Shown: piece after piece, positions 1 through 64,000 of the stretch | How the letters are laid out: every line of letters starts with the position of its first letter | How positions within the stretch are numbered: the first letter of the stretch is position 1 | Virus record (IMG/VR): IMGVR_UViG_3300029374_000001 | Coordinates: 1 to 64,000 of that record | Source of the DNA: a virus | DNA: 64,000 bases | Reading direction: 5' to 3' (one strand) | Position numbers and translations under genes: made by a program | The notes under the pieces: model-generated | The model's database searches: none | What the model saw: only the letters and a program-made list of their open reading frames with translations | Told to the model about the DNA's origin: nothing

Positions 1-1
1 A

Positions 2-358
2 TACCCACGGATATTCTCCAGAAGCAATCAGATATTGACAAAGAGCATTGATAAGTCTATCTTCTCCTCCAGAATTATATCTGGCTGTAAATTTACGACC
101 ACCAATAACTTGAGCTTTGTGTTCATCCTCTCCATAGAGGTGCGTGTGACATTTAACAATGCTCCATTTTCCACAATCATTCAAGATCTTGGTCATCATT
201 TTATTCAATTTGGTTCGTTTGTATAAACGATCTCCGTCTTCTAATGGTAATTCACCATATTCTTTGACAGCAAGATAGTTGCATTCATCCCAATGATAAA
301 ACAATGTTTCAAGAAAATTTGACTCTTTTACTTTTTCATATAAATGCTTACACTCCAT
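2..358 (-). CDS. hypothetical protein, 5' part only; the gene runs off the window start. Begins MECKHLYEKVKESNF
   Basis: Open minus-strand frame from the ATG at 358 (GAGGAG Shine-Dalgarno 8 nt upstream, in-frame stop just upstream) to the window edge with no stops. Not in the ORF track because it has no stop codon inside the window. Confidence 0.5.
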   Translation of the reverse strand, partial: MECKHLYEKVKESNFLETLFYHWDECNYLAVKEYGELPLEDGDRLYKRTKLNKMMTKILNDCGKWSIVKCHTHLYGEDEHKAQVIGGRKFTARYNSGGEDRLINALCQYLIASGEYPWV

Positions 359-359
359 G

Positions 360-683
360 TCATTTCTCCTCTATGAATACTTCACCAATTGGATTGTCTT
401 CCAATATAGGAAGCCGATCATCATTATCTTCTGCCAGTTCAATAGGAGTCAATCCTCTCTTGGTAATTTTCATGGTATGATGGTGTTGGCAATTGGGGCA
501 TACCACTTCCCAATCGACCGTTTGATCCACCATACTGGTAATCCATCCAGAAGACGATAATGTAAAAGCCTTATAATCAGACTTCAATAACATCATCGGC
601 TTCTTACAGATGGGGCAAGTTCCGAATTGGTTGAATGTGACCGCATCAACCAACTTTTTCGCTTTCTCTTTCATACCAATCAC
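360..683 (-). CDS. small zinc-ribbon protein (CPICKK...CPNCQHHH)
   Basis: 107-aa ORF with two CxxC pairs, tightly packed between neighbouring genes. Confidence 0.5.
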   Translation of the reverse strand: MIGMKEKAKKLVDAVTFNQFGTCPICKKPMMLLKSDYKAFTLSSSGWITSMVDQTVDWEVVCPNCQHHHTMKITKRGLTPIELAEDNDDRLPILEDNPIGEVFIEEK

Positions 684-943
684 TTCCCTATAGTAGATTC
701 GGTATATTTGATGGTTCTGATATCCCCCTCAATCAATACTCTAGAATCTGGATATCTGATATCTTCTCTGGATCTTAAAATATCGGTATATGTCTTTTGA
801 GATCCTCGAACAGTAACCCTGCCAAATACAGGAGCCACATTGCCTCTTGATTTTTCCAAATCAATCAGCTTGTCCTGTTGTGTCTGAGAAAATACAAAAA
901 CTCTGTAATAGATATTATTCTTACTCATAGTAAATAAGTCCAC
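680..943 (-). CDS. hypothetical protein
   Basis: 87-aa ORF in an operon-like array. It overlaps the start of the downstream gene by 4 nt and its own 5' end overlaps the beta-fragment gene. Confidence 0.4.
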   Translation of the reverse strand: MDLFTMSKNNIYYRVFVFSQTQQDKLIDLEKSRGNVAPVFGRVTVRGSQKTYTDILRSREDIRYPDSRVLIEGDIRTIKYTESTIGK

Positions 944-2717
944 TTCCTTCCAATGAACGACCCGTTAATGAATCAACATGTTTCTTTAACACTTGATCAT
1001 TTGACTCTACAATCTCTGAGAGAGATTTATTAATATTTTCAACCATCTTTTCAGACTGTTTAGCTACAGCCATGTCATCTTGCGATGTTTCGTTACCTAA
1101 TACATTTCGTTTGAATTCCATAGCTTCTACTAATCCTCTGGTCTTAGTATATTCATCAGATAATTTACCCAATTCTGTATACCAAGTCAAAGGTTCATCT
1201 GCTGCAGAAAAGTATCCATTATTATTTATATGTGCAAACGGTACAAGTGAACCGCTGGCTCCTGGATCGGACGCTGAGGAAGCATCTGGATCCAATATGC
1301 CCATTGTTGAAATATTTAGCAGTCTCATTTGTTCAGGGAATGACTTAGAGTTATTTCCAATACCACTGATTCCCTTATAAGTAAACTTAGTGGCTAGTAC
1401 AGAGTCCATATCATTGACAATATTTCTGAAGTTGACCAATTGCGATTTGGATACTTCTGAAATAATGTAATCTGGTTTAGTATAGATAACCTTCTTAACA
1501 GCTCGTATATCTACTCTCTTTCCAATAGAACAGAGCCGATAGATACCGGTCGATAATTTATTCCCATAGATGGCAGCAATATATTCTGCACATCTGAGCT
1601 TCTTGGTATAAATATCTTTGTTATCTTTCAGTCTAAGCAATCCATATTCACATATCATCCATAAGAGAACTCTATAGATATCTTTCTTGTATTCCCAGGG
1701 TAAATGAAGTTGCTCTTGGATATTGATATCCAGAATTCCCTCCATAGACTCCAATACCGAATATCCTTTTTCCAACTTATTAGCAGAACTAAAACGCCCT
1801 CCTAATTTTGTTGTCCAAAATGCTTTGGTATAGAGATCTTGTACAATGCAATCATTATCAATCGATGTTAATATCGTATACAAAATATGTTGCACTACAG
1901 GATTTCGATCAATAAAGATCTTAGGAATCGTAATATAGATATCTTTCTCTCTATTACCAGAATATTTCATCTGTGCGCTATTAAAAGAATAATGATTTTC
2001 ATCAGCCAGATTTTCATATCCAATATAAATATAGCTAGACAACTGTAATATATCTAATGCATTGGTCAATCCATATTTAGCAAAGAGATACATAATGGTC
2101 GGTACTGTTTTGCTAAATACATTACAGTCATATTGAGTTAAGACGTGGCATTCATCATTCGTATCATAAACCGGATAATCATGCTTATAGATTCGTATTG
2201 GATTCTTGTTGGTCTTAAACGTTACTGAATGGGTCTTCTGATTTTTAGCAGACATGTTGTTGTATGTAGACGCATCGACGATCTGATACATAGGAGAGTA
2301 ATAATTTCCATTGATATAGAAATAGAACTTATTAACTATCCTGGGTATTTCGATCAATACATCACAATCCGCTTCTTCCTCTTTGACTTTGATATGATAA
2401 TGTACTACTAAGAGTTTCAAATCAGAATCTTTCAAATCGATATAGTTATATCGATTGTCATCTTCCCCTCTTTTGGTAGAACGACTGGTGCGTCTGGAAG
2501 CATCATAATAATTCCGTAATGTCTCTTGGATTTTGATATAGTCATTGATAACTGTAAACCCTTTGACTTGAATACTGAATATTCCATTGGTCTGACAAGA
2601 CATAATAATCTTTTCAACCTGATCTATGATGGCTTCATCGGAACGTTGAAACAGATCACTATTGAATTTATCAATATGATTATCAATATACTTATGGATA
2701 AACTCATACTGGTCCAT
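921..2717 (-). CDS. multisubunit RNA polymerase beta subunit, N-terminal fragment (split beta)
   Basis: The C-terminal region KGISGIGNNSKSFPEQMRLLNISTMGILDPDASSASDPGASGSLVPFAHINNNGYF aligns with the E. coli RpoB region RRISALGPGG...[33 protein letters not shown] (fork loop). The protein ends just after this point. The following beta residues ([20 protein letters not shown]) are encoded at the start of the 6590..8980 gene. Confidence 0.75.
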   Translation of the reverse strand: MDQYEFIHKYIDNHIDKFNSDLFQRSDEAIIDQVEKIIMSCQTNGIFSIQVKGFTVINDYIKIQETLRNYYDASRRTSRSTKRGEDDNRYNYIDLKDSDLKLLVVHYHIKVKEEEADCDVLIEIPRIVNKFYFYINGNYYSPMYQIVDASTYNNMSAKNQKTHSVTFKTNKNPIRIYKHDYPVYDTNDECHVLTQYDCNVFSKTVPTIMYLFAKYGLTNALDILQLSSYIYIGYENLADENHYSFNSAQMKYSGNREKDIYITIPKIFIDRNPVVQHILYTILTSIDNDCIVQDLYTKAFWTTKLGGRFSSANKLEKGYSVLESMEGILDINIQEQLHLPWEYKKDIYRVLLWMICEYGLLRLKDNKDIYTKKLRCAEYIAAIYGNKLSTGIYRLCSIGKRVDIRAVKKVIYTKPDYIISEVSKSQLVNFRNIVNDMDSVLATKFTYKGISGIGNNSKSFPEQMRLLNISTMGILDPDASSASDPGASGSLVPFAHINNNGYFSAADEPLTWYTELGKLSDEYTKTRGLVEAMEFKRNVLGNETSQDDMAVAKQSEKMVENINKSLSEIVESNDQVLKKHVDSLTGRSLEGSGLIYYE

Positions 2718-2718
2718 A

Positions 2719-3366
2719 TTAGGTCTCCTCTGTCAGAACTGTTCTAAATTCTTTACCCATCGGATTAAGAGCTCCTTCTTTATCTCTAATCACCAATTCT
2801 GCTTCAATATCAAAAGATTTCAAAACTCTCTTAATCTTAAGAAATGATATAGCATGTGTAGCTGGGTTCTTTAATGATCTGAGATCATTATTGAAATCTG
2901 ACGTAGAAGGAAATTTATCTTTATATGCATCGGCATCAATATGCTTTGCATTAATAGCCTCTTTTACAATCTTAAGTTCTGGTAAGTCATATTCATTCGA
3001 TGGTAATGTTAACGCATTATTCAGTGTACTGAGTCCAATACTCTGTTCCGATTTCAATGCATCAATCATTTTAATATGATCTGCAAAATTTTTGATATTC
3101 TTAGAACTAAAATCTATAATCTTAGATGAAGAATATTCTGATTTCTCTTCTTCTGTTGCTGGTTCTGTATAAATAATGGCTGCTTTATTTGCAAATGCGG
3201 ATGGTACATCTGGTCTATATCGACTATAGATTGGATATACATAGTCTCCTTTTTCGAGGCAAATATCATCCATCAATTGATCTTTATCATACATTCTTTG
3301 CAGTTCGTCTTCTGTGACGATCGTCATTGTCTTTCGATTAATGACAACTTTCTTTGCAACGTACAT
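2719..3366 (-). CDS. hypothetical protein
   Basis: 215-aa ORF, co-directional and tightly packed. Confidence 0.5.
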   Translation of the reverse strand: MYVAKKVVINRKTMTIVTEDELQRMYDKDQLMDDICLEKGDYVYPIYSRYRPDVPSAFANKAAIIYTEPATEEEKSEYSSSKIIDFSSKNIKNFADHIKMIDALKSEQSIGLSTLNNALTLPSNEYDLPELKIVKEAINAKHIDADAYKDKFPSTSDFNNDLRSLKNPATHAISFLKIKRVLKSFDIEAELVIRDKEGALNPMGKEFRTVLTEET

Positions 3367-3393
3367 TGCATGACTCCTTTAGGTTAAAAAAGA

Positions 3394-3417
3394 AGAAGGA
3401 GCGTAATGCTCCTCCTT
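3394..3417 (-). terminator. hairpin GAAGGAGCgtaatGCTCCTcCTTC followed in minus sense by a T-run (ttcttttttaacc)
   Basis: Inverted repeat plus T-run downstream of the 3450..4106 gene. Confidence 0.5.
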
Positions 3418-3449
3418 CCCATCTTATATATGCTTAGGAGGTTGGATAA

Positions 3450-4106
3450 TTAAGCAACTTTGTCTTTCTTTTTCTTTTCTACAGACTCATCATCTTTGAT
3501 ATGCTGTTTCAGAAGTTCAGAAGGAGTTACATTAATGGAAACTTTTCCATTTTCAACAGAACCTTCCATCTTGAAATAATCTTTCAATTCCAAAACAGGA
3601 TCAATATTCACATTCTCATTATACCATTTCTTCAGAGAACGGATAGTTGTTAATGTGATATGAGTCATATAGTCAATTCCGTTTTCTACTGGACGGAACT
3701 GAATGCGGAACTTGTAAAATGCTGTGCTTGCCAGATCCGGAACCACAACAGGATCATTAAACTCAGCAATTTTTGCATTTTCCGGAATATCTTTTTCATT
3801 AAATGTATATTTCAATGTATAGGAATCGCTGTCATCATTCTTCTGCTTAGATACAATAGCAGCAAACACAATAGGAGCTGTTTTATTCTTTTCGGCGGCA
3901 CCAATGCAATTCATATAATCCCCGTTGCGGATTACAATAGCATGAGGTACCCCATCATCTTCAGCTTTGACTTTTCCCAAATAAGCGGCAGTGGCTTCGA
4001 ATAAGAACTTATAGATATACGTTGTATACCCTGCCGGCCAATTAATACCATCATCAATCAAATCTTTTGTTAAGATTGAGTTCAGTGTGGTTTCTTCAAA
4101 TTTCAT
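3450..4106 (-). CDS. hypothetical protein
   Basis: 218-aa ORF with GGAGG-type RBS context. Confidence 0.5.
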   Translation of the reverse strand: MKFEETTLNSILTKDLIDDGINWPAGYTTYIYKFLFEATAAYLGKVKAEDDGVPHAIVIRNGDYMNCIGAAEKNKTAPIVFAAIVSKQKNDDSDSYTLKYTFNEKDIPENAKIAEFNDPVVVPDLASTAFYKFRIQFRPVENGIDYMTHITLTTIRSLKKWYNENVNIDPVLELKDYFKMEGSVENGKVSINVTPSELLKQHIKDDESVEKKKKDKVA

Positions 4107-4208
4107 GTCAATTCCTCCTATAAATAACTATATTGAACGGATGGGTACAAATTACCCATCTCGTTAATATATTATGTAATTATATTTGTGTTTGTGTAAC
4201 TTTTGATT

Positions 4209-6578
4209 TCAATTTCCAGACAAGTTTTGTAAGTAAGCATAGGCTGTCTGAGGATTCATGATCATACATTTTGACTTACCCTGCATGATCATTTTATTTA
4301 CCTTTTCTACTTTAGAAGAAGTAAACCCATCGTAGGGAACAATTAAGAACATAGTATTTTTAGTTACAGATTTATCTCCATCTGCACTAAATCCATGAGA
4401 GTTAAACTCTTGCTCTAATTGCTTATCCCTGACTCCACTAAAACGAACTTCTGGTAATGCCTGCTTCTGTCCATATGTCTGAATAACATTGGGCATTGAT
4501 AGGATCGTTTCCATATCTTCTTTCATAATTGTACTCCTTTCATATACAATAGATTCTGCTATAGTTCTACCCATTCCAGGAATATTATAGATCATATCAA
4601 ACAAATCTTTAGCATTGGCTTTTACAATTCTTTCTAAACGAATATGTTGTAAGATCTTTTCCCATCTGGACTGGGAGACTCCATTGAATCCAATAGCTCC
4701 TACGATTTGATAATCATAGATAGATTTCGTTTTGAGATCTTGTATTCTGGACATTAACTTTCGTCCATTGACTTCTCCCAGCAGTTCTATGGCTTTGTTT
4801 TCTTGTATATGTAAGAAGCTTGTTAAATTGGTAACTTGTAATTTTGTTAATTGCGCTCTCCCAAAGTCCTTAACTCCGAGCTTTTTGAGCATGCCCGAAA
4901 CACGTGCCAGCACTTTTTCTGGACAATACGGGTTAGTACACCATGCACTGTCTCCAGACTCTGAAAACGTGATTTCTTGCCCACAAGATGGACAATATTC
5001 TGGAAATGGAATAGGAGGTTGTTCTCTATCCATTCTTGCATTATAAGAGATATCTGGTTTAGTCAGATAACAGATCACATCGTTATTATACTTAATATTG
5101 ACGATTGATCCTTCTCTTAATCCTAATTCCATAAATCGTTTATAGGAATGAACAGTAGTCTTATCATGAGTGGTTCCAAAGAACTCTACAGGAGCAAAAT
5201 ATCCGATAGGAGTGATTCGTCCATCCTGTCCTACAGAGAACTCATACTTCATGAAATAAGTATTCTTGGCTTTTGCATTAAACTTAATGGCAATTGACCA
5301 TTTATCTACGCTGTTCTTTCTTCCTAAGATTTGTTTCATATTAGGATCGGTATAAGAGACAACTACCCCATCATAAGCAAAGTTCATAGAAGTTCTCATA
5401 TATTCTGCTTCTTCTGTAAATTGCTTAATCTGATCCACCAATTCATAATAATTTCCACGTATTAGTACATATCGCATTTCTACACCAGACGAATAATATT
5501 GATTCATCCAGTCTATTTCTTGTGCAACAGATTCAAACTGTATACCAGATGTTTTAATAGGAACCAATGTAATAAAATCTCTATACATGGTCGCATTGGC
5601 ATTGGCTAATAAACCAGATACAGCCACTCTAGGATTCTTATACTTAATTCCAAACATCTGCTCTAATTTCATCAAATTAGAATATGTAATAATAGCCTCA
5701 AACTTCATCCCAAATTTCAGATTAGGATCCATTCCTTTGGCTCTGATAAACTTCTTGCCTCCAAAGATACCCGTATAATCAGTAGCTTGCTGATTAGCCG
5801 TATCCCCTCGACTATTGGCAAATACAATGGTATCTCCTTGTATTTCTGCTTCTACAGATACACCATCATATTTTAATTCCAAAATCATTTCTGGTTTAGC
5901 CAATCCTGTTCTCTGATAAGCAGATTGTTCTGCATATGGATAAGTTGGTGTTAAGAAGTCTCTATCAAATGCAATAACCGATTCATCATCCTCTTTGACT
6001 CCAGAATTAATAGCATCATACATACTGACAAACTTACACTTGTCTAATGTCCCAATTAATTCTGGATAAGATGGTGTGGTATCTCTAACCAGTTTATTAG
6101 CTACTGTATGATCAGAAGTATCTACTATAAAATCTTCTTCTCGTACAGGATATTTATTAAATAAAATATTAGCTGCATATGTCTGTTTGTCTTTGGGAAT
6201 AGTAATCATAGCATCAATTCCCATAGAGTTGTTCTCTGCAATATTTCGCAAATCTTTTGTATTTAGTTTCAAATTGTTTGTTGGTGGCGCTCCAACAGGC
6301 GCATTTCCTCCTGTCAGCTTATTGTACTTGACCACCACCAAATCATAGATTCCATCTTCTAATGGTAGAATATCCATATCTGTATTATTGTACAGAATAT
6401 TGGATATCACCAATATTTCTCTAATAGTTTCTAAATCATTGGAATACATTGTTCCATTTAGGAATTCACTACATATCTGATTAATTGCGACAATATCTGG
6501 GCTGGTAAGAATATTCTTACCAGCCTCAAGATTAACCAGGATTTCATGAATTCGCAACTCATCTTTTGAATTGCTCAT
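4209..6578 (-). CDS. ligA: NAD-dependent DNA ligase (LigA family)
   Basis: Adenylation motif ELKYDGVSVEAE (compare LigA KLDGLAV). C4 zinc finger CPSCGQEITFSESGDSAWCTNPYCPEKV (compare LigA CPVCGS...CTNPLCPAQ). Size 789 aa. Confidence 0.85.
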   Translation of the reverse strand: MSNSKDELRIHEILVNLEAGKNILTSPDIVAINQICSEFLNGTMYSNDLETIREILVISNILYNNTDMDILPLEDGIYDLVVVKYNKLTGGNAPVGAPPTNNLKLNTKDLRNIAENNSMGIDAMITIPKDKQTYAANILFNKYPVREEDFIVDTSDHTVANKLVRDTTPSYPELIGTLDKCKFVSMYDAINSGVKEDDESVIAFDRDFLTPTYPYAEQSAYQRTGLAKPEMILELKYDGVSVEAEIQGDTIVFANSRGDTANQQATDYTGIFGGKKFIRAKGMDPNLKFGMKFEAIITYSNLMKLEQMFGIKYKNPRVAVSGLLANANATMYRDFITLVPIKTSGIQFESVAQEIDWMNQYYSSGVEMRYVLIRGNYYELVDQIKQFTEEAEYMRTSMNFAYDGVVVSYTDPNMKQILGRKNSVDKWSIAIKFNAKAKNTYFMKYEFSVGQDGRITPIGYFAPVEFFGTTHDKTTVHSYKRFMELGLREGSIVNIKYNNDVICYLTKPDISYNARMDREQPPIPFPEYCPSCGQEITFSESGDSAWCTNPYCPEKVLARVSGMLKKLGVKDFGRAQLTKLQVTNLTSFLHIQENKAIELLGEVNGRKLMSRIQDLKTKSIYDYQIVGAIGFNGVSQSRWEKILQHIRLERIVKANAKDLFDMIYNIPGMGRTIAESIVYERSTIMKEDMETILSMPNVIQTYGQKQALPEVRFSGVRDKQLEQEFNSHGFSADGDKSVTKNTMFLIVPYDGFTSSKVEKVNKMIMQGKSKCMIMNPQTAYAYLQNLSGN

Positions 6579-6589
6579 AGTTGTTCTCC

Positions 6590-8980
6590 TTAGAATTTAT
6601 GTACAGCATCGACGAGCATAGCTGTTTGTAATTTTCTAAAATCTGTTGTATTCTTAACAAGAGTCATTAATTGTTTATCTGTTTTGGCTTTTTGCATTAA
6701 ATCAAACATCTTGTCGAAAATTTTAGCTTGATCATCAGATGACTTAGTCTTATTATACTTATAATATCTTTTTGTAAGTTCATTTAGAGCATCTACATAG
6801 CCATTATAAGTAACATAAAACGGTACCTGCCGAATCGCATCCGTTTTTATTTTATCAGTGGGAGATTCATATCTATGAATAGCATCAATCATAATCCCAC
6901 TGGGCGTATGCTTTTCTTCTTTTTCAAAGACTAAACGCAATCCTAAACATTTGAGATAGGCATTGGCAATCTCTACATTCCTGGATTTTGCGTTTTCATC
7001 CAATACAATATTCCGATCAAATGGATCTCCTATTAATAGTTGTTCCATTAATCGTCTGGCTGTTGGAGAAGTAGACAGCATCATAAATGCTTCTACTGTA
7101 AATTGGCATTCTGGAAGCTGCATCAATTCGCTGGCTTCCATATTTCCTATTCGTACTGGAGTCTTCGGAATAGGAGATATATGCATCTTGCTGGCTTTGG
7201 TTTTTGTATTCTCTCCTCGTATATTGGTAGATGCCAATGATACAGCAGAGAAATGTTCTTTAGCCAGCTGTTTTAATTTGTAGATATATTTCTTACCTAC
7301 AATCATGGGTCTTCTGTTTTTGACCATTCTAACTTGTCCATTAGATCCGACTTGAGGCACATACAAATGTTCTTCTTGGATCCATGGAAAAGCATCATAC
7401 ACTTCTTTCAATCGATCTATGGTCATGATATTCTTCATAGGAACGATAACCAGACTAATACTACCCTGGTTAATCATCGATTCCATATAGAATCGTCTTT
7501 CTTCCATAGTTGATTTGTTCATTAAGTCTTTCCAATCATCGGCTTCTTCTGGATTAATAATATGGATATAAGTGTAGACTGTTTCTTCCATCATAGGAAT
7601 CAATGCATCTACATTTGCTGTATATCCCATTCCAGAGTTATTATCTTGCTCTTTAGCCGTATAAAACAGTTGACCGATATGCTCTAAGATCTTAGCCGCA
7701 ATATAAGTCAATTCTGTCTCAAAAGACTGTCCAGGGTTCAAACGGTTGATGATGGTCGAACTGTTATAAATCGCATCTACCGCATGATATTCCCCGTTTC
7801 TCAGATAATGCGGCATTTGATTGTCTGGTAAAATAGCCGAGACAACACCTTTGCCGCCATATCTATCTGTGATCTTATCACCTACGTTCAAAACTTTATT
7901 TGAACGAGTGATAATTCTCATAACGACATTATTGAATACTTTGTCTTTGATATATGGAATATTGTTAGCTGTATCTTTACACTTGGTATATTCTTTTTGT
8001 AAGTCATACGACATCGTTACCTTTGGATGACTCTTCATAAAGCGGTCTACTGTAGTATACAACTTAACACAATAATCCATATTCTTATCATAATATTCCT
8101 TTAACTGCTGGTAATACATATCCTGCAGTTTTTCAGGATTATTACAATAAATATCGATATCTACAACTTCTCCTTCCGAAATATAAGGAGTGTCGGATAC
8201 CATTAACGTTTTCAGTCTGTCTTTAGACTGAGAATATAAAGCTTCATCGTCTTTACGTTCTCTGCGAATAGCACAGAGAATGTTATTATTGATATATTCT
8301 CCAATATTTGGGAATGCTTTATAGTATTCATCAGACCCATATAGATTCAATGGAATATCATTTTCATTGATAATGATTTCCACTTCATTGAATATGGGAG
8401 CTGTAAATTTCTTAGCAGCTGTTTGTGATAAGACAATAGGATCTTCTGTAGTCAGTCCAAGTGCCATATAAATGGTGGTTAGATTGACTCCATCTTTCTT
8501 GTTATTATACTTATCAAAAGATGCACTTTTAACCAATGGAGTTCCTTTAGCGATGAACTCTCCTGGTTTAGAGTTATCTAAGAATTCACTATTGATATTG
8601 AACCCATAGAGTTCTGTATGATATTCGTATTCTGTTCTCATCATAGAGTGAAGAATATTATTATCAATATCATGTAATAGAATACAGTATTTCTTTCCAT
8701 TCTTATGGATCTTATCAATAACTGTATAGTTCGCGTCTGCTGTAATAAAATTAGATGACAGGGTACCGAATTGGTTCTCATACCCTGTCATAATAATCGG
8801 AACTTCCGATTCACATAATTGAATAGATTGCTCTTTCTGAATTCCCTGCATAACTTTTCTGGAACCAGAATTTGTTTCATTAAAGGGTTGCAATAACCCT
8901 TTTCCTAATGTGTATTCTCTAGACGGTAAGTTTTGTTCAATTTCATTTGCTATACCTTGTAAGTCCAGACTATTCGCCAT
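6590..8980 (-). CDS. multisubunit RNA polymerase beta subunit, C-terminal fragment (catalytic half)
   Basis: GDKITDRYGGKGVVSAI matches RpoB GDKMAGRHGNKGVISKI. The N-terminus LLQPFNETNSGSRKVMQGIQKEQSIQL matches RpoB [25 protein letters not shown]. The C-terminus YIYKLKQL...VRIGNMEASELMQL matches RpoB YMYMLKLNHL...QRFGEMEVWAL. Confidence 0.9.
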   Translation of the reverse strand: MANSLDLQGIANEIEQNLPSREYTLGKGLLQPFNETNSGSRKVMQGIQKEQSIQLCESEVPIIMTGYENQFGTLSSNFITADANYTVIDKIHKNGKKYCILLHDIDNNILHSMMRTEYEYHTELYGFNINSEFLDNSKPGEFIAKGTPLVKSASFDKYNNKKDGVNLTTIYMALGLTTEDPIVLSQTAAKKFTAPIFNEVEIIINENDIPLNLYGSDEYYKAFPNIGEYINNNILCAIRRERKDDEALYSQSKDRLKTLMVSDTPYISEGEVVDIDIYCNNPEKLQDMYYQQLKEYYDKNMDYCVKLYTTVDRFMKSHPKVTMSYDLQKEYTKCKDTANNIPYIKDKVFNNVVMRIITRSNKVLNVGDKITDRYGGKGVVSAILPDNQMPHYLRNGEYHAVDAIYNSSTIINRLNPGQSFETELTYIAAKILEHIGQLFYTAKEQDNNSGMGYTANVDALIPMMEETVYTYIHIINPEEADDWKDLMNKSTMEERRFYMESMINQGSISLVIVPMKNIMTIDRLKEVYDAFPWIQEEHLYVPQVGSNGQVRMVKNRRPMIVGKKYIYKLKQLAKEHFSAVSLASTNIRGENTKTKASKMHISPIPKTPVRIGNMEASELMQLPECQFTVEAFMMLSTSPTARRLMEQLLIGDPFDRNIVLDENAKSRNVEIANAYLKCLGLRLVFEKEEKHTPSGIMIDAIHRYESPTDKIKTDAIRQVPFYVTYNGYVDALNELTKRYYKYNKTKSSDDQAKIFDKMFDLMQKAKTDKQLMTLVKNTTDFRKLQTAMLVDAVHKF

Positions 8981-9047
8981 CGTATTTAACTCTCCTTAAA
9001 CTTAAATACATTTTGAACTACTCCTAAATATAATATATGTCTTAATC

Positions 9048-10301
9048 TTACTTTGCGGCATTAAGTCTGGCCATCATATCATTATTCATCTTAGCACTGA
9101 AATCAGCAGAACCTGTTCCAATTAATTGAGGAATCTTAAACAATTCTTCAGAATATGCATTCATAAACATATCATAGAACTCTGGTTTCTGCATCTTATC
9201 TTTGAAGTTACCCATAGAGAACTTCATATCTTTGTGCTCATCTATATACAAACCAATTCCTGCTCCATGAACTCTACCACGTTCCTGCATGAATAAGAAT
9301 GCGGATAATACAGGATCAAATCCAGTATTCTGATTAAAAAGTAAAGTGGTCTTCTGGTTCGCTCTTGCAGAGCGAGATTTTACCAATGTTACATCAACTA
9401 ATGACCCAGGAACTTTAAACTTCTCATCCGATTTCAATTTGGTTACATCGTCCAATCGAATGATAGTATTTGCCAAGTAGATAATTGTCTTACCTCTTGG
9501 AAGAGTTTCGCCTTGTTTCAAATATGCCAATGCTGTTTTCTTATGCATCATTGGATTGATAGATACATCATCCAAAATATGGTTAACAGCAATCAGAATG
9601 ATATTGGCAGCTTTCAGCATCTGGATAATTCCTCTGAAAACCTGAGTAATAACTTTAGCTCCTGCTGTTGTAGACATACCACCAGATAACTCATCTTGTT
9701 CTAATACATTTTCCGGCATCAAAAGAGCAATAGAATCTAAAATATATACGGTGGGTTCAAACATCATGATTGGATTACCAAAAGTATCCAATTTTCCCGT
9801 ATCATACATAAATTCATCTTTATGATCCATCTTCAAATTATAAATCATCTTAATTCGTTTATAGAAGTTTTCTGCTGTTATTCCAGAATCTCTGATGATA
9901 TATCTTTTCTTTAATTCGTCTCCATGATATCCTGTTAAAAGTTCTCGTCTTTGCCATGTCATAGAGAGCGTTTCAGAAGAATCTTCAAATACCATTGCTT
10001 TAGGAAATGGTCTAACAATATTAGCCGCTATCTGTTCACAGAATGTGGACTTACCACATCCAGAACGACCAATAACCATAATAAACGAACCATTAGAAAC
10101 GCCTGTGGAATAATATTGCTGATGGATATTTTTCTCATCATTATCAACGGTTTGAATATATCCATTCATAAAATCAAAATTAGGAAACCCAGTAGGAAAT
10201 CCTACATCAGTGGTAGCTTCTGATGCCATCTGTAAATCTTTGTCTTTAGATACTTCTTCCCTAAACATTGTGGATAGTAATGACATATTTATTCCTCCCA
10301 T
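9048..10301 (-). CDS. UvsX/RecA-family recombinase
   Basis: Walker A VIGRSGCGKSTF (T4 UvsX has ILAGPSKSFKS). YILDSIALL resembles UvsX FIDSLGNL. AKVITQVFRGIIQMLKAANIILIAVNHI resembles UvsX AKTMKSLFRIV...NIPCIAINHT. The N-terminal GFPTGFPNFD element is also DnaB-like, so a DnaB-type helicase is not fully excluded. Confidence 0.65.
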   Translation of the reverse strand: MGGINMSLLSTMFREEVSKDKDLQMASEATTDVGFPTGFPNFDFMNGYIQTVDNDEKNIHQQYYSTGVSNGSFIMVIGRSGCGKSTFCEQIAANIVRPFPKAMVFEDSSETLSMTWQRRELLTGYHGDELKKRYIIRDSGITAENFYKRIKMIYNLKMDHKDEFMYDTGKLDTFGNPIMMFEPTVYILDSIALLMPENVLEQDELSGGMSTTAGAKVITQVFRGIIQMLKAANIILIAVNHILDDVSINPMMHKKTALAYLKQGETLPRGKTIIYLANTIIRLDDVTKLKSDEKFKVPGSLVDVTLVKSRSARANQKTTLLFNQNTGFDPVLSAFLFMQERGRVHGAGIGLYIDEHKDMKFSMGNFKDKMQKPEFYDMFMNAYSEELFKIPQLIGTGSADFSAKMNNDMMARLNAAK

Positions 10302-10383
10302 GAAATAAATGAATTTAGCCTATATTAATAAGTTTCAATGGTTTTAAGAATCTATCAAATAAAAAGTAAACGCATAAAGCGCA

Positions 10384-10406
10384 GGGAGAGCCCTTATAGC
10401 TCTCCC
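10384..10406 (-). terminator. hairpin GGGAGAGC-n7-GCTCTCCC with a downstream T-rich tract in minus sense
   Basis: Perfect 8-bp inverted repeat immediately downstream of the stop of 10394..10633. Confidence 0.45.
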
Positions 10407-10633
10407 TTATGTTTTTCTAGTACGTTATAATAATTAATACACTCTATAGTGTCTAATAAATCGGCACGAAGGTTTCCTATATTTTCGTAAATCGCTTGAC
10501 GATCTTTTTCAATTTGTTCACGATTTTCATCAGTTATCTTAATTGCATTTATAAACTCAAGATGGTCTTTAAGACGATTTATATCTGCCCTTATCGCTTC
10601 GAAATCTTTATATAGTTCTTGTTTTGACTTCAT
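10394..10633 (-). CDS. hypothetical small coiled-coil protein
   Basis: 79-aa ORF. Confidence 0.45.
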   Translation of the reverse strand: MKSKQELYKDFEAIRADINRLKDHLEFINAIKITDENREQIEKDRQAIYENIGNLRADLLDTIECINYYNVLEKHKGEL

Positions 10634-10648
10634 TCTTTTATCTCCTTC

Positions 10649-10957
10649 TTAAACAATATCGTCCATATAAATAGAACAACTACGAAGATATTCCATACGC
10701 TCAATAATATTGCCTTGAATAGTATGAATCTCAACTACACGTCTCATATCTTTCAAATCATCATCAATGGAATGACGTAATTTATGATGATTACTATGCT
10801 GTACAATCATGTCTAACTCTTCATGTAACGCATCAAATTGAGTACGTAGTTCATTGAGTTCTGCTTTATATTTTGAATAAGCAATATGAGGTTTTTCATT
10901 TTCCTCATAATTCTTATAATGTATAGTAGCATTCAAATTTCCTGAATTCTTAATCAT
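10649..10957 (-). CDS. hypothetical protein
   Basis: 102-aa ORF. Confidence 0.45.
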   Translation of the reverse strand: MIKNSGNLNATIHYKNYEENEKPHIAYSKYKAELNELRTQFDALHEELDMIVQHSNHHKLRHSIDDDLKDMRRVVEIHTIQGNIIERMEYLRSCSIYMDDIV

Positions 10958-10975
10958 AGTTCTACTCCTCTATGG

Positions 10976-11374
10976 TTATTTCCCTTTCTTGCTATTACAA
11001 TAACAATAATTCCTAAATAGTTCAGTCAAATATACCATCCTTTTCAAATCACATACTGCTTCTAATATCTTTGTGTCTTTAGACCCCCAAATTCTGTCAC
11101 TATACAAAATATCGTTAATCTTATCCTCTATAATATTCAGATTATAATCGACTGTAAATATGTGAATAATTTCCATTCTATAAGATGCAGTATTATACCC
11201 ACTAATAAAAAGCAATGAATCAAGTGTAGTCTCTATTTGTTTACAATATGATGGAAAAAATGTAAATACTTCCGGAATATTTACCGTTACTTTATCATTA
11301 CATTGCTTCATATCAGAAACATAATTTGTTATCGCGTCTATAAATTCGCTATTAATTCTCATAACTCTATTCAT
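10976..11374 (-). CDS. hypothetical protein
   Basis: 132-aa ORF. Confidence 0.45.
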   Translation of the reverse strand: MNRVMRINSEFIDAITNYVSDMKQCNDKVTVNIPEVFTFFPSYCKQIETTLDSLLFISGYNTASYRMEIIHIFTVDYNLNIIEDKINDILYSDRIWGSKDTKILEAVCDLKRMVYLTELFRNYCYCNSKKGK

Positions 11375-11380
11375 TTTTTT

Positions 11381-11791
11381 TTAGTCCTCCTCTTCAATTT
11401 CTGCATTAATTTTGCAGCTATTAATGAACTCAATATAACTTCTTTTAATATGTATCATATGTGCTTTGATTCCATCATCCAAATCACTGAAATACTTATT
11501 AAATAACAAAGTGCCAATACTGTCCCACATCTTTTCAATTATATCTATATGTATTTGAGGATGATATACAAATCCTGGCATATTGCTTGTACCATCGAAA
11601 ATCATCGAGCTTTTCATAAATTCGACTTCACGACGAATATCATAGAAAGTGGTTCTACAATAAGTATTAAATACTCCTTTTTTCTGCAAATCGGTAATTA
11701 TTAAATTTATATATTTTTCAACATTATTAAAAAACCGAATAGCTTCTGCTCTGACATCATAGGAAAATTCAACCACGTTTCTTGGTTTCAT
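11381..11791 (-). CDS. hypothetical protein
   Basis: 136-aa ORF. Confidence 0.45.
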   Translation of the reverse strand: MKPRNVVEFSYDVRAEAIRFFNNVEKYINLIITDLQKKGVFNTYCRTTFYDIRREVEFMKSSMIFDGTSNMPGFVYHPQIHIDIIEKMWDSIGTLLFNKYFSDLDDGIKAHMIHIKRSYIEFINSCKINAEIEEED

Positions 11792-11792
11792 T

Positions 11793-12278
11793 TTATTTTA
11801 CTTCCTTAAAAACAACCTTATTCACGTCATTACTAAATTGAATGCGAAGAGCTTTATCTTTATGGCCACCTCTTTTCTTTTTACTCTCCTTTCTAATTTC
11901 AAAACTGGGATCATTCCACATACAATAGTAATAATTTTCAATCTTACGTATAAATACGAAAATCTCATTAATAGCATCGATAGTAAATTTTAAAGATCGA
12001 TCATTATCGGCCAACATATCAGCGTCTGCTATAAGATACCCCATTGGCGTTTTGATTTTATCCATCGTTTCGACAAATACTCTACTATGAATATATTTAC
12101 TATTACATAGTATCGATAGCTGATATAAATAAGATTTGATTTCTTTACAATTTCGATATACTCTTACATATTTTATTGGATTGATCATTATATAAGACAG
12201 TTTCTTGTTAATATTATTCATATGAGAATTAAAATATTTTCTAAAACTTTTATTAATTTTTACAATATTTGATTTCAT
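11793..12278 (-). CDS. hypothetical protein
   Basis: 161-aa ORF. Confidence 0.45.
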   Translation of the reverse strand: MKSNIVKINKSFRKYFNSHMNNINKKLSYIMINPIKYVRVYRNCKEIKSYLYQLSILCNSKYIHSRVFVETMDKIKTPMGYLIADADMLADNDRSLKFTIDAINEIFVFIRKIENYYYCMWNDPSFEIRKESKKKRGGHKDKALRIQFSNDVNKVVFKEVK

Positions 12279-12303
12279 AATATCTACTCCTTTTAAGTAT
12301 ACC

Positions 12304-12322
12304 CTCTGGTATCATAGAAAAT
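12304..12322 (-). promoter_or_regulatory. conserved 19-mer CTCTGGTATCATAGAAAAT (gene sense TTTTCTATGATACCAGAG), about 37 nt upstream of the ATG of 11793..12278. Candidate phage-RNAP promoter.
   Basis: Identical 19-mer at 28264..28282 in the same position relative to a start codon. Variants at 17571..17590, 29296..29310, 33892..33913 and 40288..40310. Confidence 0.4.
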
Positions 12323-12387
12323 ATATCAACAAATTTACTTCATCTTTATAATATATAATTTTAAAATATTTAGATTACAAAAGATAC

Positions 12388-12413
12388 CCAGAAGCTCATA
12401 TGAGCTTCTGGGA
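12388..12413 (-). terminator. hairpin CCCAGAAGCTCatatGAGCTTCTGGG followed in minus sense by tatcttttgtaatc
   Basis: 11-bp perfect inverted repeat downstream of the 12426..14786 gene. Confidence 0.55.
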
Positions 12414-12425
12414 TTTATATTACAT

Positions 12426-14786
12426 TTACATACCACCTTCATCAGAAGATGCGTGCTGAGATAAAGCAATTCGAGAATTATCCAAAATACGTTTAATCTT
12501 ATCCTGTGGGAAGAGCGAACCAACCATATCCATCTTTAATTGCCTGGTAAACTCTGTTAACAAGTTAGGATCATTCTGTTCACTTACATAAGCGGATGCT
12601 ATGGCAGTAGCCATTGAGTTAACTGCATCTACAATCTGTCCGGTATTAACTGCATTCAGATAAATCGGAGGAGGTAATAATACTTCCAACTCATCTACAT
12701 TATCTGTATCCATATTGAATTCATAATTGTAGATCTTAGTTACAATACGACTAAATATCTTCTGTGTAATGCCTTGTCTATTGTTGATCTTCTGTAAGAA
12801 CTTGGTATTAGTCATAGTCAGATGGGTTGCATAGTCTACCTGTTGCCTGGCATTGACCACTTCAAATGGAACATCGGTAGCATTAACAGCCATCTCTTCC
12901 AGCATATTCATCAATTCTGTTTTGATTTCTGTTTGCTGTCCAGGAATGACTTCAAAATCTACTGGAGAATCTCCAGATGCAGATCTTGGAATAACGATAT
13001 CATTAAAACGTCCGATCATATTCAGTACGTTAGACATAGATTCTATCTGTCTGATACCGAAATTAGAACGTTGAATTTGATTGATAACGTTCATCAGTGT
13101 TCCGGCGATATTTGTATCTACTGTTTGTCTTACATAGTATACTCTTTTATCAAATCCTCTAGTAATAGACTGTAATGTGTTAGAGATATACAAGGAAGAA
13201 AATAGTTTAGCTGGGAATAAAGATCTAAATAAGCCAGATATACCACGTTTAGTTTCTTTATCAAATTCAAAATAGCAATGTTCAATATCTTCTGGAGGAA
13301 TAAAGCTAACTGTAATCTTAGCTATCTTACCAGTAGCATCTACAGAAGCATTGTATTTCAGAATAGAATATATTTCTTTAGAAAGATCTTGGTTGGTATT
13401 GACAAACTTAGCATCAATCTTCTTAGAAATTGCATCAGCAATATTTTTAATAGCTGTATATTCAGAAGACGCATTTCTGTGGAAATCATACGTTCCTTTA
13501 TATGCGCCACTTGGACGTATACCGCCTATAGTAGAAGAATATGTGGTTTGTTCTAAGGCCATCTTTTTATCGCATTCTATATAGAAGTATCCTAAACAAA
13601 TATTGTCTATATACAATGGCTTAACCATTTCATGATCTAAAACTTTGACTACACATCCTGGAATCTTTATCTTACCAATTTTATTGGTATTGGGTTGATT
13701 GATATCATTAGTCAGAGTAACTCCATTGGCTGCCATAGAATTTCTATCATTTGTAGCTTTGGTGTACTCATTTGTGCCTTTATCTATAGTGCCGGAGATA
13801 TTACTGTCTGCTTTTTCATTAAAAAATAAAGAACCGTTTTCATTGAAGACTTTATATGTCTTCATACGATCTAAGATAGCGGATTTGATAATACGGCTGG
13901 TATTGAATTCAATCTTCAAATCGCCACATGCTTCTTTGATCAGTTGATTATTCAGATCAGCAGCCTTCTGTTCTGCTCTATTTCTTTCAGACATATTATC
14001 TACAGGCATAGTGGCTTCTTGAATGATATCAGAAATATCTATTTCAGAAGTTCTGTCTTTTACATAATCATTGACTGCTGATTCTATAAAAGCTTCCTGT
14101 GCAACATGTCCTGCCACATCAGCATTCGTATTACCCATTCCGTTGTATTGAGCTCTTATTAATGTCTCTATCGCTCTCTTATACGGGACTATGTATACAA
14201 ACGCCTCTCCGTATTTATCAGCAGGCCTATACACATCTTCATCCAGCAGTTTAGAGAGGTCATATTTCTCTTTTAACGTCTTGATATTGTTTGCAATACT
14301 AGAATCATCTGATGAATTCTGTGTTACAGATCGAATAACAATAGATTCTTTATTGAAATGATCAGCAGATAATACATGCTCTCTACGAGTGTCTAATGCA
14401 TCTTGTAATTTAGGCATGTATTTACAAACCATATCAATTTCTCTGTCTATATCTCTAACCAATGTATTCTGCGTATAGATAGCCAATACATTGTTCATAT
14501 TGTTTCTATCAGATAACGATTGGTTAATATTATTCAGTAAATCATAATTATTTCCACCATTAGAAGGATTGATATTATATGCCTTCTGATATAGAATGGA
14601 TATATTAGATTCCCCAGTATTTGCTATATTGTTATTAGATATTTTCTCTATGGCTGAATTGACTCTATCTTTAAGAGAACGTATCTGTTGGGAAGATACA
14701 TTATCATTATAGTACACGTCAGAGTATAATACATCCCTTGAGTCTTTCACTTTTTTCTCAAGTGAAGACATTCTTTCATCTGCCAT
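12426..14786 (-). CDS. hypothetical large protein (786 aa), possibly structural
   Basis: Long uninterrupted ORF. No RNAP beta-prime NADFDGD motif or other catalytic motif recognised. Confidence 0.55.
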   Translation of the reverse strand: MADERMSSLEKKVKDSRDVLYSDVYYNDNVSSQQIRSLKDRVNSAIEKISNNNIANTGESNISILYQKAYNINPSNGGNNYDLLNNINQSLSDRNNMNNVLAIYTQNTLVRDIDREIDMVCKYMPKLQDALDTRREHVLSADHFNKESIVIRSVTQNSSDDSSIANNIKTLKEKYDLSKLLDEDVYRPADKYGEAFVYIVPYKRAIETLIRAQYNGMGNTNADVAGHVAQEAFIESAVNDYVKDRTSEIDISDIIQEATMPVDNMSERNRAEQKAADLNNQLIKEACGDLKIEFNTSRIIKSAILDRMKTYKVFNENGSLFFNEKADSNISGTIDKGTNEYTKATNDRNSMAANGVTLTNDINQPNTNKIGKIKIPGCVVKVLDHEMVKPLYIDNICLGYFYIECDKKMALEQTTYSSTIGGIRPSGAYKGTYDFHRNASSEYTAIKNIADAISKKIDAKFVNTNQDLSKEIYSILKYNASVDATGKIAKITVSFIPPEDIEHCYFEFDKETKRGISGLFRSLFPAKLFSSLYISNTLQSITRGFDKRVYYVRQTVDTNIAGTLMNVINQIQRSNFGIRQIESMSNVLNMIGRFNDIVIPRSASGDSPVDFEVIPGQQTEIKTELMNMLEEMAVNATDVPFEVVNARQQVDYATHLTMTNTKFLQKINNRQGITQKIFSRIVTKIYNYEFNMDTDNVDELEVLLPPPIYLNAVNTGQIVDAVNSMATAIASAYVSEQNDPNLLTEFTRQLKMDMVGSLFPQDKIKRILDNSRIALSQHASSDEGGM

Positions 14787-14863
14787 TATATCACTCCTTC
14801 AAAAAATAAAATATAGTTCCAGTTCTTACTCAAATGTTTACAGAGTAAGAACTGGATTATTTA

Positions 14864-15550
14864 TCATAGTCTTAAGATACGATATATATTGAAGAGATCA
14901 TCTTTCTTCTTATGAATGATGATATTGATCAGATAATTTCTATATCTGTCTTCATAGATATCCATATCTACTACTTCTGATTTCTTAGCATTAATAAACG
15001 TAGGAGCAATAAACAGCAACCTTTGATCATAATAGATATGCTGTATTCCATCGGTTGCTTTAGCAGACAATGCTCGATTAAATTCTAAGATAGATTTTAT
15101 ATCTTTATACTCTGCTATTTTCTTAGAATGAGAAATCTCATTCATAATAGACTTATATAATTTAATATAATCTTTAAAATCATAACAGAGTCTGTATTCA
15201 TCTTTACACCACATATTTAACAGCTGGTCGTTTATGCCATTATACTTTGTCTTAGTTGCATAAATCTCATAGGGTTCAAACTTGCTAGTATAAGAAAACT
15301 TCTCTAAAGCAATCAGATCTTTGTTCATGATAGCTATATTTGGAAAGTCTTCTGATAGCTCAATCTTTACAGGTTCTTTGAATGTTTTCAGAATATTAGC
15401 ATCTACAAAACTTTGTGCAAATCCAATCACAGTTTTTGTAATTTGAGAATAAACCACAACGTTGGCTTTCATCTCTTTACCTATATTGATTAACTTGAGT
15501 ATATCTTCTGGAGATACTTTATATTTAATAATAGACGGAATATCATCCAT
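14864..15550 (-). CDS. hypothetical protein (228 aa) directly downstream of DNA polymerase part 1
   Basis: ORF. The size and position are compatible with a T4 gp45-like sliding clamp, but no sequence evidence supports that. Confidence 0.45.
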   Translation of the reverse strand: MDDIPSIIKYKVSPEDILKLINIGKEMKANVVVYSQITKTVIGFAQSFVDANILKTFKEPVKIELSEDFPNIAIMNKDLIALEKFSYTSKFEPYEIYATKTKYNGINDQLLNMWCKDEYRLCYDFKDYIKLYKSIMNEISHSKKIAEYKDIKSILEFNRALSAKATDGIQHIYYDQRLLFIAPTFINAKKSEVVDMDIYEDRYRNYLINIIIHKKKDDLFNIYRILRL

Positions 15551-15552
15551 AA

Positions 15553-17538
15553 TTATACAAGTCTCCTTTTAAACTTAATATCCAATTCATTCTTTTGTTC
15601 TTCTGACAAATTAGAGTGATCCAAAACAACCATACCATCAATACCATAATTTGTTTCATCAATTCTCATAGCATTGGTCAATGGTTTTTGATTATTGGTA
15701 TTATATTGTGGATCATAAGGTAAGATTTCATTCTTAACTGGATAGAATGGAATCTCTATAGTATTGAAATATTCTAAGATATCTCCATACATCTCTTTGA
15801 AATTAGCCAAATGAAACCATCTATGCATACATTCCAATGGATTGTCTGAAGTCAAATCTTCTATGAATTGACCAGATCTGGTATACATTGGGTTATTGAT
15901 TGCATTTTCGTTTTCATAAATTGTACTTGGAATCTGAATATATCCAATCAATGTATTCGGAGCCATATTATATTCTTGCTGAATAGATGGATACAGTCTT
16001 GTAAAGTCAAAATCAACTGCATTGGATGCTCTCATAATAGGTCTACCATTGATATTATCTTTAATAGAGTCTGCCACCTTAGTTGGTTCTGCTACAAAAG
16101 CTCCTTCATAGGATTTGACATTGCTATGGTCTTTGTACTTGTTGTTATTATTTCCCAATACAAAGTCTCCAAAACCTTTAAACATAATAGAGGCTCGATT
16201 GGTTAAATAGACTGTCTGTCTATGAACTTTTCTATACTGTGTTCCATTTAATAATGCTTTATTAAAGATATACGGAATATCTTCAGATTTGAACTCTATA
16301 CAATACTGTACGATAACGTCCATCATATTATATTTAACAAACGTTCGATAATCGTTATAAGGTAAGTCTTGGATATTGACCGCAATATCATGATAATCCA
16401 ATTTTCTGACACCAGCTACTTCATCTCCTATAGAATCCAAACTATACGATCTGAATTTAGCTCTGCCTTTACGTCTGGAAGCAAACTGAATCAATTGGTC
16501 TAAATATACTGAATAGGAAGTAATGTCTGCATAATCTCCCTTTTCAGCAAATTCCGTAGCAACAGCTCTTTGATCGATATTATAGTTACAACGCTTATAT
16601 TTTGCTGGAATATTCTGAGGACAAATGATTTCTTTTGGATCCACTCCCAGTCTTTTAATTCTATCAATAATAAATGGAATATCGAATGCCATGTTCCATG
16701 CCAAGACAAAATCCGGTTGTTCATGATTAATATATCCAAATAAATCATTCAGCATAACCAATTCATCATCATACATTAGGACTCTTGTTTTCAGATTCTG
16801 TAATTGGTAATACTCAACCTTATCTTGCCCACCCAAAGTATCGGTTAAAAGCTTCATAAATTCTTGATTAAACGAATCGTTATCAAACGAGTCTATAAAT
16901 GGTTGAATCAATGGATTAATATCTGATTGATTCAATAAGAATGTGGTTAATTCTTTTTTATCATGATCCAAATAAGATACTGCATTGATTGGACAGTTGC
17001 CATCTGTTGGAAATGGTGTATCCGATAACTTATTATCAACTTCGATATCCAGATAAGCTCTTGTAATAGGAGTCTCCGTGTTCTTATATTGCTCAGCAAA
17101 TCTCATTCTATAGAAATCTGTAATAGGAATATCAGATTCAAATACTCTTGTGTTTTGCTGGAAATATGCATTGGTCGCTCTGCGGTCTATTTTAATCTGC
17201 TTATTATAATAATCCAATTCTCCTATCGATTGTGCAATAGATTTAGTTAAGCTATTATATTTACATATCACTTGTTTTAGATGATCTTTAGTTTCAAAGA
17301 ACTTTCTATAGCTCGGGGTTTCTACTTCATCTTTTAACACATAATAAAAATATTCGGGTTCTTCGATAAAGGTAATTCCTTTTTGCTTGGTTATATTGTC
17401 TTTATATAAAATCGTCATAAAATCTTTGGAGTAAGATCCTGTCTCTTCATCTCGTCTTCCATATCTATATACAGTATCCATAACAACTAAATCAGAGCCT
17501 AATGGATACTTTGGAATTAATTTAGGAAAATTTGACAT
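15553..17538 (-). CDS. family-B DNA polymerase, part 1 (3'-5' exonuclease domain plus palm motif A)
   Basis: Exo I AYLDIEVD. Exo II LAWNMAFDIPFIIDRI. Exo III YNMMDVIVQY. YEGAFVAEP corresponds to YxGGxVxEP. Motif A is AVDFDFTRLYPSIQQ. The protein ends about 130 aa after motif A. Motifs B and C are absent here and found in 34749..37352. Confidence 0.85.
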   Translation of the reverse strand: MSNFPKLIPKYPLGSDLVVMDTVYRYGRRDEETGSYSKDFMTILYKDNITKQKGITFIEEPEYFYYVLKDEVETPSYRKFFETKDHLKQVICKYNSLTKSIAQSIGELDYYNKQIKIDRRATNAYFQQNTRVFESDIPITDFYRMRFAEQYKNTETPITRAYLDIEVDNKLSDTPFPTDGNCPINAVSYLDHDKKELTTFLLNQSDINPLIQPFIDSFDNDSFNQEFMKLLTDTLGGQDKVEYYQLQNLKTRVLMYDDELVMLNDLFGYINHEQPDFVLAWNMAFDIPFIIDRIKRLGVDPKEIICPQNIPAKYKRCNYNIDQRAVATEFAEKGDYADITSYSVYLDQLIQFASRRKGRAKFRSYSLDSIGDEVAGVRKLDYHDIAVNIQDLPYNDYRTFVKYNMMDVIVQYCIEFKSEDIPYIFNKALLNGTQYRKVHRQTVYLTNRASIMFKGFGDFVLGNNNNKYKDHSNVKSYEGAFVAEPTKVADSIKDNINGRPIMRASNAVDFDFTRLYPSIQQEYNMAPNTLIGYIQIPSTIYENENAINNPMYTRSGQFIEDLTSDNPLECMHRWFHLANFKEMYGDILEYFNTIEIPFYPVKNEILPYDPQYNTNNQKPLTNAMRIDETNYGIDGMVVLDHSNLSEEQKNELDIKFKRRLV

Positions 17539-17644
17539 ACTATTCTAAACTCCTTTCAAATGTTATTACATTGTATCATATAGATTTATTTGCTATATTC
17601 TCAACACATCAGTAATTTGAACTATATTGAAGGAGGAATTACCC

Positions 17645-18553
17645 GTGGATAAAAACGAAGACCTTATGGACTTCGGGCAATCTTTGTTCGAAGTAGATAC
17701 CCAGTCTGCCACTGTCCCCGTAGAAGTTGAAGACAAACCAAAACGAGGCAGACCTAAAAAGAAGCCAGTAGAAGAAGGACCTTCTGTACGTAATAGAAGT
17801 CCATTAAATTCTGACATGACTTATTTAGAAACATATAATGCACCCGCTCAAATGATGGCTGGTGTTATTGCACAAATAGATGATCTTGGCAACAAAATTA
17901 CAGCAGATCTGAATAGTGTGCGTTCTTCTCGTACACTTAAGAATAAATACTTATATATCTCCAATCTCTCCGGCGCTTTAACCGGTATTATGTCCAGCAA
18001 GATTAGTGCTATCAGAGAACTTAGAGGTATGGTAACTGATTCTAATAATTTTGAATTGAAAAAGCAGAATCAGCTTAAAATTGACGAAAGAGATTCTGAT
18101 GATAAGATTGTCATGGATATGTACAATGCTTATCTGAATGCTCCTGTTGGCAAATTACAGACTGGTCCTATGAGTCCTGTATCGGCTGGTTATATCAACA
18201 GTAATACAGATGGCGTAAATATTACTCATAATGACAATGGAGCCTATGCTATGTCTTCTGAACCTGGATACGATGCTTACTTACAGAATCTAAGTCCAGA
18301 ACAGAAAGCAATGGTCAATGAAAAGAATCCATATATTGAAACTGTTTTGGTTTACAATCAATCCGACCAATCAAAATGGTTTGAAGTTATTGATACTAGA
18401 ACAGGTATGCAAGTTCCTGGTATTCCTGTACCGCCCGATTTTGTCAGAGACGGATGCAATGTCAATATTAGAGCTGGTATAGCTCGTAATGCCAATTTAA
18501 ATCAAACTTTTAAATTAAAAGTTGTTGGTGTAGGACAGTCTGATGAATTCTAA
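17645..18553 (+). CDS. hypothetical protein with an AT-hook (KRGRPKKKP)
   Basis: The ORF track starts at a TTG at 17627. A GTG at 17645 has AAGGAGG 8 nt upstream and is the more plausible start. Confidence 0.5.
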   Translation: MDKNEDLMDFGQSLFEVDTQSATVPVEVEDKPKRGRPKKKPVEEGPSVRNRSPLNSDMTYLETYNAPAQMMAGVIAQIDDLGNKITADLNSVRSSRTLKNKYLYISNLSGALTGIMSSKISAIRELRGMVTDSNNFELKKQNQLKIDERDSDDKIVMDMYNAYLNAPVGKLQTGPMSPVSAGYINSNTDGVNITHNDNGAYAMSSEPGYDAYLQNLSPEQKAMVNEKNPYIETVLVYNQSDQSKWFEVIDTRTGMQVPGIPVPPDFVRDGCNVNIRAGIARNANLNQTFKLKVVGVGQSDEF

Positions 18554-18592
18554 TTCATCAATATAATATATAACAAAAAATAAATTTATGGA

Positions 18593-18626
18593 AATATTCT
18601 ATACTCTATATAGAGTATAGAATATT
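18593..18626. repeat. 34-bp perfect palindrome AATATTCTATACTCTATA|TAGAGTATAGAATATT inside a 745-bp ORF-free region
   Basis: Read directly. No ORF on either strand between 18554 and 19298. Confidence 0.7.
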
Positions 18627-19298
18627 ATCCTATGGTATACATCATAGTAAGAGAAGTATTGACCGATTTATCCTATTTGATATATAAACTATCTCTCTGG
18701 AAGGTTAATCAAACTTTTATCCTATTAAATAGGTTATGATCAATTTAAATATGAGCTGGATGAGAGCATCATATTTATGGATGAATTTTATAAATTTTTC
18801 CATAAAACACACCGCCCTTCCTGGACGCACGTATTCAATACTTCTCTTTGGTTATGAAAGACATCAGATGGTATCTCTGTTTATATAGTCCATATACAGT
18901 GCTACCTATCATAAATCGCCTCGAATTCGTTTTCTCCCTTATGTATTATAGATACAATACAATCAATTTACACAAAAGCTCTATAAGAACTTTGTACTTA
19001 TCGATCGTTTTAAGGAATTTGGACAACATGATTTAATTATCCTTTCCAGGCTTGATATTTCTGATGTCTTTCACATTTCTATAATATATCTTTTAAAATA
19101 TATTAGATTACAAATTGTATTAAAAATAAAATTTATATAAAACATTATAGTAGAAATGAAAAGTTAATGAATCTCCCAATGCCAACTCATTAACCGCAGA
19201 TTTCTAAATTTATTTACTTCCCATGATATAAATGATCTCTACCTGTATTGGGTAGAGATCATTTATATTGACACTTTATTAAATGGAGGTATATAACG

Positions 19299-20408
19299 AT
19301 GATTATACAAGAATCTATGGTTTATAAGAAACCAGCAACAATAGCCAAAATAGAAGCTGCCATTAAGAAATTCAAAGATAAATATGATGAAACTAAAGTC
19401 AATACATTAGAAGGATTACAGCGACTGGATAATGATTCAAAGTTTAAAAACCAATATCGCAAAGATATTCGAGCTTTAGGAAAAGTTATTATCAATAATA
19501 TAGAAAAAGAGTTTAATTTACAGATTAGATTTAATTTCCAATATAGTCCTACTGTCAATATGTGGACAACTTTTCAAATCATGGATACAAATAAAGTTAA
19601 TATTGATAACTTTGATAGTATTGTTAAGACGTCTAAGGACGGGCGCATTAAATTTACTAAGTTAGGAATTATGGAATGTGATATCATATTTACTGCTGGA
19701 ATGGTAAACAATAAACTCTTTAGTGCAAAAGAGATTACGGCCGCTTTGTTACATGAAGTAGGTCATGTCTTTGCCTATCCATTTATCAAGTTAGCATATT
19801 CCATTAAAGCATTAGAGACGTTTGTAGATATAGAATCTATTCGAGATGCTAAAGAAAAGTACAATGCTCGTAATGGGTTTATTAAATTCTTAACCAGATT
19901 CTATGGACAATATAAGTTAAGCGATAGCATCATAGATGATTTTAATAAAGAACATGAAAAATTTGCAGATCACTTTTCTGCTCATTATGGCTATGCCGAT
20001 GAATTATCTGGTGCACTGATTAATATAGATAAAGCTGTAGGAAATATAAAAAAGAAAGATGAACAATCTTCTGAATTCCATAAACTCTTCAGAGATATCG
20101 GAAATTTGATTTTATATGGATTATTTCATAATACTAGATATCCTGACTTAGAAGAACGTATTACTTATACAACCAAAGAACTAAGAAAAGAAATTATGGA
20201 GAATGATAAATTATCTGATAAAGATAAGAAAGCGTTACAAGCTAAGTTAAACCGTATTGATGATAAGATGAATAAATTATATGGTAAAAAGAGTGGAGAC
20301 TCATATTATACCAGATATAGAAATGAAAAATACATGAAGAATTATCAAACTGGCTTAGACTTAGACAATCCAATTCATAAAACATTCGATGACTTTACTG
20401 GGAAGTAA
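19299..20408 (+). CDS. putative zinc metallopeptidase (HExxH: ALLHEVGHVF)
   Basis: 369-aa ORF with strong GGAGG RBS. HEVGH motif followed by a downstream E/D. Family not determinable by eye. Confidence 0.5.
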   Translation: MIIQESMVYKKPATIAKIEAAIKKFKDKYDETKVNTLEGLQRLDNDSKFKNQYRKDIRALGKVIINNIEKEFNLQIRFNFQYSPTVNMWTTFQIMDTNKVNIDNFDSIVKTSKDGRIKFTKLGIMECDIIFTAGMVNNKLFSAKEITAALLHEVGHVFAYPFIKLAYSIKALETFVDIESIRDAKEKYNARNGFIKFLTRFYGQYKLSDSIIDDFNKEHEKFADHFSAHYGYADELSGALINIDKAVGNIKKKDEQSSEFHKLFRDIGNLILYGLFHNTRYPDLEERITYTTKELRKEIMENDKLSDKDKKALQAKLNRIDDKMNKLYGKKSGDSYYTRYRNEKYMKNYQTGLDLDNPIHKTFDDFTGK

Positions 20409-20564
20409 TCTGAACATCATATTGATACATAGGGCGAAACTATGTATCTCATATAAAAGATATATTATTAATGCGGGCTTTTAATATATCTGATTCTTAC
20501 TCCATGCTTTCTCATTGCTCACATTGCCGTCTGGGCCTTGAGTAAAGTCCTCCTAAAATATAAT

Positions 20565-20592
20565 ATACCAAGAGTCATATGACTCTTGGTAT
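20565..20592. terminator. bidirectional terminator ATACCAAGAGTCatatGACTCTTGGTAT between convergent genes
   Basis: 12-bp perfect stem with AT-rich flanks on both sides. Confidence 0.6.
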
Positions 20593-20602
20593 ATTATATT
20601 GC

Positions 20603-21787
20603 TTATTTATTGGCCGCATATACAACCATAGCAAAGAACATCAGCAATGCTCGGTTATAATCATTCTTAGATGCTAATCTTGTTTTCTTTTTTCTATATA
20701 AAGCAGATGTCATTAACCATTTTTCTAATTGGTTTCTCATTTCAATGATATTCTCATCTTTAGAGTTTGGTTTTGCTGTAATGGAGAATGTAATAAAGCT
20801 CATAGAGACTACATTCTTATCGGGAGTCTGAATAAAGTATGTATAAATTAAAGTAGAAATAATCTTACGTATTAAAACTAAGTTCTGCTTATCATTCAGA
20901 ATAGTTTCAATAATAGACTTCAATTCTTCTGTTTTTACGGTCTTATTGGAACACATCTTACAGATCTTATAATCTGCTCCTGAGGCTACTATATATTGCA
21001 TCGTCTTCTGAATACATTTTTCAGCCTTAAAAGAGTCAGAATCTGCTAAATGATACGTTCCTCCTAATTCTTGAGGATTTTCATTATCTGAATTGAATGT
21101 AATATAATCTTTATTCTCATACGCTTTATAATATGCTCGAGCTATATTGATCATAAAAGAACGAATACGCCCATGAAGCTGTCCGATTAAATAGACAACG
21201 TCATCGTCTTCAAAATCTCTAAAACGTGTGGCATACGTATTAATCATTGTTTTACATAAGTACACAATAGAGTTAAAGATATTCCCAGTAGATTTTAATA
21301 CAAACTTATTATTCAGACTATTGTTGATAACATACTGCATGACATAGTCTTGTGGCAATAGCTTTGGAAATGACATGTAATGAATAGATGGATAAAACTT
21401 TCCTGAGAAAGATAAATAGGCCATAGATAATTCTAAGTTCTTCGTATCTTTCTTCATAAAGAAATATCTACATATACAAATCATCAATATAGTCAACTCA
21501 TCTTTAGCTGCTCTGGGGTTAAAATTTGCTTTATTACCATAATATGTATTTAGTATTGCAGTTTTTACAGCTGGTATAGATATATCGACAGCTTTAAACA
21601 TCTTTTCTATATCATCAGCGCCATAATAAATTCTATCCAATGGCATAGTATCAAATAGAGACTTGTTTCTATCTGTAATAAACTCCGCCACACATTGTTT
21701 ATATCGGTTCAGATTCTTCTGTATATTCTTCTCTATTGTCGGATAGATCATTGTCTTAATGGCCGCTTTATTCTTAGTCGTATTCAT
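20603..21787 (-). CDS. hypothetical protein (394 aa)
   Basis: ORF. Confidence 0.5.
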   Translation of the reverse strand: MNTTKNKAAIKTMIYPTIEKNIQKNLNRYKQCVAEFITDRNKSLFDTMPLDRIYYGADDIEKMFKAVDISIPAVKTAILNTYYGNKANFNPRAAKDELTILMICICRYFFMKKDTKNLELSMAYLSFSGKFYPSIHYMSFPKLLPQDYVMQYVINNSLNNKFVLKSTGNIFNSIVYLCKTMINTYATRFRDFEDDDVVYLIGQLHGRIRSFMINIARAYYKAYENKDYITFNSDNENPQELGGTYHLADSDSFKAEKCIQKTMQYIVASGADYKICKMCSNKTVKTEELKSIIETILNDKQNLVLIRKIISTLIYTYFIQTPDKNVVSMSFITFSITAKPNSKDENIIEMRNQLEKWLMTSALYRKKKTRLASKNDYNRALLMFFAMVVYAANK

Positions 21788-21864
21788 AGGAATTGAACTC
21801 CTTTCTATATTATATAGAAGTTGAAAAGAACAAAAAAGAAACCTGGGAATATACAGAGTTTCTT

Positions 21865-22059
21865 TTATTCTTCAAATTTACTTAAGAAGTATTCCAATAT
21901 TTTATCAATCAATAATTTAAATCGTTTGATATTTTGAGATTCTACTTTCATATTGAGTATACGAAGTATAATCCATCTGTCTTCAAATGGTAATTCTTTG
22001 ACCAACTTAACAATCTCTTTTATTTTAGCATATCGCTCTATCTGCTCCTTTTCTTCCAT
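21865..22059 (-). CDS. hypothetical small protein
   Basis: 64-aa ORF. Confidence 0.35.
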   Translation of the reverse strand: MEEKEQIERYAKIKEIVKLVKELPFEDRWIILRILNMKVESQNIKRFKLLIDKILEYFLSKFEE

Positions 22060-22123
22060 TTAACCACCTCTTCCTGTATAAATATCTCTATACTCAGAAT
22101 TATAATATATAATTATAAAAAAT

Positions 22124-22149
22124 AAAAGAGACTCATATGAGTCTCTTTT
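22124..22149 (-). terminator. AAAAGAGACTCatatGAGTCTCTTTT
   Basis: A-run, 9-bp stem, T-run. Downstream of the adhesin gene. Confidence 0.6.
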
Positions 22150-22161
22150 ATTTATGATGCA

Positions 22162-24252
22162 TTAAGCATTTACTCTTACACGTTCAATGGTTGGTGTACC
22201 ATTTTTGTTCTGAGAAATCACATCAATACGGAAACGAGCAATTTCTGGTTCGAATTCGTTTAGCATTCTTTCCGGAACTTCATATCCCATCTGAAGAGCT
22301 CTATAGATAATAGCGCCGAATTCATAACGAGTCATAACTCTATCTCCCTTGAATTCTCCATCAAGATAGCCTTTGATAATATCGTTGCCTGCCAGCGTAG
22401 CAATATATTCATAGGCCCAATGATTTTTCGGAACATCTGGGAAGATTTTGATCTTGCCTGTATCGATAGCATCTCCAATAACCAACTGTTTGATAACGCT
22501 TCTAAGATTTTCTACTTCAGCACGAAGATCTTTAATCTCTTTTGCCATAGCAATCTTAGAACCATTGACGTGGTTTCCTCCACCAATCTTAAGACTTACG
22601 CCCGCATTGATTGCATTTTCTCCACCACCGAAAGAAGCTCCCAAAGAAACCATGGTATCCTCGTTCGGACGATAGAATGCACCAAGCGCTGTTGCATTAG
22701 CATTCTTATAATGACCATATCCTACAGCAATATCCAACTTGCTGTCTGGATCAAAGTCTAACGGATGAAGAGCTGCCAAAGCGGCTGCATTCGCACCAAC
22801 CTTATTAATACGTCTATCCAGTTTACCCATCCGACCATTAATATTCGTAATATTATTGCGAACGTCATGGATATCCTGATGGATATTATGAATATCGTTG
22901 TTGATATTGGTGATACTGTCTTTGTTCTGCTTAATAGCAGCATCCAATTTCTGATCTGCTTCTACCAAACTTGTAGAACCTTTGATATAGGTTGTAGAAG
23001 AATACTGACTGGATAAATTGGTAGGATCTGTAGCTCCTATCGTATTGGTGATATTCAAATCTGCAGCTTTACGAGCATCCTGTTCTTTCTTCAGATCAGA
23101 AGCTTTAGCTACATCTTTGATTACCACATCACCAAGCTTAGTACCAGAGTAGTTATCTTTAACTTCCAGAGTTACCTTGTTATCAGTAGAGATATCATAT
23201 TCTCCAGGCTGCACAGAGTTGTCTTTCATCTTACCTTTAAGATTGACTTTGGAGCCATCTTTCTTTTGCAAAGTAATGGTACCATCATCATTGATTGATC
23301 CATCAACAATGTTGTTACCATGAACAACTTCTGCTAAAGACCTAAGCTGCGCTACATTGACAGCATCATCAGAACTTGTGCCAGCGGCTACATTAACGAT
23401 CTGACGCTTATAGCGATCATTACCTATGCTGACTGCTCCGGATGTGGACTCCCATACTGACCATCCGGAATGTTTTGGATTAATACTCATGGTTGCAGGA
23501 TCCCAACCGAGAACACCTTTATCAATATTGGCTTTTGATTCTTTGCCCAATGCAATACCACCTTTAACATTAGTGGTTGAGAACTTGCCAATTGCTATAG
23601 CATCGTCAGCATATGTTTCTCCACCGATACCAATTACATAATCTCCTCTAACAGTCCATGCATTAATACCAACAGAATATTTCCCATAAACATTGGTGGT
23701 AGTACTGCCAATTCCTAATGAATCGCCACCATATACTCGAGTTTCTCCACCGATGGCAGTACTACCACCTGCAAGCGCCATTGCCTGTGTACCGATAGCT
23801 ACAGCATGATACCCATGTGCTTTTGCCAAATTACCAAACGCAACAGCATCCTGACCAATGGCTTCGGCATTAACACCCATTGCAACGGCTTCGCCATCAC
23901 CATGACTCTTAGCTGTACATCCAGAACCCACAGCAACAGAAATCCAATTTCTGCTGTTGTCTTCATTGGTACCATCAACTTCATTATGGTTGCCTATAGC
24001 AATAGCGTCAAAACCTTTAACTTTGTTGTACACACCTACAGACAGTCCCATAGATGCATTTTCCATTTCCGATTCTCTTCCGATCATAGTACTCCATTCG
24101 GAATTTTTCATTTTGAGTTTATTCCCAATAACAGTATATTCGGTACTACTTGTGACAGTATTATTAGCACCTTTCTCAATATTTACTGCATACGTTACTG
24201 ATGTTACGCATAATGCGCACATCGTAGTTAATAAAATCTTTTTGTTTCTCAT
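22162..24252 (-). CDS. trimeric autotransporter adhesin (YadA-like head, neck and beta-barrel anchor) with a C-terminal SLH domain. Negativicutes-type architecture.
   Basis: Signal peptide MRNKKILLTTMCALCVTSVTYA with AAGGAGA upstream (the ORF-track Met at 24285 is probably too early). Head repeats AVAIGTQAMALAGGSTAIGGET. Neck DAVNVAQL. Anchor AALAALHPLDFDP...GYGHYKNANATALGAFYRPNEDTMVSLGASFG. The C-terminal FPDVPKNHWAYEYIATLAGNDIIKGYLDGEFKGDRVMTRYEFGAIIYRAL is an SLH consensus. Confidence 0.8.
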   Translation of the reverse strand: MRNKKILLTTMCALCVTSVTYAVNIEKGANNTVTSSTEYTVIGNKLKMKNSEWSTMIGRESEMENASMGLSVGVYNKVKGFDAIAIGNHNEVDGTNEDNSRNWISVAVGSGCTAKSHGDGEAVAMGVNAEAIGQDAVAFGNLAKAHGYHAVAIGTQAMALAGGSTAIGGETRVYGGDSLGIGSTTTNVYGKYSVGINAWTVRGDYVIGIGGETYADDAIAIGKFSTTNVKGGIALGKESKANIDKGVLGWDPATMSINPKHSGWSVWESTSGAVSIGNDRYKRQIVNVAAGTSSDDAVNVAQLRSLAEVVHGNNIVDGSINDDGTITLQKKDGSKVNLKGKMKDNSVQPGEYDISTDNKVTLEVKDNYSGTKLGDVVIKDVAKASDLKKEQDARKAADLNITNTIGATDPTNLSSQYSSTTYIKGSTSLVEADQKLDAAIKQNKDSITNINNDIHNIHQDIHDVRNNITNINGRMGKLDRRINKVGANAAALAALHPLDFDPDSKLDIAVGYGHYKNANATALGAFYRPNEDTMVSLGASFGGGENAINAGVSLKIGGGNHVNGSKIAMAKEIKDLRAEVENLRSVIKQLVIGDAIDTGKIKIFPDVPKNHWAYEYIATLAGNDIIKGYLDGEFKGDRVMTRYEFGAIIYRALQMGYEVPERMLNEFEPEIARFRIDVISQNKNGTPTIERVRVNA

Positions 24253-24352
24253 TCTAATCTCTCCTTTTAAAAATAACGAATACATATATTATATATGCTG
24301 GCACTTATATAATATATAATTTCAGAAAAAATAGATTGCAAAAAAAAAATAA

Positions 24353-24382
24353 TATCTGGAGATGCTATATAGCATCTCCAGA
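24353..24382 (-). terminator. ATCTGGAGATGCtatataGCATCTCCAGAT followed in minus sense by T10
   Basis: 12-bp stem plus T-run downstream of the topoisomerase gene. Confidence 0.6.
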
Positions 24383-24386
24383 TTCA

Positions 24387-26789
24387 TTATGCTCGTATAA
24401 TAGAAACAGAAGCTACACCAGACGAATCTGTTATCTTTTCTCCCTGAGAAATAGAAGATCCATTGGGAATTTGGATAATCGGATATACTTTAGAATTTCT
24501 ATGTGTAGTAATAGCCAAAGAATCCGTTTCATTACATACTCCAATATATTTAATAGAGTCCGTCTTACTCAATTTAATGATAACGTCTCCTGCTCTGGCT
24601 CTGGTTCCTCTATTGATAGAATCTAAACCAATCTTATTAACTCTTCCAGATTCTGTAACTACAATCACATGTGTTGAGTTAGGAATAATACAACACATCC
24701 CATCAATAGCATACTTGGAAGATTTCATTCCAATAACCCCTTTGGTGGTTCTGGATAATAAAGGAATATCGGAAGCCCATATCCGCAATACTTTGTTATG
24801 AGCATAAATCAGAATCTCATTAGCAGATCCTGCCACTAACAAATCTGCAATCGTATCTCCTTCATTCAGCTTCGCATACATCAAACCAGATAATGGAATA
24901 TTAAATAGCTCAGAGATATTCATTCTCTTTGCTAATCCTTGTCTGGTAATAGTGATAATACTACCTTCCATATTCTCTGCTTTATAAGACCGATCAATGG
25001 TATCCAGCATAGACTCTGGAATAACAGCAGATATACCTTCTCCAGAATATTTCTTAACAGCAATACGCATATCAATTCCATTAGAGTTCTTAGCGGCAAA
25101 TGGAATCTTATGTACAGGAATCTTGTATACTTTGGCTAAAGAACCAAACAGTAACAAAGAATCTGTATTGTTTGCTGTCAATACAAATCTAGCCTTATCA
25201 TTTCGTAAGCTTAATGATTTATCGGATACATCAATCTTCTTAATAAACCCAGATTCTGTAATAACAACTTTAAATATTCCTTCTGGAATTCCTTCTGCTT
25301 CAGATGCAGAAACAATTCTGCTTCTTCTTGGACAACCATATTTCTTATTAATAGCAATCAGTTCTTCTTTGATAATACCGGTTAACTTTTCCGGATGAAT
25401 ACTCCAATCCAAATATTGTCTGGCTTTAGCATCTAAGTCATTATATTCTGTAATATAATCATTCAGATATCCTACAGATAATTTCTTCAGATTGATATTC
25501 AGAATAAACTTAGCTTGTAATGGAGTAATATCTTTTACTGTCTTCAGCATAAAGTTAATTAACTCTTCATCATCTCTGGTTTTCTGTTTACGTATCTTAT
25601 CAATAATCTGATCAATCTTACCAGACTTTAAGATCTTGATGTAGAAATCCAATTCATGCATACGAGTCTTACACTCTTTTAACTTGGCATTAAACATTCT
25701 GGCTTTACGTTCAATACGGAAGTTAATAAAGTTCTGTAAGTATTGTTTATAACTCCAAATAACCGGATTGTTATTATACACAACTTCAAAGTTTACAGAT
25801 TTGGTCGCTTCCAATCGAGTATGCTTATACAGAATATCTCTAACATAATGAGGATCTGTATCTTTCTTCAATACAATATAAACTTCAAAGTTAGACTTCA
25901 TTGCTTTCTTATGAAGATCTGTAGTGGTATTATTATAGATATCGATAACCTGTGGAAGAATATTCTTTTCTTTCAGATCTTCTATCTTATTCTTGATATC
26001 TTCAAAATATACCATATGAGGCAACGCTTTAACAATCAGAGCTGGTTTATTCTGGAATTCCCCAATATCAATTTTAGCTCTAACTTTAAATCGTCCTTTA
26101 CCGGTTCTGGATATTGTTGCAAAATCTGCTTCAATAATATCACAACCCTGAGGATCATCTGGTAATAAAATGATCTCATCATTGGGATGATCAATCAGAT
26201 GAATGGTTGCATCAATAACTTCTGATATATTATGAGGAGGAATGTTTGATGTCATTCCTACCGCAATACCAAAACTACCGTTGATTAAAAGATTCGGAAC
26301 TTTAGATGGAAAGTATAATGGTTCCATGACTGTGTTATCATAATTCCAGTCCCAATCTGTAGAAGAATATGTTTCTGTCATATCCCCAATAATACATTCT
26401 ACAGCATAAGGGGTTAATGCTGCTTCTGTATAACGAGAAGCAGCTGCGCTATCCCCCCAAATATTACCAAAAGATCCTTTTGGTTTAATTAATGGCATAT
26501 AAGATTCAAACCAGTTGGTCATACCTTTCATTGCTCCGTAAATACCGGAATCAGAATGTGGATGAAATCTCTGCATAACGATTCCGACTATAGATGCCGA
26601 TTTAACGGTTGTACCCGTTCTGGTTTGTTTCAAATATTCATACATAGTATATAAAATTTTTCTTACTACTGGCTTTAATCCATCTACCGCATGTGGAATC
26701 GCTCGTTCTCTACATACGGCTTCTGCATAGGTTTTCAAATCTTGATTAGCTTGTGTGACTATGTTTTCATCAATTATTCTTTCAGCCAA
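24387..26789 (-). CDS. type II topoisomerase A subunit (GyrA/ParC-like)
   Basis: AIPHAVDGLKPVVRKILYTM (GyrA has DGLKPVHRRVLYAM). HPHSDSGIYGAMKGM. Active-site ASRYTEAAL. PNLLINGSFGIAVGMTSNIPPHN. Confidence 0.9.
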   Translation of the reverse strand: MAERIIDENIVTQANQDLKTYAEAVCRERAIPHAVDGLKPVVRKILYTMYEYLKQTRTGTTVKSASIVGIVMQRFHPHSDSGIYGAMKGMTNWFESYMPLIKPKGSFGNIWGDSAAASRYTEAALTPYAVECIIGDMTETYSSTDWDWNYDNTVMEPLYFPSKVPNLLINGSFGIAVGMTSNIPPHNISEVIDATIHLIDHPNDEIILLPDDPQGCDIIEADFATISRTGKGRFKVRAKIDIGEFQNKPALIVKALPHMVYFEDIKNKIEDLKEKNILPQVIDIYNNTTTDLHKKAMKSNFEVYIVLKKDTDPHYVRDILYKHTRLEATKSVNFEVVYNNNPVIWSYKQYLQNFINFRIERKARMFNAKLKECKTRMHELDFYIKILKSGKIDQIIDKIRKQKTRDDEELINFMLKTVKDITPLQAKFILNINLKKLSVGYLNDYITEYNDLDAKARQYLDWSIHPEKLTGIIKEELIAINKKYGCPRRSRIVSASEAEGIPEGIFKVVITESGFIKKIDVSDKSLSLRNDKARFVLTANNTDSLLLFGSLAKVYKIPVHKIPFAAKNSNGIDMRIAVKKYSGEGISAVIPESMLDTIDRSYKAENMEGSIITITRQGLAKRMNISELFNIPLSGLMYAKLNEGDTIADLLVAGSANEILIYAHNKVLRIWASDIPLLSRTTKGVIGMKSSKYAIDGMCCIIPNSTHVIVVTESGRVNKIGLDSINRGTRARAGDVIIKLSKTDSIKYIGVCNETDSLAITTHRNSKVYPIIQIPNGSSISQGEKITDSSGVASVSIIRA

Positions 26790-26850
26790 TTTAAAATCCT
26801 CCTTTTATTTTTACTCATGTCTATAATATATACTTGAGTATTAAATTGGC

Positions 26851-27429
26851 TTAATTTCCTGTGGAACCAAATCCACCTTTTCTGGTTTCTTTTGCATTAT
26901 CTTCTTCTACTGTATAATAAGAAAGAATAATTCCCTGTGCTACCTTATTACCAGGTTTAATCATAACAGTAATTCCATCAATGGATGGGTCTGTAGCTCT
27001 GACAGATAAAATCTTATAATCTTCATCATATTCATATTTCTTAGGAGAATGTACCTTAGGATATGTTCTAAGAGCTAAGATAATATCTCCTTCATTAGAT
27101 TCATTATTATAATAATCTTTATCGATAATTCCTACAGAATTAGCTAAGAAGTAGCCATATTTAGTAGAACTGGAACGCTGTACAATCTGCAAGAAGTTTT
27201 CAGGATTCAAATCAATCTTAATACCAGTAGGTACCATGGTTGGTTCCATGCCATTGATATATGTATAGATAGGAGTTACAAAATCGTATCCTGCTGCATA
27301 TTTAGTGGATCTTTTAGGAAGTTGTATACGATCATAAGAAGCTTTAATTTCTTCTTCAGACATCGCATCATTATAGAATTTCTTAATATCTTTTCTAAAT
27401 GCTTCAAAACTAACCTTTTCAAATTTCAT
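26851..27429 (-). CDS. dut: dUTP pyrophosphatase
   Basis: Motifs AAGYDF, GIIDKDYY and the C-terminal RKGGFGSTG. Confidence 0.85.
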   Translation of the reverse strand: MKFEKVSFEAFRKDIKKFYNDAMSEEEIKASYDRIQLPKRSTKYAAGYDFVTPIYTYINGMEPTMVPTGIKIDLNPENFLQIVQRSSSTKYGYFLANSVGIIDKDYYNNESNEGDIILALRTYPKVHSPKKYEYDEDYKILSVRATDPSIDGITVMIKPGNKVAQGIILSYYTVEEDNAKETRKGGFGSTGN

Positions 27430-27531
27430 AGTAATCTCTCCTTTATAAAAATAAAAATTACTGTAATGTCTCAGCGAATGTTAAATCATAAAAAATAAAC
27501 CCAGGATTCTTCGGTATCCTGGGACGAATCG

Positions 27532-27855
27532 TTAGATACCGAATGCTCGGCATCCAATGATTCTACCGTCTGGATCCCTTACGGGATCGCTCGGCACAAC
27601 CAAGTCCGTTCTGTCTGGTAATGCAGACTTAACGAACGCAGATACAATATAAATTATATCTGGGTCATATTCAGGTAAGCCTTCGGGTTCACCAAATACA
27701 ACCTTGATTGTAGGGATATCATCGATATCCCCAACGGTTTCATTTCTCTGGGAAAGTCTAATGAGTTTCCCAGATGCTTTATATATGGAAATAACTTGAT
27801 TGTTTTCTCCATATACTGTGACATCATGCGGCGTCATGTTTATAATTGATTTCAT
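27532..27855 (-). CDS. hypothetical protein. Its GC content is clearly above the local average.
   Basis: 107-aa ORF. Confidence 0.45.
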   Translation of the reverse strand: MKSIINMTPHDVTVYGENNQVISIYKASGKLIRLSQRNETVGDIDDIPTIKVVFGEPEGLPEYDPDIIYIVSAFVKSALPDRTDLVVPSDPVRDPDGRIIGCRAFGI

Positions 27856-27865
27856 AGTCTTCTCC

Positions 27866-28234
27866 TCACTTCTCTCTGGAATTAACTCTACAGAAATTCT
27901 TAAATGTTCGTATCTTTATAAAGATATTATCAACTTCACAACCAAACTCACATATATTCTCTCTTATAATTCTATCATAAAAGAGATCCTTTATGGACTT
28001 ATCTATAAAATCCATAGATTCGCATATAGTATCTAATGATACACATGCGTCATTAGTTTTACATTCATGAATAGTATATAATGCCAGTTTTATTTGACGA
28101 TATATACTCTGAAAATTCTTTCTGTCTTTGAACAATTTGTGTTCAAAGATATGCTCCAAACTGGAGTGTGTACTATCCATAAATACAGATAGTACCTCTT
28201 CATTTTTCTTAAAATCAAAATCAATAACTCTCAT
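27866..28234 (-). CDS. hypothetical protein
   Basis: 122-aa ORF. Confidence 0.45.
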   Translation of the reverse strand: MRVIDFDFKKNEEVLSVFMDSTHSSLEHIFEHKLFKDRKNFQSIYRQIKLALYTIHECKTNDACVSLDTICESMDFIDKSIKDLFYDRIIRENICEFGCEVDNIFIKIRTFKNFCRVNSREK

Positions 28235-28263
28235 AATATAATCCCCCTTTTGACTACTATAAT

Positions 28264-28282
28264 CTCTGGTATCATAGAAAAT
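28264..28282 (-). promoter_or_regulatory. second identical copy of the 19-mer CTCTGGTATCATAGAAAAT, about 37 nt upstream of the ATG of 27866..28234
   Basis: Identical to 12304..12322. The same intergenic region also has the terminator-like hairpin CCAGAGCattataGCTCTGG (28359..28378) followed by a T-run in gene sense. Confidence 0.4.
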
Positions 28283-28385
28283 TTGATACCATTGTATCTC
28301 TTCATCTCTATATTATATAATTTATAAAAGATTAGATTACAAAAAAGAAAATCCAGAGCATTATAGCTCTGGATTACACAATATA

Positions 28386-28829
28386 CTACTTATCATTATT
28401 TATCTTTTTAGGGCTAGATACAACAAGTGTATTTTTAGATTTGGATGCTGTAATATAACAAAAATCTCTAAATTTAATTGTATTTGCACAAATTATTCGT
28501 AAATCGTCAATAATTGATTTTATGTAATCTTCTTTGGAAAGTCTAATGCTATTGGTATAAAGAATATTTCTAGCTAACTCTTCTATACGATCTAATAGTT
28601 TTTCTAAAGTTTTAATATGAATAAGTTTACCATTATTATCAGCAATAAAAGTTCCCAGCATCTCCCAATAATCAGACATCTGGGCGAAGTAAAGATCTAT
28701 AGATGTATAATCTGGTAAATTTGACAACTTTGCGTCTTCAAAGCGACGAGACATATTTACATCTACCTTTGTAAGATAATTAACTGTTTCTCCTAAAAAC
28801 GGTTCATCAACTTGTATTGTATTTTTCAT
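28386..28829 (-). CDS. hypothetical protein, weak paralogue of 29343..29705
   Basis: 147-aa ORF. Shares IHIKT(L/F)E...FR(D/N)(F/H)C with 29343..29705. Confidence 0.45.
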   Translation of the reverse strand: MKNTIQVDEPFLGETVNYLTKVDVNMSRRFEDAKLSNLPDYTSIDLYFAQMSDYWEMLGTFIADNNGKLIHIKTLEKLLDRIEELARNILYTNSIRLSKEDYIKSIIDDLRIICANTIKFRDFCYITASKSKNTLVVSSPKKINNDK

Positions 28830-28852
28830 AAGAATTATCTCCTTCTCACATT

Positions 28853-29212
28853 TTATACTTCTACACCAAAATCAGTATACAATACAATCTTAATAAATGC
28901 TTTAGCCACATCGTTTAGCATTCTGAATTGTTTCATATATACATACTGATCTTCTCCATTATATGATACGAGAGAATCACATACAAAACGAACTCCTCCA
29001 TATCTCTCTATATCTTCTTTAGACAATGTTTTTAAGTCGTCTATTTCTAATACCATATCCGGATTAGACTCTAAATCTTTCAGCATATTAGTGAAAGTTT
29101 CTTTTTCCATTTCATTTGTATTATCTTTGGCTAAGTCTTCATTATTTTCATCAATAACCAAATACGTTTTTCCATCTTCTTGATATGTGTAAAAATCGTT
29201 TAATTCCAACAT
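28853..29212 (-). CDS. hypothetical acidic protein
   Basis: 119-aa ORF preceded by the duplicated 60-nt leader. Confidence 0.45.
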   Translation of the reverse strand: MLELNDFYTYQEDGKTYLVIDENNEDLAKDNTNEMEKETFTNMLKDLESNPDMVLEIDDLKTLSKEDIERYGGVRFVCDSLVSYNGEDQYVYMKQFRMLNDVAKAFIKIVLYTDFGVEV

Positions 29213-29270
29213 AATATCTTCTCCTTTTTATAAAATATAAATGAACTTCTCATACTTATAATATATAATT
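29211..29270 (-). promoter_or_regulatory. 60-nt leader/promoter module ending AAAAGGAGAAGATATTATG. The same module is present at 50586..50644.
   Basis: 59 of 60 nt identical between the two copies, with one small indel. Confidence 0.5.
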
Positions 29271-29313
29271 GACTGTAAAATTAGAAATTATATTATAGTA
29301 TCATATAAAAAAT

Positions 29314-29339
29314 AAAGTGGGAGTTTAAACTCCCACTTT
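29314..29339 (-). terminator. AAAGTGGGAGTttaaACTCCCACTTT followed in minus sense by a T-run
   Basis: Inverted repeat plus T-run downstream of 29343..29705. Confidence 0.55.
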
Positions 29340-29342
29340 ATT

Positions 29343-29705
29343 TTAATTCTCAGATACAATAAGACAATGATTTCTAAACGTAATAGTGCTTCTATGAAGT
29401 CGGCTTGTAAAATCGTGTATAGCATGGATTCCAGCATTCTGATCAATAGTCATGATTAAACTATCAATGTCGAGTAAAATATATTCAAAAGTTTTAATAT
29501 GAATTTGTACGGGCCTACGATAAGTCATATCTTTTAACAAATTGATATTCTCTAAAAGTTCAATAAAAAATGCTCCCAGATTTTGGTCACTACCACCAGC
29601 AATAATTGCGCTTGATATTTCTTTTATAGTGCTTTCACTTTCTTGAATATAATCTTTAAGCGTCTCTAAAAATTCTCCATCATCAATTTCAATTACATTT
29701 TTCAT
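29343..29705 (-). CDS. hypothetical protein
   Basis: 120-aa ORF. Confidence 0.45.
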   Translation of the reverse strand: MKNVIEIDDGEFLETLKDYIQESESTIKEISSAIIAGGSDQNLGAFFIELLENINLLKDMTYRRPVQIHIKTFEYILLDIDSLIMTIDQNAGIHAIHDFTSRLHRSTITFRNHCLIVSEN

Positions 29706-29825
29706 TTTGTCGTCCTCCTTTTAAAGAACAAATACAATAGGATATTATAATTAATATCCAAACTCAATTATATAGTATATAATCAAAAAATATAATATCT
29801 TCAGAGTCATATGCCTCTGGAGATA

Positions 29826-31445
29826 TTACTTTGACTTCTTTTTCTTTTTAGGTTCAGGAATAGGTAATTCCATACAAACCGCGTTAGAGTTGGATATAAA
29901 TCGTCTATTGGCTTTGGATTGCAATGCTTCATAATAATTCTCATTCAGGATAGTATCATCCTTGTCCCATGTTCTGGTAGTATAGTTAAATTTACTATTA
30001 GAAAATACTTCTTCTGTCATAGATGTCGCATACTTTTCAAAGATTTCTTTCTTTGCTTTATAGCATCCTTTGACTGCATCAAAGCCTACATCTACAAAAT
30101 CTATATACGTCGTATCTTTGTCTCTGGTTCTGCCTAAAGATTGTCTAGCTATGACTTTAGATTTAAATACTTCTCCTAAGACCATAGTCATCTTTAATCC
30201 TTTAATATCAATAGCGGCTCCACAAGATTTAGTTGTAGATAAAATAATCATCTTATCCAACTGTTGTTCTTTTTCTATCTTGTTAGTAATTAGAGTGGTA
30301 TAGATTCCTACTTGATCTTTGAGTTCGGGATAATTTTCTATAATCCAATCGTATACAGTCTGTATAGCTCGATTGGTACCAATATAGATCAACGTTTTTC
30401 CTGTTCTGAAGATCATTTCCATAGCTATGGTCAAGATCTTATAGAACTGCTCATTCTTAATCAAATATGAACAGTATCTATTTCGATCAAATCCATATCG
30501 ATTGGTACAATATCGCTCTTGCCCTGGAGTAGGATAAGTATTGTATAATACAGAGATATATCTGGTTCGAGGATCTCTATCTTTATCAAACAGATCTATC
30601 TTAGGTACATTTAAGAAAGTTTCTTGATATATTCTGTCTTCTTCTCTATCTGAACGAAATGGTGTAGCGGTCAGATAGAGTGTCTTATATGTATTGGTAA
30701 AGAAATCAATCTTCCAAATATTATCAAAATCCAAATGAGCCTCATCATAGATCTTAATACCTACTCTAATCTTCTCAAATAAATCTCCTACCTTATCCCA
30801 TCCATAATTAGATGCATAAGAATGAAGAGTTTGATGAGAAGCCAAGAAGTATTTTACTTTAGAGATATTGACCATATTATTCAATATCATAGCAATACTG
30901 CCACTTCCTACAATAGGATAGATTTCTGTAGGAGAACAATCAGTATATTCCATAATACGATCTCTCCACTGTTCAATCCATCCCAAAGAAGAAGTGATCA
31001 TAATAGATCTCATTCCCATCATAGCAGAGCAGCATATTGTTACATATGTTTTACCTGCTCCTGTATTTAGGTTGACTCCTAATTGAGAATATGGTTTGGT
31101 CTCTTGATGCATTCCTTCTCCCAAGATAAATTGTATAGCTTCTCGCTGTACATCGTCTCTTGGTTTATAGCTCAATCGGAATGGGATATTGGTATCATAT
31201 GGGTCTACATTTGGACTGTATTCACATTCTGTTTTAAACAATCTTTCTAAAGAAGAAATATCCATTCCTCTGGGTAAAGTTAATATATGATTTTCTTCAT
31301 CATACATAATTGCTTTATAGGTACCTGCTGCAGGATCCAGTTTATCTGGCACCTGAAAGAACGTTTCCAGGTCTGTTTGGGAACCCTGAATATAGCCAAA
31401 CACTTTTATACACGTTCTAAAGGCTACTATACGGACCCCACTCAT
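29826..31445 (-). CDS. SF2 DEAH-box DNA helicase (UvsW-like)
   Basis: Walker A NTGAGKTY. Motif II KIYDEAHLDF. Motif VI ARQSLGRTRD. Confidence 0.75.
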   Translation of the reverse strand: MSGVRIVAFRTCIKVFGYIQGSQTDLETFFQVPDKLDPAAGTYKAIMYDEENHILTLPRGMDISSLERLFKTECEYSPNVDPYDTNIPFRLSYKPRDDVQREAIQFILGEGMHQETKPYSQLGVNLNTGAGKTYVTICCSAMMGMRSIMITSSLGWIEQWRDRIMEYTDCSPTEIYPIVGSGSIAMILNNMVNISKVKYFLASHQTLHSYASNYGWDKVGDLFEKIRVGIKIYDEAHLDFDNIWKIDFFTNTYKTLYLTATPFRSDREEDRIYQETFLNVPKIDLFDKDRDPRTRYISVLYNTYPTPGQERYCTNRYGFDRNRYCSYLIKNEQFYKILTIAMEMIFRTGKTLIYIGTNRAIQTVYDWIIENYPELKDQVGIYTTLITNKIEKEQQLDKMIILSTTKSCGAAIDIKGLKMTMVLGEVFKSKVIARQSLGRTRDKDTTYIDFVDVGFDAVKGCYKAKKEIFEKYATSMTEEVFSNSKFNYTTRTWDKDDTILNENYYEALQSKANRRFISNSNAVCMELPIPEPKKKKKSK

Positions 31446-31738
31446 AATTTAGCTCCTAAGCCCAATATTTGAAAATAGATATTATTCAGATACCAAACAA
31501 ACTGATCATCTTTGATAGTCTCTGGCATAAAGTTAATATAAATTAATAACTCTCTTATCAAATATACAATAGGTCCAGTAGCTGCCCACAATACAAAAAT
31601 CTTTAAAGCAAGCATACACAAGAACCATAGTGTGCCGGTACTCTTTATTGGGTACCATATGATAATCTTACCAACGAACACAATAGTCAGCATAACAATG
31701 ATACACTGAATAATAGACATTGATAAATTTTCTATCAT
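31442..31738 (-). CDS. small integral membrane protein (2-3 predicted TM helices)
   Basis: Hydrophobic stretches IIQCIIVMLTIVFVG and LWFLCMLALKIFVLWAATGPIVYLI. Its stop overlaps the helicase ATG (ATGA). Confidence 0.5.
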   Translation of the reverse strand: MIENLSMSIIQCIIVMLTIVFVGKIIIWYPIKSTGTLWFLCMLALKIFVLWAATGPIVYLIRELLIYINFMPETIKDDQFVWYLNNIYFQILGLGAKL

Positions 31739-31749
31739 AGATATGCCTC

Positions 31750-33861
31750 CTATTCTTTAGGAACCTCAAATACAGCATCAATTAATTCTCTCTTCTTAGG
31801 AGCTTTAACATGATTGGATAAGAAGTCTTGTGGCCTTTCCATAAAGAACAAATCCATCAAAGATGGCTGTGTCTTTTCAAAAGACAATGGATAACATAAT
31901 GCATCATTCAATTTCTGATAAATCAGAGAATTGATAATGCTGGGATTATCTTTCAAAGCTTGATCCAATGTTAAGATCTGATATTCTTCTCCAGGATTCT
32001 CCCATTCTGGTAAGCGCAATCTAGTTCTTGTAGAACGAATCTGATTCATCAGAATAACTTCCAGATGAACCGATTGAATAGTCAACTTACCTTTGATAAT
32101 GAGTTGAACCAATCTCTGTAGAAGAGAGTCTTTGTCGTAGTCAATCTCTCCTATACTACTCTTCTTATTGATCAGCTTCTCAATATCTTTCAGATTCTTA
32201 CCAATATCATTATTCAATATCTGGATGAAGAAGATATTCATCATACTGTCTTCATCGACCAGATCTTTCAGATATACTAAATATTGATCATCTTCTGTTA
32301 GTTCTGCTTTTGTAGTCAGATATGTATTAAACTCTTCCGTCAAATACATTTCTGTATCTTCTGCAGATTTAATAGTGTACCGATCGCCTTTTTTATCCAC
32401 CAATATGAATTCCGTAATATATTTATCCAATGAAGTCTTCTGATCTTCCATACTATCTACATAAGAATCATCAGAATCTGAATAAATAGTGTTGGTGTCT
32501 ATAAGAATATATGCTCCGTGCGTATCTTCTTTTGGAGATATAGAGTTTACATCAATTTCAAAATACTTATCAAATGGAGCAGCCCAATTGAATTTTTCTA
32601 TCACCGTTTCCAACAAGTGCTTTGCTGATAACTGCTTCTGTGTTAGCTGTGCAGATAGTATTTCAGAAGCTAATTTACCAGGGCGAATGTTCCGATTGAT
32701 ATAAGCTAACTCTCCATAACATCTTCTGCATATCCCATGCCCATGCGCTGCACTAGCACAAGTCATAGGAGAATATAAATAAATTGTTTTGCCTATCAGA
32801 TACGTATCTTTCTTAGCGTTAATTAAGTAATCCATTCCATCTGGATCTAGTTTATAATATCGTCCATCTAACATGGATAAGAACTTTTTGTTTTCTACTA
32901 AGATTGTTTGGAAATTGGATGTATTGCAACAATAGTCCATATCCTGGTTTAACATGGTATCCATATTATTGACACCAATAATACGAGCAAATGTACCCGA
33001 CTTGCCAGTATTCTTTTTTGTTTGAATCTGAGCGACTCTGGAAGATGCAGAATCTACAAACTGAGCAGCTACTGTATCCAATCCACCCATAATATAAGAC
33101 TTATCGATAACGTATGGATGAACTCCACCCTGTCCATTTGGTTTAGAACCAATATTAATTGCGAATTCTTTATACTGTCGTTTATTGATACCTTCCCCAG
33201 TCATAAAAGAATTCTTCATACAATGATCATGTCCTAAATACTTCTCAGATTCTTCAATAATTTCTATGCTATCTTCTGCTTTCTTTAATCCATCGTCTTT
33301 AACATCTTCTATCTTCGAATCCGATACAGATGTGTGGATTAATTCGTTAAACTCTTTCACCCTAGACATTAAGTCTATGGTGTCTTTTAAGTTGATTGTA
33401 TTGGATATATACATGGAAAAGAGATCAATATCTTTGAACTTATATAACGTATCATCTAAGATATTATTCAATTCTGTTGGAGATACGATTCTTTTGATCT
33501 TATCAATATAATGATCTAAATAATCTTTAATGGCATTTTGTGTCATAGCCTCAGGGAAGAACAACGCCTCTCCGCTGATAGGCTGGTTAGACCGTACAAC
33601 AATATACCACATCATAATATTAAAATATAAATCGAAAACTGATAACTGTATTATTCCATCATTTACCAGTTCTACATCAATCATAAAATTTTGTACTTCT
33701 TCTAATTCTATCCCATCTTTCATCAGATTTAATATTCCCTCATAATAATCTGACCAATTTGATGAGTTAATTTCGGATGTTTTAATATGACAACGTCCAT
33801 GAGTTGCCAAACTTGCAAACATGTAATAATTTTGTAAGTTTGATAATTGCGGATTAGACAT
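31750..33861 (-). CDS. multisubunit RNA polymerase beta-prime subunit, C-terminal fragment (bridge helix and trigger loop)
   Basis: [39 protein letters not shown] resembles RpoC [84 protein letters not shown] resembles RpoC [46 protein letters not shown]. No NADFDGD motif, so the N-terminal half is encoded elsewhere. Confidence 0.85.
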   Translation of the reverse strand: [703 protein letters not shown]

Positions 33862-34057
33862 CAGATTTTCTCTCCTATCATATTTTTACACATTTTCTAT
33901 GATACGTCCCTCGTAAAATCTTGTCAGTTATTTCATTTCATCTTCTTAAACTCCTTTTCTATAATTCGTTTACTTTCTGAGAACTCTTAATAAAAAGTTC
34001 CATTCTAAATCAATCTCGATTATATAATATATATTTGAATAAAAATATAAAAAGAGA

Positions 34058-34083
34058 GGTAGAGACTCATATGAGTCTCTACC
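34058..34083. terminator. GGTAGAGACTCatatGAGTCTCTACC with A/T-rich flanks
   Basis: 11-bp perfect stem. Confidence 0.5.
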
Positions 34084-34185
34084 AAAAGTCATAGCATATC
34101 AAAAGATTGTTTAAAAGATAAGAAGAACACAGCTGTGTGAAAACCAGTGTTCAAATAAAATCAAATAGAATATAAAATAAACATA

Positions 34186-34605
34186 TTAAGACGTAAAGTT
34201 CGTCTTGGAATAATATCTCGGATTGGTTTTAAGAATAGCCTTCTGGGCTTTGATAACATCACGTTTAACGTTGTTGCCATAACGGCGTACAATGTTAGCA
34301 ATAGCCTGCTTCTTAAGCATATGAGCTTTCTTCAAACGTTTCCAGTCAGCAGAATTAGACTCTTTGGCTTTCTGCATAGCAGCCAGCGTAATACGTCTAT
34401 TATAATCGTCAGTTCTGGAAAGACGGACGATTGTACGACGATTAACTGCTCCGCCTTCAACAAGAGCTTTAACTTCTGCGCTTTCCAAATACTGTACACG
34501 TTCTTCATCATCCATATGATTAACAAGATCAACAAACATTGATTCCAAGAGAGCGCCCATATCCTGGACTCCATCTCTCTCATTTTCATTATCGAGGAAT
34601 GACAC
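34186..34605 (-). CDS. hypothetical protein
   Basis: 139-aa ORF. Confidence 0.45.
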   Translation of the reverse strand: MSFLDNENERDGVQDMGALLESMFVDLVNHMDDEERVQYLESAEVKALVEGGAVNRRTIVRLSRTDDYNRRITLAAMQKAKESNSADWKRLKKAHMLKKQAIANIVRRYGNNVKRDVIKAQKAILKTNPRYYSKTNFTS

Positions 34606-34748
34606 AGTATTTCACCTCCATTAGTGTTTTCAACATTCTTAATACATGACCACAATAAAATGTAGTTTAAATAAATGTTCTTATAATTGAATTAAAAAAT
34701 GATTTATTATAACACACTCCAATACATAGAGAAGAAAGGAGATATATA

Positions 34749-35179
34749 ATGAAACCTAGTCAAAGTATTGCTTTTCAAGATTATAAAGATACAATGAGAA
34801 GAAACATCAGATATTTATTTCCTCAATTAAGTAGTGACGAGTTGGAACGAGCTATAGAATATTCCATAAATAAGAGAATTATAAACTCAGCTTGTCAACT
34901 GAATGACACATATAAGAATGCTGTATATAATACTAATATGTTAGAATTAACAGAGTATATCATGCATGATCGACCAATACTGACATCCTTCGGATGTCTA
35001 TTTCATAGGCATGGAGATATAGATAATCCATTATACATGATGATACAAGAATTTGCAGATAGACGTAACAGATTTAAGAAAGAAATGCTAAAGCATAAAA
35101 AAGGTAGTGAGCAATATAAACATTTTGACTTAGCTCAAGCCGTCGCTAAGGTGGATGTCAATGCTGAAACAAACGCATT
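34749..35179 (+). CDS. family-B DNA polymerase part 2, exon 1. Ends in the first half of motif B, ...AKVDVNA(F)
   Basis: AAGGAGAT RBS then ATG. The C-terminal RRNRFKKEMLKHKKGSEQYKHFDLAQAVAKVDVNAETNAF corresponds to the pre-motif-B region. K-VDV-NA corresponds to K-xxx-NS of KxxxNSxYG. The frame is closed by a TAA at 35181, which lies inside the intron. Confidence 0.75.
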
Positions 35180-35605
35180 CTAATGCGTTTGGGATAGGCC
35201 TCTTTATAAAGTAATTTATAGAGAGAATCCTGGTGAATTGCTGGAAACCGGTAAAGATCTGATAACTACAATATATTTTTAATATATGAATGTGACGAAA
35301 GTCAGAAACAATATCAGATATAACCTAAGCTGAAATAAAAGAGTAGTATATATGAAATTCTTACTTATTTAAAAGAATATATATATTATTTGCTAAGGGT
35401 ATAATAAGAAAATCCGCAATCAGCAGCGAAGCTTCTATATATTATAGAAGAACGTTCAACGACTATTATGTAGAGTACAAGCGTATTCGAAGTGCCAGGC
35501 TCCAATATAATATTGGATGAAGATATAGTCTGTCCATGTATGAGAGTACATGAAGTTCATAAGAGAACTGGGTAGATGTAGCGAATCTATTCGAACACAT
35601 GAGAT
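35180..35605 (+). ncRNA. group I self-splicing intron with no ORF. Boundaries are accurate to only a few nucleotides.
   Basis: Core elements readable in the sequence: P-like GAATTGCTGGAAACCGG, Q-like AATCCGCAATCAGCAGC, R-like GTTCAACGACTAT, S-like GAAGATATAGTCTGTCC (consensus AAGAUAUAGUCC). A P1-type hairpin AACGCATTctAATGCGTT spans the exon1/intron junction. Splicing restores KVDVNA(F/I)YGAMGQ, matching T4 KIKINSLYGALGN. Confidence 0.8.
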
Positions 35606-37352
35606 CTACGGCGCTATGGGGCAACCATCTTCTATATTTTATAACTTTGAAGTGGCAGCTTCCATTACCAGACAAGGAAGAGCTTCTATTGCAGCATCTA
35701 TTATGCTCTTTGAGTCTTTCTTAGCTAACAATATTAAATTTGGATCTTTGAACGAAGTGATTATGTTCATTGATCATATTGTATTAATGAAACCAACTAG
35801 ACAATATGAAGACCATCGAATCTTAGATAGAGATGTCTCTATCCAAGAAGTCTTTGATAAACTAATGAGTTCTTGTGGATATCGATGGAAACCAGATCAT
35901 ACAGAAGCCAATATTATCTGGAAAATTTTACATCAATTATCCCAATTTCATTTAAACAGACTCTATTATAAAAATAATATCTATGCTTTCTTTAATAATA
36001 CCGCACCCAAAGACTTCTTATTGGAGTTATTATATTCTTTGGATTCTCCATTTATCGATCCCAATTCTCCACCACCAATGATTAAGGCTAATTTGGATGT
36101 ATTGGTAGATATGGTCAAAGAGTATATTTATTATCCATATCAGATCATCGATAAAATAGAACGAGTAGAAACATTGTATCGTCAAATCGATTTAGTAACC
36201 GATACAGATTCTTGTATTATTTGTTTAAATCCATGGTATGAATATGTAGCCAATCTAACCAAAGATCTGGATATCGATCTGAAACATTATGAATTGGATA
36301 TAATTGGATTGTTGAATAAAGAAAATCCCAATGATGCATCTGATTTGAAAGAAGAAAGTAAAACAGAATATATCTACGATTTTAGAAATAAAGAAATTTT
36401 GGAAAGAAAACGATTAGTAGATCCATTTAAAATTATTCCAGAAGACGCTATGAGATATAGCATCATCAATATACTGGCATATATCATTAGTAAGCTATTA
36501 CGAGATTACTTCGATCGTATAAGCATTAAGAATAATGTAACTAATGATGCTCATAATTTTTGTTTGATGAATATGAAGAACGAATTCTTATTCTTACGGA
36601 TGTTATTGTCCGATGCTAAGAAGCATTATGCGTCTATTGTAGAACTTCAGGAAGGTCATAAAGTTCCCTTAGATAAGCAATTAGATATTAAAGGATTACA
36701 GATTGATAAGTCTGTTGTACCAGAATCTACTAAAGAAGCTCTTGGAAATATTTTACATGAAGATGTATTACGACCAAATTATATTGATCAAATGAAGATC
36801 ATCAATAAATTGGCTGTTCTGGAAAAGACCATCTATGATGATATCTATAATGGCGGATTGAAATACTATAGTCCTAAAAAGCTTAAACCATTTGTTACAT
36901 ATAAGAATCCAATGAGTACACAGCAGGTTAAAGCTTCTATTGTTTATAACTTATTTAGAGATGAAGATGAGGCATATATCAATATTGATGAAAATAATTC
37001 TGTATTGATTATTGGAGTTAATATTGATGCTCATTCATTAGAATCTTGTAAACTAAAAGAATCGGATCCTGAGAAATATGAAATCATGAGAAAGATTATT
37101 TATGAGAATCCAGTAATTGAAGTTTCTCAGAATAAAATTGCTGTGAAGATATTCAATGATAATCTAGCTCTAAATAGTCGAAAAATTACTAGTATAGCTA
37201 TTCCTAGAGATAGTCAAACACCTAAATGGATACTAGAGTTTATTGATTATGCCAGCATAGTTAAAGATAATATCGGTACCTTCCCATTGAAGAGTATTGG
37301 TATTACTAAGCTAGATACGAACAGTGCGTACAGTGGCATTATCAATCTATAA
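35606..37352 (+). CDS. family-B DNA polymerase part 2, exon 2 (motif B second half, motif C, KKxY, thumb)
   Basis: YGAMGQPSSIFYNFEVAASITRQGR resembles T4 [25 protein letters not shown]. Motif C is YRQIDLVTDTDSCI. AKKHYASIV corresponds to KKRY. The ORF-track start at 35550 is an internal Met within intron and exon sequence. Confidence 0.8.
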
Positions 37353-37361
37353 GGAGAAAAT

Positions 37362-37916
37362 ATGTTTACAAATAATGAAAAAGAAATTTTAAGAACAATA
37401 ATCAAAGATTGTAAGAAAGCTAATATTTCAAGATCTGCTATATTTGAATTTCTAAAATGGTATTTGTTTGTCGATTATACTTGTAATAATATAGATAGTT
37501 TTATTATGCGGTTCCATAAGTTGTCTTCTATAGATTTCAGTATATTCAATACTGATATTCTTAGAACAATAGCTGTTCATGTATCTCAATTCTTTATAAA
37601 TTCTTATATAATAGCAAATGCTATGGAATCTATTCTGAAAATAGGTGAACCAATATCAACAAAGCAAGTAATAAATACATATCATGAATTCATTGATAAA
37701 ATTAATCATAATCAGAAGATTCCAGTTATTGCTATAATTCACAATAAGCCTACAAATCAGCATACATATATAGTATTAAATAATATATCCGATGATTGCG
37801 ATTCTATTGAAGATTTGGATCTTTCTGACAACGCATTATCTTTTACTATCAATTTTATCAAAGATCATTATAACGATATTCAATCTAAGATAGACGAAAT
37901 ACAAAAAGCATATTAA
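37362..37916 (+). CDS. hypothetical protein
   Basis: 184-aa ORF with RBS AAGGAGAA. Confidence 0.5.
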   Translation: MFTNNEKEILRTIIKDCKKANISRSAIFEFLKWYLFVDYTCNNIDSFIMRFHKLSSIDFSIFNTDILRTIAVHVSQFFINSYIIANAMESILKIGEPISTKQVINTYHEFIDKINHNQKIPVIAIIHNKPTNQHTYIVLNNISDDCDSIEDLDLSDNALSFTINFIKDHYNDIQSKIDEIQKAY

Positions 37917-37928
37917 TTTGTATCATTA

Positions 37929-37960
37929 TAATCCATAGACTCATATGAGTCTATGGATTA
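37929..37960. terminator. TAATCCATAGACTCatatGAGTCTATGGATTA, followed by T8 on plus and convergent with the minus gene
   Basis: 14-bp perfect stem. Confidence 0.6.
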
Positions 37961-37975
37961 TATGTGTAATTTTTT

Positions 37976-38410
37976 TTAATGATTATCTTTTTTATTTTTA
38001 ATTTCTTCTAAAAGTTTACGAGCACGTTCTCTAGCCTTAGGTAAATTCTTATTAATGAAATCATCATACTTTTTAATTTTGGGATCATTTTGCAATCCTT
38101 GACGTACTCTATCATGCCCACTTTTGAAATGAGATACAATTCGATTATACTCCGTATCATCATGCCGACGGGTTTTATCGTTTGTATGTTTCTCAGAGTT
38201 ATGTTTCGCTTCGTCTTCTATTTTACGAACGTTCCGATTAAAAATAGATCTTGCATTATCTTTAAGAGTAGACTCATCAGCTTCCATATATACATTACAT
38301 TCATCTTCTAATGAATATTCATTAGATTCTAACATACTTTCTAATTCATCACATGCATTATTATATCCTTCTATATAAGCTTGTTCTAAATCTTCTTTTG
38401 TATATAACAT
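37976..38410 (-). CDS. hypothetical basic protein carrying the shared module LESNEYSLEDECNVYME
   Basis: 144-aa ORF. Nucleotides 38284..38332 are near-identical to 40510..40558. Confidence 0.45.
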   Translation of the reverse strand: MLYTKEDLEQAYIEGYNNACDELESMLESNEYSLEDECNVYMEADESTLKDNARSIFNRNVRKIEDEAKHNSEKHTNDKTRRHDDTEYNRIVSHFKSGHDRVRQGLQNDPKIKKYDDFINKNLPKARERARKLLEEIKNKKDNH

Positions 38411-38604
38411 AGTTTAATATACCTCCTATAATATGATGATTATTATGATGTATAAAAAAAAAGAATAATCAAATAATCCATAATATTTTATTAAAAAAGA
38501 ATATTTATTGTTAAAATGGAATCTATCTTTTTTTCAATTATATATTATATAGGTGTAATAACCATAATAAATTTACATTTATTTTTAAAAGGAGGATAAT
38601 TATT

Positions 38605-39024
38605 ATGGATAATAAAACACTTATTACAAAACTCTTGGCAGACAAAACGGTTCAGCAAGGATTAGAAGTATTTATCAAAGCCAAATCATTATTTAATTTG
38701 CTTGATATAGAAATTAATCCATTTGATCGATATGTAAAAAAATATATACATATCGATTCGCTAACCAATGGTTTGAATGAAAATCAGATATTTAATCTGA
38801 AAAACAGAATATTTGAATTTATTATTAATCATCGAGACGATAAAAAGGATATTGAATTGAATGCGATAGCAGGAGATAATAATAACTTTATTCTTGAAGG
38901 AGAAAATAAGAAATTCTACGTATTCTACAACATTGGGTCAGAGCCAAGAGTAACAGTAACCAGCAGTAAAACGGATGCATTTGAAATTATGCGGAAAAAA
39001 CCATCTTTACTGATAGGTTACTAA
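38605..39024 (+). CDS. hypothetical protein
   Basis: 139-aa ORF with AAAGGAGG RBS, followed by the terminator GAAGGGTAtaTACCCTTC plus T-run (39033..39050). Confidence 0.5.
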   Translation: MDNKTLITKLLADKTVQQGLEVFIKAKSLFNLLDIEINPFDRYVKKYIHIDSLTNGLNENQIFNLKNRIFEFIINHRDDKKDIELNAIAGDNNNFILEGENKKFYVFYNIGSEPRVTVTSSKTDAFEIMRKKPSLLIGY

Positions 39025-39070
39025 AAATAAAAGAAGGGTATATACCCTTCTTTTATTTTTTATAAAAAAT

Positions 39071-39100
39071 ATATCCAGAGGTTATATAACCTCTGGATAT
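39071..39100 (-). terminator. ATATCCAGAGGTTAtaTAACCTCTGGATAT followed by a T-run in minus sense
   Basis: 14-bp stem downstream of 39113..40234. Confidence 0.55.
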
Positions 39101-39112
39101 ATAATAAACACA

Positions 39113-40234
39113 TTATACTATAGTAATATCTACACTTTCATCGTGACTCTTTACAGCATATGCAGCTCTACGTTTCAGACCTTTAAGAGTTGCACCAAGA
39201 GCAGACTTATATACACTCATAAGAGTAGATGCGATAGCCTGTCCAACGGTTGCTACAGCGCTATGAATAATGGTCAACCCAGAACTAATGTATTTAAAAA
39301 GAACACTCAGAGTCTTATTAATTCCAGCTTTAATATTCTTCTGTCCTTCTTTTTTAATTCCAAGAAGTTCTTTAGTTTTCTTTTCAACGACTTTCTGGAT
39401 TTCATTTACATTCTTAAGATCCCAACTATGAAGTTTCATAACGCCATCATAGGCTTTATCAAGATTCTTCAAAAGATCATTAGAATAAATCTCTTTGAAA
39501 TTCTTTTCGGATGGAGCAATCGTTTTCTTTTCAATGAGTTTTTCTTTTAACTCAGAGATAAAGTTCTTTCCATCCAACCCCGGGAAGAAACGCTCATAAA
39601 CCAGTTGTCTAATATCATCAGAACCAATATTCTGTTTAACAATATCCATCACATCAGAAATTGCCTGGTTATTTGAATTGTTGCTAGCAGTTTTAAATGC
39701 CGCTTTAGCAGTAGCTTTAGCTTCGTCAGGAATAGAATCTTTCGGAATCGAATTCAAAATCTGTTCAACAATAGCCGGGGTAATTTTAACACCCTTTGGA
39801 ACGTCAGGAATATTTGCAATAAGTTTTGCAACATTTGCTGCGTTAAGGCCATTATATTCGATTTTTTCGTTTTCCATTTTCTTAGCATTAGTATGATTCT
39901 TAACGAATTCACCAATAGTTTTGAAAGCTTTAGCGGCGGCCATTGTTAATTTGCGACGAAGCATCATGAAGAATGCTTTAACTTTTGCCAAAACTTTTTT
40001 AATCAGTTCAAGAATCCAGTTGAAGAACTGCTTAATACGTTTCCAAATAGCATCAAATGCATCGCCAATAACATTTTCCTGCTGAACGCTCAGTTCACCA
40101 TATTCGATGCCTTCTTCAAGAGCAATCAGATTATGTGTGGATTCAACAACCATAGCCATAGCACCATCAGTACCTTCATAGCTGAAGTCCGGTTCTACAG
40201 CTTCTACGAATGATCTAATTTCATCATCGTACAT
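39113..40234 (-). CDS. hypothetical alpha-helical, Lys/Ala-rich protein (373 aa), possibly an internal virion or scaffold protein
   Basis: ORF and composition only. Confidence 0.45.
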   Translation of the reverse strand: MYDDEIRSFVEAVEPDFSYEGTDGAMAMVVESTHNLIALEEGIEYGELSVQQENVIGDAFDAIWKRIKQFFNWILELIKKVLAKVKAFFMMLRRKLTMAAAKAFKTIGEFVKNHTNAKKMENEKIEYNGLNAANVAKLIANIPDVPKGVKITPAIVEQILNSIPKDSIPDEAKATAKAAFKTASNNSNNQAISDVMDIVKQNIGSDDIRQLVYERFFPGLDGKNFISELKEKLIEKKTIAPSEKNFKEIYSNDLLKNLDKAYDGVMKLHSWDLKNVNEIQKVVEKKTKELLGIKKEGQKNIKAGINKTLSVLFKYISSGLTIIHSAVATVGQAIASTLMSVYKSALGATLKGLKRRAAYAVKSHDESVDITIV

Positions 40235-40447
40235 GTTAACTTTCCTCCAATCATTTTAGTATTCTTCATATAGAAGAAATTTAGAGAATTTTTAGTATAT
40301 TCATAGAATATACCAGAATAAAATAGTTAGATCTATAAATAGATCAAATTATATTATACTAATTACTCACTCAGATTGGGGATGAATGAATATCTTCGTA
40401 AATAATTATCTAATATACTTAAGTGTTATCTATATAAATTAAGATTC

Positions 40448-41194
40448 TTAATCTTTACTTGGTTGCAATAAAGCTTGTTCTAATGCTGTATAATCTTCTT
40501 CATTAGATTCCATATACATATTACATTCATCTTCTAATGAGTATTCATTAGACTCTACACCAAAGAATAATTTCTTGGCCATCTGTTTGAGTCCATGACC
40601 AGAAATGCTAGCATCGACTAATTTAAGTTTTACACCAGCTCTTTTGCATATTTTATCAAATGTAGTCAATTCGGATTTAATACCAGTCTGTTTAGCAAAA
40701 GAAGTAGCTATAGGTTTCTCCCAAGAAAATGGGTCTTTCTTAAACATACCACCATGCTGAGCGTAAGGAGATGGAATTACTTTATCGCCTCCAAATGTAG
40801 CTTTAGCTACAGATGCACTAGGGCATTGTAAGAATACAACATCCGCATTCTTTTCTCTATCATACCAATCTTTATCTACGACAAGAATTTTCTTTTTCTT
40901 ATCATATTCTATAGAACGAATATGATTATAATCTACCCATCTAAATAATGCATCTGCTGGTGTATCGGCACTATATACAGACACAATACGATTATACATT
41001 GCCAATGGAATTATAAAACCAGGACCAACAATAGAAATACCATGAATAAGAGTACCCCAGCTTCTAGCCGAAACAATAGCATATTGTTTCTTATTATCTC
41101 CAGATTCTAAATAATAATCGCAATCATTTTCTAAAGAATATTCTAACAATCCGCGTTGATTTTCATCTTCTAATCTAAATTCTAAATCTTCCAT
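40448..41194 (-). CDS. hypothetical protein carrying the shared module ESNEYSLEDECNMYME at its C-terminus
   Basis: 248-aa ORF. Confidence 0.45.
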   Translation of the reverse strand: MEDLEFRLEDENQRGLLEYSLENDCDYYLESGDNKKQYAIVSARSWGTLIHGISIVGPGFIIPLAMYNRIVSVYSADTPADALFRWVDYNHIRSIEYDKKKKILVVDKDWYDREKNADVVFLQCPSASVAKATFGGDKVIPSPYAQHGGMFKKDPFSWEKPIATSFAKQTGIKSELTTFDKICKRAGVKLKLVDASISGHGLKQMAKKLFFGVESNEYSLEDECNMYMESNEEDYTALEQALLQPSKD

Positions 41195-41211
41195 AATAAT
41201 TGACCCTTATA

Positions 41212-42063
41212 TTAACTATACTTCTGGCAGAATTTATCTATCTGATTTTCCACAAATCTACCAAGAGGAACAACAATTGTTTCATAAGATTCTGTCACCA
41301 TAGTAACAGATTTTTTATCTTCAGATAAAGTAATGCTCTTATAAATGGGAGAGAAGTCATTGCAGATCTGATAGAAGCTATAAGACTCTTTAATCAACAA
41401 GTCTACTACATCCTGATTCATAACAGGAGCTACAGCTTCAAATCCTTCTTTAACAATCTGCTGATTACCTTTAGAAGTAATCATATGATCTAAAGAATCT
41501 CCTTCAAATCCAGCAGATTCAGAAATAATGCGATTGGTATACGCATTATCATAAGATGGATAATAGACTCTATCATAAGTAACAATTCTTAAATTAGTTA
41601 CATTGGACTGCCCATTAACAATCTTGATAGAACCTAGGCTTCTTAATGAATAGGATGGCTTCTGTCCAGCTTTCAAATCTTCATTAAACGCTCTGCCGAG
41701 TTCGTTATTAGTTCCTCTGACATGAGCTTTAACATAATCTCCATCCATCCATAACTTAGTATACCAGACTTGCTCCAAAGTGGGGTCTACTTTCTGCTGT
41801 CTGGCTAAGTTCATATCCAACGGATGACCAGCTTCTCCTTTAAAGTTGCCAGTGCTTACCAATTCTCTGATACGATCAGAGTAAATTTCTTTACGCAAAT
41901 CTGCTTCTGTATAATAACGTCTGTTTCTATTTAATTTCATTGCCTGTTGTAGTGTACATTCAGCAACCAAGAAGCCATTATCATTACGAATTACGTCGCA
42001 AGAGACGCAATCTGCAACCCCTTCGTTGATAATATATGCTACAGGTTTATCTGATATTGGCAT
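41212..42063 (-). CDS. hypothetical protein. Possibly a prohead protease or core protein, judged by position next to an acidic scaffold-like protein only.
   Basis: 283-aa ORF. No catalytic motif confirmed. Confidence 0.4.
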   Translation of the reverse strand: MPISDKPVAYIINEGVADCVSCDVIRNDNGFLVAECTLQQAMKLNRNRRYYTEADLRKEIYSDRIRELVSTGNFKGEAGHPLDMNLARQQKVDPTLEQVWYTKLWMDGDYVKAHVRGTNNELGRAFNEDLKAGQKPSYSLRSLGSIKIVNGQSNVTNLRIVTYDRVYYPSYDNAYTNRIISESAGFEGDSLDHMITSKGNQQIVKEGFEAVAPVMNQDVVDLLIKESYSFYQICNDFSPIYKSITLSEDKKSVTMVTESYETIVVPLGRFVENQIDKFCQKYS

Positions 42064-42130
42064 AAGATATAACCTCCTTTATGTATTAGCAATTATAATT
42101 ATGTTTCAGTAGTAAAACTGTCAGAAGATA

Positions 42131-42156
42131 AGAAGAGATCTATATAGATCTCTTCT
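42131..42156. terminator. AGAAGAGATCTAtaTAGATCTCTTCT
   Basis: 12-bp perfect palindrome followed by tatttctttttt on the plus strand. Confidence 0.4.
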
Positions 42157-42177
42157 ATATTTCTTTTTTATAATAAA

Positions 42178-43446
42178 TTAGTTCTTAGCCATAGCTGCCT
42201 TATTTACATCCTGAGCCAGATCAAACATCTTTTCTTCTTCTCTTCCAACATTCAGGGAATCCTGAGAATTAAACGAGCCAGAAGGTTCATCTACATTCTT
42301 ATCCATTCCTTTCAGGAATCCTTTAGAACGTTCAGTTTCTGCATTGATATCAGAGCCTTCAAAATCATTAAACATTTCTACATCGTCCAGATCATCAGTA
42401 CCCATAGCATCAAACAGATCTTCTACCGCTCCATCAGAAGACATATCTTTACCTTTAACGTCTTCATTGGATACTTCCACACTATCTTCCAGTTCTTCAA
42501 AAGTTTCTTCCAAGCTGGCATTCAAATCTTCATCTTCAAACATATTTAAGTCTCCTTCTTCATGGGATTCAATTATTCCGGGTCTAGTTCCATCTGTTAA
42601 AGGAACAACAGGCCCTGCAGGCTCATTAGCCGGTGCATTGCTGCTGGTCAGATCGACCGTAGTATGTTTTTCTGGTGTATTATCAAACATATCGGGTTCT
42701 ACATCATCCAGATCAGTATCATCGTCGATGTCATCTTCAATATCGATATTGGGAGGAAGAACGGCATCATCATTATGATCTAAGCTGGCACCCTGTTTAG
42801 GATCAGCATCAGTCAAAATAGACCCAGGCACGTTATCTGTACCGGTATCATTATCTTCTGTCGGATTCATTTTAAATATAGGAGCATCCGATTTTACACC
42901 ATCATCTCCTAAGATTTCTCCATCCGTATCTACATCTTTGTCTACCAATTCTGTAGTATGGGGAGCTGTATGAGGAACATGAGCATCTCCACATTCACAA
43001 GGAGCATGATGACAGAATTCACATACTTTACCAGTATTTTCATCATTCAAAGAAAACGGAATATCTCCTACATCTTCATTAATTACTTTATCTACGTAAT
43101 CATAAATAGAAGCCCCTTCTTTGAGATCTTTAATATCATCTTTAGTTACAAGAGCATTGGCACTAACATCCTGCTCCAATTCTTGAATCTCTTTATCCTG
43201 TTCTGCTTCTCTGGCATCTACATCTACTGGGTCATAATCTCCCGGTTCTTTGCCAGCATCAATATCTTCAATATCTTTATCAGAAATCAGAACGTTATCT
43301 GTAATTCCAATAACAGCATCAAGAGCCTGATCATCTACTTCAGTAGAAGCTTCAAAGTCTACATCAGCATCTTCTTCGGCTGATTTATCTAAGACTACAT
43401 CGATAGCATCTTGTGCAGCTTCCATAATAGAATCAAAATCTACCAT
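42178..43446 (-). CDS. highly acidic Asp/Glu-rich protein (422 aa) with a Cys/His cluster CEFCHHAPCECGDAHVPH. Scaffold or internal-protein-like.
   Basis: ORF. Composition is extremely acidic. Confidence 0.5.
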   Translation of the reverse strand: MVDFDSIMEAAQDAIDVVLDKSAEEDADVDFEASTEVDDQALDAVIGITDNVLISDKDIEDIDAGKEPGDYDPVDVDAREAEQDKEIQELEQDVSANALVTKDDIKDLKEGASIYDYVDKVINEDVGDIPFSLNDENTGKVCEFCHHAPCECGDAHVPHTAPHTTELVDKDVDTDGEILGDDGVKSDAPIFKMNPTEDNDTGTDNVPGSILTDADPKQGASLDHNDDAVLPPNIDIEDDIDDDTDLDDVEPDMFDNTPEKHTTVDLTSSNAPANEPAGPVVPLTDGTRPGIIESHEEGDLNMFEDEDLNASLEETFEELEDSVEVSNEDVKGKDMSSDGAVEDLFDAMGTDDLDDVEMFNDFEGSDINAETERSKGFLKGMDKNVDEPSGSFNSQDSLNVGREEEKMFDLAQDVNKAAMAKN

Positions 43447-43467
43447 TATATTATAATCCTCCTTCGA

Positions 43468-43668
43468 TTAATCTCCCAATTTTTCAAGTAAAACGGGATC
43501 TGTTATTTCTGTAGGAAATAAATTATCTAATTGTTCTTCCAAATAAGAACCATTATAAATATCTTCGTCTATAGCGAGATCTTCCACCATGGACACAGAT
43601 ATTTCAACATGATCTTCTTCATTCATGGTTTCATTAATGAGATCGACAAAACCATCCTTTAGATCCAT
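43468..43668 (-). CDS. small acidic protein
   Basis: 66-aa ORF. Confidence 0.35.
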   Translation of the reverse strand: MDLKDGFVDLINETMNEEDHVEISVSMVEDLAIDEDIYNGSYLEEQLDNLFPTEITDPVLLEKLGD

Positions 43669-43729
43669 CTCTCTATCTCCTTTCTATAGTCAAATAGATT
43701 TAATTATATGTTTATAATAAGCATTTTAA

Positions 43730-45250
43730 TTAGTCGGAAGGCTTATCTGTACAAGTTAAGCACCCTTTAGGACAGGAACGGAGAGATAAATTACCAGGAG
43801 ACCCATTAGATTTCTGAGATGATGGATCTTCCATAGAATTATTTGATGATGATGTACTAGGAAGATTGTTGATTGTCTGCTGTAGAATATAGATCAGCAT
43901 AGGAATTGCATAATATAATTCTTTACAAGGTTTGAAATCAATATTATTGATATCTGCAATCATTGTATATGTAATAGGCAATCCGGCAAAGTAATTATAA
44001 ATAATCTTATAGTACTTCTTATAATTAGGAAGCTTAGCCAATATATCTTGACAAGAGCATCCACATGGACAAGAAGAACTCTTAGGATCTTCGTTAGAAT
44101 ACCCTGGTAAGAGATTAATCATATCTGTATCAAATAACGGAATCTTCTCTAATAATGGAGAACCAAATGGAGATCCATCATCATCTCTATATGTAATCAT
44201 ATAGTATGGTTCAATACGATGTGTTAAGAGAGACATTGGATCTTGTACCAACATACCATAGCCATCATAATAACAAACTGTTGTATTGAGCGGATCTTCT
44301 AATAATCTAAAGATTGTTTTATTATAATCAATATGTAAATACATCGGCGGTAATGCTGGCTGAGATACATGGATATAGGGTACTCTGGATACTGAGAAGA
44401 TCTTATGTCTAATTAAGAACTCTATCAAGTACGGATCATAGAAAAAATAATCCCAGAATCCATATTTAAATACAAATGTCTGTGTAGATTGCTGGAAGAA
44501 CAATTCCACATAGGCTTGTTTCAACATCTCTATCAATTGGTTATACGAATTCATTAGGTTAAATGTATTCATATCAACCAATACATTATTATTGGATCCT
44601 GAAGAGGATGTATTCGGACCTGTACCAGATTTACCAATATTATCTGCCATATATTGGTATTCGTTGATTACTTGCGGATTGATATTTTCCCCAATAGATT
44701 CTAACTTATAAGAGATCTTATAAAAATTAGAACCATTTGGGAATGTATCTATATTGACAGAAGTAACGCGGAAGAGTACTTCTCTTCCAGATTTATTGAT
44801 ATAATCAATAGAGAAATAAGAATGCTGATAAGGAATAAATGTATTCGGAGGTAAATAAGCTTCTCCTTCTATTGGATCGGCTTCTGCGCCCCATTCTCCC
44901 ATATCAATGGATAATTCCATATTCTGAATGCCATAGAGAATAACTCCATTGATTTTATCAAATCTAAATCCGGATGCTGGTCCTATGAAATTATATGCAT
45001 TATCAATTACTTCATCTAATGTGGTATGTTCTTTATTGATATTATAGAACGTAACCTTAGTCATAGATAAATTATTGAAAAAATAAAACGGGTTATCTGT
45101 AATACGATTAATACTGGAATTGGTAAGAGACTCTACAATATTTGTTCTCTGATTCCCATTATTGGAAATAGAAGTTGCTGCAATGGTAGAGTTGTTTGTT
45201 ATTCTTGGTTGCGAGGGGTTAAGAATAGTTTGTTTGCTAAAAGAACCCAT
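43730..45250 (-). CDS. hypothetical protein (506 aa), Asn/Ser-rich N-terminus, probably structural
   Basis: ORF. Confidence 0.5.
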   Translation of the reverse strand: MGSFSKQTILNPSQPRITNNSTIAATSISNNGNQRTNIVESLTNSSINRITDNPFYFFNNLSMTKVTFYNINKEHTTLDEVIDNAYNFIGPASGFRFDKINGVILYGIQNMELSIDMGEWGAEADPIEGEAYLPPNTFIPYQHSYFSIDYINKSGREVLFRVTSVNIDTFPNGSNFYKISYKLESIGENINPQVINEYQYMADNIGKSGTGPNTSSSGSNNNVLVDMNTFNLMNSYNQLIEMLKQAYVELFFQQSTQTFVFKYGFWDYFFYDPYLIEFLIRHKIFSVSRVPYIHVSQPALPPMYLHIDYNKTIFRLLEDPLNTTVCYYDGYGMLVQDPMSLLTHRIEPYYMITYRDDDGSPFGSPLLEKIPLFDTDMINLLPGYSNEDPKSSSCPCGCSCQDILAKLPNYKKYYKIIYNYFAGLPITYTMIADINNIDFKPCKELYYAIPMLIYILQQTINNLPSTSSSNNSMEDPSSQKSNGSPGNLSLRSCPKGCLTCTDKPSD

Positions 45251-45317
45251 AGTTATATCACCTTCTTTTCATATTATAAGAATGTTTTACAATATGCTTA
45301 TTAGGGAGACAAAAAAT

Positions 45318-45343
45318 AAACTAGAGCTATATAGCTCTAGTTT
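45318..45343. terminator. AAACTAGAGCTAtaTAGCTCTAGTTT
   Basis: A-run, stem and T-run, bidirectional. Confidence 0.5.
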
Positions 45344-45353
45344 ATTATAATAA

Positions 45354-45989
45354 TTAAGGTTTGTCTTCTGGATGGATTATTTTGATATTTATTGGTTTGG
45401 CATCTTTAAACATTTTCCCATAATCAGGAGGATAGGGGATATAGTTTGCATTTTTTGTAGTATCTATTTTGACTGTATCATTTTCTTCTTCGTCATCGTT
45501 TAGATATTCTTCTCCCCATGTATTTAGTATACAATCACGATATTCCTCATCTGAGTGTTGCCAATCAATATGAAAATCGATAGAACCTTTTTCTTTATAG
45601 ATATGACCAGCATTTTCAGGAATTCCTTCATCGGCAAACCATATTTCAATTTCTCTATCTTGATATTTCTTAAATAGTTCTTTAAAGATAGGAATCGGAA
45701 TATTCCATGCAGTATCAAACTGCATTATATTATCATCGATACGTTCAAAACCACATGAATTCCACTTTGTACCCCAATATGTATTGGACCATACAAACCA
45801 ATCAGTACATCCTGTACTTATAAAGCAATGCATTATATTTGCAAAATAATTTAAAACCATTTTTGTACTCGGAGGATTTTCGTCAAACCTATTTGCTACA
45901 TATTTTTCAACCAAATCATAAATATTGTTATATCGTATTATATCTATAGAAGTGCGACTATTTCGAATTTCTTTATAAATTAAGTCCAT
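45354..45989 (-). CDS. hypothetical protein (211 aa). It may be the distal part of a gene that starts at 46178 and is interrupted by an in-frame TAA.
   Basis: ORF. There is no good RBS at 45989, whereas the ATG at 46178 has AGGAGA 8 nt upstream. Confidence 0.45.
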   Translation of the reverse strand: MDLIYKEIRNSRTSIDIIRYNNIYDLVEKYVANRFDENPPSTKMVLNYFANIMHCFISTGCTDWFVWSNTYWGTKWNSCGFERIDDNIMQFDTAWNIPIPIFKELFKKYQDREIEIWFADEGIPENAGHIYKEKGSIDFHIDWQHSDEEYRDCILNTWGEEYLNDDEEENDTVKIDTTKNANYIPYPPDYGKMFKDAKPINIKIIHPEDKP

Positions 45990-46070
45990 TATATTACTAT
46001 CATTAAAGATTGATGTACTTACTATTTCGGCTTTTCTTTCTTCTGAATCGAAAGGAACATCGATTGCTGT

Positions 46071-46178
46071 TTACTTAATACATTCTGGCATAGGAATGAA
46101 TTCATTAAAATCAAAACATTCTGGATATATCCTCCCGATATCTTTCATAATGATTCTATTACGTACATGATTTGGCAT
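46071..46178 (-). pseudogene. 35-codon ORF with a strong RBS, in frame with 45354..45989 and separated from it by a single TAA. A nonsense-interrupted gene or readthrough candidate.
   Basis: Frame continuity checked: 46178 minus 45989 is 189 nt. The stretch 45990..46070 is open in the same frame. Confidence 0.3.
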
Positions 46179-46194
46179 AAAATTTCTCCTGAAG

Positions 46195-47229
46195 TTAAAA
46201 TACATCTAATGACTTATTTGGATAAGAAAAATTGTGAACATTTGAATTTCTTAATAAAATTGCATCTATAAACGAATCATAATTTAGAACGGTTATATTA
46301 AATTCCATATCTTTTGAATAATGTGGTTCTTCTCCAGACGCTTCATCGCATTCTGGTGGAATGAATTTAATAGTAGCGGATCCATCTTCATTTCGTACAA
46401 TTCCAGAACCATTAGTTCCCAACAGAATTTCTTTAAAAATTCTTAATATATACGATTTGTAAATATGGGCGGTTAATTCTGCAATTTCTTTGACTATAGT
46501 AAATTGAATGATATCCATATATTTATGATAATTCGAATAACCTATATTGTACGCCAATATATTATAAACAATTCTCACAAGTTCACTATATGGTGGAAAA
46601 TTTATATAATTAAATCGGCGATCATTATCTGATTTAATTATATCATTCCAATGCACCGGTTGTTCACAAAAGTTTTGATTTAACGCACGAATTACACATG
46701 ATGCAAATCTTATTATGTCGCCTCTTGTACGTGTTACTTTTTGATATACCTGCATGATATGAGAATAATCATATACAAAACACTCATTCTCATATTTCAT
46801 AACACTAGACGGATCTGTTTCTGCTCCTCTTACAGAGTGCAGCACAGTACATAAACATTCTGTTGATTCGATATCATCCGGAAATTCGAGTTTAAGACGC
46901 ATATATCCGGGCTTAAATTCGATATTACGATGTAAGATACAATGATAATGATTTGTCGATGTGTATACATCTATTTCAGAAATTGCAGGTCTATTATATT
47001 TAATAGTACTCTGAGATACCATATATTCGTTAGCATTTGGTTTATCCAATATAATATCGCCCGCAGTTTTGGTACCATTATTATCCTCATAATTCATATG
47101 TAATTTGATTAAGGCCTCATCTTCAATACGAATTCCACCTATTTTTATCAATACCGAAAATAAACTGCCTTCTAATTCAGAAATAATCATTTCTATTCTC
47201 TCCTTGTATATAAAAATAAAAATCTCCAA
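46195..47229 (-). CDS. hypothetical protein (344 aa)
   Basis: ORF. Confidence 0.5.
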   Translation of the reverse strand: MEIFIFIYKERIEMIISELEGSLFSVLIKIGGIRIEDEALIKLHMNYEDNNGTKTAGDIILDKPNANEYMVSQSTIKYNRPAISEIDVYTSTNHYHCILHRNIEFKPGYMRLKLEFPDDIESTECLCTVLHSVRGAETDPSSVMKYENECFVYDYSHIMQVYQKVTRTRGDIIRFASCVIRALNQNFCEQPVHWNDIIKSDNDRRFNYINFPPYSELVRIVYNILAYNIGYSNYHKYMDIIQFTIVKEIAELTAHIYKSYILRIFKEILLGTNGSGIVRNEDGSATIKFIPPECDEASGEEPHYSKDMEFNITVLNYDSFIDAILLRNSNVHNFSYPNKSLDVF

Positions 47230-47248
47230 GAGTCATATGACTCTTGGA
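47223..47248 (-). terminator. TCTCCAAGAGTCatatGACTCTTGGAG(G)
   Basis: 11-bp stem with the CATATG centre. Confidence 0.5.
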
Positions 47249-47337
47249 GGTCTTATATAGCGAAAAATCTTTAGAAATTTCATGTGATATATAGATCAAA
47301 ATCCTGTCTTGGTATATTTTGGTTTTATACGATAATA

Positions 47338-47766
47338 TTAATAGAGACAGGTATATTCTCTACCGTTCTTAGATGTTCTTTTACCAATACGGCAAGTAAA
47401 CGGTTCGTCAATGACTTTACCTTCTAACTGATTTCTAATGGTAGACGAACCAGTATTGACATAGCTGTCTTCTCCATTTCCATCAACAAATTTCAAAGTC
47501 ATATATTCTTTATCATCACCCTGTTTGGACTTACGTATTCTTACTTCTGTTACGGTAATCTCTTGATCAAGAATATCATTCACATAATATTTCTTTCTAT
47601 TTTCTCTTTCTTCTGGACCATCATTCGGTGATCCATCTTTGTTAGCTAATTCTGAAAAAGACTTAGCTTTAACTGATGTTGTATCAGATGTCTCTACTTT
47701 TGTTTCATTTTCAGTTTGTTTGAAGTTGTTGTTTGATCCATTGTTATGAAATCTAAAATCTGCCAT
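47338..47766 (-). CDS. hypothetical protein
   Basis: 142-aa ORF. Confidence 0.45.
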   Translation of the reverse strand: MADFRFHNNGSNNNFKQTENETKVETSDTTSVKAKSFSELANKDGSPNDGPEERENRKKYYVNDILDQEITVTEVRIRKSKQGDDKEYMTLKFVDGNGEDSYVNTGSSTIRNQLEGKVIDEPFTCRIGKRTSKNGREYTCLY

Positions 47767-47858
47767 TTAGAATTCCATCCTTTCTTTGTGTGTGATAAAT
47801 ATACGTAGACTAAAAATGATTTGATCTAATACATCAGTGTTATAATATATATTGGAAA

Positions 47859-48263
47859 TTATTTTTCCATCATATCCATATCTAATATTTTACCAATAGT
47901 AAATATAGATATAAGAATCCGACGGAATTCAATAGATAACGGTTGTAATGCATCCCATTTTGAATACATATCCAATAATTTATAATAATATTGCTTGAAT
48001 ACAGGAGTATATATAGAAATTTTATCTGAATCCTTACCATATATTTTAAAATAGTTCTTTTTAAGGAATCGTTCCCATATATCCAAAATAATTAAGGACT
48101 CACTTTTATTAATTTGAAGCGTAGTCATTTCATTAGATTCAGATACGGTGGATTCCTCAAGTTTGTTAAGAATTTCTTTAATATTCTCTATTTCATCTTG
48201 AATAATATGCAATTCACTGACTTCAATATGAACGTAGTTATTACCATTCCATTCATCATACAT
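47859..48263 (-). CDS. hypothetical protein
   Basis: 134-aa ORF. Confidence 0.45.
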   Translation of the reverse strand: MYDEWNGNNYVHIEVSELHIIQDEIENIKEILNKLEESTVSESNEMTTLQINKSESLIILDIWERFLKKNYFKIYGKDSDKISIYTPVFKQYYYKLLDMYSKWDALQPLSIEFRRILISIFTIGKILDMDMMEK

Positions 48264-48396
48264 TTTCTTTTACCTCTTTCTTAGTTTTTGTAATCTTATC
48301 TTGTTCTTCTATATATTCTTGTTCTAATTTATCATATTCTTTTTTGACTTTTGGGTTCTTTAGCATTTCATCTCTAACTTCATCATACTTTTTCAT
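48256..48396 (-). CDS. small Lys/Glu-rich protein (start moved to MKKYDEV, which has AAAAGGA upstream)
   Basis: The ORF-track start at 48447 overlaps the upstream gene by 65 nt. The internal ATG has an RBS. Confidence 0.35.
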   Translation of the reverse strand: MKKYDEVRDEMLKNPKVKKEYDKLEQEYIEEQDKITKTKKEVKENV

Positions 48397-49144
48397 TTTG
48401 GTTTTCCTTTTCAAATTTAACAGTGATTTTATATAGTGGAGTATCATCTATCGAATATACTAATATAGAATCTTTATCAAAATTAACACGACAAAACGGA
48501 TGCCGATGCAATTGTGAAGTAGATCGATCGGCCATATCTTTGCAAGCTGAAGTCAACCGTTTATAATTGAGATTACGATACTTAAATAAGAATGTATTGG
48601 CCGTAATGATAGATTTATTGCTATAATCAGATATTATCATCTTCGTAGCAGGACTATCTAAGAATGAGTTAGACAACTCTCCAGTCTCTCTATATACAAT
48701 ATTGACATATAGCATAGATGCATATCTAACCATATTATCAATATCATTTATATAAATATTAGCGTTGAAATATTTATGCAAGAGATATTCTATGATGCAC
48801 TTTGCACTCAATTCCATATCTGATTCAAAATCGGTACACAGTGCCAATGTGGGAACTTTTTGCAATACTACACAATAATTTAAAAATAATATATCATCGC
48901 ATATATAATTATATAGATATATAGGAAATTCGTAATATGCTCTACTATATTTATAAATATCACTGTTCCATACTTCCATTAATTCGCTTATGAATGGCAT
49001 AGGCGTCTCATCATTGACCATATCAGGTTTTATAAAATACTTTTTAAACTCATCTAAACTATCGACTTTTTCAAATTTCAAATGCTTTTCGTAAACTGGA
49101 ATAAGCTTCTCATAGCAATCTTGAATGAGTTGATCTTCGTACAT
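48383..49144 (-). CDS. hypothetical protein (253 aa)
   Basis: ORF. Confidence 0.5.
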   Translation of the reverse strand: MYEDQLIQDCYEKLIPVYEKHLKFEKVDSLDEFKKYFIKPDMVNDETPMPFISELMEVWNSDIYKYSRAYYEFPIYLYNYICDDILFLNYCVVLQKVPTLALCTDFESDMELSAKCIIEYLLHKYFNANIYINDIDNMVRYASMLYVNIVYRETGELSNSFLDSPATKMIISDYSNKSIITANTFLFKYRNLNYKRLTSACKDMADRSTSQLHRHPFCRVNFDKDSILVYSIDDTPLYKITVKFEKENQNEKV

Positions 49145-49175
49145 AATATACTCCTCCTTTTATTTTGTTTCCCCT

Positions 49176-49643
49176 TTATAAAGAATCTTTCTTAGCAGAA
49201 ATATTTAAAATACTGCCAATAGCGTATAATTTTGTAACTATATCGGTCATTCCGTTTTCAAACGCAGAACGTTTATCAAAATTTGGAGTTGGTTTATGAT
49301 GAATACGCAACTTTTTACATAAATCAATTAATGTATAAAACTCATTAACAAATGGCGCGGTATAAATAATATAGCGATTTTCTTTTGTTTTAAAATATTC
49401 GTTCTCTGTTATTTCTGTCACAAATCCAGTCATTACTTTTAATGATGTTATCAAACGATTAGATGTCTCTGATTCTAAATACTCAACTTGTAATGATAAG
49501 ATTGTTGTAATATCTTCTATCTTTTTACAAATCATATTCATTTCTTCTGGTGAAATCAGTATATAATTTATATCCACCGAGTATGATTCTTCTGATTTAT
49601 TATCACTTTTTAGCCATCCGATTATTGAATTTATAATTTTCAT
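49176..49643 (-). CDS. hypothetical protein, tandem paralogue of 49640..50068
   Basis: Shared motifs YIIY(T/K)(A/V)PF and IG(S/C)IL(N/D)I. Confidence 0.5.
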   Translation of the reverse strand: MKIINSIIGWLKSDNKSEESYSVDINYILISPEEMNMICKKIEDITTILSLQVEYLESETSNRLITSLKVMTGFVTEITENEYFKTKENRYIIYTAPFVNEFYTLIDLCKKLRIHHKPTPNFDKRSAFENGMTDIVTKLYAIGSILNISAKKDSL

Positions 49644-50068
49644 TTGTCCTCCTTTTTAAATTGGTCACACATTGGTATATCTAAAATACATCCAATAATA
49701 TATAAATAACCAATAACGCGTATGATATCGTACTGGAATTCTGCTTTGATCTTAATATCATCAATTGTATAATGATTATAAAATGAACTTTTAAAAGCAT
49801 TTGATAAACGATGATACGATTCGATGAACGGTACTTTATAAATAATATACTGATTATCTTCTGTTCTAAAATCTTGAGAATCAAGAATTATACTCATATA
49901 TCTATTCCATATTTTCAGATACATAACAATATCATTAGATGCTTGAGCAGAAAAATAAGATGAATACCTTGCGGCAATTCTGGTAATGTTATCGATACTA
50001 TTTGAAAGAGATAGTAGTCTTCCTACCCTTTCGGGTGGAATAATAATACTGTTTTCTAAATCACTCAT
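49640..50068 (-). CDS. hypothetical protein, tandem paralogue of 49176..49643
   Basis: As above. 4-nt overlap ATGA. Confidence 0.5.
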   Translation of the reverse strand: MSDLENSIIIPPERVGRLLSLSNSIDNITRIAARYSSYFSAQASNDIVMYLKIWNRYMSIILDSQDFRTEDNQYIIYKVPFIESYHRLSNAFKSSFYNHYTIDDIKIKAEFQYDIIRVIGYLYIIGCILDIPMCDQFKKEDK

Positions 50069-50095
50069 ACTTATCTTTCCTCCTTTAAAAATAAT

Positions 50096-50587
50096 TTATA
50101 TTTTATTACGTTGTATATTTTCACTCAAATTTCGTAATCTGGCATGTATTAATTCAGAATTCATATTCGATCTTACTGATTTCTGAAATATAATATAAAT
50201 TTCTCTCATAGTAGATGGGAAATCGTCTTCAAAAATATACCCATATTCGTTCATTCGATCTGCATAATAATCTAGTATTTTATCCTTATACATATCATAC
50301 AATTTAGCATATTTCAATATTGCAAATAAGACTCCTATACTAATAATAAATTTATCATACTTATTCATAGTATAATCAAAAGAATAACCGTCATCGCTTA
50401 GTTCTATCGATTCTATAGTATCCATAAACGATTGAATGGTCTCAACATGATCTAACGGTTTTTTATTATCTACTAAATCCAATAAAAAATCCATTTTATG
50501 AACAATAAGATCACCAGTAATGGTCAAGATCGAACGTTTTAATACATAATATCTATACTTCTCGTTAATTAACCACAATAATTTCAT
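50096..50587 (-). CDS. hypothetical protein, preceded by the second copy of the 60-nt leader (50586..50644)
   Basis: 163-aa ORF. Confidence 0.45.
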   Translation of the reverse strand: MKLLWLINEKYRYYVLKRSILTITGDLIVHKMDFLLDLVDNKKPLDHVETIQSFMDTIESIELSDDGYSFDYTMNKYDKFIISIGVLFAILKYAKLYDMYKDKILDYYADRMNEYGYIFEDDFPSTMREIYIIFQKSVRSNMNSELIHARLRNLSENIQRNKI

Positions 50588-50670
50588 AATATCTTCTCCT
50601 TTTGTAAAATATAAATGAACTTCTCATACTTATAATATATAATTAAAAAAAAATAAAAGTCAATAGAATA

Positions 50671-50696
50671 TCCCATAGAGCCTATGCTCTATGGGA
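50671..50696 (-). terminator. TCCCATAGAGCctatGCTCTATGGGA
   Basis: 11-bp stem preceded by an A-run on the plus strand. Confidence 0.5.
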
Positions 50697-50703
50697 GTTC
50701 GTA

Positions 50704-51114
50704 TTATTTCTTAAGTAAGTAAATAACTTTATCTGTAAGTTTGCTCATATAGCATACTCCAGTTCTATCTTTATCTTCTACATCTCCTAAACGAATATAT
50801 CCAATCTGATTACCTAATATAACTTTAGCTTTTAAGCCTGTTTTAACACTAGGCAGTATAGATATATTGAAGGGTGCTGTAAATTTGCTCTTAGGGAAAT
50901 GTATAGATCCCAAAGACTCAGTTTTAGGTAACTTTAGATCATCTAATTCTGATAAAAGTTTCTTATACTTATTTTTAAGCTCTACATAATCTTGTAAAAG
51001 ACTATCATACTTTAATCCTTTAGATTCTGCAATAGATCTTGAATTCATAAAAGTATTAAACTCTTTCTGAGTATATCCACCCAATATAGAGATAATCCAA
51101 TTTAAAATAAACAT
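50704..51114 (-). CDS. hypothetical protein
   Basis: 136-aa ORF. Confidence 0.45.
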   Translation of the reverse strand: MFILNWIISILGGYTQKEFNTFMNSRSIAESKGLKYDSLLQDYVELKNKYKKLLSELDDLKLPKTESLGSIHFPKSKFTAPFNISILPSVKTGLKAKVILGNQIGYIRLGDVEDKDRTGVCYMSKLTDKVIYLLKK

Positions 51115-51144
51115 TGATAAACTTTCCTTTCTATAAATATGTAA

Positions 51145-52251
51145 TTATACACCTATAGCCAACCAAGAGAAACCAGAGAACCAGGGATCTGAATTTGCAG
51201 CTGGTATTTGTTTAAATACATTAAATCCATTTGTATTTAAATCCCATATTTGAAGTACATTATCATGAAGATTTGCATTCTCATTATTATTTTGGGTATC
51301 GTGGTTTAAGTCTTGTAAATACACATTAAAACATACGCTATTAAATTGTTTGGGAAAAGTAAACCACTGAGATATACCTTCATTACCATTACCTCCCAAA
51401 TTATCTCTACCCCATTGGAATAATAATCCGCTAGGCAATCTCTGATATCCTCTCTCGGCTAAACTGCAATCTGTAAATCCAGAAGCCGCAATTTCGCTCT
51501 TTAAGACATAATCTATTTGAGCAGGATCGCTAGCAAATACTGGAATCCACGTATCTACTGCATTATGCTGACCCCTCCAATTAAAATTAGTCCATTCTGT
51601 CTGGTTTTGTATCTTATCCCAATAGCTCCAACCATCATGTTGGTTGTCTAGCCTGCGATGATAAATGTTATTATCACCAATACAAATGAACTGATCTTTT
51701 TGACCTGTTTCTCCTGTTACGCCTTCTGTTCCCGTTTGCCAACCCGTCCAGTCTTGTCCTGTTTCTTTTATATCTAGAATATCAAAGTCACCATAAAAAT
51801 GAACGTTATCTTCTAGTGTATTAAGCTCATTCATATTATTAATTTTTCTTAAGATTAATCTACTAGCCGCAACACTAGTATCCGCAGATATACTATTAGC
51901 AATTTTATTGATCGTATTCTGCGTTCCGTTAGCTTTAGTGACAGTAATAACACCATTTCCATCTCCGGCGACTGTCTTAACTAAATTCTGTGTAGCTGTA
52001 GCAATAGCTTGTGGTAGTTGTGTTTGTAAATCAGTAATCCCTTTCATAGCATAATATAATTGAGGTTTGGGTACATATCCATTATTGTCTAAGGACGCTA
52101 ACCCGTTGGGTTTGCCTCTATACTCATTTAATTCGTTTTTATAAGATTCTCTCCAATCTACAATATTCTTAGTATCAGTTTGATAATGAACAATTTCTTC
52201 TTTGCTACCATTGGTAACAGTCATAATCATACTTCTCCAATTATCAGGCAT
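51145..52251 (-). CDS. putative tail fibre / receptor-binding protein (Trp/Gly/Asn-rich C-terminal domain)
   Basis: 368-aa ORF. Assigned by composition and position in the structural block only. Confidence 0.35.
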   Translation of the reverse strand: MPDNWRSMIMTVTNGSKEEIVHYQTDTKNIVDWRESYKNELNEYRGKPNGLASLDNNGYVPKPQLYYAMKGITDLQTQLPQAIATATQNLVKTVAGDGNGVITVTKANGTQNTINKIANSISADTSVAASRLILRKINNMNELNTLEDNVHFYGDFDILDIKETGQDWTGWQTGTEGVTGETGQKDQFICIGDNNIYHRRLDNQHDGWSYWDKIQNQTEWTNFNWRGQHNAVDTWIPVFASDPAQIDYVLKSEIAASGFTDCSLAERGYQRLPSGLLFQWGRDNLGGNGNEGISQWFTFPKQFNSVCFNVYLQDLNHDTQNNNENANLHDNVLQIWDLNTNGFNVFKQIPAANSDPWFSGFSWLAIGV

Positions 52252-52329
52252 ATTGTTAAACCTTCTTTCTATATATTCTATTTAGATAATTTTCCAGATT
52301 ATTAGAATGTTAAACTCACAAAAGTATAT

Positions 52330-52351
52330 GGGTAGTCTATATAGACTACCC
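52330..52351. terminator. GGGTAGTCTAtaTAGACTACCC
   Basis: 10-bp perfect stem. Confidence 0.45.
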
Positions 52352-52364
52352 AGTTTATCATAGA

Positions 52365-53057
52365 TTATATTTCAAATTGATCAGCATACGTTGCCAGTTC
52401 GCCTCTATAGTTTTTAGTCAATACACATTCTTTAGCCCATTTCTTTTCACACATATATTTTATATATTTTTCAAAGGCTCCATTGGTGTTCTTGGTGTCT
52501 CTTTGTGCACTATGACCGGCCAATATAACTTTACAGTCATCATGAATTCTAGTCAATATTAATTTAAGACTGGATAGATCGCCATTCTGTGCTTCATCAA
52601 CAATAACTACAGATTTTTCTATATTTGTTCCTCTTAATCCAATATCTGTACACAATATAAATGATTGATTATTTCTTCCATAGTCTACATCCTCTGGACG
52701 TAAACCTAAGTCTTCGCATATATCGTAGAATGGTCTGAAGTATATACTCTCCTTTTCTAATTCTGACCCAGGCAAGAATCCTAACTTTAGAGAACGTAAG
52801 TCAGGAATTCGTATATAATAGACATGATTCATACATCCTTGTCTGAGCATTTCTAATGCTGCCATAATTCCAATATACGTTTTACCAGTTCCAGCAGGAC
52901 TGTTGATGCCAATAAACTTTAGATTCTTATCCATAATAGAATGATAATATTCTTTTTGATATACATCCAATTTAGAATAAGCTCTTCCTAAGATTTTGTC
53001 ATCCACATAAAAAGCTCCACCACTGTCTTTGCTACTGCCAGAATGTCTGTTATTCAT
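52365..53057 (-). CDS. phoH: PhoH-family ATPase
   Basis: Walker A SPAGTGKTY. VVIVDEAQN. The start is probably MNNRHSG (AGGAAGAG upstream) rather than the ORF-track Met at 53219. Confidence 0.8.
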   Translation of the reverse strand: MNNRHSGSSKDSGGAFYVDDKILGRAYSKLDVYQKEYYHSIMDKNLKFIGINSPAGTGKTYIGIMAALEMLRQGCMNHVYYIRIPDLRSLKLGFLPGSELEKESIYFRPFYDICEDLGLRPEDVDYGRNNQSFILCTDIGLRGTNIEKSVVIVDEAQNGDLSSLKLILTRIHDDCKVILAGHSAQRDTKNTNGAFEKYIKYMCEKKWAKECVLTKNYRGELATYADQFEI

Positions 53058-53248
53058 TATAATACCAGCTCTCTTCCTATATAGAATTAAGTATTGTAAG
53101 AGGAATACTTTACTATATTGTTTATCAATCAAAACATGCATAGAATCTATAGATTTGAAGGTTTTTATAAAAATAAAAAGAACTAATAGTACAATTATAC
53201 CATAAGTATCTTTTATCAAATATCAAAATATATAAAATGATAATAGAG

Positions 53249-53276
53249 TCTCCATAGACCATATGGTCTATGGAGA
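53249..53276 (-). terminator. TCTCCATAGACCatatGGTCTATGGAGA
   Basis: 12-bp stem. Confidence 0.5.
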
Positions 53277-53284
53277 ATTTTATA

Positions 53285-54049
53285 TTATACAATAATACTA
53301 TCCCAAATTGACTGCAATTCTGTTTTAGATAATTCTACGAAATCATCCTTATTCAGTTTCTTGTCTAATTCTGTATTGACCTGTGCTTTGGTATAATAAT
53401 TGGTAGCCTGATTTGTTGATACGACGGCAACCTTATTATCTACATACAACTTAATTCCCTTAGACTTAACGGGGTTATCAGAATTCTCTGTTGGATCATT
53501 ATCAAAGGTTAACTTATCTTGTTTGCCTGATATATCTTGATGTGTAGTCAAATAATTTTTATCATTAGTTAACTGAGATACTTTGGTAGGAATATCAGAT
53601 TTATCCGCCTTATTAGTATTTACTACGGCAATTTTATCGTCCACATATTTCTTAATTCCTTTAGACTTTACAGGATTATCGGAACTATCTGTAGGATCAT
53701 TATCGAACGTTAATTTATCCTGTTTACCAGAGATATCCTGATGAGTAGTTAAGAATCCAGCATCATTTGTCAATTGAGATGTTTTTGTTAAAATCTCAGA
53801 ACGATTGGCTTTATCAGAAATAGCAGCTGTTACATAAGTCTTTGTAGCATAATTGGTTAAATCAACTGTACCACTGGTTACTGTATCATCTACATACTTC
53901 TTGATGCCTTTGGATGTAACAGGATTTGTTGAGTTATCTGTAGGAGCCTCATCAAACGTTAATTTATTCTGCTTTGTATTAGCCAAATTGCCAATATTTC
54001 TAATTAAATCTTTAAGTCGTTCTTCGCCTATAAAATGTTGTTCTGCCAT
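53285..54049 (-). CDS. tail-fibre-like protein with 3 FDxxPTxxSxNPVxSKGI repeats. Paralogue of 54077..55393.
   Basis: Repeats FDEAPTDNSTNPVTSKGIKKYV, FDNDPTDSSDNPVKSKGIKKYV and FDNDPTENSDNPVKSKGIKLYV. C-terminus ELQSIWDSIIV. Confidence 0.55.
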   Translation of the reverse strand: MAEQHFIGEERLKDLIRNIGNLANTKQNKLTFDEAPTDNSTNPVTSKGIKKYVDDTVTSGTVDLTNYATKTYVTAAISDKANRSEILTKTSQLTNDAGFLTTHQDISGKQDKLTFDNDPTDSSDNPVKSKGIKKYVDDKIAVVNTNKADKSDIPTKVSQLTNDKNYLTTHQDISGKQDKLTFDNDPTENSDNPVKSKGIKLYVDNKVAVVSTNQATNYYTKAQVNTELDKKLNKDDFVELSKTELQSIWDSIIV

Positions 54050-54076
54050 AATATATTCCTTCTTCCTTTATTGTTT

Positions 54077-55393
54077 TTAACTAATAATGCTGTTCCAAAT
54101 AGATTCAAATTCTGATTTAGTCATCTCTTTAAATTCTCCAACCTGTACAGCTGCTATTTTACTATCTACTTCTGATTTATTATAATAATTAGAAATATTA
54201 ATAGCTTTCTTAGTATCGTCAATAGCTTTCCATACGCCACCAGAATATACAGGATTGCCAGAATCTTTAGTCGGATTTTCATCAAAAGTTAGTTTATCTT
54301 GTTTAGTAGCTATAGCTGCTGGCAAATCTGCTGTTTTCATATAGACACTTAATTCAGACTTATCTGCTTTAGCTTGTAATGCATTATAAATGCCTTTAGA
54401 CTTAACAGGATTATCTGATGTGGCACTAGGAGCATCATCCATTGCGCCAAATAAACTTAAATTATTAATAGCCGTAGTAATCGATGAATCTACATAAGAC
54501 TTAATTCCCTTAGACTTTACAGGATTATCAGAAGCAGCCGTAGGGGCTTCATCATATGTTAATTTGTCTTGTTTCAGAGTCAGCTTATTATTTACTTCTG
54601 TAGTCTTAGCATATTCTGCCAATTTAGCATCTACATCTGCTGGCTTAACATATTTCTTAAATTCATTAAAAATACCTTTAGACTTAACTGGATTATTTGA
54701 TAGGTCAGTAGGAACTTCATCAAAAGTCAATACGTCCTGTTTACCAGAAATATCTTGATGACTTGTTAAGAAACCCACATCATTGGTAAATTCAGATAAC
54801 TTTGTATGTAAGTCAGTCTTCTTAGCATAATCTTTAAATGTATTAAAGATACCTTTAGACTTAACAGGATTATCAGAATTCTCTGTGGGAGCATTATCAA
54901 AGGTCAACTTATCTTGTTTATTCTGTACTGCTGTAGATAATGCTGTCGTTGTTACCAGATTAGTTAATTCAGATTTATCTGCTTTAGTCTTAATTGCATT
55001 ATATACTCCACCGGATGTTACAGGATGCAATGAATTCTCTGTAGGAAGACTATCAAAGGTCAATATATCCTGTTTCAAAGCCAATGCAGATGTAACAGAA
55101 GAGTTCATAGCATAAGGAGTTAAAGCAGAAGTCAGTTCAGACTGTTTAACACAATTGGTCAATGCGTCATATACTCCATCAGATGTAATCAAGTTATTTG
55201 ATCCATCTGTAGGAGTACTATCTATACCGATAGTATTCATTTTACCATTTAATCTGGTATCTACTTCTGATTTATTATAATACTTATCTGCTAAATCTAC
55301 CACTTGAGAAGTTTCTGTTTCCGGATGTATTCCAGCAACCGTATTGTCTTTTAATCTGGTTTTTAATAATGCTTTCTTTTTTTTCATAGCCAT
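54077..55393 (-). CDS. tail-fibre-like protein with 7 FDxxPTxxSxNPVxSxGI repeats
   Basis: Seven repeats about 45 aa apart. C-terminus EFESIWNSIIS, paralogous to 53285..54049. Confidence 0.55.
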   Translation of the reverse strand: MAMKKKKALLKTRLKDNTVAGIHPETETSQVVDLADKYYNKSEVDTRLNGKMNTIGIDSTPTDGSNNLITSDGVYDALTNCVKQSELTSALTPYAMNSSVTSALALKQDILTFDSLPTENSLHPVTSGGVYNAIKTKADKSELTNLVTTTALSTAVQNKQDKLTFDNAPTENSDNPVKSKGIFNTFKDYAKKTDLHTKLSEFTNDVGFLTSHQDISGKQDVLTFDEVPTDLSNNPVKSKGIFNEFKKYVKPADVDAKLAEYAKTTEVNNKLTLKQDKLTYDEAPTAASDNPVKSKGIKSYVDSSITTAINNLSLFGAMDDAPSATSDNPVKSKGIYNALQAKADKSELSVYMKTADLPAAIATKQDKLTFDENPTKDSGNPVYSGGVWKAIDDTKKAINISNYYNKSEVDSKIAAVQVGEFKEMTKSEFESIWNSIIS

Positions 55394-55407
55394 TATTAAA
55401 TCTCCTT

Positions 55408-58245
55408 TTACTTCGTTTCAATCGTGATATAATCTAAATAATATCCTGGTTTAGGATCTATAGAAACGGTCAATTCTTTATTTCTCATTGTCTGATACTT
55501 AGTAGGAGAAATCTTAACATCATACCCATACAACGTAGATATTGCTCCTTCTACTTGAGACATCTCTACTGTACAAATATCAGCAGAAGCAGCTCCTGCA
55601 TCAATTGTAATATTTTCATTTAATTCTGTAATTGCATTGCCAACGATAGAATGTTTAACTCCATCTGCTCCAGTATAGTACAGTTTACCAGGAATATATC
55701 CAAGATCTCCTATTAGCAATACTTTCAGAGATCTCTTATATCCGACAGTAAATTCAATCTTACCATCCTTATTTGTTCTGGTAATGCCTTCTGTAACTAC
55801 TTTGATATATTGATGTACTGTGGGAAGTACAGTAACTTTATATCGTACTGTTTCGTTCAATGAAGCATAGATAATAATATCATGAGATACATCTATTTCT
55901 GTAATATTCAAAGTACCCTTATTAAATCCAGGTTTAACTTCTGTAATCTCTGCTTTAATATGAGGATATCTAGATGTAACGATAAATGAGTCTTCATGAT
56001 CTTCAACGATTCCATTGGCTTTATAATGATGAACCACAATCTTCTGGGTATCAGAATGAGCAATATTGACAGTATATTCTGCATAGGTTGCAGGAGTAGC
56101 GGTAATATATAAAATAGATCCAACAACTGCTTTAGATATATTCGGAGTTCCAGGGAAATGTGCATATGTTAATCCAGGTTTTGTAACCACTCTGACTTTT
56201 ATCAATGCATTTTCTGGAGCATCAAAAGAATCTTCATATGCTTTTCCATTCATATAGACAATAATCTTTTGATTAGTATACTTAGCAATATTAACTCTAT
56301 ACTTCTTAACTCCTTCAAATCTAGAAGCAATAGAATTCTCTTTATGCTCTGGAATATATCCATTATAATCTCTGGAGATTGTATCTAACATTCGAGGAAT
56401 AAAGTCTGTATTGATATCGTAGTAATGAGGAAATTTATCTTCAATGATATTATCAGAATCAATCAGTCTATTCATACCTTCGGGAATCTTCAGCATTGTA
56501 TTGATTCTAAGATCAGCAAATAGATAAGAGTTAACCATCTTTTCTGACTTAATAAGAACTTCTGCATCCCAATCTTTACAATACAGACGTCTCTTATCTA
56601 CATTATAGAAGTCCCACAGTGTTGTATATCCTTTAGGAGGTTTAAAGCTAAACGTTGTTTCTCCAAAGTTAAATTTACCAGCAGCTCTGCCAGTAAACGC
56701 ACCTTCATCATGAATAAAGAAATACGCATATTCTGTTCTACCATCTATTGATTTATTTACATCGACTGTAAATGGATTTCTGGGAGTAGATTTTGTAGGA
56801 AATTTTAATTTAGTAAAGTCTATTCCATCAATAATAACTTTCATTATATTATTGGCTAAGTCTAAGCATACGCCAATAACACTTCCCTGTTCAGGAGATA
56901 CAGAAGTTTCTATGTCTTCTAATACAAATAAATTATTAGCATTAGAATTCTGTAAGCCATCATTAATAATATGATACTGGAAATATCCAGCAGAATCTAA
57001 TAATCCGGTTTGAATAAATGGAGTTCCTCTATACAAATTCATTCGTATAGATTCTGTCATAATCGTTCCAGGATTAATCGCATTCATATATGTCGGAGAT
57101 ACAGCAGGATCTCTGGGTATAGAAGTAATACCCATAGACATCGGAATGCCTACTGTCTTTGGTTTTAATTGAGATTCTTTGACTGTATATTCAAAATAAA
57201 TCTTTTCTGTCTTAGGAATAGGATAATTGATATAAATATTAGATCCTACTAAATGAGAATTTGTATCTCCATAATCTGTAGTAGCTACAATACCCTCAGA
57301 AGCAGGCATCTTATATAACGTCTTATTGATAATATCTACTGTAGTAGAATCAGACACCAAAGAAATATTCTTGGCGATAGGATCTAATTCATTTTCTACA
57401 TGTACATCAGCATCTATATCTTTAGATAATAATTCAAAATTATCTCCAGTTATTGTTACCGTACATGGTTCATCCTTTGTGCCTATTTCTACAGGATCCA
57501 TTTCATGAGTAGCATACTTAGCATAATAAGCAGAATATAAAGATGTATACCCAGGAACAGGATGCTTTAATCCTGTCTCTCCAAAGTTACAATATCCTTT
57601 GATATGCTTTCTACCTTCTATGAACTCTATTCCAGATCTAAAGTTATTATCATCCGTAATTTGTTTGTAATAAATATCACTCCATATACAGAACCGCAAT
57701 CCTGTTTCTGTTTTCATATTAAACGGAGGATGGAATGAATAAAATGGCTTATTATAAGCAGGTTTTTCTGAGTCTGTAGTATAATTGACAAAGAATGTAA
57801 TCGTATTAGTTTTCAGATTTACTCCTACACCAATCGTGTCCATAATACCAGGTTTTCTACAGCCTACTTTTTCTTGTCCATCAGCATCTGTATAACTTCC
57901 ATCTATATATTGATGATATTCTACAGGAGCCCCATCATGATTAGACATGATGTCATACTTCGGATTCGATATATCATAATAAATTGACCCAACTGAGAAA
58001 GTTCCAGCTAATATTCCTGTAGAGATCTGTTTGCTTACACCTACATAAAGAGGAATATGCCTAAAATCGGCTATAGGATAATAATCCTGCACAGTGAACT
58101 CAAACATAGTCTTGTCTTTGATGGGTATATTACAAATCAGAAAGAATGGTTTATCCGAATCAAACTTGAGTCTGTCTCTGGATAACACATCATCATCTGC
58201 TACATAGCTGTTTATATCGTATGCACTCATATAAACACTCTTCAC
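55408..58245 (-). CDS. large structural protein (945 aa), possibly tail fibre or baseplate
   Basis: Long ORF in the structural block. No enzymatic motif recognised. Confidence 0.45.
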   Translation of the reverse strand: MKSVYMSAYDINSYVADDDVLSRDRLKFDSDKPFFLICNIPIKDKTMFEFTVQDYYPIADFRHIPLYVGVSKQISTGILAGTFSVGSIYYDISNPKYDIMSNHDGAPVEYHQYIDGSYTDADGQEKVGCRKPGIMDTIGVGVNLKTNTITFFVNYTTDSEKPAYNKPFYSFHPPFNMKTETGLRFCIWSDIYYKQITDDNNFRSGIEFIEGRKHIKGYCNFGETGLKHPVPGYTSLYSAYYAKYATHEMDPVEIGTKDEPCTVTITGDNFELLSKDIDADVHVENELDPIAKNISLVSDSTTVDIINKTLYKMPASEGIVATTDYGDTNSHLVGSNIYINYPIPKTEKIYFEYTVKESQLKPKTVGIPMSMGITSIPRDPAVSPTYMNAINPGTIMTESIRMNLYRGTPFIQTGLLDSAGYFQYHIINDGLQNSNANNLFVLEDIETSVSPEQGSVIGVCLDLANNIMKVIIDGIDFTKLKFPTKSTPRNPFTVDVNKSIDGRTEYAYFFIHDEGAFTGRAAGKFNFGETTFSFKPPKGYTTLWDFYNVDKRRLYCKDWDAEVLIKSEKMVNSYLFADLRINTMLKIPEGMNRLIDSDNIIEDKFPHYYDINTDFIPRMLDTISRDYNGYIPEHKENSIASRFEGVKKYRVNIAKYTNQKIIVYMNGKAYEDSFDAPENALIKVRVVTKPGLTYAHFPGTPNISKAVVGSILYITATPATYAEYTVNIAHSDTQKIVVHHYKANGIVEDHEDSFIVTSRYPHIKAEITEVKPGFNKGTLNITEIDVSHDIIIYASLNETVRYKVTVLPTVHQYIKVVTEGITRTNKDGKIEFTVGYKRSLKVLLIGDLGYIPGKLYYTGADGVKHSIVGNAITELNENITIDAGAASADICTVEMSQVEGAISTLYGYDVKISPTKYQTMRNKELTVSIDPKPGYYLDYITIETK

Positions 58246-58336
58246 GTTAGCTTAACCTCCTTTTTAAGAATTTATTATAATGTTTTATAAGGCATTCTCT
58301 ATCGGGATATCCCGATAGAGAAGCTTATTTGAAGTT

Positions 58337-58927
58337 TTACTGGTTACTGTAGAATATAGCATTTCCTCGTAAGGTGTCTCCACCACTACGCCAAGCGTCA
58401 CCATCCTGAAGAACGGCAAGATCCCATCTTGTAATTCCATCAGCAGGTTGTGGATCAGACCATACAGCATATGGCTCATGAGGAGCAATATCATCTTCGT
58501 TGTTTGCTGCTTCACCATGAGTCATAACTCTGTTCTTATCTATAGTTAAGTCTAAAGCATGAGCTGCTTCGGCAATCAACATAGACATCGATTCAATCTG
58601 CGCTTCTGTAGGAGGACATGGTCCCAGATCATAAGTACCATCTTCATAACATACTGCATCGTATGCTGCACAAAGAGAGATAGACAATGATCCAGAATTT
58701 CTTCTATATGTAGAAGATACAGGAGAGAACAAATCCCCAGTATAAACGATGGTACCATCTCCTAAAATACAGAAATGGTAATCATCAAATGTAGCATCAT
58801 ATCCACCAGCTGTCCAATGAAGATAGATTTTAACATCTCTTCCATAGGCTCTGGCATTATCCCAAAGATAATCATAAGCATCAGAAATCAATGATTTCGC
58901 TTCTTCTAAACTTACTACCTGATACAA
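58337..58927 (-). CDS. N-acetylmuramoyl-L-alanine amidase (Amidase_2 / T7-lysozyme-like endolysin)
   Basis: YHFCILGDGTI (T7 lysozyme has YHFIIKRDGTV). NSGSLSISL. PTEAQIESMSMLIAEAAHAL resembles TPAQMQSLRSLLVTLLAKY. HGEAA resembles HHEVAP. GC content is visibly higher than the surroundings. Confidence 0.75.
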   Translation of the reverse strand: MYQVVSLEEAKSLISDAYDYLWDNARAYGRDVKIYLHWTAGGYDATFDDYHFCILGDGTIVYTGDLFSPVSSTYRRNSGSLSISLCAAYDAVCYEDGTYDLGPCPPTEAQIESMSMLIAEAAHALDLTIDKNRVMTHGEAANNEDDIAPHEPYAVWSDPQPADGITRWDLAVLQDGDAWRSGGDTLRGNAIFYSNQ

Positions 58928-58929
58928 AC

Positions 58930-59274
58930 TTATTTCACCTCCAAAATCAAATTATAAAGAGCTTCCTTTAAAGATTGATATGTGGAGAATGTTAAGGTAT
59001 ATACAGCATCATGATCTTCTGTAGAAATAAATCGTATATTAGACTCTTTAGAATAGTTTCTATATAGAGTTGGATTCTCTTCTACAAATAAGATATTAGG
59101 ATACGTAAAGAATATATTAGAAGGAAACGTATTGATCAGATATTGATTGATCGATCGAATAATATCACTCAAATATAAATCATTATATTTTTTGAAGACA
59201 AATTTAATCCATACATATTCGTTTTGTTCATTACGTGCTTCTATATAAAAACACTTCATCTCAGCATTCTCCAC
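58930..59274 (-). CDS. hypothetical protein
   Basis: 114-aa ORF. Confidence 0.45.
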   Translation of the reverse strand: MENAEMKCFYIEARNEQNEYVWIKFVFKKYNDLYLSDIIRSINQYLINTFPSNIFFTYPNILFVEENPTLYRNYSKESNIRFISTEDHDAVYTLTFSTYQSLKEALYNLILEVK

Positions 59275-59285
59275 ATAAACAAGTA

Positions 59286-59783
59286 TTAATTCATATTATT
59301 AATATTTTTTACATGATGCCAGAACTGCGGAGATTTAACAACCATCTGATCCGGAGGAGTTGGAGGAGCGGGGGCATTTTTAGCCGTAATCATTACGGTT
59401 ACTGCATTGATTTTGTATTTATTTTTTACAGAATCAAATGTAGCCCCAGTAACCTGATCGATTTCATATCCAGGTTTAGCCGTAATAGTAATGAATTCGT
59501 TGACTCTTGCTCCTGTAGGATTAACCTCGATTTTATCTGCCGGATATGTAATAGTTGCATGAGGTCCAGCATGCTCGATTTTTACATTCTTAGCATCGCA
59601 CTTATACAATGCACCAGATGCGCTAGCACCAGTAATAGATATGATTGCAAATCCAGGTTTAGGCAGAATTTTAACTTTCTGACCAACCTCTACTGTGGAT
59701 TCTACTCCAGTAGTAACAGGAGTTCCATTAAAAGTAACATCAACAAATGCCGAATCAAAGACAAACGTAACTTTATCAGCCAT
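59286..59783 (-). CDS. single-module beta-sandwich/Ig-like protein with a Pro-rich tail (APAPPTPPD), related to the modules of the giant gene
   Basis: 165-aa ORF. It ends in a Pro-rich segment like 59873..64000 and shares the VTGA/ITGA and KPGY motifs. Confidence 0.5.
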   Translation of the reverse strand: MADKVTFVFDSAFVDVTFNGTPVTTGVESTVEVGQKVKILPKPGFAIISITGASASGALYKCDAKNVKIEHAGPHATITYPADKIEVNPTGARVNEFITITAKPGYEIDQVTGATFDSVKNKYKINAVTVMITAKNAPAPPTPPDQMVVKSPQFWHHVKNINNMN

Positions 59784-59872
59784 CGTATTTTATTCCTTTC
59801 TGAATTAAAATAATTCTGAGCTATTAAGATTATACTCAATAGCTCAGACTGATTTACCATTTATTTTTCTTA

Positions 59873-62800
59873 TTATACTCCATCATAGAATAACGACTTC
59901 AAATACCAAAGAATAGCATTATGTGTCGATCCTGGAGGTGGAGCTGGAGGAGTTGGAATCTCTTCCACTTCTATAGTTACGCTTGCATTCGCAATCTTGT
60001 ATAACTTAGAAGGTTTACTTAATAGTTCAAGTCCTACTTTTTGTTTAAGTCTATATCCGGATTTAGGAATAACGGTAATAGTATCTCCAACGAACATGAG
60101 TGTATCGTTATCCAGAATAACTCGTCCAGAAGTAGCATCGGCAACGTCTACATGATCACCATCAATGATATGAATGGTAGCCGGTGGGAACTTGGCTTCT
60201 GCTTTAACAGTTATATTTGCCGTGGTGGCTTTGTAAATATTACCAGCAACTCGAGTAGCTCCGGTAACAATTATATCATACTTAGCCGCATTAGAAGCCA
60301 ACTTAAAGGATACAATGAAGTTTTCATCTTCATGAACCTTATCGGAGCACGGGAATACCGTAAGCTCTTCAGATGGTACAGAAGTAGTTACCACTTTAAG
60401 CAGATCTATAGAATCGTTGTTAATAGTAACAAATGGAATCAGAACAGCTTCGATCGTAACATTCTCATCCATAATCTTATAGATATTATTAGAAGCATCT
60501 TCTACAACTATACCAGTCAGTGGAAGCTTAAGCTTATATCCGTGTTTCGGAACAATCTTAAGTTTGTTTCCAACGAACTGAGAAGTATCTCCATTATGAA
60601 TAGCGACTCCGGCAGGTACTGTCGTTACATCTATATTTGTATCCCCAATAATATTGATTGTTGCAGGAACTGGTTTGAGTTCAGCACCAACTACGACATT
60701 GGAAGATGAAACTTTATACTTATGCTTATTACCCACGGTTGCTATGAATGTAGCACCTGTAACATTAAGATCATACTTGGGATCAAGCGAAGAATCAAAG
60801 AACGAGATAACAAACTCTTCATTCATATGCAGATGTGTAGAATCTGGGAATGTATTGAGAGTCTGTGCGCCCACTTCGATTTTAAGCAGAGCAGACTTCA
60901 AGTTATTAATAGTAACTGTTGGGTCTTCTTCAACATCGATGAATACTTCACGTTCAACGACCATGAACTTATTTGCTTCGGATGTAGCTTCTAATCCACG
61001 CAATAATGCAGGTTTCATATGCCAATATGATTTTGGAGTAATAGTGATGAATTGCGTTGTACTTACAGATGTATCTCCATCATGTAATTCTCTACCATCA
61101 TCTACGGCCTTAACTGTTACATGTTCTGCATGACCGATATGAATTGTAGCACTCAATACTTTTCGAGAAGCAGATACCGTAATATCAACCGCTCCTGCTT
61201 TATAGCTATATTCTTCTGTATTGGCTGTTGCACCTACTACAGAAATATCATATACAGGTTTCTGTGTAGCTTCATTTACATACTTAACATAGATATCCTG
61301 ATTCTGATGAACTTTATCGGTACACGGGAATACTGTAATACGTCCACCATTTCCTGGTTTGGTATAAACAGCCACAATATCCTGATTATTATTGTTGATA
61401 GTAATAAACGGCACCGGTTCAGCTTCGATAGTAACATCTACTGCTGTAATCTTATAGATACCATTATCTGCGTCTACTACAGTAGCACCTGCCACAGGTT
61501 TAAGTTTGTATTCCCATTTAGGAATAGCAACAATCTTAATCTGACTATCAATGCTTAACGTATTATCATTATTATGAATCGGAGTATTTTCTGGAACCTT
61601 AGTTACTTGAACATGAGTTTCATCGGGAATATGAATAACGACTTTACGAACAGCTTTAACAGTAATTGAATTAGCTGTAGGAGTGTACTGCTCTCCTGTA
61701 GTATGATTTGCACCAACAACAGATATTGTATACTGAGCAGCATCGGCAGGATCTTTGAATGTAACGCTAAACAATTGTCCCTCATGGAGTTTATCATTAC
61801 ATGGGAATGTATTGATTTCCATATCAGGATTAATTGTTTTTATGGTCAGAAGAGCCGTACTTTCATTATCGATGGTTATATATGGCACTTCTGTGCCAGT
61901 TACGACTACAGATGTCGTATTATCAATAACTCTATAAACCTCTATCAGATCGGTTGCTGCTGGATGATCAGGTATACGCTCTGCGCCAGTGACTGTAATT
62001 GTAACAAACCTGTTATTCTTGATAACTTTAAATACTTCTCCAACTGTAAATACATAAGCCGTTGTAATAGGACTATCATATATATTATAGCAACTATGTC
62101 CTACATTATTCGTAGTCAACTCAATCAGTTTATGCTTCGATTTAACCGTTACGTTATCCGCAGTTACTTTATATTTGTTTCCAGATACTAGCGTAGCATT
62201 GGTAGCAATCACATCGTAATAGTTGGCTTTATCTGCGACTTTGAAATCTACAGTAAACTCATCGTCTATATAAAGCTTATCAGAACACGGGAATGTTGTG
62301 ATTTCTTCTACAGGATCGACCGTCTTGATAGCCAGCATCTCTTTAGATAAATTATCGATTGTTATACGTTGTCCTCGAACATTTATGACAACCTCATCTG
62401 CAAATTTATCTACTAGATAATACGCATTAAGCTCATCGGTTCCGACATGTCCAGCATCAACATTTGCTCCTGTTACTGTATATTGTACGTTAGCATTCGT
62501 TTTCTGAATTTTGAAGTAACTGTTAGGATGTGCCGTAGAACCATTGGGCAGTGGCGAATCTGACGAATCGAATAAAGATACATATGATGTACCACCAACT
62601 ATTCTGATCGTAATGTTTCTTTTATAAGCAGAAATATGTACCGTATCTTCTTTTACAGTAAAGATTCCAGGGCTATGCGGTACTGCCCCCTCTACATCTA
62701 AATTGTAGTCGGTACTAGTATATGGAGATCTAAAATCAACACTGATATTAGCGCCCTTACGAACTTTATCAGAGCATGGGAATACTGTAAGTTCTTCTTC

Positions 62801-64000
62801 AGGATCAACTGTTTTAACTATAGTTTTAGTCGGAGTCTCATTCTCTATAGTTACAAAACTTGTACGACCAATTTTAATATTGACTTCTGTATCGGTAATT
62901 TTATATTCATTATCGGTTCCGGTTGTTTCTACTCCTGTCATAGCCACTTCGAACTTATAGGTTGGTTTGAGTACAACAGTAATCTTATCATCTACATTGA
63001 CAGACGTATCTCCATTATGTAGTTCTCTACCATCATCTACAGCTTTGACTGTAACTCCTGCTATTTCTCCAGAGATATTAATCTTGGATGGAGTAAACTT
63101 AGGCACAGCTTTGACTTCAACAGTATCTTCATCTGCAATATATTTATTTCCAGATACTAACGTAGCACCAGTAACAACGATGTTATGTGTGGTTGCATTA
63201 TTAGAGCCTTTATAAAGAATATAGAATGAAGCTGTCTTTCTGATTGTATCGGAATTCGGGAATGTACTAATTGCTGTAGATATATTGTCTGCTGTACAAA
63301 CTGCCAATACATCTGTGGTCTGATTATTGATAGTAACAAACGGATGAAGCTCAACATCAATAACTACATTAGTCGCTTTAACCTTATAACAGTTTTCGTT
63401 AAGAGGATCTGCTTCCAAACCAGTAGTTGTACTTAACTTATAGCCTTCTTCCGGTATAATCTTAAGTATATCCAGTATCTTTACAGTCGTATCTCCATCA
63501 ACTACAGGAGTACTAGACGGATGCTTAGTTACGGTAACATGAGTTGAATTGGGAATATGAACAGTAACCTGTTTCTCTACAGCAATAATACTTACGACAT
63601 TCGATCTAACTTGATAAGTATTCCCAGATACTAAATCAGCACCAGTAATTTCTACATTGCACTTGAGTTCATCATCAGAATTCTTAAATTCAAGAGTGAA
63701 TTGATCGGTAACACGAAGAGTATTATTATTCGGGAAAGTTGTTATTTCCTGAATCGGAGGTCTTACTGTTTTGACTTTGAATATACCAGATGGTAGTACA
63801 TCAATAGAAGCAAACTCGAGTTCTTCCAATTCGATATTTACATTATATCCTGTAATCTTATAAATACCATTATCTGCATCTGCAACTTCCATACCAACAA
63901 TCGTATCATTCTTAAGCTTATATGGATATTTAGGAATAACCTTAAGCTGATTATTGATCTGCTGACTAAAATCGTTGTTATGAATCTGCTCATTTCCAGG
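59873..64000 (-). CDS. giant tandem-repeat protein (at least 8 modules of ~165 aa), 5' end beyond the window. Virion fibre, decoration or adhesin-like.
   Basis: Recurrent motifs TFPNNNT, TFPNSDT, VFPCSDK, TFPCSDK, TFPCNDK, VFPCTDK, TFPDSTH and VFPCSDK spaced about 165 aa apart. VTGATLVSGNKYK and IHNGDTS...KI(V)PK.GYKLK recur. The frame stays open past 63892 to the window end. C-terminal Pro-rich PTPPAPPPGS. Confidence 0.6.
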   Translation of the reverse strand, partial: PGNEQIHNNDFSQQINNQLKVIPKYPYKLKNDTIVGMEVADADNGIYKITGYNVNIELEELEFASIDVLPSGIFKVKTVRPPIQEITTFPNNNTLRVTDQFTLEFKNSDDELKCNVEITGADLVSGNTYQVRSNVVSIIAVEKQVTVHIPNSTHVTVTKHPSSTPVVDGDTTVKILDILKIIPEEGYKLSTTTGLEADPLNENCYKVKATNVVIDVELHPFVTINNQTTDVLAVCTADNISTAISTFPNSDTIRKTASFYILYKGSNNATTHNIVVTGATLVSGNKYIADEDTVEVKAVPKFTPSKINISGEIAGVTVKAVDDGRELHNGDTSVNVDDKITVVLKPTYKFEVAMTGVETTGTDNEYKITDTEVNIKIGRTSFVTIENETPTKTIVKTVDPEEELTVFPCSDKVRKGANISVDFRSPYTSTDYNLDVEGAVPHSPGIFTVKEDTVHISAYKRNITIRIVGGTSYVSLFDSSDSPLPNGSTAHPNSYFKIQKTNANVQYTVTGANVDAGHVGTDELNAYYLVDKFADEVVINVRGQRITIDNLSKEMLAIKTVDPVEEITTFPCSDKLYIDDEFTVDFKVADKANYYDVIATNATLVSGNKYKVTADNVTVKSKHKLIELTTNNVGHSCYNIYDSPITTAYVFTVGEVFKVIKNNRFVTITVTGAERIPDHPAATDLIEVYRVIDNTTSVVVTGTEVPYITIDNESTALLTIKTINPDMEINTFPCNDKLHEGQLFSVTFKDPADAAQYTISVVGANHTTGEQYTPTANSITVKAVRKVVIHIPDETHVQVTKVPENTPIHNNDNTLSIDSQIKIVAIPKWEYKLKPVAGATVVDADNGIYKITAVDVTIEAEPVPFITINNNNQDIVAVYTKPGNGGRITVFPCTDKVHQNQDIYVKYVNEATQKPVYDISVVGATANTEEYSYKAGAVDITVSASRKVLSATIHIGHAEHVTVKAVDDGRELHDGDTSVSTTQFITITPKSYWHMKPALLRGLEATSEANKFMVVEREVFIDVEEDPTVTINNLKSALLKIEVGAQTLNTFPDSTHLHMNEEFVISFFDSSLDPKYDLNVTGATFIATVGNKHKYKVSSSNVVVGAELKPVPATINIIGDTNIDVTTVPAGVAIHNGDTSQFVGNKLKIVPKHGYKLKLPLTGIVVEDASNNIYKIMDENVTIEAVLIPFVTINNDSIDLLKVVTTSVPSEELTVFPCSDKVHEDENFIVSFKLASNAAKYDIIVTGATRVAGNIYKATTANITVKAEAKFPPATIHIIDGDHVDVADATSGRVILDNDTLMFVGDTITVIPKSGYRLKQKVGLELLSKPSKLYKIANASVTIEVEEIPTPPAPPPGSTHNAILWYLKSLFYDGV

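Follow-up and report, generated by a model that had tools for sequence, protein, structure and literature searches.

Trimeric autotransporter adhesins (TAAs) of Veillonella mediate autoaggregation, coaggregation and biofilm formation, and VtaG, which is of the SLH type, promotes biofilm (PMC7549365; bioRxiv 10.64898/2026.01.22.700529). Among TAAs, a membrane anchor that is followed by an SLH domain has been reported only in Negativicutes (PMC7549365; bioRxiv 10.64898/2026.01.22.700529), and the order of anchor, short coiled coil and SLH domain has been described as the 'long periplasmic domain' layout (bioRxiv 10.64898/2026.01.22.700529). In VtaG, where the WAY and TRYE motifs were mutated, the SLH domain was found to serve protein stability and septum exclusion, and a measurable contribution of a TAA SLH domain to envelope anchoring was not found in the published work (bioRxiv 10.64898/2026.01.22.700529).

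Literature searches yielded no account of a phage-borne TAA in Negativicutes or in jumbo phages. The Eib immunoglobulin-binding TAAs of E. coli are reportedly carried on lambdoid prophages. They are likewise complete, phage-encoded and shown on the outer membrane of the host, but their hosts are Proteobacteria and their carriers temperate lambdoid prophages; they act in lysogenic conversion and have the anchor at the extreme C terminus without a periplasmic domain.

Here we analyzed a TAA gene in a 64-kb stretch of viral DNA (the window). By architecture and homology the product is placed in the Negativicutes TAA-SLH family, but its carrier is viral; the architecture is a known one, and the carrier and the context are new.

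The adhesin gene and its product

The open reading frame on the minus strand (22162..24285) comprises 707 aa, and the coding sequence translated from Met12, at 24252, comprises 696 aa. Met12 was taken as the real start because GGAG is located 8 nt upstream, the public gene calls (P0001) use the same start, and the ATG is aligned in related loci; the original prediction had placed the start at the same nucleotide. Residues are given in the numbering of the 696-aa protein, except for the Pfam positions, which follow the 707-aa reading frame. The coding sequence and its domains are as follows.

22162..24252, minus strand: complete coding sequence of the 696-aa TAA, with a TAA stop codon at 22162-22164
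24187..24252, minus strand: Sec-type signal peptide, residues 1-22, MRNKKILLTTMCALCVTSVTYA followed by VN, read directly from the sequence
23398..24180, minus strand: YadA-like head of left-handed beta-roll repeats, residues ~25-285 (Pfam YadA_head; PDB 1p9h, 3wp8)
23314..23403, minus strand: neck, YadA_stalk motif with DAVNVAQL, residues 284-313 (Pfam and sequence)
22753..23313, minus strand: stalk, residues 314-500 (predicted secondary structure; weak coiled-coil-type Pfam matches at 437-500)
22585..22752, minus strand: YadA-type membrane anchor, residues 501-556 (Pfam YadA_anchor; PDB 2lme, 9gh4)
22444..22584, minus strand: periplasmic short coiled-coil linker, residues 557-603, with a helix at 566-591 (secondary structure of the AlphaFold model)
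22318..22443, minus strand: SLH domain, residues 604-645 (Pfam SLH; fold match to the OmpM1 SLH domain 8bz2)
22165..22317, minus strand: conserved C-terminal tail past the SLH match, residues 646-696, helices and a beta-hairpin (alignment, model)

The gene had been predicted to be complete and to encode these modules in this order, from the signal peptide through YadA-like head, DAVNVAQL neck, coiled-coil stalk and YadA anchor to a coiled-coil linker and an SLH domain; Pfam bore this out, as all four models scored above their curated cut-offs. YadA_head matched in three stretches (36.7 bits, cut-off 25), YadA_stalk at 295-324 (31.7 bits, cut-off 28.4), YadA_anchor at 512-565 (42.8 bits, cut-off 22.7) and SLH at 615-656 (41.6 bits, cut-off 20.8). 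The signal peptide MRNKKILLTTMCALCVTSVTYA has a basic n-region, a 14-residue hydrophobic core and a T-Y-A cleavage motif with small residues at -3 and -1, and an AYA or TYA motif is kept in every phage copy of the adhesin. A lipobox and an ESPR extension were absent from the signal peptide when the sequence was read by eye. The DAVNVAQL motif is positioned at residue 296, and the stalk behind it is predicted to consist of a beta-rich insert (~314-395) and a long coiled coil or helix (~430-495). In the anchor, four beta-strands were predicted at low pLDDT (506-513, 520-528, 532-543 and 546-556). The SLH motifs WAY and TRYE are located at 612 and 641, and their W, A, Y and R, Y, E residues are invariant in an alignment of 45 homologous sequences; the C-terminal tail can be aligned with cellular homologues up to residues 694-695.

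Sequence searches against the PDB matched the head to 1p9h and 3wp8, the passenger also to 2yo0, the anchor to 2lme, the anchor with the coiled coil to 9gh4, and the SLH domain to OmpM (8bz2, 8bys and 8bym; phmmer E 2e-07 to 3e-06). An alignment-based AlphaFold model of residues 431-696 (pLDDT 54) gave a helix, four beta-strands, a helix and the SLH helices, and its only meaningful fold match in the PDB was the OmpM1 SLH domain (TM 0.66-0.68, 33% identity). All models were of the monomer; for the anchor their pLDDT was below 50 and they gave nothing usable, and a single-sequence model of the full protein (pLDDT 38) was discarded.

The protein has the long periplasmic domain layout, with the helix at 566-591 followed by the SLH domain at 604-645. 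It shares domain order and both SLH motifs with the VtaG/VtaH-type TAAs of Veillonella parvula and other Negativicutes and is of similar size (696 aa as compared to 576 aa for VtaG). Identity with Veillonellaceae proteins is ~70% in the anchor and 60-73% in the linker with the SLH domain, whereas the head shares no more than 34% identity with those of GTDB species representatives. It also differs from many of its cellular matches in having a short classical signal peptide in place of one with an ESPR extension, and from the chromosomal VtaG-type TAAs in its location on a jumbo phage behind a phage-specific promoter motif. OmpM of V. parvula has a homologous SLH domain, presumably with the same ligand, but N-terminal to a porin barrel, whereas that of the phage adhesin is C-terminal to a TAA anchor.

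These domains suggest that the phage adhesin is exported, trimerizes and binds peptidoglycan. Polyamine-modified peptidoglycan is the presumed ligand of its SLH domain, by homology with OmpM1 and by analogy with the work on VtaG. The SLH domain had been predicted together with a role in tying the outer membrane to peptidoglycan; the domain stands, but a tethering role is not demonstrated in the TAA literature cited above, which describes stability and septum exclusion.

Relatives, head alleles and composition

The cellular relatives that we recovered were all from Negativicutes, except for a handful of short contigs that had been assigned to other taxa, probably by misbinning. Together with the literature this upheld the prediction that a TAA followed by an SLH domain is a hallmark of diderm Firmicutes. 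The closest cellular orthologue, from the P0002/P0175 cluster of 1,659 sequences, is full-length, has the architecture of the phage protein and is encoded on the chromosome of a Dialister-related bacterium. It is located on a 1.78 Mb contig and adjoins OmpM-like SLH porin genes and an IMPDH gene, and the IMPDH of this bacterium is 89% identical to that of Dialister micraerophilus. As the P0002 cluster is chromosomal in this bacterium, our first conclusion, that the passenger was exclusive to phages, was rejected. Overall the phage protein and this orthologue are 77% identical, with 90% in the anchor, 86% in the SLH domain, 89% in neck and stalk, and 59-72% in the head. Other cellular heads are at most 45% identical to the phage head.

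This one gene family points to a Dialister-like member of the Veillonellaceae, a diderm Firmicute, as the host. The original prediction was right in reading the gene as a Negativicutes-type host clue, but the closest orthologue makes a Dialister-related bacterium, and not Veillonella, the best indication.

Related TAAs of 597 aa were found on an unrelated phage of ~145 kb (P0004-P0010; a 138 kb IMG/VR contig), whose backbone differs (PolA, ATP-dependent ligase, SAM lyases). They are also phage-borne and ameliorated and share the head allele of the window adhesin, with 77-94% protein identity and 83-85% in the neck, but only 61-64% in the anchor. Their periplasmic part is of the 'short' type, a coiled coil only, without SLH domain. 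We rejected the idea that they are truncated copies that have lost the SLH domain, as they carry the other recognized periplasmic type of Negativicutes. The SLH domain is therefore not essential for the use that the phages make of the protein.

Across all domains of the adhesin dN/dS was 0.02-0.26, which indicates purifying selection. The head allele common to the window and the 145 kb phage gave a dS of 1.27 and a dN/dS of 0.07. The mosaic identities and dN/dS values single out the head as the module that varies and is reassorted. It exists in at least three divergent alleles, reassorted between the two unrelated phages and the host chromosome, and both phages with reassorted heads occur in the same metagenome. 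The phage adhesin is inherited vertically, with its head reassorted between phages.

Overall GC of the adhesin is 0.40 and that of the remaining window 0.33, and the excess is confined to codon positions 1 and 2. Its GC3 is 0.30, where the phage has 0.255 ± 0.039 and the bacterium 0.58, and it has ameliorated in each of the two phages. The raised GC had made a recent host-to-phage capture a candidate, which was rejected since the third position is phage-like. The orthologue in the Dialister-related bacterium has a GC3 of 0.32-0.35 as compared to 0.58 in the housekeeping genes of its own genome; it is frameshifted in a common allele and located next to IS110, and no phage motif was found upstream of it. 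As a phage gene the adhesin is old, ameliorated and mosaic, and it is the chromosomal copy of the host that is foreign in composition. The reassorted heads and this foreign copy suggest that adhesin diversity in Negativicutes is generated and spread with the help of phages.

Carrier phage and genomic context

The window is part of a jumbo phage that encodes multisubunit RNA polymerases of its own (msRNAP); the analysis covered 64 kb of its ~260 kb, and related carrier contigs are 259,177 and 260,656 bp long. The adhesin is surrounded by genes for topo II (24387..26789), dUTPase, helicase, msRNAP beta fragments, a split DNA polymerase B and UvsX, and the window also encodes virion proteins. Pfam and PHROG scans gave no functional clue for the immediate neighbor ORFs (64, 394, 369 and 308 aa), and the window has no tRNAs. 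The order of topo II, adhesin and the 394-aa gene was found in at least eight independent assemblies from two sublineages, which are 85-92% identical in core proteins and 76% in the adhesin. No long carrier contig has bacterial flanks, and a scan of ORFs in the 64-kb window of the ~260 kb genome turned up neither an integrase nor a repressor. The carrier is probably lytic. The jumbo phage is recurrent and apparently human-associated.

Because the gene order recurs in at least eight assemblies of two sublineages and GC3 is phage-like, the adhesin is not a misjoined fragment of the host. The prediction of phage cargo, as opposed to host flank, thereby held. So did its description of the gene as embedded and co-oriented in the replication region between terminators, as seen from the neighboring genes above and the hairpins described below.

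A tblastn search of 50,697 GenBank phage records gave no match to the full protein, nor to stalk and anchor at E <= 1, and therefore no isolate phage could be used as a reference. The adhesin would assign a host lineage to both the ~260 kb jumbo phage and the second, ~145 kb phage, neither of which has a relative among these records, and would make isolation attempts and host-range tests concrete.

Transcription signals

The adhesin is carried as a stand-alone transcription unit with its own promoter-like motif, Shine-Dalgarno sequence and terminators, listed here in the direction of transcription.

24354..24383, minus strand: terminator-like hairpin with a 13-bp stem and T-run, ending the topo II unit just upstream of the adhesin
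24332..24342, minus strand: upstream promoter element TTTGCAATCTA, 12 nt upstream of the AT-rich motif (motif enrichment)
24308..24319, minus strand: conserved AT-rich promoter-like motif TTATATATTATA, ending 55 nt upstream of the start codon
24259..24266, minus strand: Shine-Dalgarno sequence AAGGAGAG, with GGAG at 24261-24264, 8 nt before the ATG
22120..22153, minus strand: terminator-like hairpin with a 15-bp stem, beginning 9 nt past the adhesin stop codon

Four terminator-like sites were found in the region, with 1.4 ± 1.3 expected. The AT-rich motif occurs 23 times in the window (7.0 ± 2.8 expected); 22 of these sites are intergenic and 13 are located 16-81 nt upstream of a start that is preceded by a Shine-Dalgarno sequence. 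It is also present upstream of topo II and other non-structural genes. The upstream element TTTGYAATCTA has four sites as compared to 0.3 expected, three of them ~12 nt upstream of an AT-rich motif. Upstream of the adhesin orthologue in the sister jumbo phage the AT-rich motif is kept, whereas it is absent in the 145 kb phage. The copy in front of the window adhesin has TGC downstream, where TGA is common. A scan for sigma-70 promoters showed no enrichment (14 sites, 13.1 expected), and host-type promoters are therefore unsupported.

Early promoters of msRNAP jumbo phages share an AT-rich motif that is highly conserved, ~10 nt long and centered near -10 of the transcription start (PMC7598289). 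TTATATATTATA fits this description and is a candidate early promoter of the virion RNAP; by this analogy the adhesin is probably an early gene.

Possible function

As this type of adhesin is limited to diderm Firmicutes, a Dialister-like host is indicated, and a re-decoration of the surface of the infected cell is suggested. Our preferred reading, which we hold with some confidence, is that the gene encodes a functional type Vc TAA, borne by a jumbo phage, that alters the binding partners of the infected cell. Once a Dialister-like diderm Firmicute has been infected, the adhesin would be transcribed from the AT-rich phage promoter, probably early and by the virion RNAP, translated with its classical Sec signal peptide and exported. 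Three four-strand anchor segments would form a 12-strand barrel with the help of the BAM machinery of the host, through which the passenger of head, neck and stalk would be passed to the outside of the cell. Coiled coil and SLH domain at the C terminus would remain periplasmic, where they may confer stability and attach to polyamine-modified peptidoglycan, as in VtaG and OmpM of Veillonella. The infected cell would then show an adhesin fibre chosen by the phage. Its most likely purpose would be altered stickiness, as aggregation or retention in a biofilm would keep susceptible neighbors near when progeny are released.

The two parts of this reading differ in strength. That the phage expresses a functional outer-membrane TAA is very likely, while a purpose in adhesion or aggregation, even if the molecular part is right, can be proposed only tentatively. 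If this reading is correct, phage-driven surface remodeling would extend beyond lysogenic conversion to a probably lytic phage with an apparently early stand-alone unit, and aggregation and biofilm formation in oral, gut or vaginal communities may be affected. At 696 aa the adhesin could be tested in the tractable V. parvula system that was used for VtaG.

An outer-membrane TAA could also serve exclusion or receptor masking, with a fibre that shields or occupies the receptor, or that poisons the host TAA by co-trimerization, and so blocks superinfection and the loss of progeny on debris. We regard this as the less likely purpose. T5 Llp and the Cor proteins are phage precedents for exclusion. 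Exclusion genes typically have a promoter of the early type, and the reassortment of at least three divergent heads between two phages and the host chromosome is a pattern typical of arms-race loci. The frequent frameshift in the host orthologue beside IS110 is consistent with selection against its display, and the identities of 89% in neck and stalk and 90% in the anchor would permit mixed trimers. However, masking an outer-membrane receptor in cis with a fibre of tens of nm would be odd, the strong purifying selection within individual head alleles (dN/dS 0.07) suggests that the head has a conserved ligand and is not simply bulk, and frameshifts and allelic variation are also ordinary in bacterial adhesins under immune pressure.

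The same observations allow a broader and more speculative proposal, which we consider improbable as a whole. Large lytic phages of Dialister-like bacteria would keep a private pool of head alleles, which they would reassort and export; the chromosomal copy would be phage-derived, because its GC3 is phage-like (0.32-0.35, with 0.58 in its genome); and mixed trimers with the host orthologue would poison or rewire an adhesin or receptor. If the host copy did come from phages, jumbo phages would be a source, and not recipients, of bacterial surface adhesins, and if mixed trimers form, this would be a dominant-negative superinfection exclusion of a kind not described before.

It is quite unlikely that the gene is an Eib-like conversion adhesin of a temperate element, serving the lysogen rather than lytic growth. 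Prophage-borne TAAs are said to exist in the Eib family, a PHROGs family covers stalk and anchor (phrog_8062, E 3.6e-06), and the stand-alone layout of promoter, gene and terminator is 'moron-like'. The carrier, however, bears the characteristic features of an msRNAP jumbo phage, and the characterized phages of this group are lytic. Its long contigs lack bacterial flanks, the ORFs scanned in 64 of ~260 kb included no integrase or repressor, and the upstream signal is a phage-wide motif and not a good sigma-70 promoter.

Equally phage-encoded YadA-like head and stalk folds are described for structural proteins of virions, e.g. in cyanophage S-SZBM1 and phiEco32 (as cited in PMC9146016). Weak PHROG matches to tail or virion families (phrog_17931, E 0.004; phrog_473, E 0.017) would also agree with a tail fibre or decoration protein. 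Such virion parts are expected to be without signal peptide, membrane anchor and periplasmic domain, and the adhesin has all three. In all copies the signal peptide, the four-strand anchor and a periplasmic domain are present and under purifying selection, although they would be useless in a virion assembled in the cytoplasm, and the gene, whose neighbors are replication genes, has a promoter and a terminator of its own and a motif that it shares with non-structural genes. A virion fibre is therefore a very remote prospect.

Least credible of all is a misjoined host fragment, or a recently captured and decaying host gene of no use to the phage, for which the raised GC and the 77% identical chromosomal orthologue could be cited, since the same junctions recur in assemblies of different projects and in a sister lineage 10-15% diverged, the GC excess spares the third codon position, the phage promoter motif is kept upstream, and the frame is intact everywhere with dN/dS well below 1.

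Architecture of the adhesin gene and its product

The window ORF list gave the adhesin as a 707-aa frame on the minus strand (22162..24285). A strong Shine-Dalgarno sequence (AAGGAGAG, 24259-24266, minus strand) was found 8 nt ahead of the Met at 24252, and inspection of the upstream sequence found none ahead of the alternative Met at 24285. The start at 24252 was also chosen by public gene calls (P0001, the public copy of the gene, 696 aa, 99% identical), and its ATG is in register across the aligned related loci. On these three grounds the coding sequence with its stop codon was placed at 22162-24252, exactly where the original prediction had put a phage-borne YadA-type adhesin ending in an SLH domain. 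The predicted order of domains was borne out by Pfam, with all four domains exceeding the curated cut-off. Pfam positions below follow the 707-aa ORF, motif positions the 696-aa protein.

YadA_head, three stretches
295-324, YadA_stalk
512-565, YadA_anchor
615-656, SLH
Residue 296, neck motif DAVNVAQL
Residues 612 and 641, SLH motifs WAY and TRYE

On direct reading the N terminus, MRNKKILLTTMCALCVTSVTYA followed by VN, looks like a classical Sec signal peptide and shows no lipobox. The WAY and TRYE residues were invariant in an alignment of 45 homologues. Partial matches were obtained to the NCBIfam trimeric autotransporter adhesin (TAA) models YadA, BimA, EmaA and Ata, as expected of a divergent family member. 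Sequence searches of the PDB returned the heads of YadA (1p9h) and Ata (3wp8) for the passenger, the YadA anchor (2lme) and an anchor plus coiled coil (9gh4) for the translocator, and the SLH domains of Veillonella OmpM (8bz2, 8bys, 8bym) for the C terminus. Single-sequence AlphaFold of the full protein was unusable (pLDDT 38). The MSA-based model of residues 431-696 (pLDDT 54) showed the expected order of stalk helix, four beta-strands, periplasmic helix, SLH helices and terminal hairpin, and its sole meaningful fold match in the PDB was the OmpM1 SLH domain (TM 0.66-0.68, 33% identity).

The adhesin is carried by a jumbo phage

By its gene content the window is part of a jumbo phage encoding its own RNA polymerases. 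The genes recognised were:

Window, fragments of beta-like subunits of multisubunit RNA polymerase (phrog_3295, phrog_3015)
15553-17538, minus strand, family-B DNA polymerase, exonuclease/N-terminal part (phrog_3011)
35550-37352, plus strand, family-B DNA polymerase, polymerase part (phrog_2927)
Window, UvsX-like recombinase, NAD-dependent ligase, topoisomerase II, dUTPase and helicase
Window, virion proteins and tail-fibre proteins

The family-B DNA polymerase thus appears to be divided between two genes on opposite strands, about 18 kb apart. No family match was found for the 945-aa ORF at 55408-58245 or the 1339-aa ORF at 59873-63892.

The adhesin was found at 98-99% identity on contigs of 259,177 bp (ENA), 260,656 bp and 215,810 bp (IMG/VR), and on every one of them the order dUTPase, topoisomerase II, adhesin, 394-aa gene was kept. 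The same order was seen in three more assemblies of a sister lineage, one carrying an HMP sample label, in which core proteins are 85-92% and the adhesin 76% identical to those of the window. In nr the adhesin is labelled 'Caudoviricetes sp.'. Because this synteny recurs on several long contigs and in the sister lineage, misassembly is excluded, and the gene is phage cargo, as had been proposed, and not a misjoined host fragment. Several independent results contradict each of two rival readings, misassembly and decaying capture. For a jumbo phage that is presumably lytic, the adhesin is an unusual investment.

The GC content of the gene was 0.40 vs 0.33 and its GC3 0.30 vs 0.255 +/- 0.039 in the 36 other window ORFs; the excess comes from codon positions 1 and 2, the protein being rich in Gly and Ala. 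A 422-aa ORF at 42178-43446 (minus strand), with no match in Pfam or PHROG, has a very unusual codon-position composition (GC1 0.62, GC3 0.23).

Relatives, mosaicism and possible direction of transfer

A search of 5.8 billion proteins placed the close relatives of the adhesin in three contexts, namely jumbo phages (two sublineages), a phage of about 145 kb and a bacterial chromosome. The ~145 kb phage is of an unrelated type, with PolA, an ATP-dependent ligase, dUTPase, three tandem SAM-lyase genes and a SAM synthetase; a 138 kb IMG/VR contig of this type came from the same metagenome as two jumbo contigs. Its TAAs have 597 aa and end after the anchor in a coiled coil of about 45 residues, with no SLH domain in any copy. 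At one locus of this phage (L006, 19085-21794) the three S-adenosylmethionine-lyase paralogues are followed directly by the SAM synthetase, an unusual combination that may be linked to anti-restriction or to control of methyl metabolism.

The chromosomal relatives form a cluster of 1,659 member sequences (P0002), found on a 1,777,284-bp contig and others, whose similarity to the window is confined to the coding sequence. One flank carries an ABC transporter, IMPDH and one or two OmpM-like SLH proteins, and the other in some strains an IS110 element. The IMPDH of this bacterium, from a 99% cluster of 2,302 members, has Dialister micraerophilus as its best named match (89% identical). Among GTDB species representatives, relatives with anchor plus SLH were all from Negativicutes (Dialister, Megasphaera, Veillonella, Negativicoccus, Colibacter, Anaeroglobus, Acidaminococcus and Mitsuokella), bar a few short contigs binned elsewhere, which we take to be misbinned. 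Identity to these relatives was about 70% in the anchor and 60-73% in linker plus SLH, but at most 34% in the head, and the stalk barely matched. In a passenger-only search identity fell to 29-45% beyond the three contexts, chiefly to Pasteurellaceae heads. The adhesin is a solid and useful host clue: the Negativicutes assignment made from the sequence stands, and the chromosomal orthologue points to a Dialister-like host.

Compared domain by domain, the window head shares 77-94% identity with heads from the ~145 kb phage and only 49-72% with those of the sister jumbo phage and the chromosomal cluster, whereas for its coiled coil, anchor and SLH identity reaches 84-97% with the sister phage and 76-90% with the chromosomal copy. 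A further relative (P0011) combines a head of the sister-phage type with a C terminus of the 145 kb type. These conflicting identities indicate reassortment of domains: the copies comprise at least three alleles of the head and two types of translocator, combined in several ways. Comparison of the two jumbo lineages (Nei-Gojobori) gave a dN/dS of 0.02-0.26 in every adhesin domain, vs 0.06 for topoisomerase II and 0.03 for the 394-aa neighbour. For the head allele common to the window and the 145 kb phage, a dS of 1.27 with dN/dS of 0.07 points to old sharing and functional constraint in both phages.

Phage copies match the GC3 of their own genomes (jumbo 0.30 vs 0.26; 145 kb phage 0.23 vs 0.23). 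The chromosomal copy (0.32-0.35) is unlike its housekeeping neighbours (0.53-0.61) and the OmpM-like genes (0.44-0.51). This is suggestive rather than conclusive of long residence in phages and of acquisition of the chromosomal copy from low-GC DNA, for instance that of these phages, since two of seven native Negativicutes TAA genes also disagree with their flanks and five agree. The original prediction was confirmed as an observation and supported in its interpretation, with three refinements: a Dialister-like host, an old mosaic residence in phages behind an early-type promoter, and a transfer that may have run from phage to bacterium. TAA genes with GC3 far below their flanks (0.36-0.37 vs 0.50-0.57) were also seen in Dialister sp. 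i34-0019-2H8 and a Veillonella sp. MAG (L015 5001-7718; L034 5001-7916), a hint that import from low-GC sources may be common in Negativicutes.

Variants of the chromosomal copy

The chromosomal orthologue directly adjoins one or two OmpM-like SLH porin genes. In a common allele, present on 20 contigs from different assemblers, insertion of a single T splits it into 169 + 548 aa (L086 9553-11647, and L087-L089); it is intact in L084 and L090. In L086 an IS110 transposase follows the split gene. The frameshift could reflect phase variation, or else gene loss under pressure from phages or immunity. Upstream of the intact gene in L084 (about 550-600) a 21-nt unit, TTTTGAGAATCCTTTGTTCTA, is tandemly duplicated and is present once in L086 and L090; this may be a regulatory polymorphism in the promoter region.

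Expression signals

The adhesin is a stand-alone unit with a hairpin on either side. Sigma-70-like sites were not enriched in a scan of the window (14 vs 13.1 expected). A 12-nt AT-rich motif, TTATATATTATA, occurred at 23 sites with at most one mismatch (7.0 +/- 2.8 expected), 22 of them intergenic and 13 lying 16-81 nt upstream of a same-strand, Shine-Dalgarno-preceded start. Aligned sites show a T-rich tract, then aaTTATATATTATA, a gap of 3-4 nt and TGA.

24354-24383, hairpin with 13-bp stem and T-run, ending the topoisomerase II gene
22120-22153, hairpin with 15-bp stem, 3' of the adhesin stop codon
24308-24319, minus strand, AT-rich motif, its end 55 nt upstream of the adhesin start codon
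12347-12358, 22101-22112, 26822-26833, 29257-29268 and 50631-50642, minus strand, AT-rich motif, example sites
38538-38549, plus strand, AT-rich motif, example site

The motif also precedes topoisomerase II, the 64-aa gene 3' of the adhesin and several small genes, and none of the recognisable structural genes of the window. Another copy lies about 160 nt upstream of the 703-aa RNA polymerase beta-like gene, for which automated pairing gave no downstream start. A second element, TTTGYAATCTA (4 sites vs 0.3 expected), stands 12 nt ahead of the motif in three candidate promoters, that of the adhesin among them. Motif and flanks are kept upstream of the sister-phage adhesin; the 145 kb phage lacks them.

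In phages of this kind a conserved AT-rich motif of about 10 nt, which can be found bioinformatically, lies upstream of early operons and is the mark of early promoters, which the virion RNA polymerase reads; promoters of the middle and late classes escape this kind of search (PMC7598289). The window motif probably represents the consensus for early promoters in this msRNAP jumbo phage, and from its position and that description we infer that the adhesin is a candidate early gene.

Two promoter-plus-leader regions (29212-29280 and 50587-50655, minus strand), one ahead of a 119-aa gene and the other ahead of a 163-aa gene, are near-identical over about 55 nt, TTATATATTATAAGTATGAGAAGTTCATTTATATTTTA[T/C]AAAAGGAGAAGATATTATG, which would fit either a duplicated regulatory cassette or a paralogous early-gene pair. 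The leaders at 12278-12358 and 28234-28320 have TTCTATGATACCAGAG in common.

Comparison with known systems and possible function

By architecture and homology the adhesin agrees with the long-periplasmic-domain TAAs of Negativicutes in every feature that sequence can test, and adds a new member to that family rather than representing a novel type of protein. Neither the family nor the general notion of surface proteins encoded by phages is new; the novelty lies in the carrier and the context. No relative was found in any GenBank phage by sequence search, and the literature retrieved does not mention phage-borne TAAs in Negativicutes or jumbo phages. Precedents for phage-encoded TAA-like proteins differ in lifestyle or in missing export and anchor modules. 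The Eib TAAs of E. coli are prophage-borne, and phrog_8062 is a PHROG family spanning stalk plus anchor. YadA-domain virion proteins are reported in phages (PMC9146016).

Among Veillonella TAAs, VtaA, VtaE and VtaF are responsible for aggregation, coaggregation and binding to surfaces, and VtaG favours biofilm; the periplasmic domains shield a Veillonella TAA from degradation, and the SLH domain keeps VtaG out of the septum through the WAY and TRYE motifs without measurably strengthening envelope anchoring (PMC7549365; bioRxiv 10.64898/2026.01.22.700529). By homology we infer a path from transcription to display in which Sec would export the phage adhesin and BAM would insert the trimer, with the head shown on the stalk and the coiled coil and SLH held in the periplasm on polyamine-modified peptidoglycan.

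Should this molecular model be right, adhesion or aggregation is tentatively favoured as the purpose, at slightly below an even chance, because the characterised relatives act in this way. Exclusion or receptor masking ranks next and seems rather unlikely, even if it would explain why the promoter is of an early type, why alleles are reassorted among phages that co-occur and why the host copy is frequently inactivated. An adhesin of lysogenic conversion fits poorly with the phage backbone seen in 64 kb of sequence, and a virion fibre is contradicted by several independent results.

What the first reader, a model, noticed from the sequence alone, without database searches (positions are those of the whole stretch)
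28235..28385. Recurrent intergenic module of terminator hairpin plus conserved 19-mer TTTTCTATGATACCAGAG about 35 nt upstream of start codons
The identical 19-mer occurs at 12304..12322 and 28264..28282. Both copies are in gene sense and about 37 nt upstream of an ATG. Both are preceded by a terminator hairpin and the shared sequence TAGATTACAAAA. Variants (C)TATATGATAC or CTATGATAC occur at 17571..17590 upstream of DNA polymerase part 1, at 29296..29310, at 33892..33913 and at 40288..40310. The last two are in the opposite orientation. A short conserved TATG-containing element recalls the late promoters of phiKZ-type phage RNAPs, so this is a candidate promoter class for the phage-encoded RNAP. 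Alternatively it is a binding site for a phage regulator.
Basis: partly seen in the sequence, partly recalled or inferred. Interest (0 to 1): 0.55.

Follow-up and report, generated by a model that had tools for sequence, protein, structure and literature searches.

The report
Early-promoter cassette with conserved leader hairpin
The repeated intergenic module is a terminator plus an AR9-type jumbo-phage early promoter, and the conserved 19-mer is not the promoter but a box in the transcribed leader, a fairly ordinary phage regulatory cassette with one unexplained part.

Summary
ATTTTCTATGATACCAGAG occurs twice, exactly, on the minus (gene-sense) strand. Each copy sits in a ~150-nt spacer that is 82% identical to the other: terminator hairpin, TTTTGTAATCTAA, an AT-rich block, the 19-mer, a Shine-Dalgarno site, ATG.

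The promoter reading of the 19-mer is not supported. The window belongs to an uncultivated jumbo phage with split multisubunit RNA polymerases. Its closest cultured relatives are AR9 and PBS1. Its spacers carry TATATATTAT-N6-G, the mapped AR9 virion-RNAP early promoter. All 10 copies that have the G are intergenic and in gene sense. Both modules contain this motif 20-22 nt upstream of the 19-mer, which places the 19-mer at about +20 to +40 of the leader.

In relatives, the box ATTTTCTATGATAC(C) recurs in at least six different early leaders. In four of them it forms the loop and 3' arm of a hairpin with compensatory changes. An inverted copy lies in the leader of an RNAP beta'-like gene and is conserved. 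The box never stands alone upstream of a gene.

The cassettes bound gene insertions and replacements, as PeSL cassettes do in T4-type phages.

My best reading is a cis-regulatory leader RNA element. Its function is inferred, not shown.

The parts
28350..28375 (-). Intrinsic terminator hairpin of module A (AATCCAGAGC-TATAAT-GCTCTGGATT), followed by a T-tract
   Evidence: Terminator scan; sequence
28332..28342 (-). Upstream promoter element TTGTAATCTAA, at about -39 to -29. It sits a fixed 12 nt upstream of the AT-rich promoter core
   Evidence: repeat family D5. The combined pattern is confined to one phage clade, apart from two unrelated AT-rich contigs
28303..28319 (-). AR9-type early (virion RNAP) promoter TATATAATAT-AGAGAT-G. 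The predicted start site is the G at 28303
   Evidence: AR9 consensus from PMC5312081. The start site is inferred, not measured
28267..28291 (-). Leader hairpin TGGTATCA / AATTTTCTA / TGATACCA (8 bp stem, 9-nt loop), at +13 to +37
   Evidence: Fold; covariation; covariance model hit of 65.8 bits
28264..28282 (-). 19-mer ATTTTCTATGATACCAGAG, copy A (+22 to +40). It makes up most of the loop and the whole 3' arm of the hairpin
28243..28251 (-). Shine-Dalgarno region AAAAGGGGG. The ATG is at 28232-28234
   Evidence: Sequence
27866..28234 (-). Downstream gene, 122 aa, with no family match. It is precisely absent in relatives L149, L274 and L277
12387..12412 (-). Intrinsic terminator hairpin of module B (CCCAGAAGCTC-ATAT-GAGCTTCTGGG)
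12370..12380 (-). Upstream promoter element TTGTAATCTAA of module B
12341..12357 (-). AR9-type early promoter TATATATTAT-AAAGAT-G. The predicted start site is the G at 12341
12304..12322 (-). 19-mer copy B (+20 to +38). It has no 5' arm. Only a weak 5-bp pairing, ATACC/GGTAT, is possible with downstream sequence, and that pairing is lost in L002, L003 and L214
   Evidence: covariance model score of only 17 bits
12287..12294 (-). Shine-Dalgarno region AAAAGGAG. The block AAAAGGAGnAGATATTATG is shared with the cassettes at 29.2 kb and 50.6 kb
   Evidence: repeat family D17
11793..12278 (-). Downstream gene, 161 aa, with no family match. It is not detectably similar to the 122-aa gene of module A (BLASTP E = 40)
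33892..33905 (+). Inverted exact copy of the box ATTTTCTATGATAC. It lies in the 156-nt leader of the RNAP beta'-like gene 31750-33861. The 24-nt block GGTATCATAGAAAATGTGTAAAAA is invariant in a relative about 83% identical whose flanks have diverged
29296..29310 (-). 13/15 variant TTTTATATGATACTA, in gene sense, about 45-60 nt upstream of the predicted start site of the 29.25 kb early promoter
19071..19115 (-). Third copy of the extended early promoter (TTGTAATCTAA-N12-GATATATTAT-N6-G). It has no box
   Evidence: repeat family D5
24299..24343 (-). Fourth copy of the extended early promoter (TTGCAATCTAT variant), upstream of the YadA/SLH adhesin gene
   Evidence: repeat family D5
29226..29270 (-). 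Second cassette family (promoter plus leader), 98% identical to 50600-50644, in front of an unrelated gene
   Evidence: repeat family D15
50600..50644 (-). Partner of the second cassette family
   Evidence: repeat family D15

Best explanation
Each module is a composite early-gene regulatory cassette of an AR9/PBS1-like jumbo phage. Its parts, in order, are:
- An intrinsic terminator that ends the upstream unit.
- An extended early promoter, TTGTAATCTAA-N12-TATATA(T/A)TAT-N6-G. I infer that the injected virion RNA polymerase fires from it and starts at the G of GATGAAG.
- A 63-69 nt leader.
- A Shine-Dalgarno site and the start codon of a small early gene of unknown function.

The 19-mer lies inside that leader, at +20 to +40. 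It is one copy of a clade-wide box, ATTTTCTATGATAC(C). In most leader types the TGATAC(C) part of the box is base-paired with a GTATCA partner. In the 28.3 kb copy the box forms the loop and 3' arm of an 8-bp hairpin.

I infer that the box acts on the RNA. The likeliest role is as a recognition element for a trans-acting factor, either a phage or host RNA-binding protein or an RNase. That factor would set the translation or lifetime of a subset of early mRNAs. A nut-like antitermination role is a less likely possibility.

The cassettes also serve as recombination joints. Genes are inserted, deleted and replaced at their edges. This explains why near-identical spacers precede unrelated genes.

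Shown here: the anatomy, the promoter-motif statistics, the stem covariation, and the cassette-bounded gene changes. Inferred: the start site, the polymerase used, and the function of the box.
For: Promoter identity:
- All 10 copies of TATATATTAT-N6-G are intergenic and in gene sense, 17-156 nt from a start codon apart from one at 18556-18572 with no sense gene nearby. The window is 91% coding.
- Of 14 TATATATTAT copies, the 10 with the G are these intergenic ones. The 4 without the G are in coding sequence or the intron.
- The motif equals the dRNA-seq-mapped AR9 early promoter AAATATATATTAT-(6N)-G+1 (PMC5312081; review PMC7598289).
- The window encodes split beta/beta'-like RNAP subunits. 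The best hits of the beta-like subunit 6590-8980 are PBS1-like Bacillus phages, then AR9 and PBS1 itself (about 33% identity).
- Sigma-70-like sites are not enriched: 96 found against 113 expected.

Position of the box:
- In an unbiased set of 63 cassettes retrieved by the promoter pattern alone, the box lies between the early promoter and the Shine-Dalgarno site in leader types A, B and C.
- Box and covariance-model searches of the same clade DNA add types E, F and I at the same position.
- These leader types precede different genes.

Base pairing:
- On 10 distinct A/C/F/I-type sequences, 85% of cells are paired, against 21-52% for slid registers.
- Four pairs change on both sides, in 12 cells, and G-U intermediates occur.
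- 0 of 500 shuffles reach the observed covariation score.
- Different stem versions coexist in one contig (L277). This argues for base pairing rather than recognition of double-stranded DNA by a protein.

Cassette mobility:
- L001 shares only the spacers with the window at the nucleotide level.
- Window 27857-28230, one gene, is precisely absent in L149, L274 and L277.
- L277 has an extra cassette plus gene.
- L285 replaces window 11392-12333 with another leader and gene, starting just after the predicted start site.
- The proteins downstream of the two modules are unrelated (E = 40), although the spacers are 82% identical.
- The spacers are mosaics of repeated blocks (families D5, D15, D17).
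Against: - There are no transcript 5' ends for this phage. The start site and the polymerase are inferred from AR9, whose RNAP subunit is only about 33% identical.
- The 12.3 kb copy has no 5' arm. The hairpin model scores it at only 17 bits, so the structure does not explain both copies of the 19-mer.
- Single-sequence folds of the leaders are not significantly stable: z = -1.4, +0.3, -0.2 and +1.1.
- Inverted copies exist and one is conserved: in the beta' leader and upstream of the type D promoter. An RNA element that must be read in sense does not predict this, and it fits a DNA site better.
- The covariation rests on 10 related sequences. Some of them were retrieved with the box itself as the query.
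- Within A-type orthologues, the 19-mer is no more conserved than the rest of the leader.
- No Rfam family matches.
Confidence: 0.55

Rival explanations
1. DNA operator. The box is a double-stranded DNA binding site for a phage-encoded regulator. Bound near early promoters (at +20 to +40, about +110, or -55 to -41), the regulator would shut off or tune early transcription, for example as a roadblock.
For: - The box occurs in both orientations and at variable positions, but almost always within about 110 nt of an early promoter.
- The inverted copy in the beta' leader is a 24-nt invariant footprint in a relative whose flanks and partner arm have diverged.
- The 12.3 kb copy keeps the sequence without the hairpin.
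Against: - Six of nine contexts are in gene sense, between the predicted start site and the Shine-Dalgarno site.
- The stems covary with G-U intermediates, and different stem versions coexist in one contig. Protein recognition of double-stranded DNA does not need or predict this.
- The arms occur both as GGTATCA-N9-TGATACC and as TGATAC-N5-GTATCA. These two geometries are incompatible for a single dimeric binder.
Confidence: 0.2
2. Second promoter. The TATG-containing 19-mer is a promoter for the non-virion phage RNAP (a phiKZ-late-like or middle class), placed behind the early promoter so that the gene is expressed continuously.
For: - The box is in gene sense, 25-38 nt upstream of the ATG, and contains TATG.
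- phiKZ late promoters are T-3 A T G+1 (PMC7598289).
- AR9 genes that are expressed continuously carry both an early and a late promoter (PMC5312081).
Against: - The box never occurs as the sole upstream element of any gene in about 520 kb of clade DNA.
- It is absent from the spacers of the 40-58 kb gene block. Ten gene-sense spacers across the window, most of them in that block, carry the AR9-type late motif AACA-N6-TA instead. That motif is intergenic in 16 of 83 copies, against about 7 expected.
- The 19-mer contains no AACA-N6-TA.
- A linear promoter does not predict stem covariation.
- The inverted copies would drive transcription away from any nearby gene.
Confidence: 0.07
3. No function of its own. 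The 19-mer is a stretch of a duplicated and recombined spacer that happens to be unmutated. It is a passenger of cassette duplication, gene conversion, or a decayed 5' gene fragment.
For: - In an alignment that is 82% identical, a run of 19 identities is not very unlikely. My estimate is about 0.7 per 175 columns if identity were spread uniformly (alignment).
- The spacers are clearly mosaics of repeated blocks.
- A 15/18 match lies 25 nt into the neighbouring gene 11381-11791, with ATGAA at a similar offset.
- In other genomes the A-type and B-type boxes differ at 1-4 positions.
Against: - The box persists in at least six otherwise dissimilar leaders, and in inverted form, across relatives down to about 81-83% identity.
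- The hairpin is maintained by compensatory changes.
- Within the leader, the identity flanking the box between copies A and B is only about 50%.
Confidence: 0.15

Closest known systems
Early (virion RNAP) promoters of Bacillus jumbo phage AR9, AAATATATATTAT-(6N)-G+1 (Lavysh et al. 2017, PMC5312081). More generally, the AT-rich early motifs of phiKZ-related phages (PMC7598289)
   Same: - The core TATATATTAT is the same.
- The 6-nt spacer to a conserved G is the same.
- Placement is strictly intergenic and in gene sense.
- The phage encodes split beta/beta' RNAP subunits, and the beta-like subunit examined (6590-8980) has the AR9/PBS1 group as its nearest cultured relatives.
   Different: - A subset here carries an additional fixed upstream element, TTGTAATCTAA, 12 nt upstream of the core. 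I did not find this reported for AR9.
- The host is different. It is probably a Negativicutes bacterium of the human mouth; the phage carries a YadA/SLH adhesin gene.
- Start sites are not mapped here.
PeSL cassettes (promoter-early stem-loop) of T4-type phages (Arbiol et al. 2010, PMC2839356; Comeau et al. 2014, PMC4122927)
   Same: - Both are composite units of a terminator stem-loop plus an early promoter.
- Both are repeated many times among small genes of unknown function.
- Both are nearly identical in front of unrelated genes.
- Both lie at the borders of insertions, deletions and replacements between related phages.
   Different: - The promoter here is of the jumbo-phage virion-RNAP type, not sigma-70-like.
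- The cassette extends through a conserved leader and Shine-Dalgarno block.
- Mini-circles were not examined.
Protein-recognised leader RNA hairpins of phages, such as lambda nut boxB and the MS2/PP7 coat-protein operators (from my own general knowledge)
   Same: It is a small hairpin in an early leader, with a conserved loop and covarying stem, present in only a subset of transcripts.
   Different: - No binding partner is known.
- One of the two window copies lacks the hairpin.
- Inverted copies exist.
- The hairpin does not cover the Shine-Dalgarno site or the AUG.
phiKZ late promoters, T-3 A T G+1 (PMC7598289)
   Same: A TATG tetranucleotide in gene sense upstream of a gene.
   Different: - The box always lies near an AR9-type early promoter and never stands alone.
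- The clade's candidate late motif is AR9-like, AACA-N6-TA.

Membership tests
AR9-type virion-RNAP early promoter | Extended AT-rich consensus (AA)ATATATATTAT | tested here: met
   The window has 14 exact copies of TATATATTAT. Module B carries TATATATTAT and module A carries TATATAATAT.
AR9-type virion-RNAP early promoter | A conserved G (the +1 base) exactly 6 nt after the consensus | tested here: met
   Ten of 14 copies have the G, where G makes up about 16% of the sequence. Those 10 are exactly the intergenic, gene-sense copies. The 4 without the G are in coding sequence or the intron.
AR9-type virion-RNAP early promoter | Located upstream of operons, intergenic, in gene sense | tested here: met
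   All 10 copies are intergenic in a window that is 91% coding, and nine lie 17-156 nt from a start codon.
AR9-type virion-RNAP early promoter | The phage encodes split multisubunit RNAPs of the phiKZ/AR9 lineage | tested here: met
   PHROG RNAP beta families match 6590-8980 and 31750-33861, and a polymerase family matches 921-2717. The best tblastn hits of 6590-8980 are the AR9/PBS1 group.
AR9-type virion-RNAP early promoter | Transcripts start at the G, early in infection and independently of protein synthesis | not testable with these tools
   This needs 5' end mapping in infected cells.
phiKZ-type late promoter (TATG, G = +1), proposed for the 19-mer | TATG overlapping the start site | tested here: inconclusive
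   TATG is present in the box, but a tetranucleotide alone carries no information.
phiKZ-type late promoter (TATG, G = +1), proposed for the 19-mer | Serves as the promoter of late (virion) genes, so it should stand alone upstream of them | tested here: not met
   The box is absent from the spacers of the 40-58 kb gene block. In about 520 kb of clade DNA it is never the only upstream element of a gene, and it lies within about 110 nt of an early promoter in eight of nine contexts.
AR9-type late promoter, AACA-(6N)-TA/G, proposed for the 19-mer | AACA, 6 nt, then T and A or G | tested here: not met
   The 19-mer and its flanks contain no such motif. The motif does occur in 10 other gene-sense spacers.
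PeSL-like regulatory cassette | Composite of a terminator stem-loop plus an early promoter | tested here: met
PeSL-like regulatory cassette | Many near-identical copies among small genes of unknown function | tested here: met
   There are 4 copies in the window (family D5). The promoter pattern finds 63 distinct cassettes, 61 of them in one clade, with at least 14 matches in the 260-kb contig.
PeSL-like regulatory cassette | Insertions, deletions and replacements between related phages are bounded by the cassettes | tested here: met
   Three cases were found.
PeSL-like regulatory cassette | Sigma-70-like promoter | tested here: not met
   Sigma-70-like sites are not enriched, and the modules are not among the listed sites (36 weaker sites were not shown). 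The similarity to PeSLs is therefore functional, not membership.
Known structured RNA family (Rfam 15) | A match at the gathering score | tested here: not met
   There is no hit for the module. The best E-value is 1.8, far below the gathering score.
Conserved leader RNA hairpin (defined here) | Base pairing maintained by compensatory changes | tested here: met
   85% of cells are paired, against 52% or less for slid registers. Twelve cells change on both sides, and 0 of 500 shuffles reach the observed score. This holds for the 28.3 kb copy only. The 12.3 kb copy fails (17 bits).

The most novel reading that the evidence does not exclude
The box and its conserved inverted copy form a trans-acting RNA circuit. 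Leaders of several abundant early mRNAs carry AUUUUCUAUGAUACC, often displayed on a hairpin. The leader of the beta'-like RNAP subunit gene carries the exact complement, GGUAUCAUAGAAAAU, about 30 nt upstream of its Shine-Dalgarno site.

Pairing between the two (14 nt in the window, 15 in relatives) would couple the output of the injected virion polymerase to synthesis of this beta'-like subunit, which I take to belong to the second (non-virion) polymerase because the gene has an early promoter. That would make it a timing device for the early-to-late switch.

A related novel reading is that the hairpin is a nut-like site. It would modify a non-canonical multisubunit phage RNAP so that it reads through the terminators that separate the cassettes.
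Probability: 0.07. Interest if true: 0.75.

Novelty: new variant of a known kind. Interest (0 to 1): 0.4.

Why it matters
- The AR9 early-promoter consensus appears to be conserved, almost base for base, in an uncultivated clade of jumbo phages sampled at least partly from the human microbiome. The RNAP subunit compared is only about 33% identical. This gives a ready promoter map for phages that cannot yet be grown.
- The analysis adds two features I did not find reported for AR9: a fixed upstream element, TTGTAATCTAA, and a conserved leader box or hairpin.
- The cassettes behave like the PeSL cassettes of T4-type phages. This extends cassette-mediated gene shuffling to jumbo phages that encode their own RNAPs.
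- The box is a concrete handle for finding post-transcriptional or operator-type control of early genes in this group, about which I know of no published work.

Tried and rejected
1. **Sigma-70 reading of TTGTAA-N17-TATATA.** The consensus scan shows no enrichment and does not list the modules among its reported sites. Dual use by the host RNAP is not excluded.
2. **Leader peptide.** Copy A has a 24-codon ORF from the ATG at the predicted start site to a TGA overlapping the gene's ATG. Copy B stops after 2 codons and L001 after 4. Rejected.
3. **Recent duplication of gene plus spacer.** The downstream proteins are unrelated by BLASTP (E = 40). A loose family with a C-terminal F(R/K)N(F/Y)C motif is suggested only by eye (another possible member in L277).
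4. **Known RNA family.** None matches.
5. **Leader hairpins as a general property of early leaders.** This does not hold. Only some of the 20 motif-predicted leaders fold better than shuffles.
6. **Pairing of the box's CCAGAG with the 3' arm of the terminator.** This does not covary between the copies and was dropped.
7. **Exact scans of IMG/VR with a 14-mer and of metagenomes with a 17-mer.** Most hits were chance matches in unrelated contigs. Only L091, L149, L150, L207 and L214 were relevant.
8. **Megablast of the region against the phage record collection.** No match.
9. **The box as an anti-Shine-Dalgarno sequence.** Only weak U-G pairing in copy B. Not pursued.

Full report
**1. The observation**

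The motif is on the minus strand, which is the coding strand for most of this window. Read in gene sense, ATTTTCTATGATACCAGAG occurs exactly at 28282-28264 and 12322-12304. The 18-mer at up to 3 mismatches gives 3 hits against 0.21 expected. The two complete spacers (28235-28385 and 12279-12425) align at 82% identity. They share the same order of parts:
- a G+C-rich hairpin with a T-tract, called as a terminator at 28350-28375 and at 12387-12412;
- TTTTGTAATCTAA;
- AATTATATA(A/T)TATA(G/A)AGATGAAG;
- a poorly conserved stretch;
- the 19-mer;
- AAAAGG(G/A)G;
- ATATTATG.

Similarity stops at the flanking coding sequences.

**2. What the window is**

GC content is 33%. Three ORFs match phage RNAP families: 6590-8980 and 31750-33861 match RNAP beta families, and 921-2717 matches a polymerase family. 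The best hits of the beta-like subunit 6590-8980 in cultured phages are PBS1-like Bacillus phages, AR9 and PBS1, then Staphylococcus S6-like phages and Yersinia phiR1-37, at about 28-33% identity. A DNA polymerase gene is split by a group I intron. No close phage record exists. IMG/VR holds relatives about 94-96% identical on contigs of 215 and 260 kb. The window is therefore part of an uncultivated jumbo phage of the lineage that encodes its own multisubunit RNAPs.

**3. The real promoter**

Listing all spacers shows a recurrent TATATATTAT. All ten copies of TATATATTAT-N6-G are intergenic and in gene sense. Nine lie 17-156 nt from a start codon, and the tenth (18556-18572) has no sense gene nearby. 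The window is 91% coding.

Without requiring the G, there are 14 copies. The ten with the G are exactly the intergenic ones. The four without it lie in coding sequence or in the intron.

This is the AR9 early promoter, AAATATATATTAT-(6N)-G+1. It was mapped by dRNA-seq and primer extension and assigned to the injected virion RNAP (PMC5312081; review PMC7598289).

Both modules carry the motif: TATATAATAT-AGAGAT-G ending at 28303, and TATATATTAT-AAAGAT-G ending at 12341. By analogy with AR9, transcription starts at the G of GATGAAG. The 19-mer then occupies +22 to +40 in module A and +20 to +38 in module B, and the ATG is at +70 and +64.

The AR9-type late motif AACA-N6-TA is also present in ten gene-sense spacers. 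Most of these are upstream of the 40-58 kb gene block. Overall 16 of 83 copies are intergenic, against about 7 expected. The 19-mer contains no such motif. Sigma-70-like sites are not enriched.

**4. The upstream element**

TTGTAATCTAA lies exactly 12 nt upstream of the AT-rich core in four window promoters (12.3, 19.1, 28.3 kb, and a TTGCAATCTAT variant at 24.3 kb, family D5).

Scanning IMG/VR with TTGTAATCTAA-N13-ATATAWTAT returned 51 loci and 63 distinct cassettes. All but two (L278 and L290, unrelated AT-rich contigs) come from one phage clade, found in samples 7000000238, 7000000431, 3300045988, 3300007206, 3300029056 and 3300008619. The 260-kb contig has at least 14 matches.

This retrieval does not depend on the 19-mer, so it gives an unbiased view of what follows the promoter.

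**5. The box in relatives**

The core ATTTTCTATGATAC(C) occurs in these contexts in the unbiased cassette set and in about 520 kb of clade DNA:

| Type | Example | Arrangement |
|---|---|---|
| A | window 28.3 kb | GGTATCA-aattttcta-TGATACC hairpin |
| B | window 12.3 kb | no 5' arm |
| C | L251, L264, L273, L276, L283 | longer stem: CCAGATATCA ... TGATACCTGG |
| E | L250, L257, L258, L270 | partner arm downstream: TGATAC-ggaaa-GTATCA, next to the Shine-Dalgarno site |
| F | L277 | AGGTATCA ... TGATGCCT |
| I | L285 | AGAGTATCA-agttattta-TGATGCTCT |

All six lie in gene sense, between an early promoter and the Shine-Dalgarno site, with the box ending 25-38 nt upstream of the ATG.

Three other contexts exist:
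- An inverted copy in the leader of the beta'-like gene (window 33892-33905). There, GGTATCATAGAAAATGTGTAAAAA is invariant in L277, a relative about 83% identical whose flanks have diverged.
- An inverted partial copy abutting the upstream element of the type D promoter.
- One copy in coding sequence, conserved in four relatives.

The box never stands alone upstream of a gene.

**6. Structure**

For types A, C, F and I, the helix is paired in 85% of cells, against 21-52% in slid registers. Four pairs change on both sides (U-A/A-U/G-C at one pair; G-C/A-U with a G-U intermediate at another). Twelve cells have double changes, and 0 of 500 shuffles reach the observed covariation score.

Different stem versions coexist in one contig (L277). 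The arms occur in both orders and with different spacing. Base pairing explains this. Binding of one dimeric protein to double-stranded DNA does not.

Three results count against a simple structural element:
- The single-sequence folds are not significant.
- No Rfam family matches.
- A covariance model built from these hairpins scores copy A at 65.8 bits but copy B at only 17 bits.

What the two window copies share is therefore the primary sequence, not the fold.

**7. Cassettes as recombination joints**

- L001 shares only spacers with the window at the nucleotide level, including 94.5% identity over 128 nt of module A placed in front of a small membrane protein.
- Window 27857-28230, the 122-aa gene, is precisely missing in L149, L274 and L277. 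In those contigs the A-type leader is joined to the orthologue of 27532-27855.
- L277 has an extra F-type cassette plus gene between the orthologues of 29343-29705 and 29826-31445.
- L285 keeps the promoter of module B, but from about +7 onward it carries a different leader (type I) and a 91-aa gene in place of window 11392-12333.
- The proteins downstream of modules A and B are unrelated (E = 40).
- A second cassette pair (29226-29270 and 50600-50644, 98% identical) also precedes unrelated genes.
- Module B is a mosaic. Its Shine-Dalgarno block AAAAGGAGnAGATATTATG belongs to that second family (family D17).

This behaviour matches the PeSL cassettes of T4-type phages (PMC2839356, PMC4122927), but with a different type of promoter.

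**8. Mechanism**

Shown: the anatomy, the promoter statistics, the position of the box in the leader, the stem covariation, and the cassette-bounded gene changes.

Inferred: the start at the G, use of the virion RNAP, and the function of the box.

I favour a cis-acting leader RNA element recognised by a trans-acting factor that controls translation or decay of a subset of early mRNAs (confidence about 0.55 for the whole statement, about 0.4 for the RNA-level function alone). The rivals are a DNA operator (0.2), an element with no function of its own (0.15), and a second promoter (0.07). The conserved inverted copy in the beta' leader is the main unexplained fact. It fits a DNA site, or pairing in trans with the sense boxes.

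**9. Verdict**

The promoter interpretation of the 19-mer is wrong in detail, but right in that the module holds a phage-RNAP promoter. The promoter is a new member of a known kind. The extended upstream element and the leader box are new variants. Interest is moderate.

Noticed in passing
window 35179-35552 (+): A group I intron (Rfam RF00028, 61 bits) splits a DNA polymerase gene (34749-35183 and 35550-37352). The intron holds two TATATATTAT copies that lack the +1 G. In AR9, an early promoter inside an intron was mapped experimentally.
   Followed up: partly
window 22162-24285 (-): This 707-aa ORF has YadA head, stalk and anchor domains plus an S-layer homology domain. To my knowledge that trimeric-autotransporter architecture is typical of Negativicutes such as Veillonella. 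It lies behind an extended early promoter (24299-24343). It hints at the host, and at a phage-borne adhesin that is expressed early.
   Followed up: partly
window spacers at 4181, 14827, 34668, 40416, 42094, 43701, 45275, 47830, 52300, 58273 (-): The AR9-type late promoter motif AACA-N6-TA occurs in gene sense upstream of genes, mostly in the 40-58 kb block. In AR9 this motif is read on the template strand and requires uracil DNA. Several of the nearest cultured relatives (AR9, PBS1, phiR1-37) have uracil DNA, so this clade may too. A dUTPase-fold ORF lies at 26851-27429.
   Followed up: partly
window 12387-12412, 20557-20600, 22120-22153, 29793-29828, 34050-34080, 37927-37962, 47213-47259: Many terminator hairpins are built around the same palindromic centre, (G)AG(A/T)CTCATATGAG or GAGTCATATGACTC. 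The terminators are therefore also a repeated sequence family (repeat families D10 and D16).
   Followed up: no
window 18554-19298: This is a 745-nt gap with no long ORF and no Rfam or tRNA hit. It contains an extended early promoter (19071-19115, minus strand) followed by a possible 26-codon ORF. A second early motif at 18556-18572 (minus strand) points antisense into the plus-strand gene 17627-18553. It could be a non-coding early RNA.
   Followed up: no
window 33940-33960 (-): The 156-nt leader of the beta'-like gene holds a mini-ORF, ATG AAA TGA, behind a good Shine-Dalgarno site (AAAGGAG). A short ORF in this position recurs in relatives (L274 identical; L149 and L277 in altered form).
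   Followed up: no
window 10976-12278, 27866-29705; L277 6870-7260: A loose family of small early proteins (120-160 aa) ends in F(R/K)(N/D)(F/Y/H)C. Several of them follow box-bearing cassettes. Pairwise similarity is below BLASTP significance.
   Followed up: partly
window 53434-55075 and 59873-63892: There are eight diverged coding repeats of about 91 nt across the genes 53285-54049 and 54077-55393, and internal repeats in the 1339-aa ORF. These are probably repeated structural domains of virion proteins.
   Followed up: no
window 11749-11766 (-): A 15/18 match to the 18-mer lies 25 nt into gene 11381-11791, with ATGAA at nearly the same offset as in the leaders. This could be chance. It could also be a trace showing that the leader derives from a 5' gene fragment.
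   Followed up: partly
window 40288-40310: A perfect hairpin, GTATATTC-TAT-GAATATAC, lies in the 213-nt spacer upstream of 39113-40234. It is not the box and its function is unknown.
   Followed up: no

Follow-up and report, generated by a model that had tools for sequence, protein, structure and literature searches.

What kind of DNA polymerase is obtained from a locus in which the conserved motifs of a family-B enzyme are divided between two genes on opposite strands, with the second gene itself interrupted within its most conserved segment? We examined this question in a stretch of viral DNA of 64,000 nucleotides (positions 1 to 64,000 of the IMG/VR virus record IMGVR_UViG_3300029374_000001), hereafter referred to as the window. 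A previous interpretation made from the letters alone (the sequence-only reading) had described a family-B polymerase encoded as two genes on opposite strands about 17 kb apart, with a group I intron in the second, and our analysis upheld each of these points, the distance between the two halves being 17,211 bp. The features of the two genes, the first of which (part 1) encodes the N-half, DNAP-N, and the second (part 2) the C-half, DNAP-C, are as follows:

15553..17538, minus strand: DNAP-N, a 661-aa ORF with the NTD, the 3'-5' exonuclease and, including motif A, the first part of the palm
17550..17556, minus strand: Shine-Dalgarno sequence AAAGGAG of DNAP-N, 11 nt upstream of its ATG, by reading the sequence
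34735..34741, plus strand: Shine-Dalgarno sequence AAAGGAG of DNAP-C, 7 nt upstream of its ATG (34749), by reading the sequence
34749..35165, plus strand: DNAP-C exon 1, codons 1-139, ending in KVDVNA, last base U
35166..35603, plus strand: group I intron (Rfam RF00028) without an ORF, 438 nt, last base G
35193..35199, plus strand: internal guide sequence GAUAGGC, of which GGC pairs with GCU of exon 1 (P1) and GAU with AUC of exon 2 (P10)
35604..37352, plus strand: DNAP-C exon 2, codons 140-721 and stop, with IYGAMGQ (the rest of motif B), a helical insertion, motif C, KKHY, the thumb and the C-terminus

Two genes carry complementary parts of a polymerase

The product of part 1 was recognized by Pfam DNA_pol_B_exo1 (1.6e-11) and by PHROG 3011, "DNA polymerase" (1.9e-56), and in phmmer and profile searches it covered residues 87-445 of RB69 gp43 (E 1.3e-21); its match to the start of Pfam DNA_pol_B, at 19.3 bits, was below the cut-off of 23. 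The exonuclease motifs were located at D164-I-E166 (Exo I), N282..F285-D286 (Exo II) and Y403..D407 (Exo III), and motif A at D509-F-D511..Y516-P-S518 (LYPS). As had been claimed, the protein then stops: ~150 residues separate motif A from the stop codon, and the chain ends before the fingers. Among the relatives of DNAP-N, D164/E166, D286, Y403/D407 and D509/D511 are invariant. PhiKZ gp82 aligned to it from Exo I through motif A (hhalign alignment A1, 97.7%, E 1.8e-12).

Part 2, once its exons are joined, is an in-frame gene for the 721-aa DNAP-C, which is a family-B polymerase sequence by its matches to divDNApol, PF20286 ("divergent family B DNA polymerase", 1.1e-33), and to DNA_pol_B (3.4e-14). 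It has the ribosome-binding site, start codon and motifs that the sequence-only reading had ascribed to it: motif B at K134-VDVN-A/I-Y141-G142 (the slash marks the exon junction), motif C at D339-T-D341-S and KKxY at K478-K479-H-Y481, the catalytic residues again being invariant across relatives. Motif A is absent from DNAP-C and, conversely, motifs B, C and KKxY are confined to it, and thus part 1 is not a complete polymerase. The alignment with PhiKZ gp50 extended from motif C to the C-terminus (hhalign alignment A3, 98.3%, E 1.2e-14), and the first 330 residues of DNAP-C gave no hhalign alignment to that protein. From K134 to D339 there are ~200 residues in DNAP-C versus ~60 in RB69, and the AF2 model is helical over residues ~190-330 with pLDDT near 90 in that region. 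The whole model of the isolated chain was mediocre (pLDDT 72.7, pTM 0.53), and Foldseek searches with it returned weak PolB matches (E >= 0.01). Among 50,697 phage records, a megablast search with part 2 gave no match; relatives were detected at the protein level only. A polymerase split by an intein (protein trans-splicing) was considered as well and rejected, given that neither half had an intein or Hint family match in Pfam at E <= 0.1.

The motif pattern of the two genes is not a chance pattern. Very probably, it is best explained by a two-subunit replicative family-B polymerase, in which the two proteins form a heterodimer with a shared active site and the intron of the C-half is spliced. 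The NTD and the proofreading exonuclease would come from DNAP-N, as would the first segment of the palm, which bears the motif A aspartate. DNAP-C would contribute the fingers with motif B, a second palm segment that bears the motif C aspartates, and KKxY together with the thumb. Each chain would be translated from a transcript of its own, and the chains would then assemble into the heterodimer, the polymerase active site being shared between them. Because the catalytic aspartates are split, with motif A on DNAP-N and motif C on DNAP-C, neither half would be a polymerase alone.

The same two genes could instead encode two independent enzymes, DNAP-N being a stand-alone proofreading exonuclease and DNAP-C a stand-alone polymerase that cooperate loosely at the fork. 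The wide separation of the halves and their placement on different strands speak for this reading, and prior to 2026 the exonuclease of PhiKZ-type phages was indeed taken to be a separate protein encoded elsewhere (Kazlauskas & Venclovas 2011, PMC3201878; Iyer et al. 2021). However, with motif A present only on DNAP-N, DNAP-C has just one of the two aspartate motifs that bind metal, and in PhiKZ the cryo-EM structure is an interdigitated 1:1 complex whose polymerisation is abolished by the DNAP-N substitution D562A (PMC13648687), which leaves independent enzymes an improbable explanation. For the two-subunit polymerase of the window, by analogy with the work on PhiKZ, we expect that a heterodimer would form and be active, and that the halves would share a palm-insertion domain at the split.

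A group I intron lies within motif B of the C-half gene

The group I intron proposed by the sequence-only reading was confirmed by a match to RF00028 at 35179-35552 that scored 61.3 bits versus a gathering score of 50 (E 4.1e-13) and spanned the full model, 1-253. It is inserted between codons 139 and 140 of DNAP-C, within motif B. At the 5' splice site U35165 forms the P1 wobble pair with G35197, and the final intron base is G35603. Both guide pairings are accompanied by covariation among alleles: the second pair of P1 is C-G in the window and G-C in the related allele L011, and P10 is AUC/GAU in the window, AUA/UAU in L012 and AUU/AAU in L024, its third pair being C-G, A-U and U-A, respectively. 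RNAalifold also predicted P10, and compensatory changes were found at 11 other base pairs of the intron. The exon base at -1 is U in all seven intron-bearing alleles and G in the intron-less allele L023, whose uninterrupted site reads AATGCG|ATCTAC.

From these data we infer that the intron is removed by splicing, presumably by guanosine-dependent self-splicing. In the proposed sequence of events, the 438-nt intron would leave the DNAP-C pre-mRNA before translation, guided by P1 (GCU/GGC) and P10 (AUC/GAU), and motif B would be restored as KVDVNA-IYGAMGQ. The predicted ligated exon junction consists of GTCAATGCT followed directly by ATCTACGGC, with VDVNAIYGAMGQ as the junction-spanning peptide, and two intron-less metagenome alleles (P0001 and P0005; 721 aa, 98-99% identical) read unbroken KVDVNAIYGAMGQ, which is the predicted splice product.

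If there were no splicing, the 144-aa ORF (34749-35183) and the 600-aa ORF (35550-37352) would be translated separately and the polymerase would be in three pieces. Both ORFs exist, gene callers list each as a protein of its own, and the protein cluster P0031 has 115 member sequences that start MKFIRELGRC. Against this, the gap between the ORFs is a group I intron above the Rfam gathering score with covarying P1 and P10, its retention would bisect motif B and extend the pieces by 5 and 18 unrelated residues, the intron-less alleles encode a single 721-aa chain, and by eye there is no good Shine-Dalgarno sequence before the ATG at 35550. We therefore regard a three-piece polymerase as very improbable, and a C-half made as one chain from a spliced message is the reading adopted here. 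A practical point for annotation is that intron-bearing C-half genes are split by callers into 144-aa and 600-aa "proteins", as in the cluster of 115 sequences, and that polymerase halves are often annotated as "hypothetical".

The same intron was identified in five related contigs, and in the population the motif B intron is polymorphic, with absent, ORF-less and HNH-endonuclease-bearing forms. In L010 and L012 a peripheral loop of the intron contains HNH/NUMOD4 endonuclease ORFs, that of L010 encoding a 275-aa protein; where relatives bear the HNH homing endonuclease gene, the window intron has a short hairpin as its P6a. The L011 variant matched RF00028 at 62.4 bits. The endonuclease-bearing introns of L010 and L012, and the shorter, plainly homologous intron of L024, were not detected by Rfam and were recognized by alignment and by eye. 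Gaps also split the C-half gene in Staphylococcus phages PB50 and AH12 and in Listeria phage LPJP1, and in these Rfam did not identify an intron. The guide sequence co-varies with synonymous exon changes, and with its three forms the intron is a tidy natural system for studies of homing.

The separated, oppositely oriented halves and their gene neighborhood

Several ORFs of the window had matches among AR9 genes, including nvRNAP beta-N, beta-C and beta'-C, as well as the ligase, UvsX and an SF2 helicase, and PHROG 3015 was also matched. Judged by this gene content, the phage is an uncultivated jumbo phage of the PhiKZ/AR9 type whose multisubunit RNA polymerases are split. Its close relatives are on contigs of 250-268 kb, and among the closest are contigs recovered from Human Microbiome Project-style samples. 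The phage also encodes a YadA+SLH adhesin, which suggests that its host may be a diderm Firmicute.

Between the two halves we counted 17 ORFs of at least 60 aa, and not the approximately 25 genes of the sequence-only reading. That reading had offered a heterodimeric polymerase or an ancestral inversion as the two possible meanings of the layout. Both parts were supported, the former by the homology to PhiKZ and the latter by gene order, since the block of C-half, RNAP beta' and SF2 helicase is inverted relative to the N-half block when compared with AR9; they are not, however, exclusive alternatives. The opposite strands appear to reflect this block inversion relative to AR9, and they have no evident mechanistic role. 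Nor is this arrangement unique, real though it is: opposite-strand halves, which had been presented as unlike known systems, also occur in phiR1-37 and in contig 3300045988_119718, where the halves are about 99 kb apart. This IMG/VR contig supplied the layout for the clade at 60% identity, in which the records that carry P0060 and those that carry P0182 did not overlap. Across relatives, the separation ranges from 2 to about 99 kb, with the halves on either strand, and therefore linkage of the genes would not be needed for assembly of the enzyme. Among the best 120 relatives of each half, lengths were about 420-746 aa for the C-half, with the shorter entries representing exon fragments, and 460-666 aa for the N-half, and none was long enough to be a fused polymerase.

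These relatives also bear on whether the split could be an assembly artefact or the remains of a pseudogenised polymerase. Nothing specific speaks for this, although there is no near-identical reference genome for the window. The same two genes recur at the same sizes in separate samples, on independent contigs of 250-268 kb; every catalytic residue is invariant, and each gene has its own ribosome-binding site. Conservation across relatives effectively refutes a decaying or mis-assembled gene, to which we attach a negligible probability.

Three further features are located beside the halves:

34698..34711, plus strand: candidate promoter AATGATTTATTATA, a copy with 2 mismatches of the recurrent intergenic motif AATTATATATTATA
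37930..37959, no strand: 30-nt perfect palindrome with a T-run, between the convergent genes 37362-37916 (plus) and 37976-38410 (minus)
14864-15550, minus strand: conserved 228-aa ORF that begins 3 nt past the DNAP-N stop codon

The motif AATTATATATTATA, similar to the early promoter of AR9, had 25 matches in the window against 12.9 +/- 3.6 expected; six were exact, and the exact copies that were checked are upstream of genes and correctly oriented. We speculate that AATGATTTATTATA is the promoter of the part 2 transcription unit, which the palindrome, as a two-way terminator, would probably close. Co-regulation of part 1 and part 2 is unproven because upstream of part 1 there is no motif within 2 mismatches of AATTATATATTATA.

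The 228-aa ORF had no significant match in Pfam, PHROG or PDB, and neither BLASTP nor hhalign detected similarity between it and the RNase H that occupies the counterpart position in AR9. Its AF2 model was unusable (pLDDT 39). The family comprises about 22 representatives, all of 220-260 aa. It is conceivable, if rather unlikely, that this protein is an unrecognized third subunit of the replicase in this lineage, for instance a processivity factor that binds DNA and takes the part played in PhiKZ by the clamp domain of Rhc, the third subunit of the polymerase there.

Comparison with known split polymerases and phage introns

The best characterized counterpart of the window polymerase is that of PhiKZ, a split family-B enzyme first predicted by Kazlauskas & Venclovas (2011, PMC3201878), of which gp82 and gp50 were found by cryo-EM to be a stable, active 1:1 heterodimer (Basu et al., bioRxiv 2026, PMC13648687) with the motif A aspartate D562 on DNAP-N and the motif C aspartate D426 on DNAP-C (PMC13648687). 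In both phages one chain comprises the NTD, exonuclease and motif A and its partner the fingers, motif C and thumb, the subunits are of comparable size (661/721 aa in the window vs 638/731 aa in PhiKZ), PF20286 is matched and the genes are non-adjacent, being 35 kb apart in PhiKZ. The similarity is nonetheless remote, at the profile level only for both halves. The PhiKZ genes are co-oriented, unlike those of the window, and we found no intron reported for either; in addition, PhiKZ has the third subunit Rhc (RNase H-clamp), and no recognizable Rhc was present within the window. Biochemical proof of a two-subunit PolB comes from PhiKZ alone, and our results appear to extend this architecture to a large clade of uncultivated jumbo phages that is very divergent.

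Within that diversity, the window phage groups with the AR9-type phages rather than with the nucleus-forming chimalliviruses. Its nearest cultured relatives are AR9/PBS1, Staphylococcus phage S6, Bacillus phage BpSp and Yersinia phage phiR1-37, at 27-32% identity per half. In every one of them the polymerase is split in this way between two genes, which lie 2-35 kb from each other, and in AR9/PBS1 the products are gp131 and gp151, annotated in AR9 as "exonuclease and partial catalytic domain" and "catalytic domain". Separated halves are therefore the rule in PhiKZ/AR9-type jumbo phages, and as judged from these genomes the two-gene layout is an already known norm, such that the rarity and novelty implied by the sequence-only reading do not hold. 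Also shared with the AR9-type phages are a C-half gene divergent from the nvRNAP beta' gene, and an N-half gene followed by a small ORF and then a virion protein gene, although the small ORF encodes RNase H in AR9 and the unrelated 228-aa protein here. In AR9, PBS1, S6 and BpSp the two halves share a strand, unlike in the window, whereas those of phiR1-37 (g170 and g167/g164) are on opposite strands. The C-half gene of phiR1-37 has a group I intron too (RF00028, 63.4 bits), which is located after motif C and not in motif B.

The split gp43 of T4-like phages, with which the locus had originally been compared, is a more distant parallel. In Acinetobacter phages Acj61, Acj9 and ZZ1, and also in the Aeromonas Aeh1 group, gp43A/gp43B is likewise a family-B replicase cut between motif A and the fingers, and DNAP-N is about 24-26% identical to gp43A. 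The T4-like cistrons, however, are adjacent, co-oriented and members of the classic T4 PolB clade, whereas the genes of the window are dispersed and its C-half falls in the divergent PF20286 clade. We accordingly rejected membership of the T4-like split polymerases for a pair of genes 17 kb apart on opposite strands that has a PF20286 C-half and its best relatives among AR9-type phages. A family-B polymerase assembled from two distant genes is also found in Methanothermobacter thermautotrophicus, where PolB consists of two polypeptides whose genes are far apart; it belongs to a different lineage and has a different break point.

With respect to the intron, mobile group I introns of the SPO1/SP82 type with HNH homing endonucleases occur in phage DNA polymerase genes. 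The DNAP-C intron differs from these in that its host gene is the C-half of a family-B rather than a family-A polymerase, and the window copy is without an endonuclease ORF. It resembles them in its position in the most conserved coding segment of the polymerase gene, in the HNH/NUMOD4 ORF of some alleles and in its presence/absence polymorphism.

The two polymerase genes

The two halves of the family-B DNA polymerase are encoded by the following genes:

15553-17538, minus strand: DNAP-N, the N-half, an ORF of 661 aa (Pfam and RB69 gp43 alignment)
34749-35165, plus strand: exon 1 of DNAP-C, the C-half
35166-35603, plus strand: intron, 438 nt
35604-37352, plus strand: exon 2 of DNAP-C

The sequence-only reading had placed the halves on opposite strands about 17 kb apart, and its coordinates, motifs, strands and distance were all correct; its estimate of about 25 intervening genes was too high, the interval having 17 ORFs of 60 aa or longer. 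DNAP-N has a family-B exonuclease domain (Pfam, 1.6e-11), with the start of the polymerase domain matched below the Pfam cut-off. Its residues 152-546 aligned with residues 102-445 of RB69 gp43 (phmmer), and the alignment included Exo I (DIEV), Exo II (WN..FDIP), Exo III (YN..D) and motif A (DFDFTRLYPS). Comparisons proposed in that reading, with gp43 and with phiKZ-like split polymerases, agreed with the assignment of both halves: a seven-sequence DNAP-N profile aligned to gp43 residues 87-445 (E 1.3e-21), and in profile comparisons the DNAP-N family matched PhiKZ gp82 from Exo I to motif A (97.7%, E 1.8e-12) and the DNAP-C family matched PhiKZ gp50 from motif C to the C-terminus (98.3%, E 1.2e-14).

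In the DNAP-C gene, the ATG at 34749, which has a good ribosome-binding site, starts a 144-aa ORF ending in ...KVDVNAETNAF and a stop codon, and a 600-aa ORF from 35550 holds ...IYGAMGQ..., DTDS and KKHY. When the two exons were joined, the product was an in-frame protein of 721 aa that matched PF20286, 'divergent family B DNA polymerase' (1.1e-33), and DNA_pol_B (3.4e-14) in Pfam. About 30 clusters of 721-aa proteins in the protein database were 96-99% identical to this predicted spliced product, on contigs reaching 262 kb. The intron-less alleles P0001 and P0005 read ...AKVDVNAIYGAMGQ... without a break, and the DNA at the insertion site of another, on the 258-kb ENA contig L023, is AATGCG/ATCTAC. 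The last position of exon 1 is T in all intron-bearing alleles, as demanded by the U.G wobble in P1. At the level of sequence, the splice junction is settled by these natural intron-less alleles.

Exon 2 with an intron-derived N-terminus has been called separately as a 600-aa protein (cluster P0031, 115 member sequences). These public gene calls start at an intron-internal ATG (MKFIRELGRCSESIRTHE...) and leave exon 1 as a separate 144-aa protein. The gene calls of intron-bearing DNAP-C alleles are thus a systematic mis-annotation.

Structure and allelic states of the intron

The group I intron that had been proposed for the second gene was confirmed both by the unbroken intron-less alleles and by Rfam, which matched 35179-35552 at 61.3 bits (E 4e-13; gathering score 50). 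It was the sole Rfam match in the window, in which no tRNAs were found. Within the guide GAUAGGC (35193-35199), GGC pairs with GCU of exon 1 and GAU with AUC of exon 2, and the last intron base is G35603. Variants preserve this pairing: the relative L011 has exon GGU with guide GCC, and L012 and L024 have AUA or AUU as the first exon 2 codon with guide UAU or AAU. Eleven further pairs with compensatory changes were identified in P2, P3, P5, P8 and P9 (RNAalifold, five variants).

Comparison of intron forms among IMG/VR relatives of 84-98% protein identity, and with a more distant ENA contig, indicated that the intron is mobile and occurs in several states:

L009 and L013: 438-nt intron, the same as that of the window
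L011 and L014: 426-nt variant, differing in P1 and P2
L010 and L012: version of ~1250 nt; NUMOD4 + HNH_3 homing-endonuclease ORF at L010 9052-9879 and L012 9004-9837
L024 (ENA contig) 2669-3012: 344-nt homologous intron at the identical motif B site, in a clade 60% identical in protein

The ORF of the long version (275-277 aa) lies in the P6a loop, and the window's copy is without it; alleles with no intron, with an ORF-less intron and with an ORF-bearing one thus occur side by side in phages 84-99% identical in the DNAP-C gene. The L024 intron has the core elements GAATTGCTGG, AATCAGCAGC, GTTCAACGACTA and GATATAGTC in common with that of the window and was not reported by Rfam, even at E <= 0.01, which is a gap in Rfam sensitivity for compact variants.

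Relatives and gene layout

In tblastn searches, the nearest relatives of both halves were the AR9/PBS1 group of Bacillus jumbo phages (27-29% identity), followed by Staphylococcus S6-like phages, Listeria LPJP1, Bacillus BpSp and Yersinia phiR1-37, with remoter matches in PhiKZ-type Pseudomonas, Erwinia, Vibrio and Aeromonas phages. The rarity implied by the sequence-only reading was not borne out, since the halves are separate genes in all of these groups.

Positions of the polymerase halves in relatives
AR9: N-half gp131, 108.4-110.1 kb; C-half gp151, 125.1-127.1 kb; ~15 kb apart, same strand
S6: N-half 81.4-82.9 kb; C-half 61.0-62.7 kb; 18.6 kb apart, same strand
BpSp: N-half 156.5-158.5 kb; C-half 167.4-169.1 kb; ~9 kb apart, same strand
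phiR1-37: N-half g170 (plus); C-half g167 and g164 (minus); ~2 kb apart, opposite strands
PhiKZ: N-half gp82, 77.96-79.88 kb; C-half gp50, 40.58-42.77 kb; 35 kb apart, same strand
IMG/VR contig 3300045988_119718: N-half (minus) ~13-15 kb; C-half (plus) ~114-116 kb; ~99 kb apart, opposite strands

Like the window, phiR1-37 combines opposite-strand halves with an intron-bearing C-half gene (RF00028, 63.4 bits; locus L002 2611-3010, minus strand, record ~110610-111009). This intron lies between CDSs g167 and g164, both named 'DNA polymerase' in a record that lists each exon as its own gene and has two tiny ORFs, g165 and g166, overlapping the intron. In Staphylococcus phages PB50 and AH12 and Listeria LPJP1, the C-half gene is broken after ~340 codons, with a second break in AH12 (gaps of ~200-490 nt at L003 2341-2537; L004 2533-3022; L006 2341-2537 and 2766-3010). 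Rfam gave nothing for these gaps, for which unrecognised introns, real further splits and frameshifts are all candidates.

A comparison of gene order, also proposed earlier, revealed two blocks of ORFs in the window with AR9 counterparts: virion protein gp127, a small ORF and DNAP-N; and DNAP-C, divergent from nvRNAP beta'-C gp153 and SF2 helicase gp155. Internal order and orientation are as in AR9 in both, but with AR9 as the reference the DNAP-C block is inverted relative to the DNAP-N block. DNAP-C lies in a 3.2-kb plus-strand islet (34749-37916), ended by a 30-nt palindrome and T-run, in a window that is otherwise almost all minus-strand. Given that distances and orientations vary widely among relatives, the two-gene layout looks like neutral rearrangement.

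Abutting DNAP-N is a conserved ORF in the place held in AR9 by RNase H gp130:

14864-15550, minus strand: 228-aa ORF, starting 3 nt past the DNAP-N stop codon

It showed no similarity to gp130, sequence searches of Pfam, PHROG and PDB gave no match, and its AF2 model was unusable (pLDDT 39). About 22 relatives of 220-260 aa were identified among 1.84 billion representatives, and the 60%-identity clade has a 235-aa counterpart after the N-half. It is possible that this ORF is an unrecognised accessory replicase subunit.

Promoter-like motif and other genes

The motif AATTATATATTATA occurs in six exact copies in the window, and in 25 at <=2 mismatches versus 12.9 +/- 3.6 expected:

12347-12360, 22101-22114, 24308-24321, 29257-29270 and 50631-50644, minus strand: copies of the motif
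38536-38549, plus strand: copy of the motif
18562-18575, minus strand: promoter-like TGTTATATATTATA, 2 mismatches, pointing to DNAP-N from ~1 kb upstream

All exact copies that were checked are 5' of genes in the right orientation. As the motif comes close to the annotated consensus of the AR9 early promoter, AAATATATATTAT, it is probably the virion-RNAP promoter of this phage. A 2-mismatch copy lies 38 nt 5' of the DNAP-C ATG; the motif scan gave no copy within 2 mismatches upstream of DNAP-N. The TGTTATATATTATA copy, antisense to a plus-strand ORF (17666-18553), could be chance or mark a long leader. Co-regulation of DNAP-N and DNAP-C is plausible but unproven. In AR9 an early promoter is annotated for each of gp131 and gp151.

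Further genes in the window include:

4209-6578, minus strand: NAD-dependent DNA ligase
22162-24285, minus strand: YadA + SLH adhesin ORF, 707 aa, between the polymerase halves
24387-26645, minus strand: GyrA-like topoisomerase subunit
26851-27429, minus strand: dUTPase
41212-42063, minus strand: S77 prohead protease
52365-53141, minus strand: PhoH

The DNA of AR9 and PBS1 contains uracil. The dUTPase is of note because these are the nearest cultured relatives, and the DNA of the window's phage may not share this property. The 707-aa ORF, a trimeric-autotransporter-type adhesin amid phage replication genes, carries the YadA head, stalk and anchor, with an SLH domain at its C-terminus. An anchor followed by SLH is described as characteristic of Negativicutes, Veillonella among them, as well as of some Fusobacteria and Synergistetes (PMC7549365), and this order hints at the host.

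Comparison with known split polymerases

The exonuclease of the PhiKZ polymerases was noted on a separate chain when these were found (Kazlauskas & Venclovas 2011, PMC3201878), which was restated for all 'group 1' jumbo phages (Iyer et al. 2021), and AR9 gp131 and gp151 are annotated as 'DnaQ-like exonuclease and partial catalytic domain' and 'type-B catalytic domain'. The mechanism is by now experimentally established in PhiKZ, where gp82 and gp50 were purified as a stable 1:1 complex with both polymerase and exonuclease activities and solved at 2.1 A (Basu et al., bioRxiv, October 2026, PMC13648687). There the split point is within a palm insertion; DNAP-N gives the NTD, exonuclease and motif A (D562), DNAP-C gives the remaining palm, fingers and thumb, with motif C D426, and a third protein, Rhc (RNase H-clamp), raises synthesis (PMC13648687).

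The catalytic residues of the window's polymerase are divided as in PhiKZ, with D509/D511 on DNAP-N and D339/D341 on DNAP-C, and the subunits are near-identical in size to those of PhiKZ. By homology, this likeness suggests that DNAP-N and DNAP-C would be obligate partners in a heterodimer whose active site is composite, in support of the two-chain enzyme envisaged in the sequence-only reading. The structure prediction gives the stretch of ~200 residues from motif B to motif C as confidently modelled helices, which would be consistent with the PhiKZ palm insertion. The window's polymerase adds a new and very divergent member, from an uncultivated phage, to a known architecture, and the intron in its DNAP-C gene is of a familiar mobile type.
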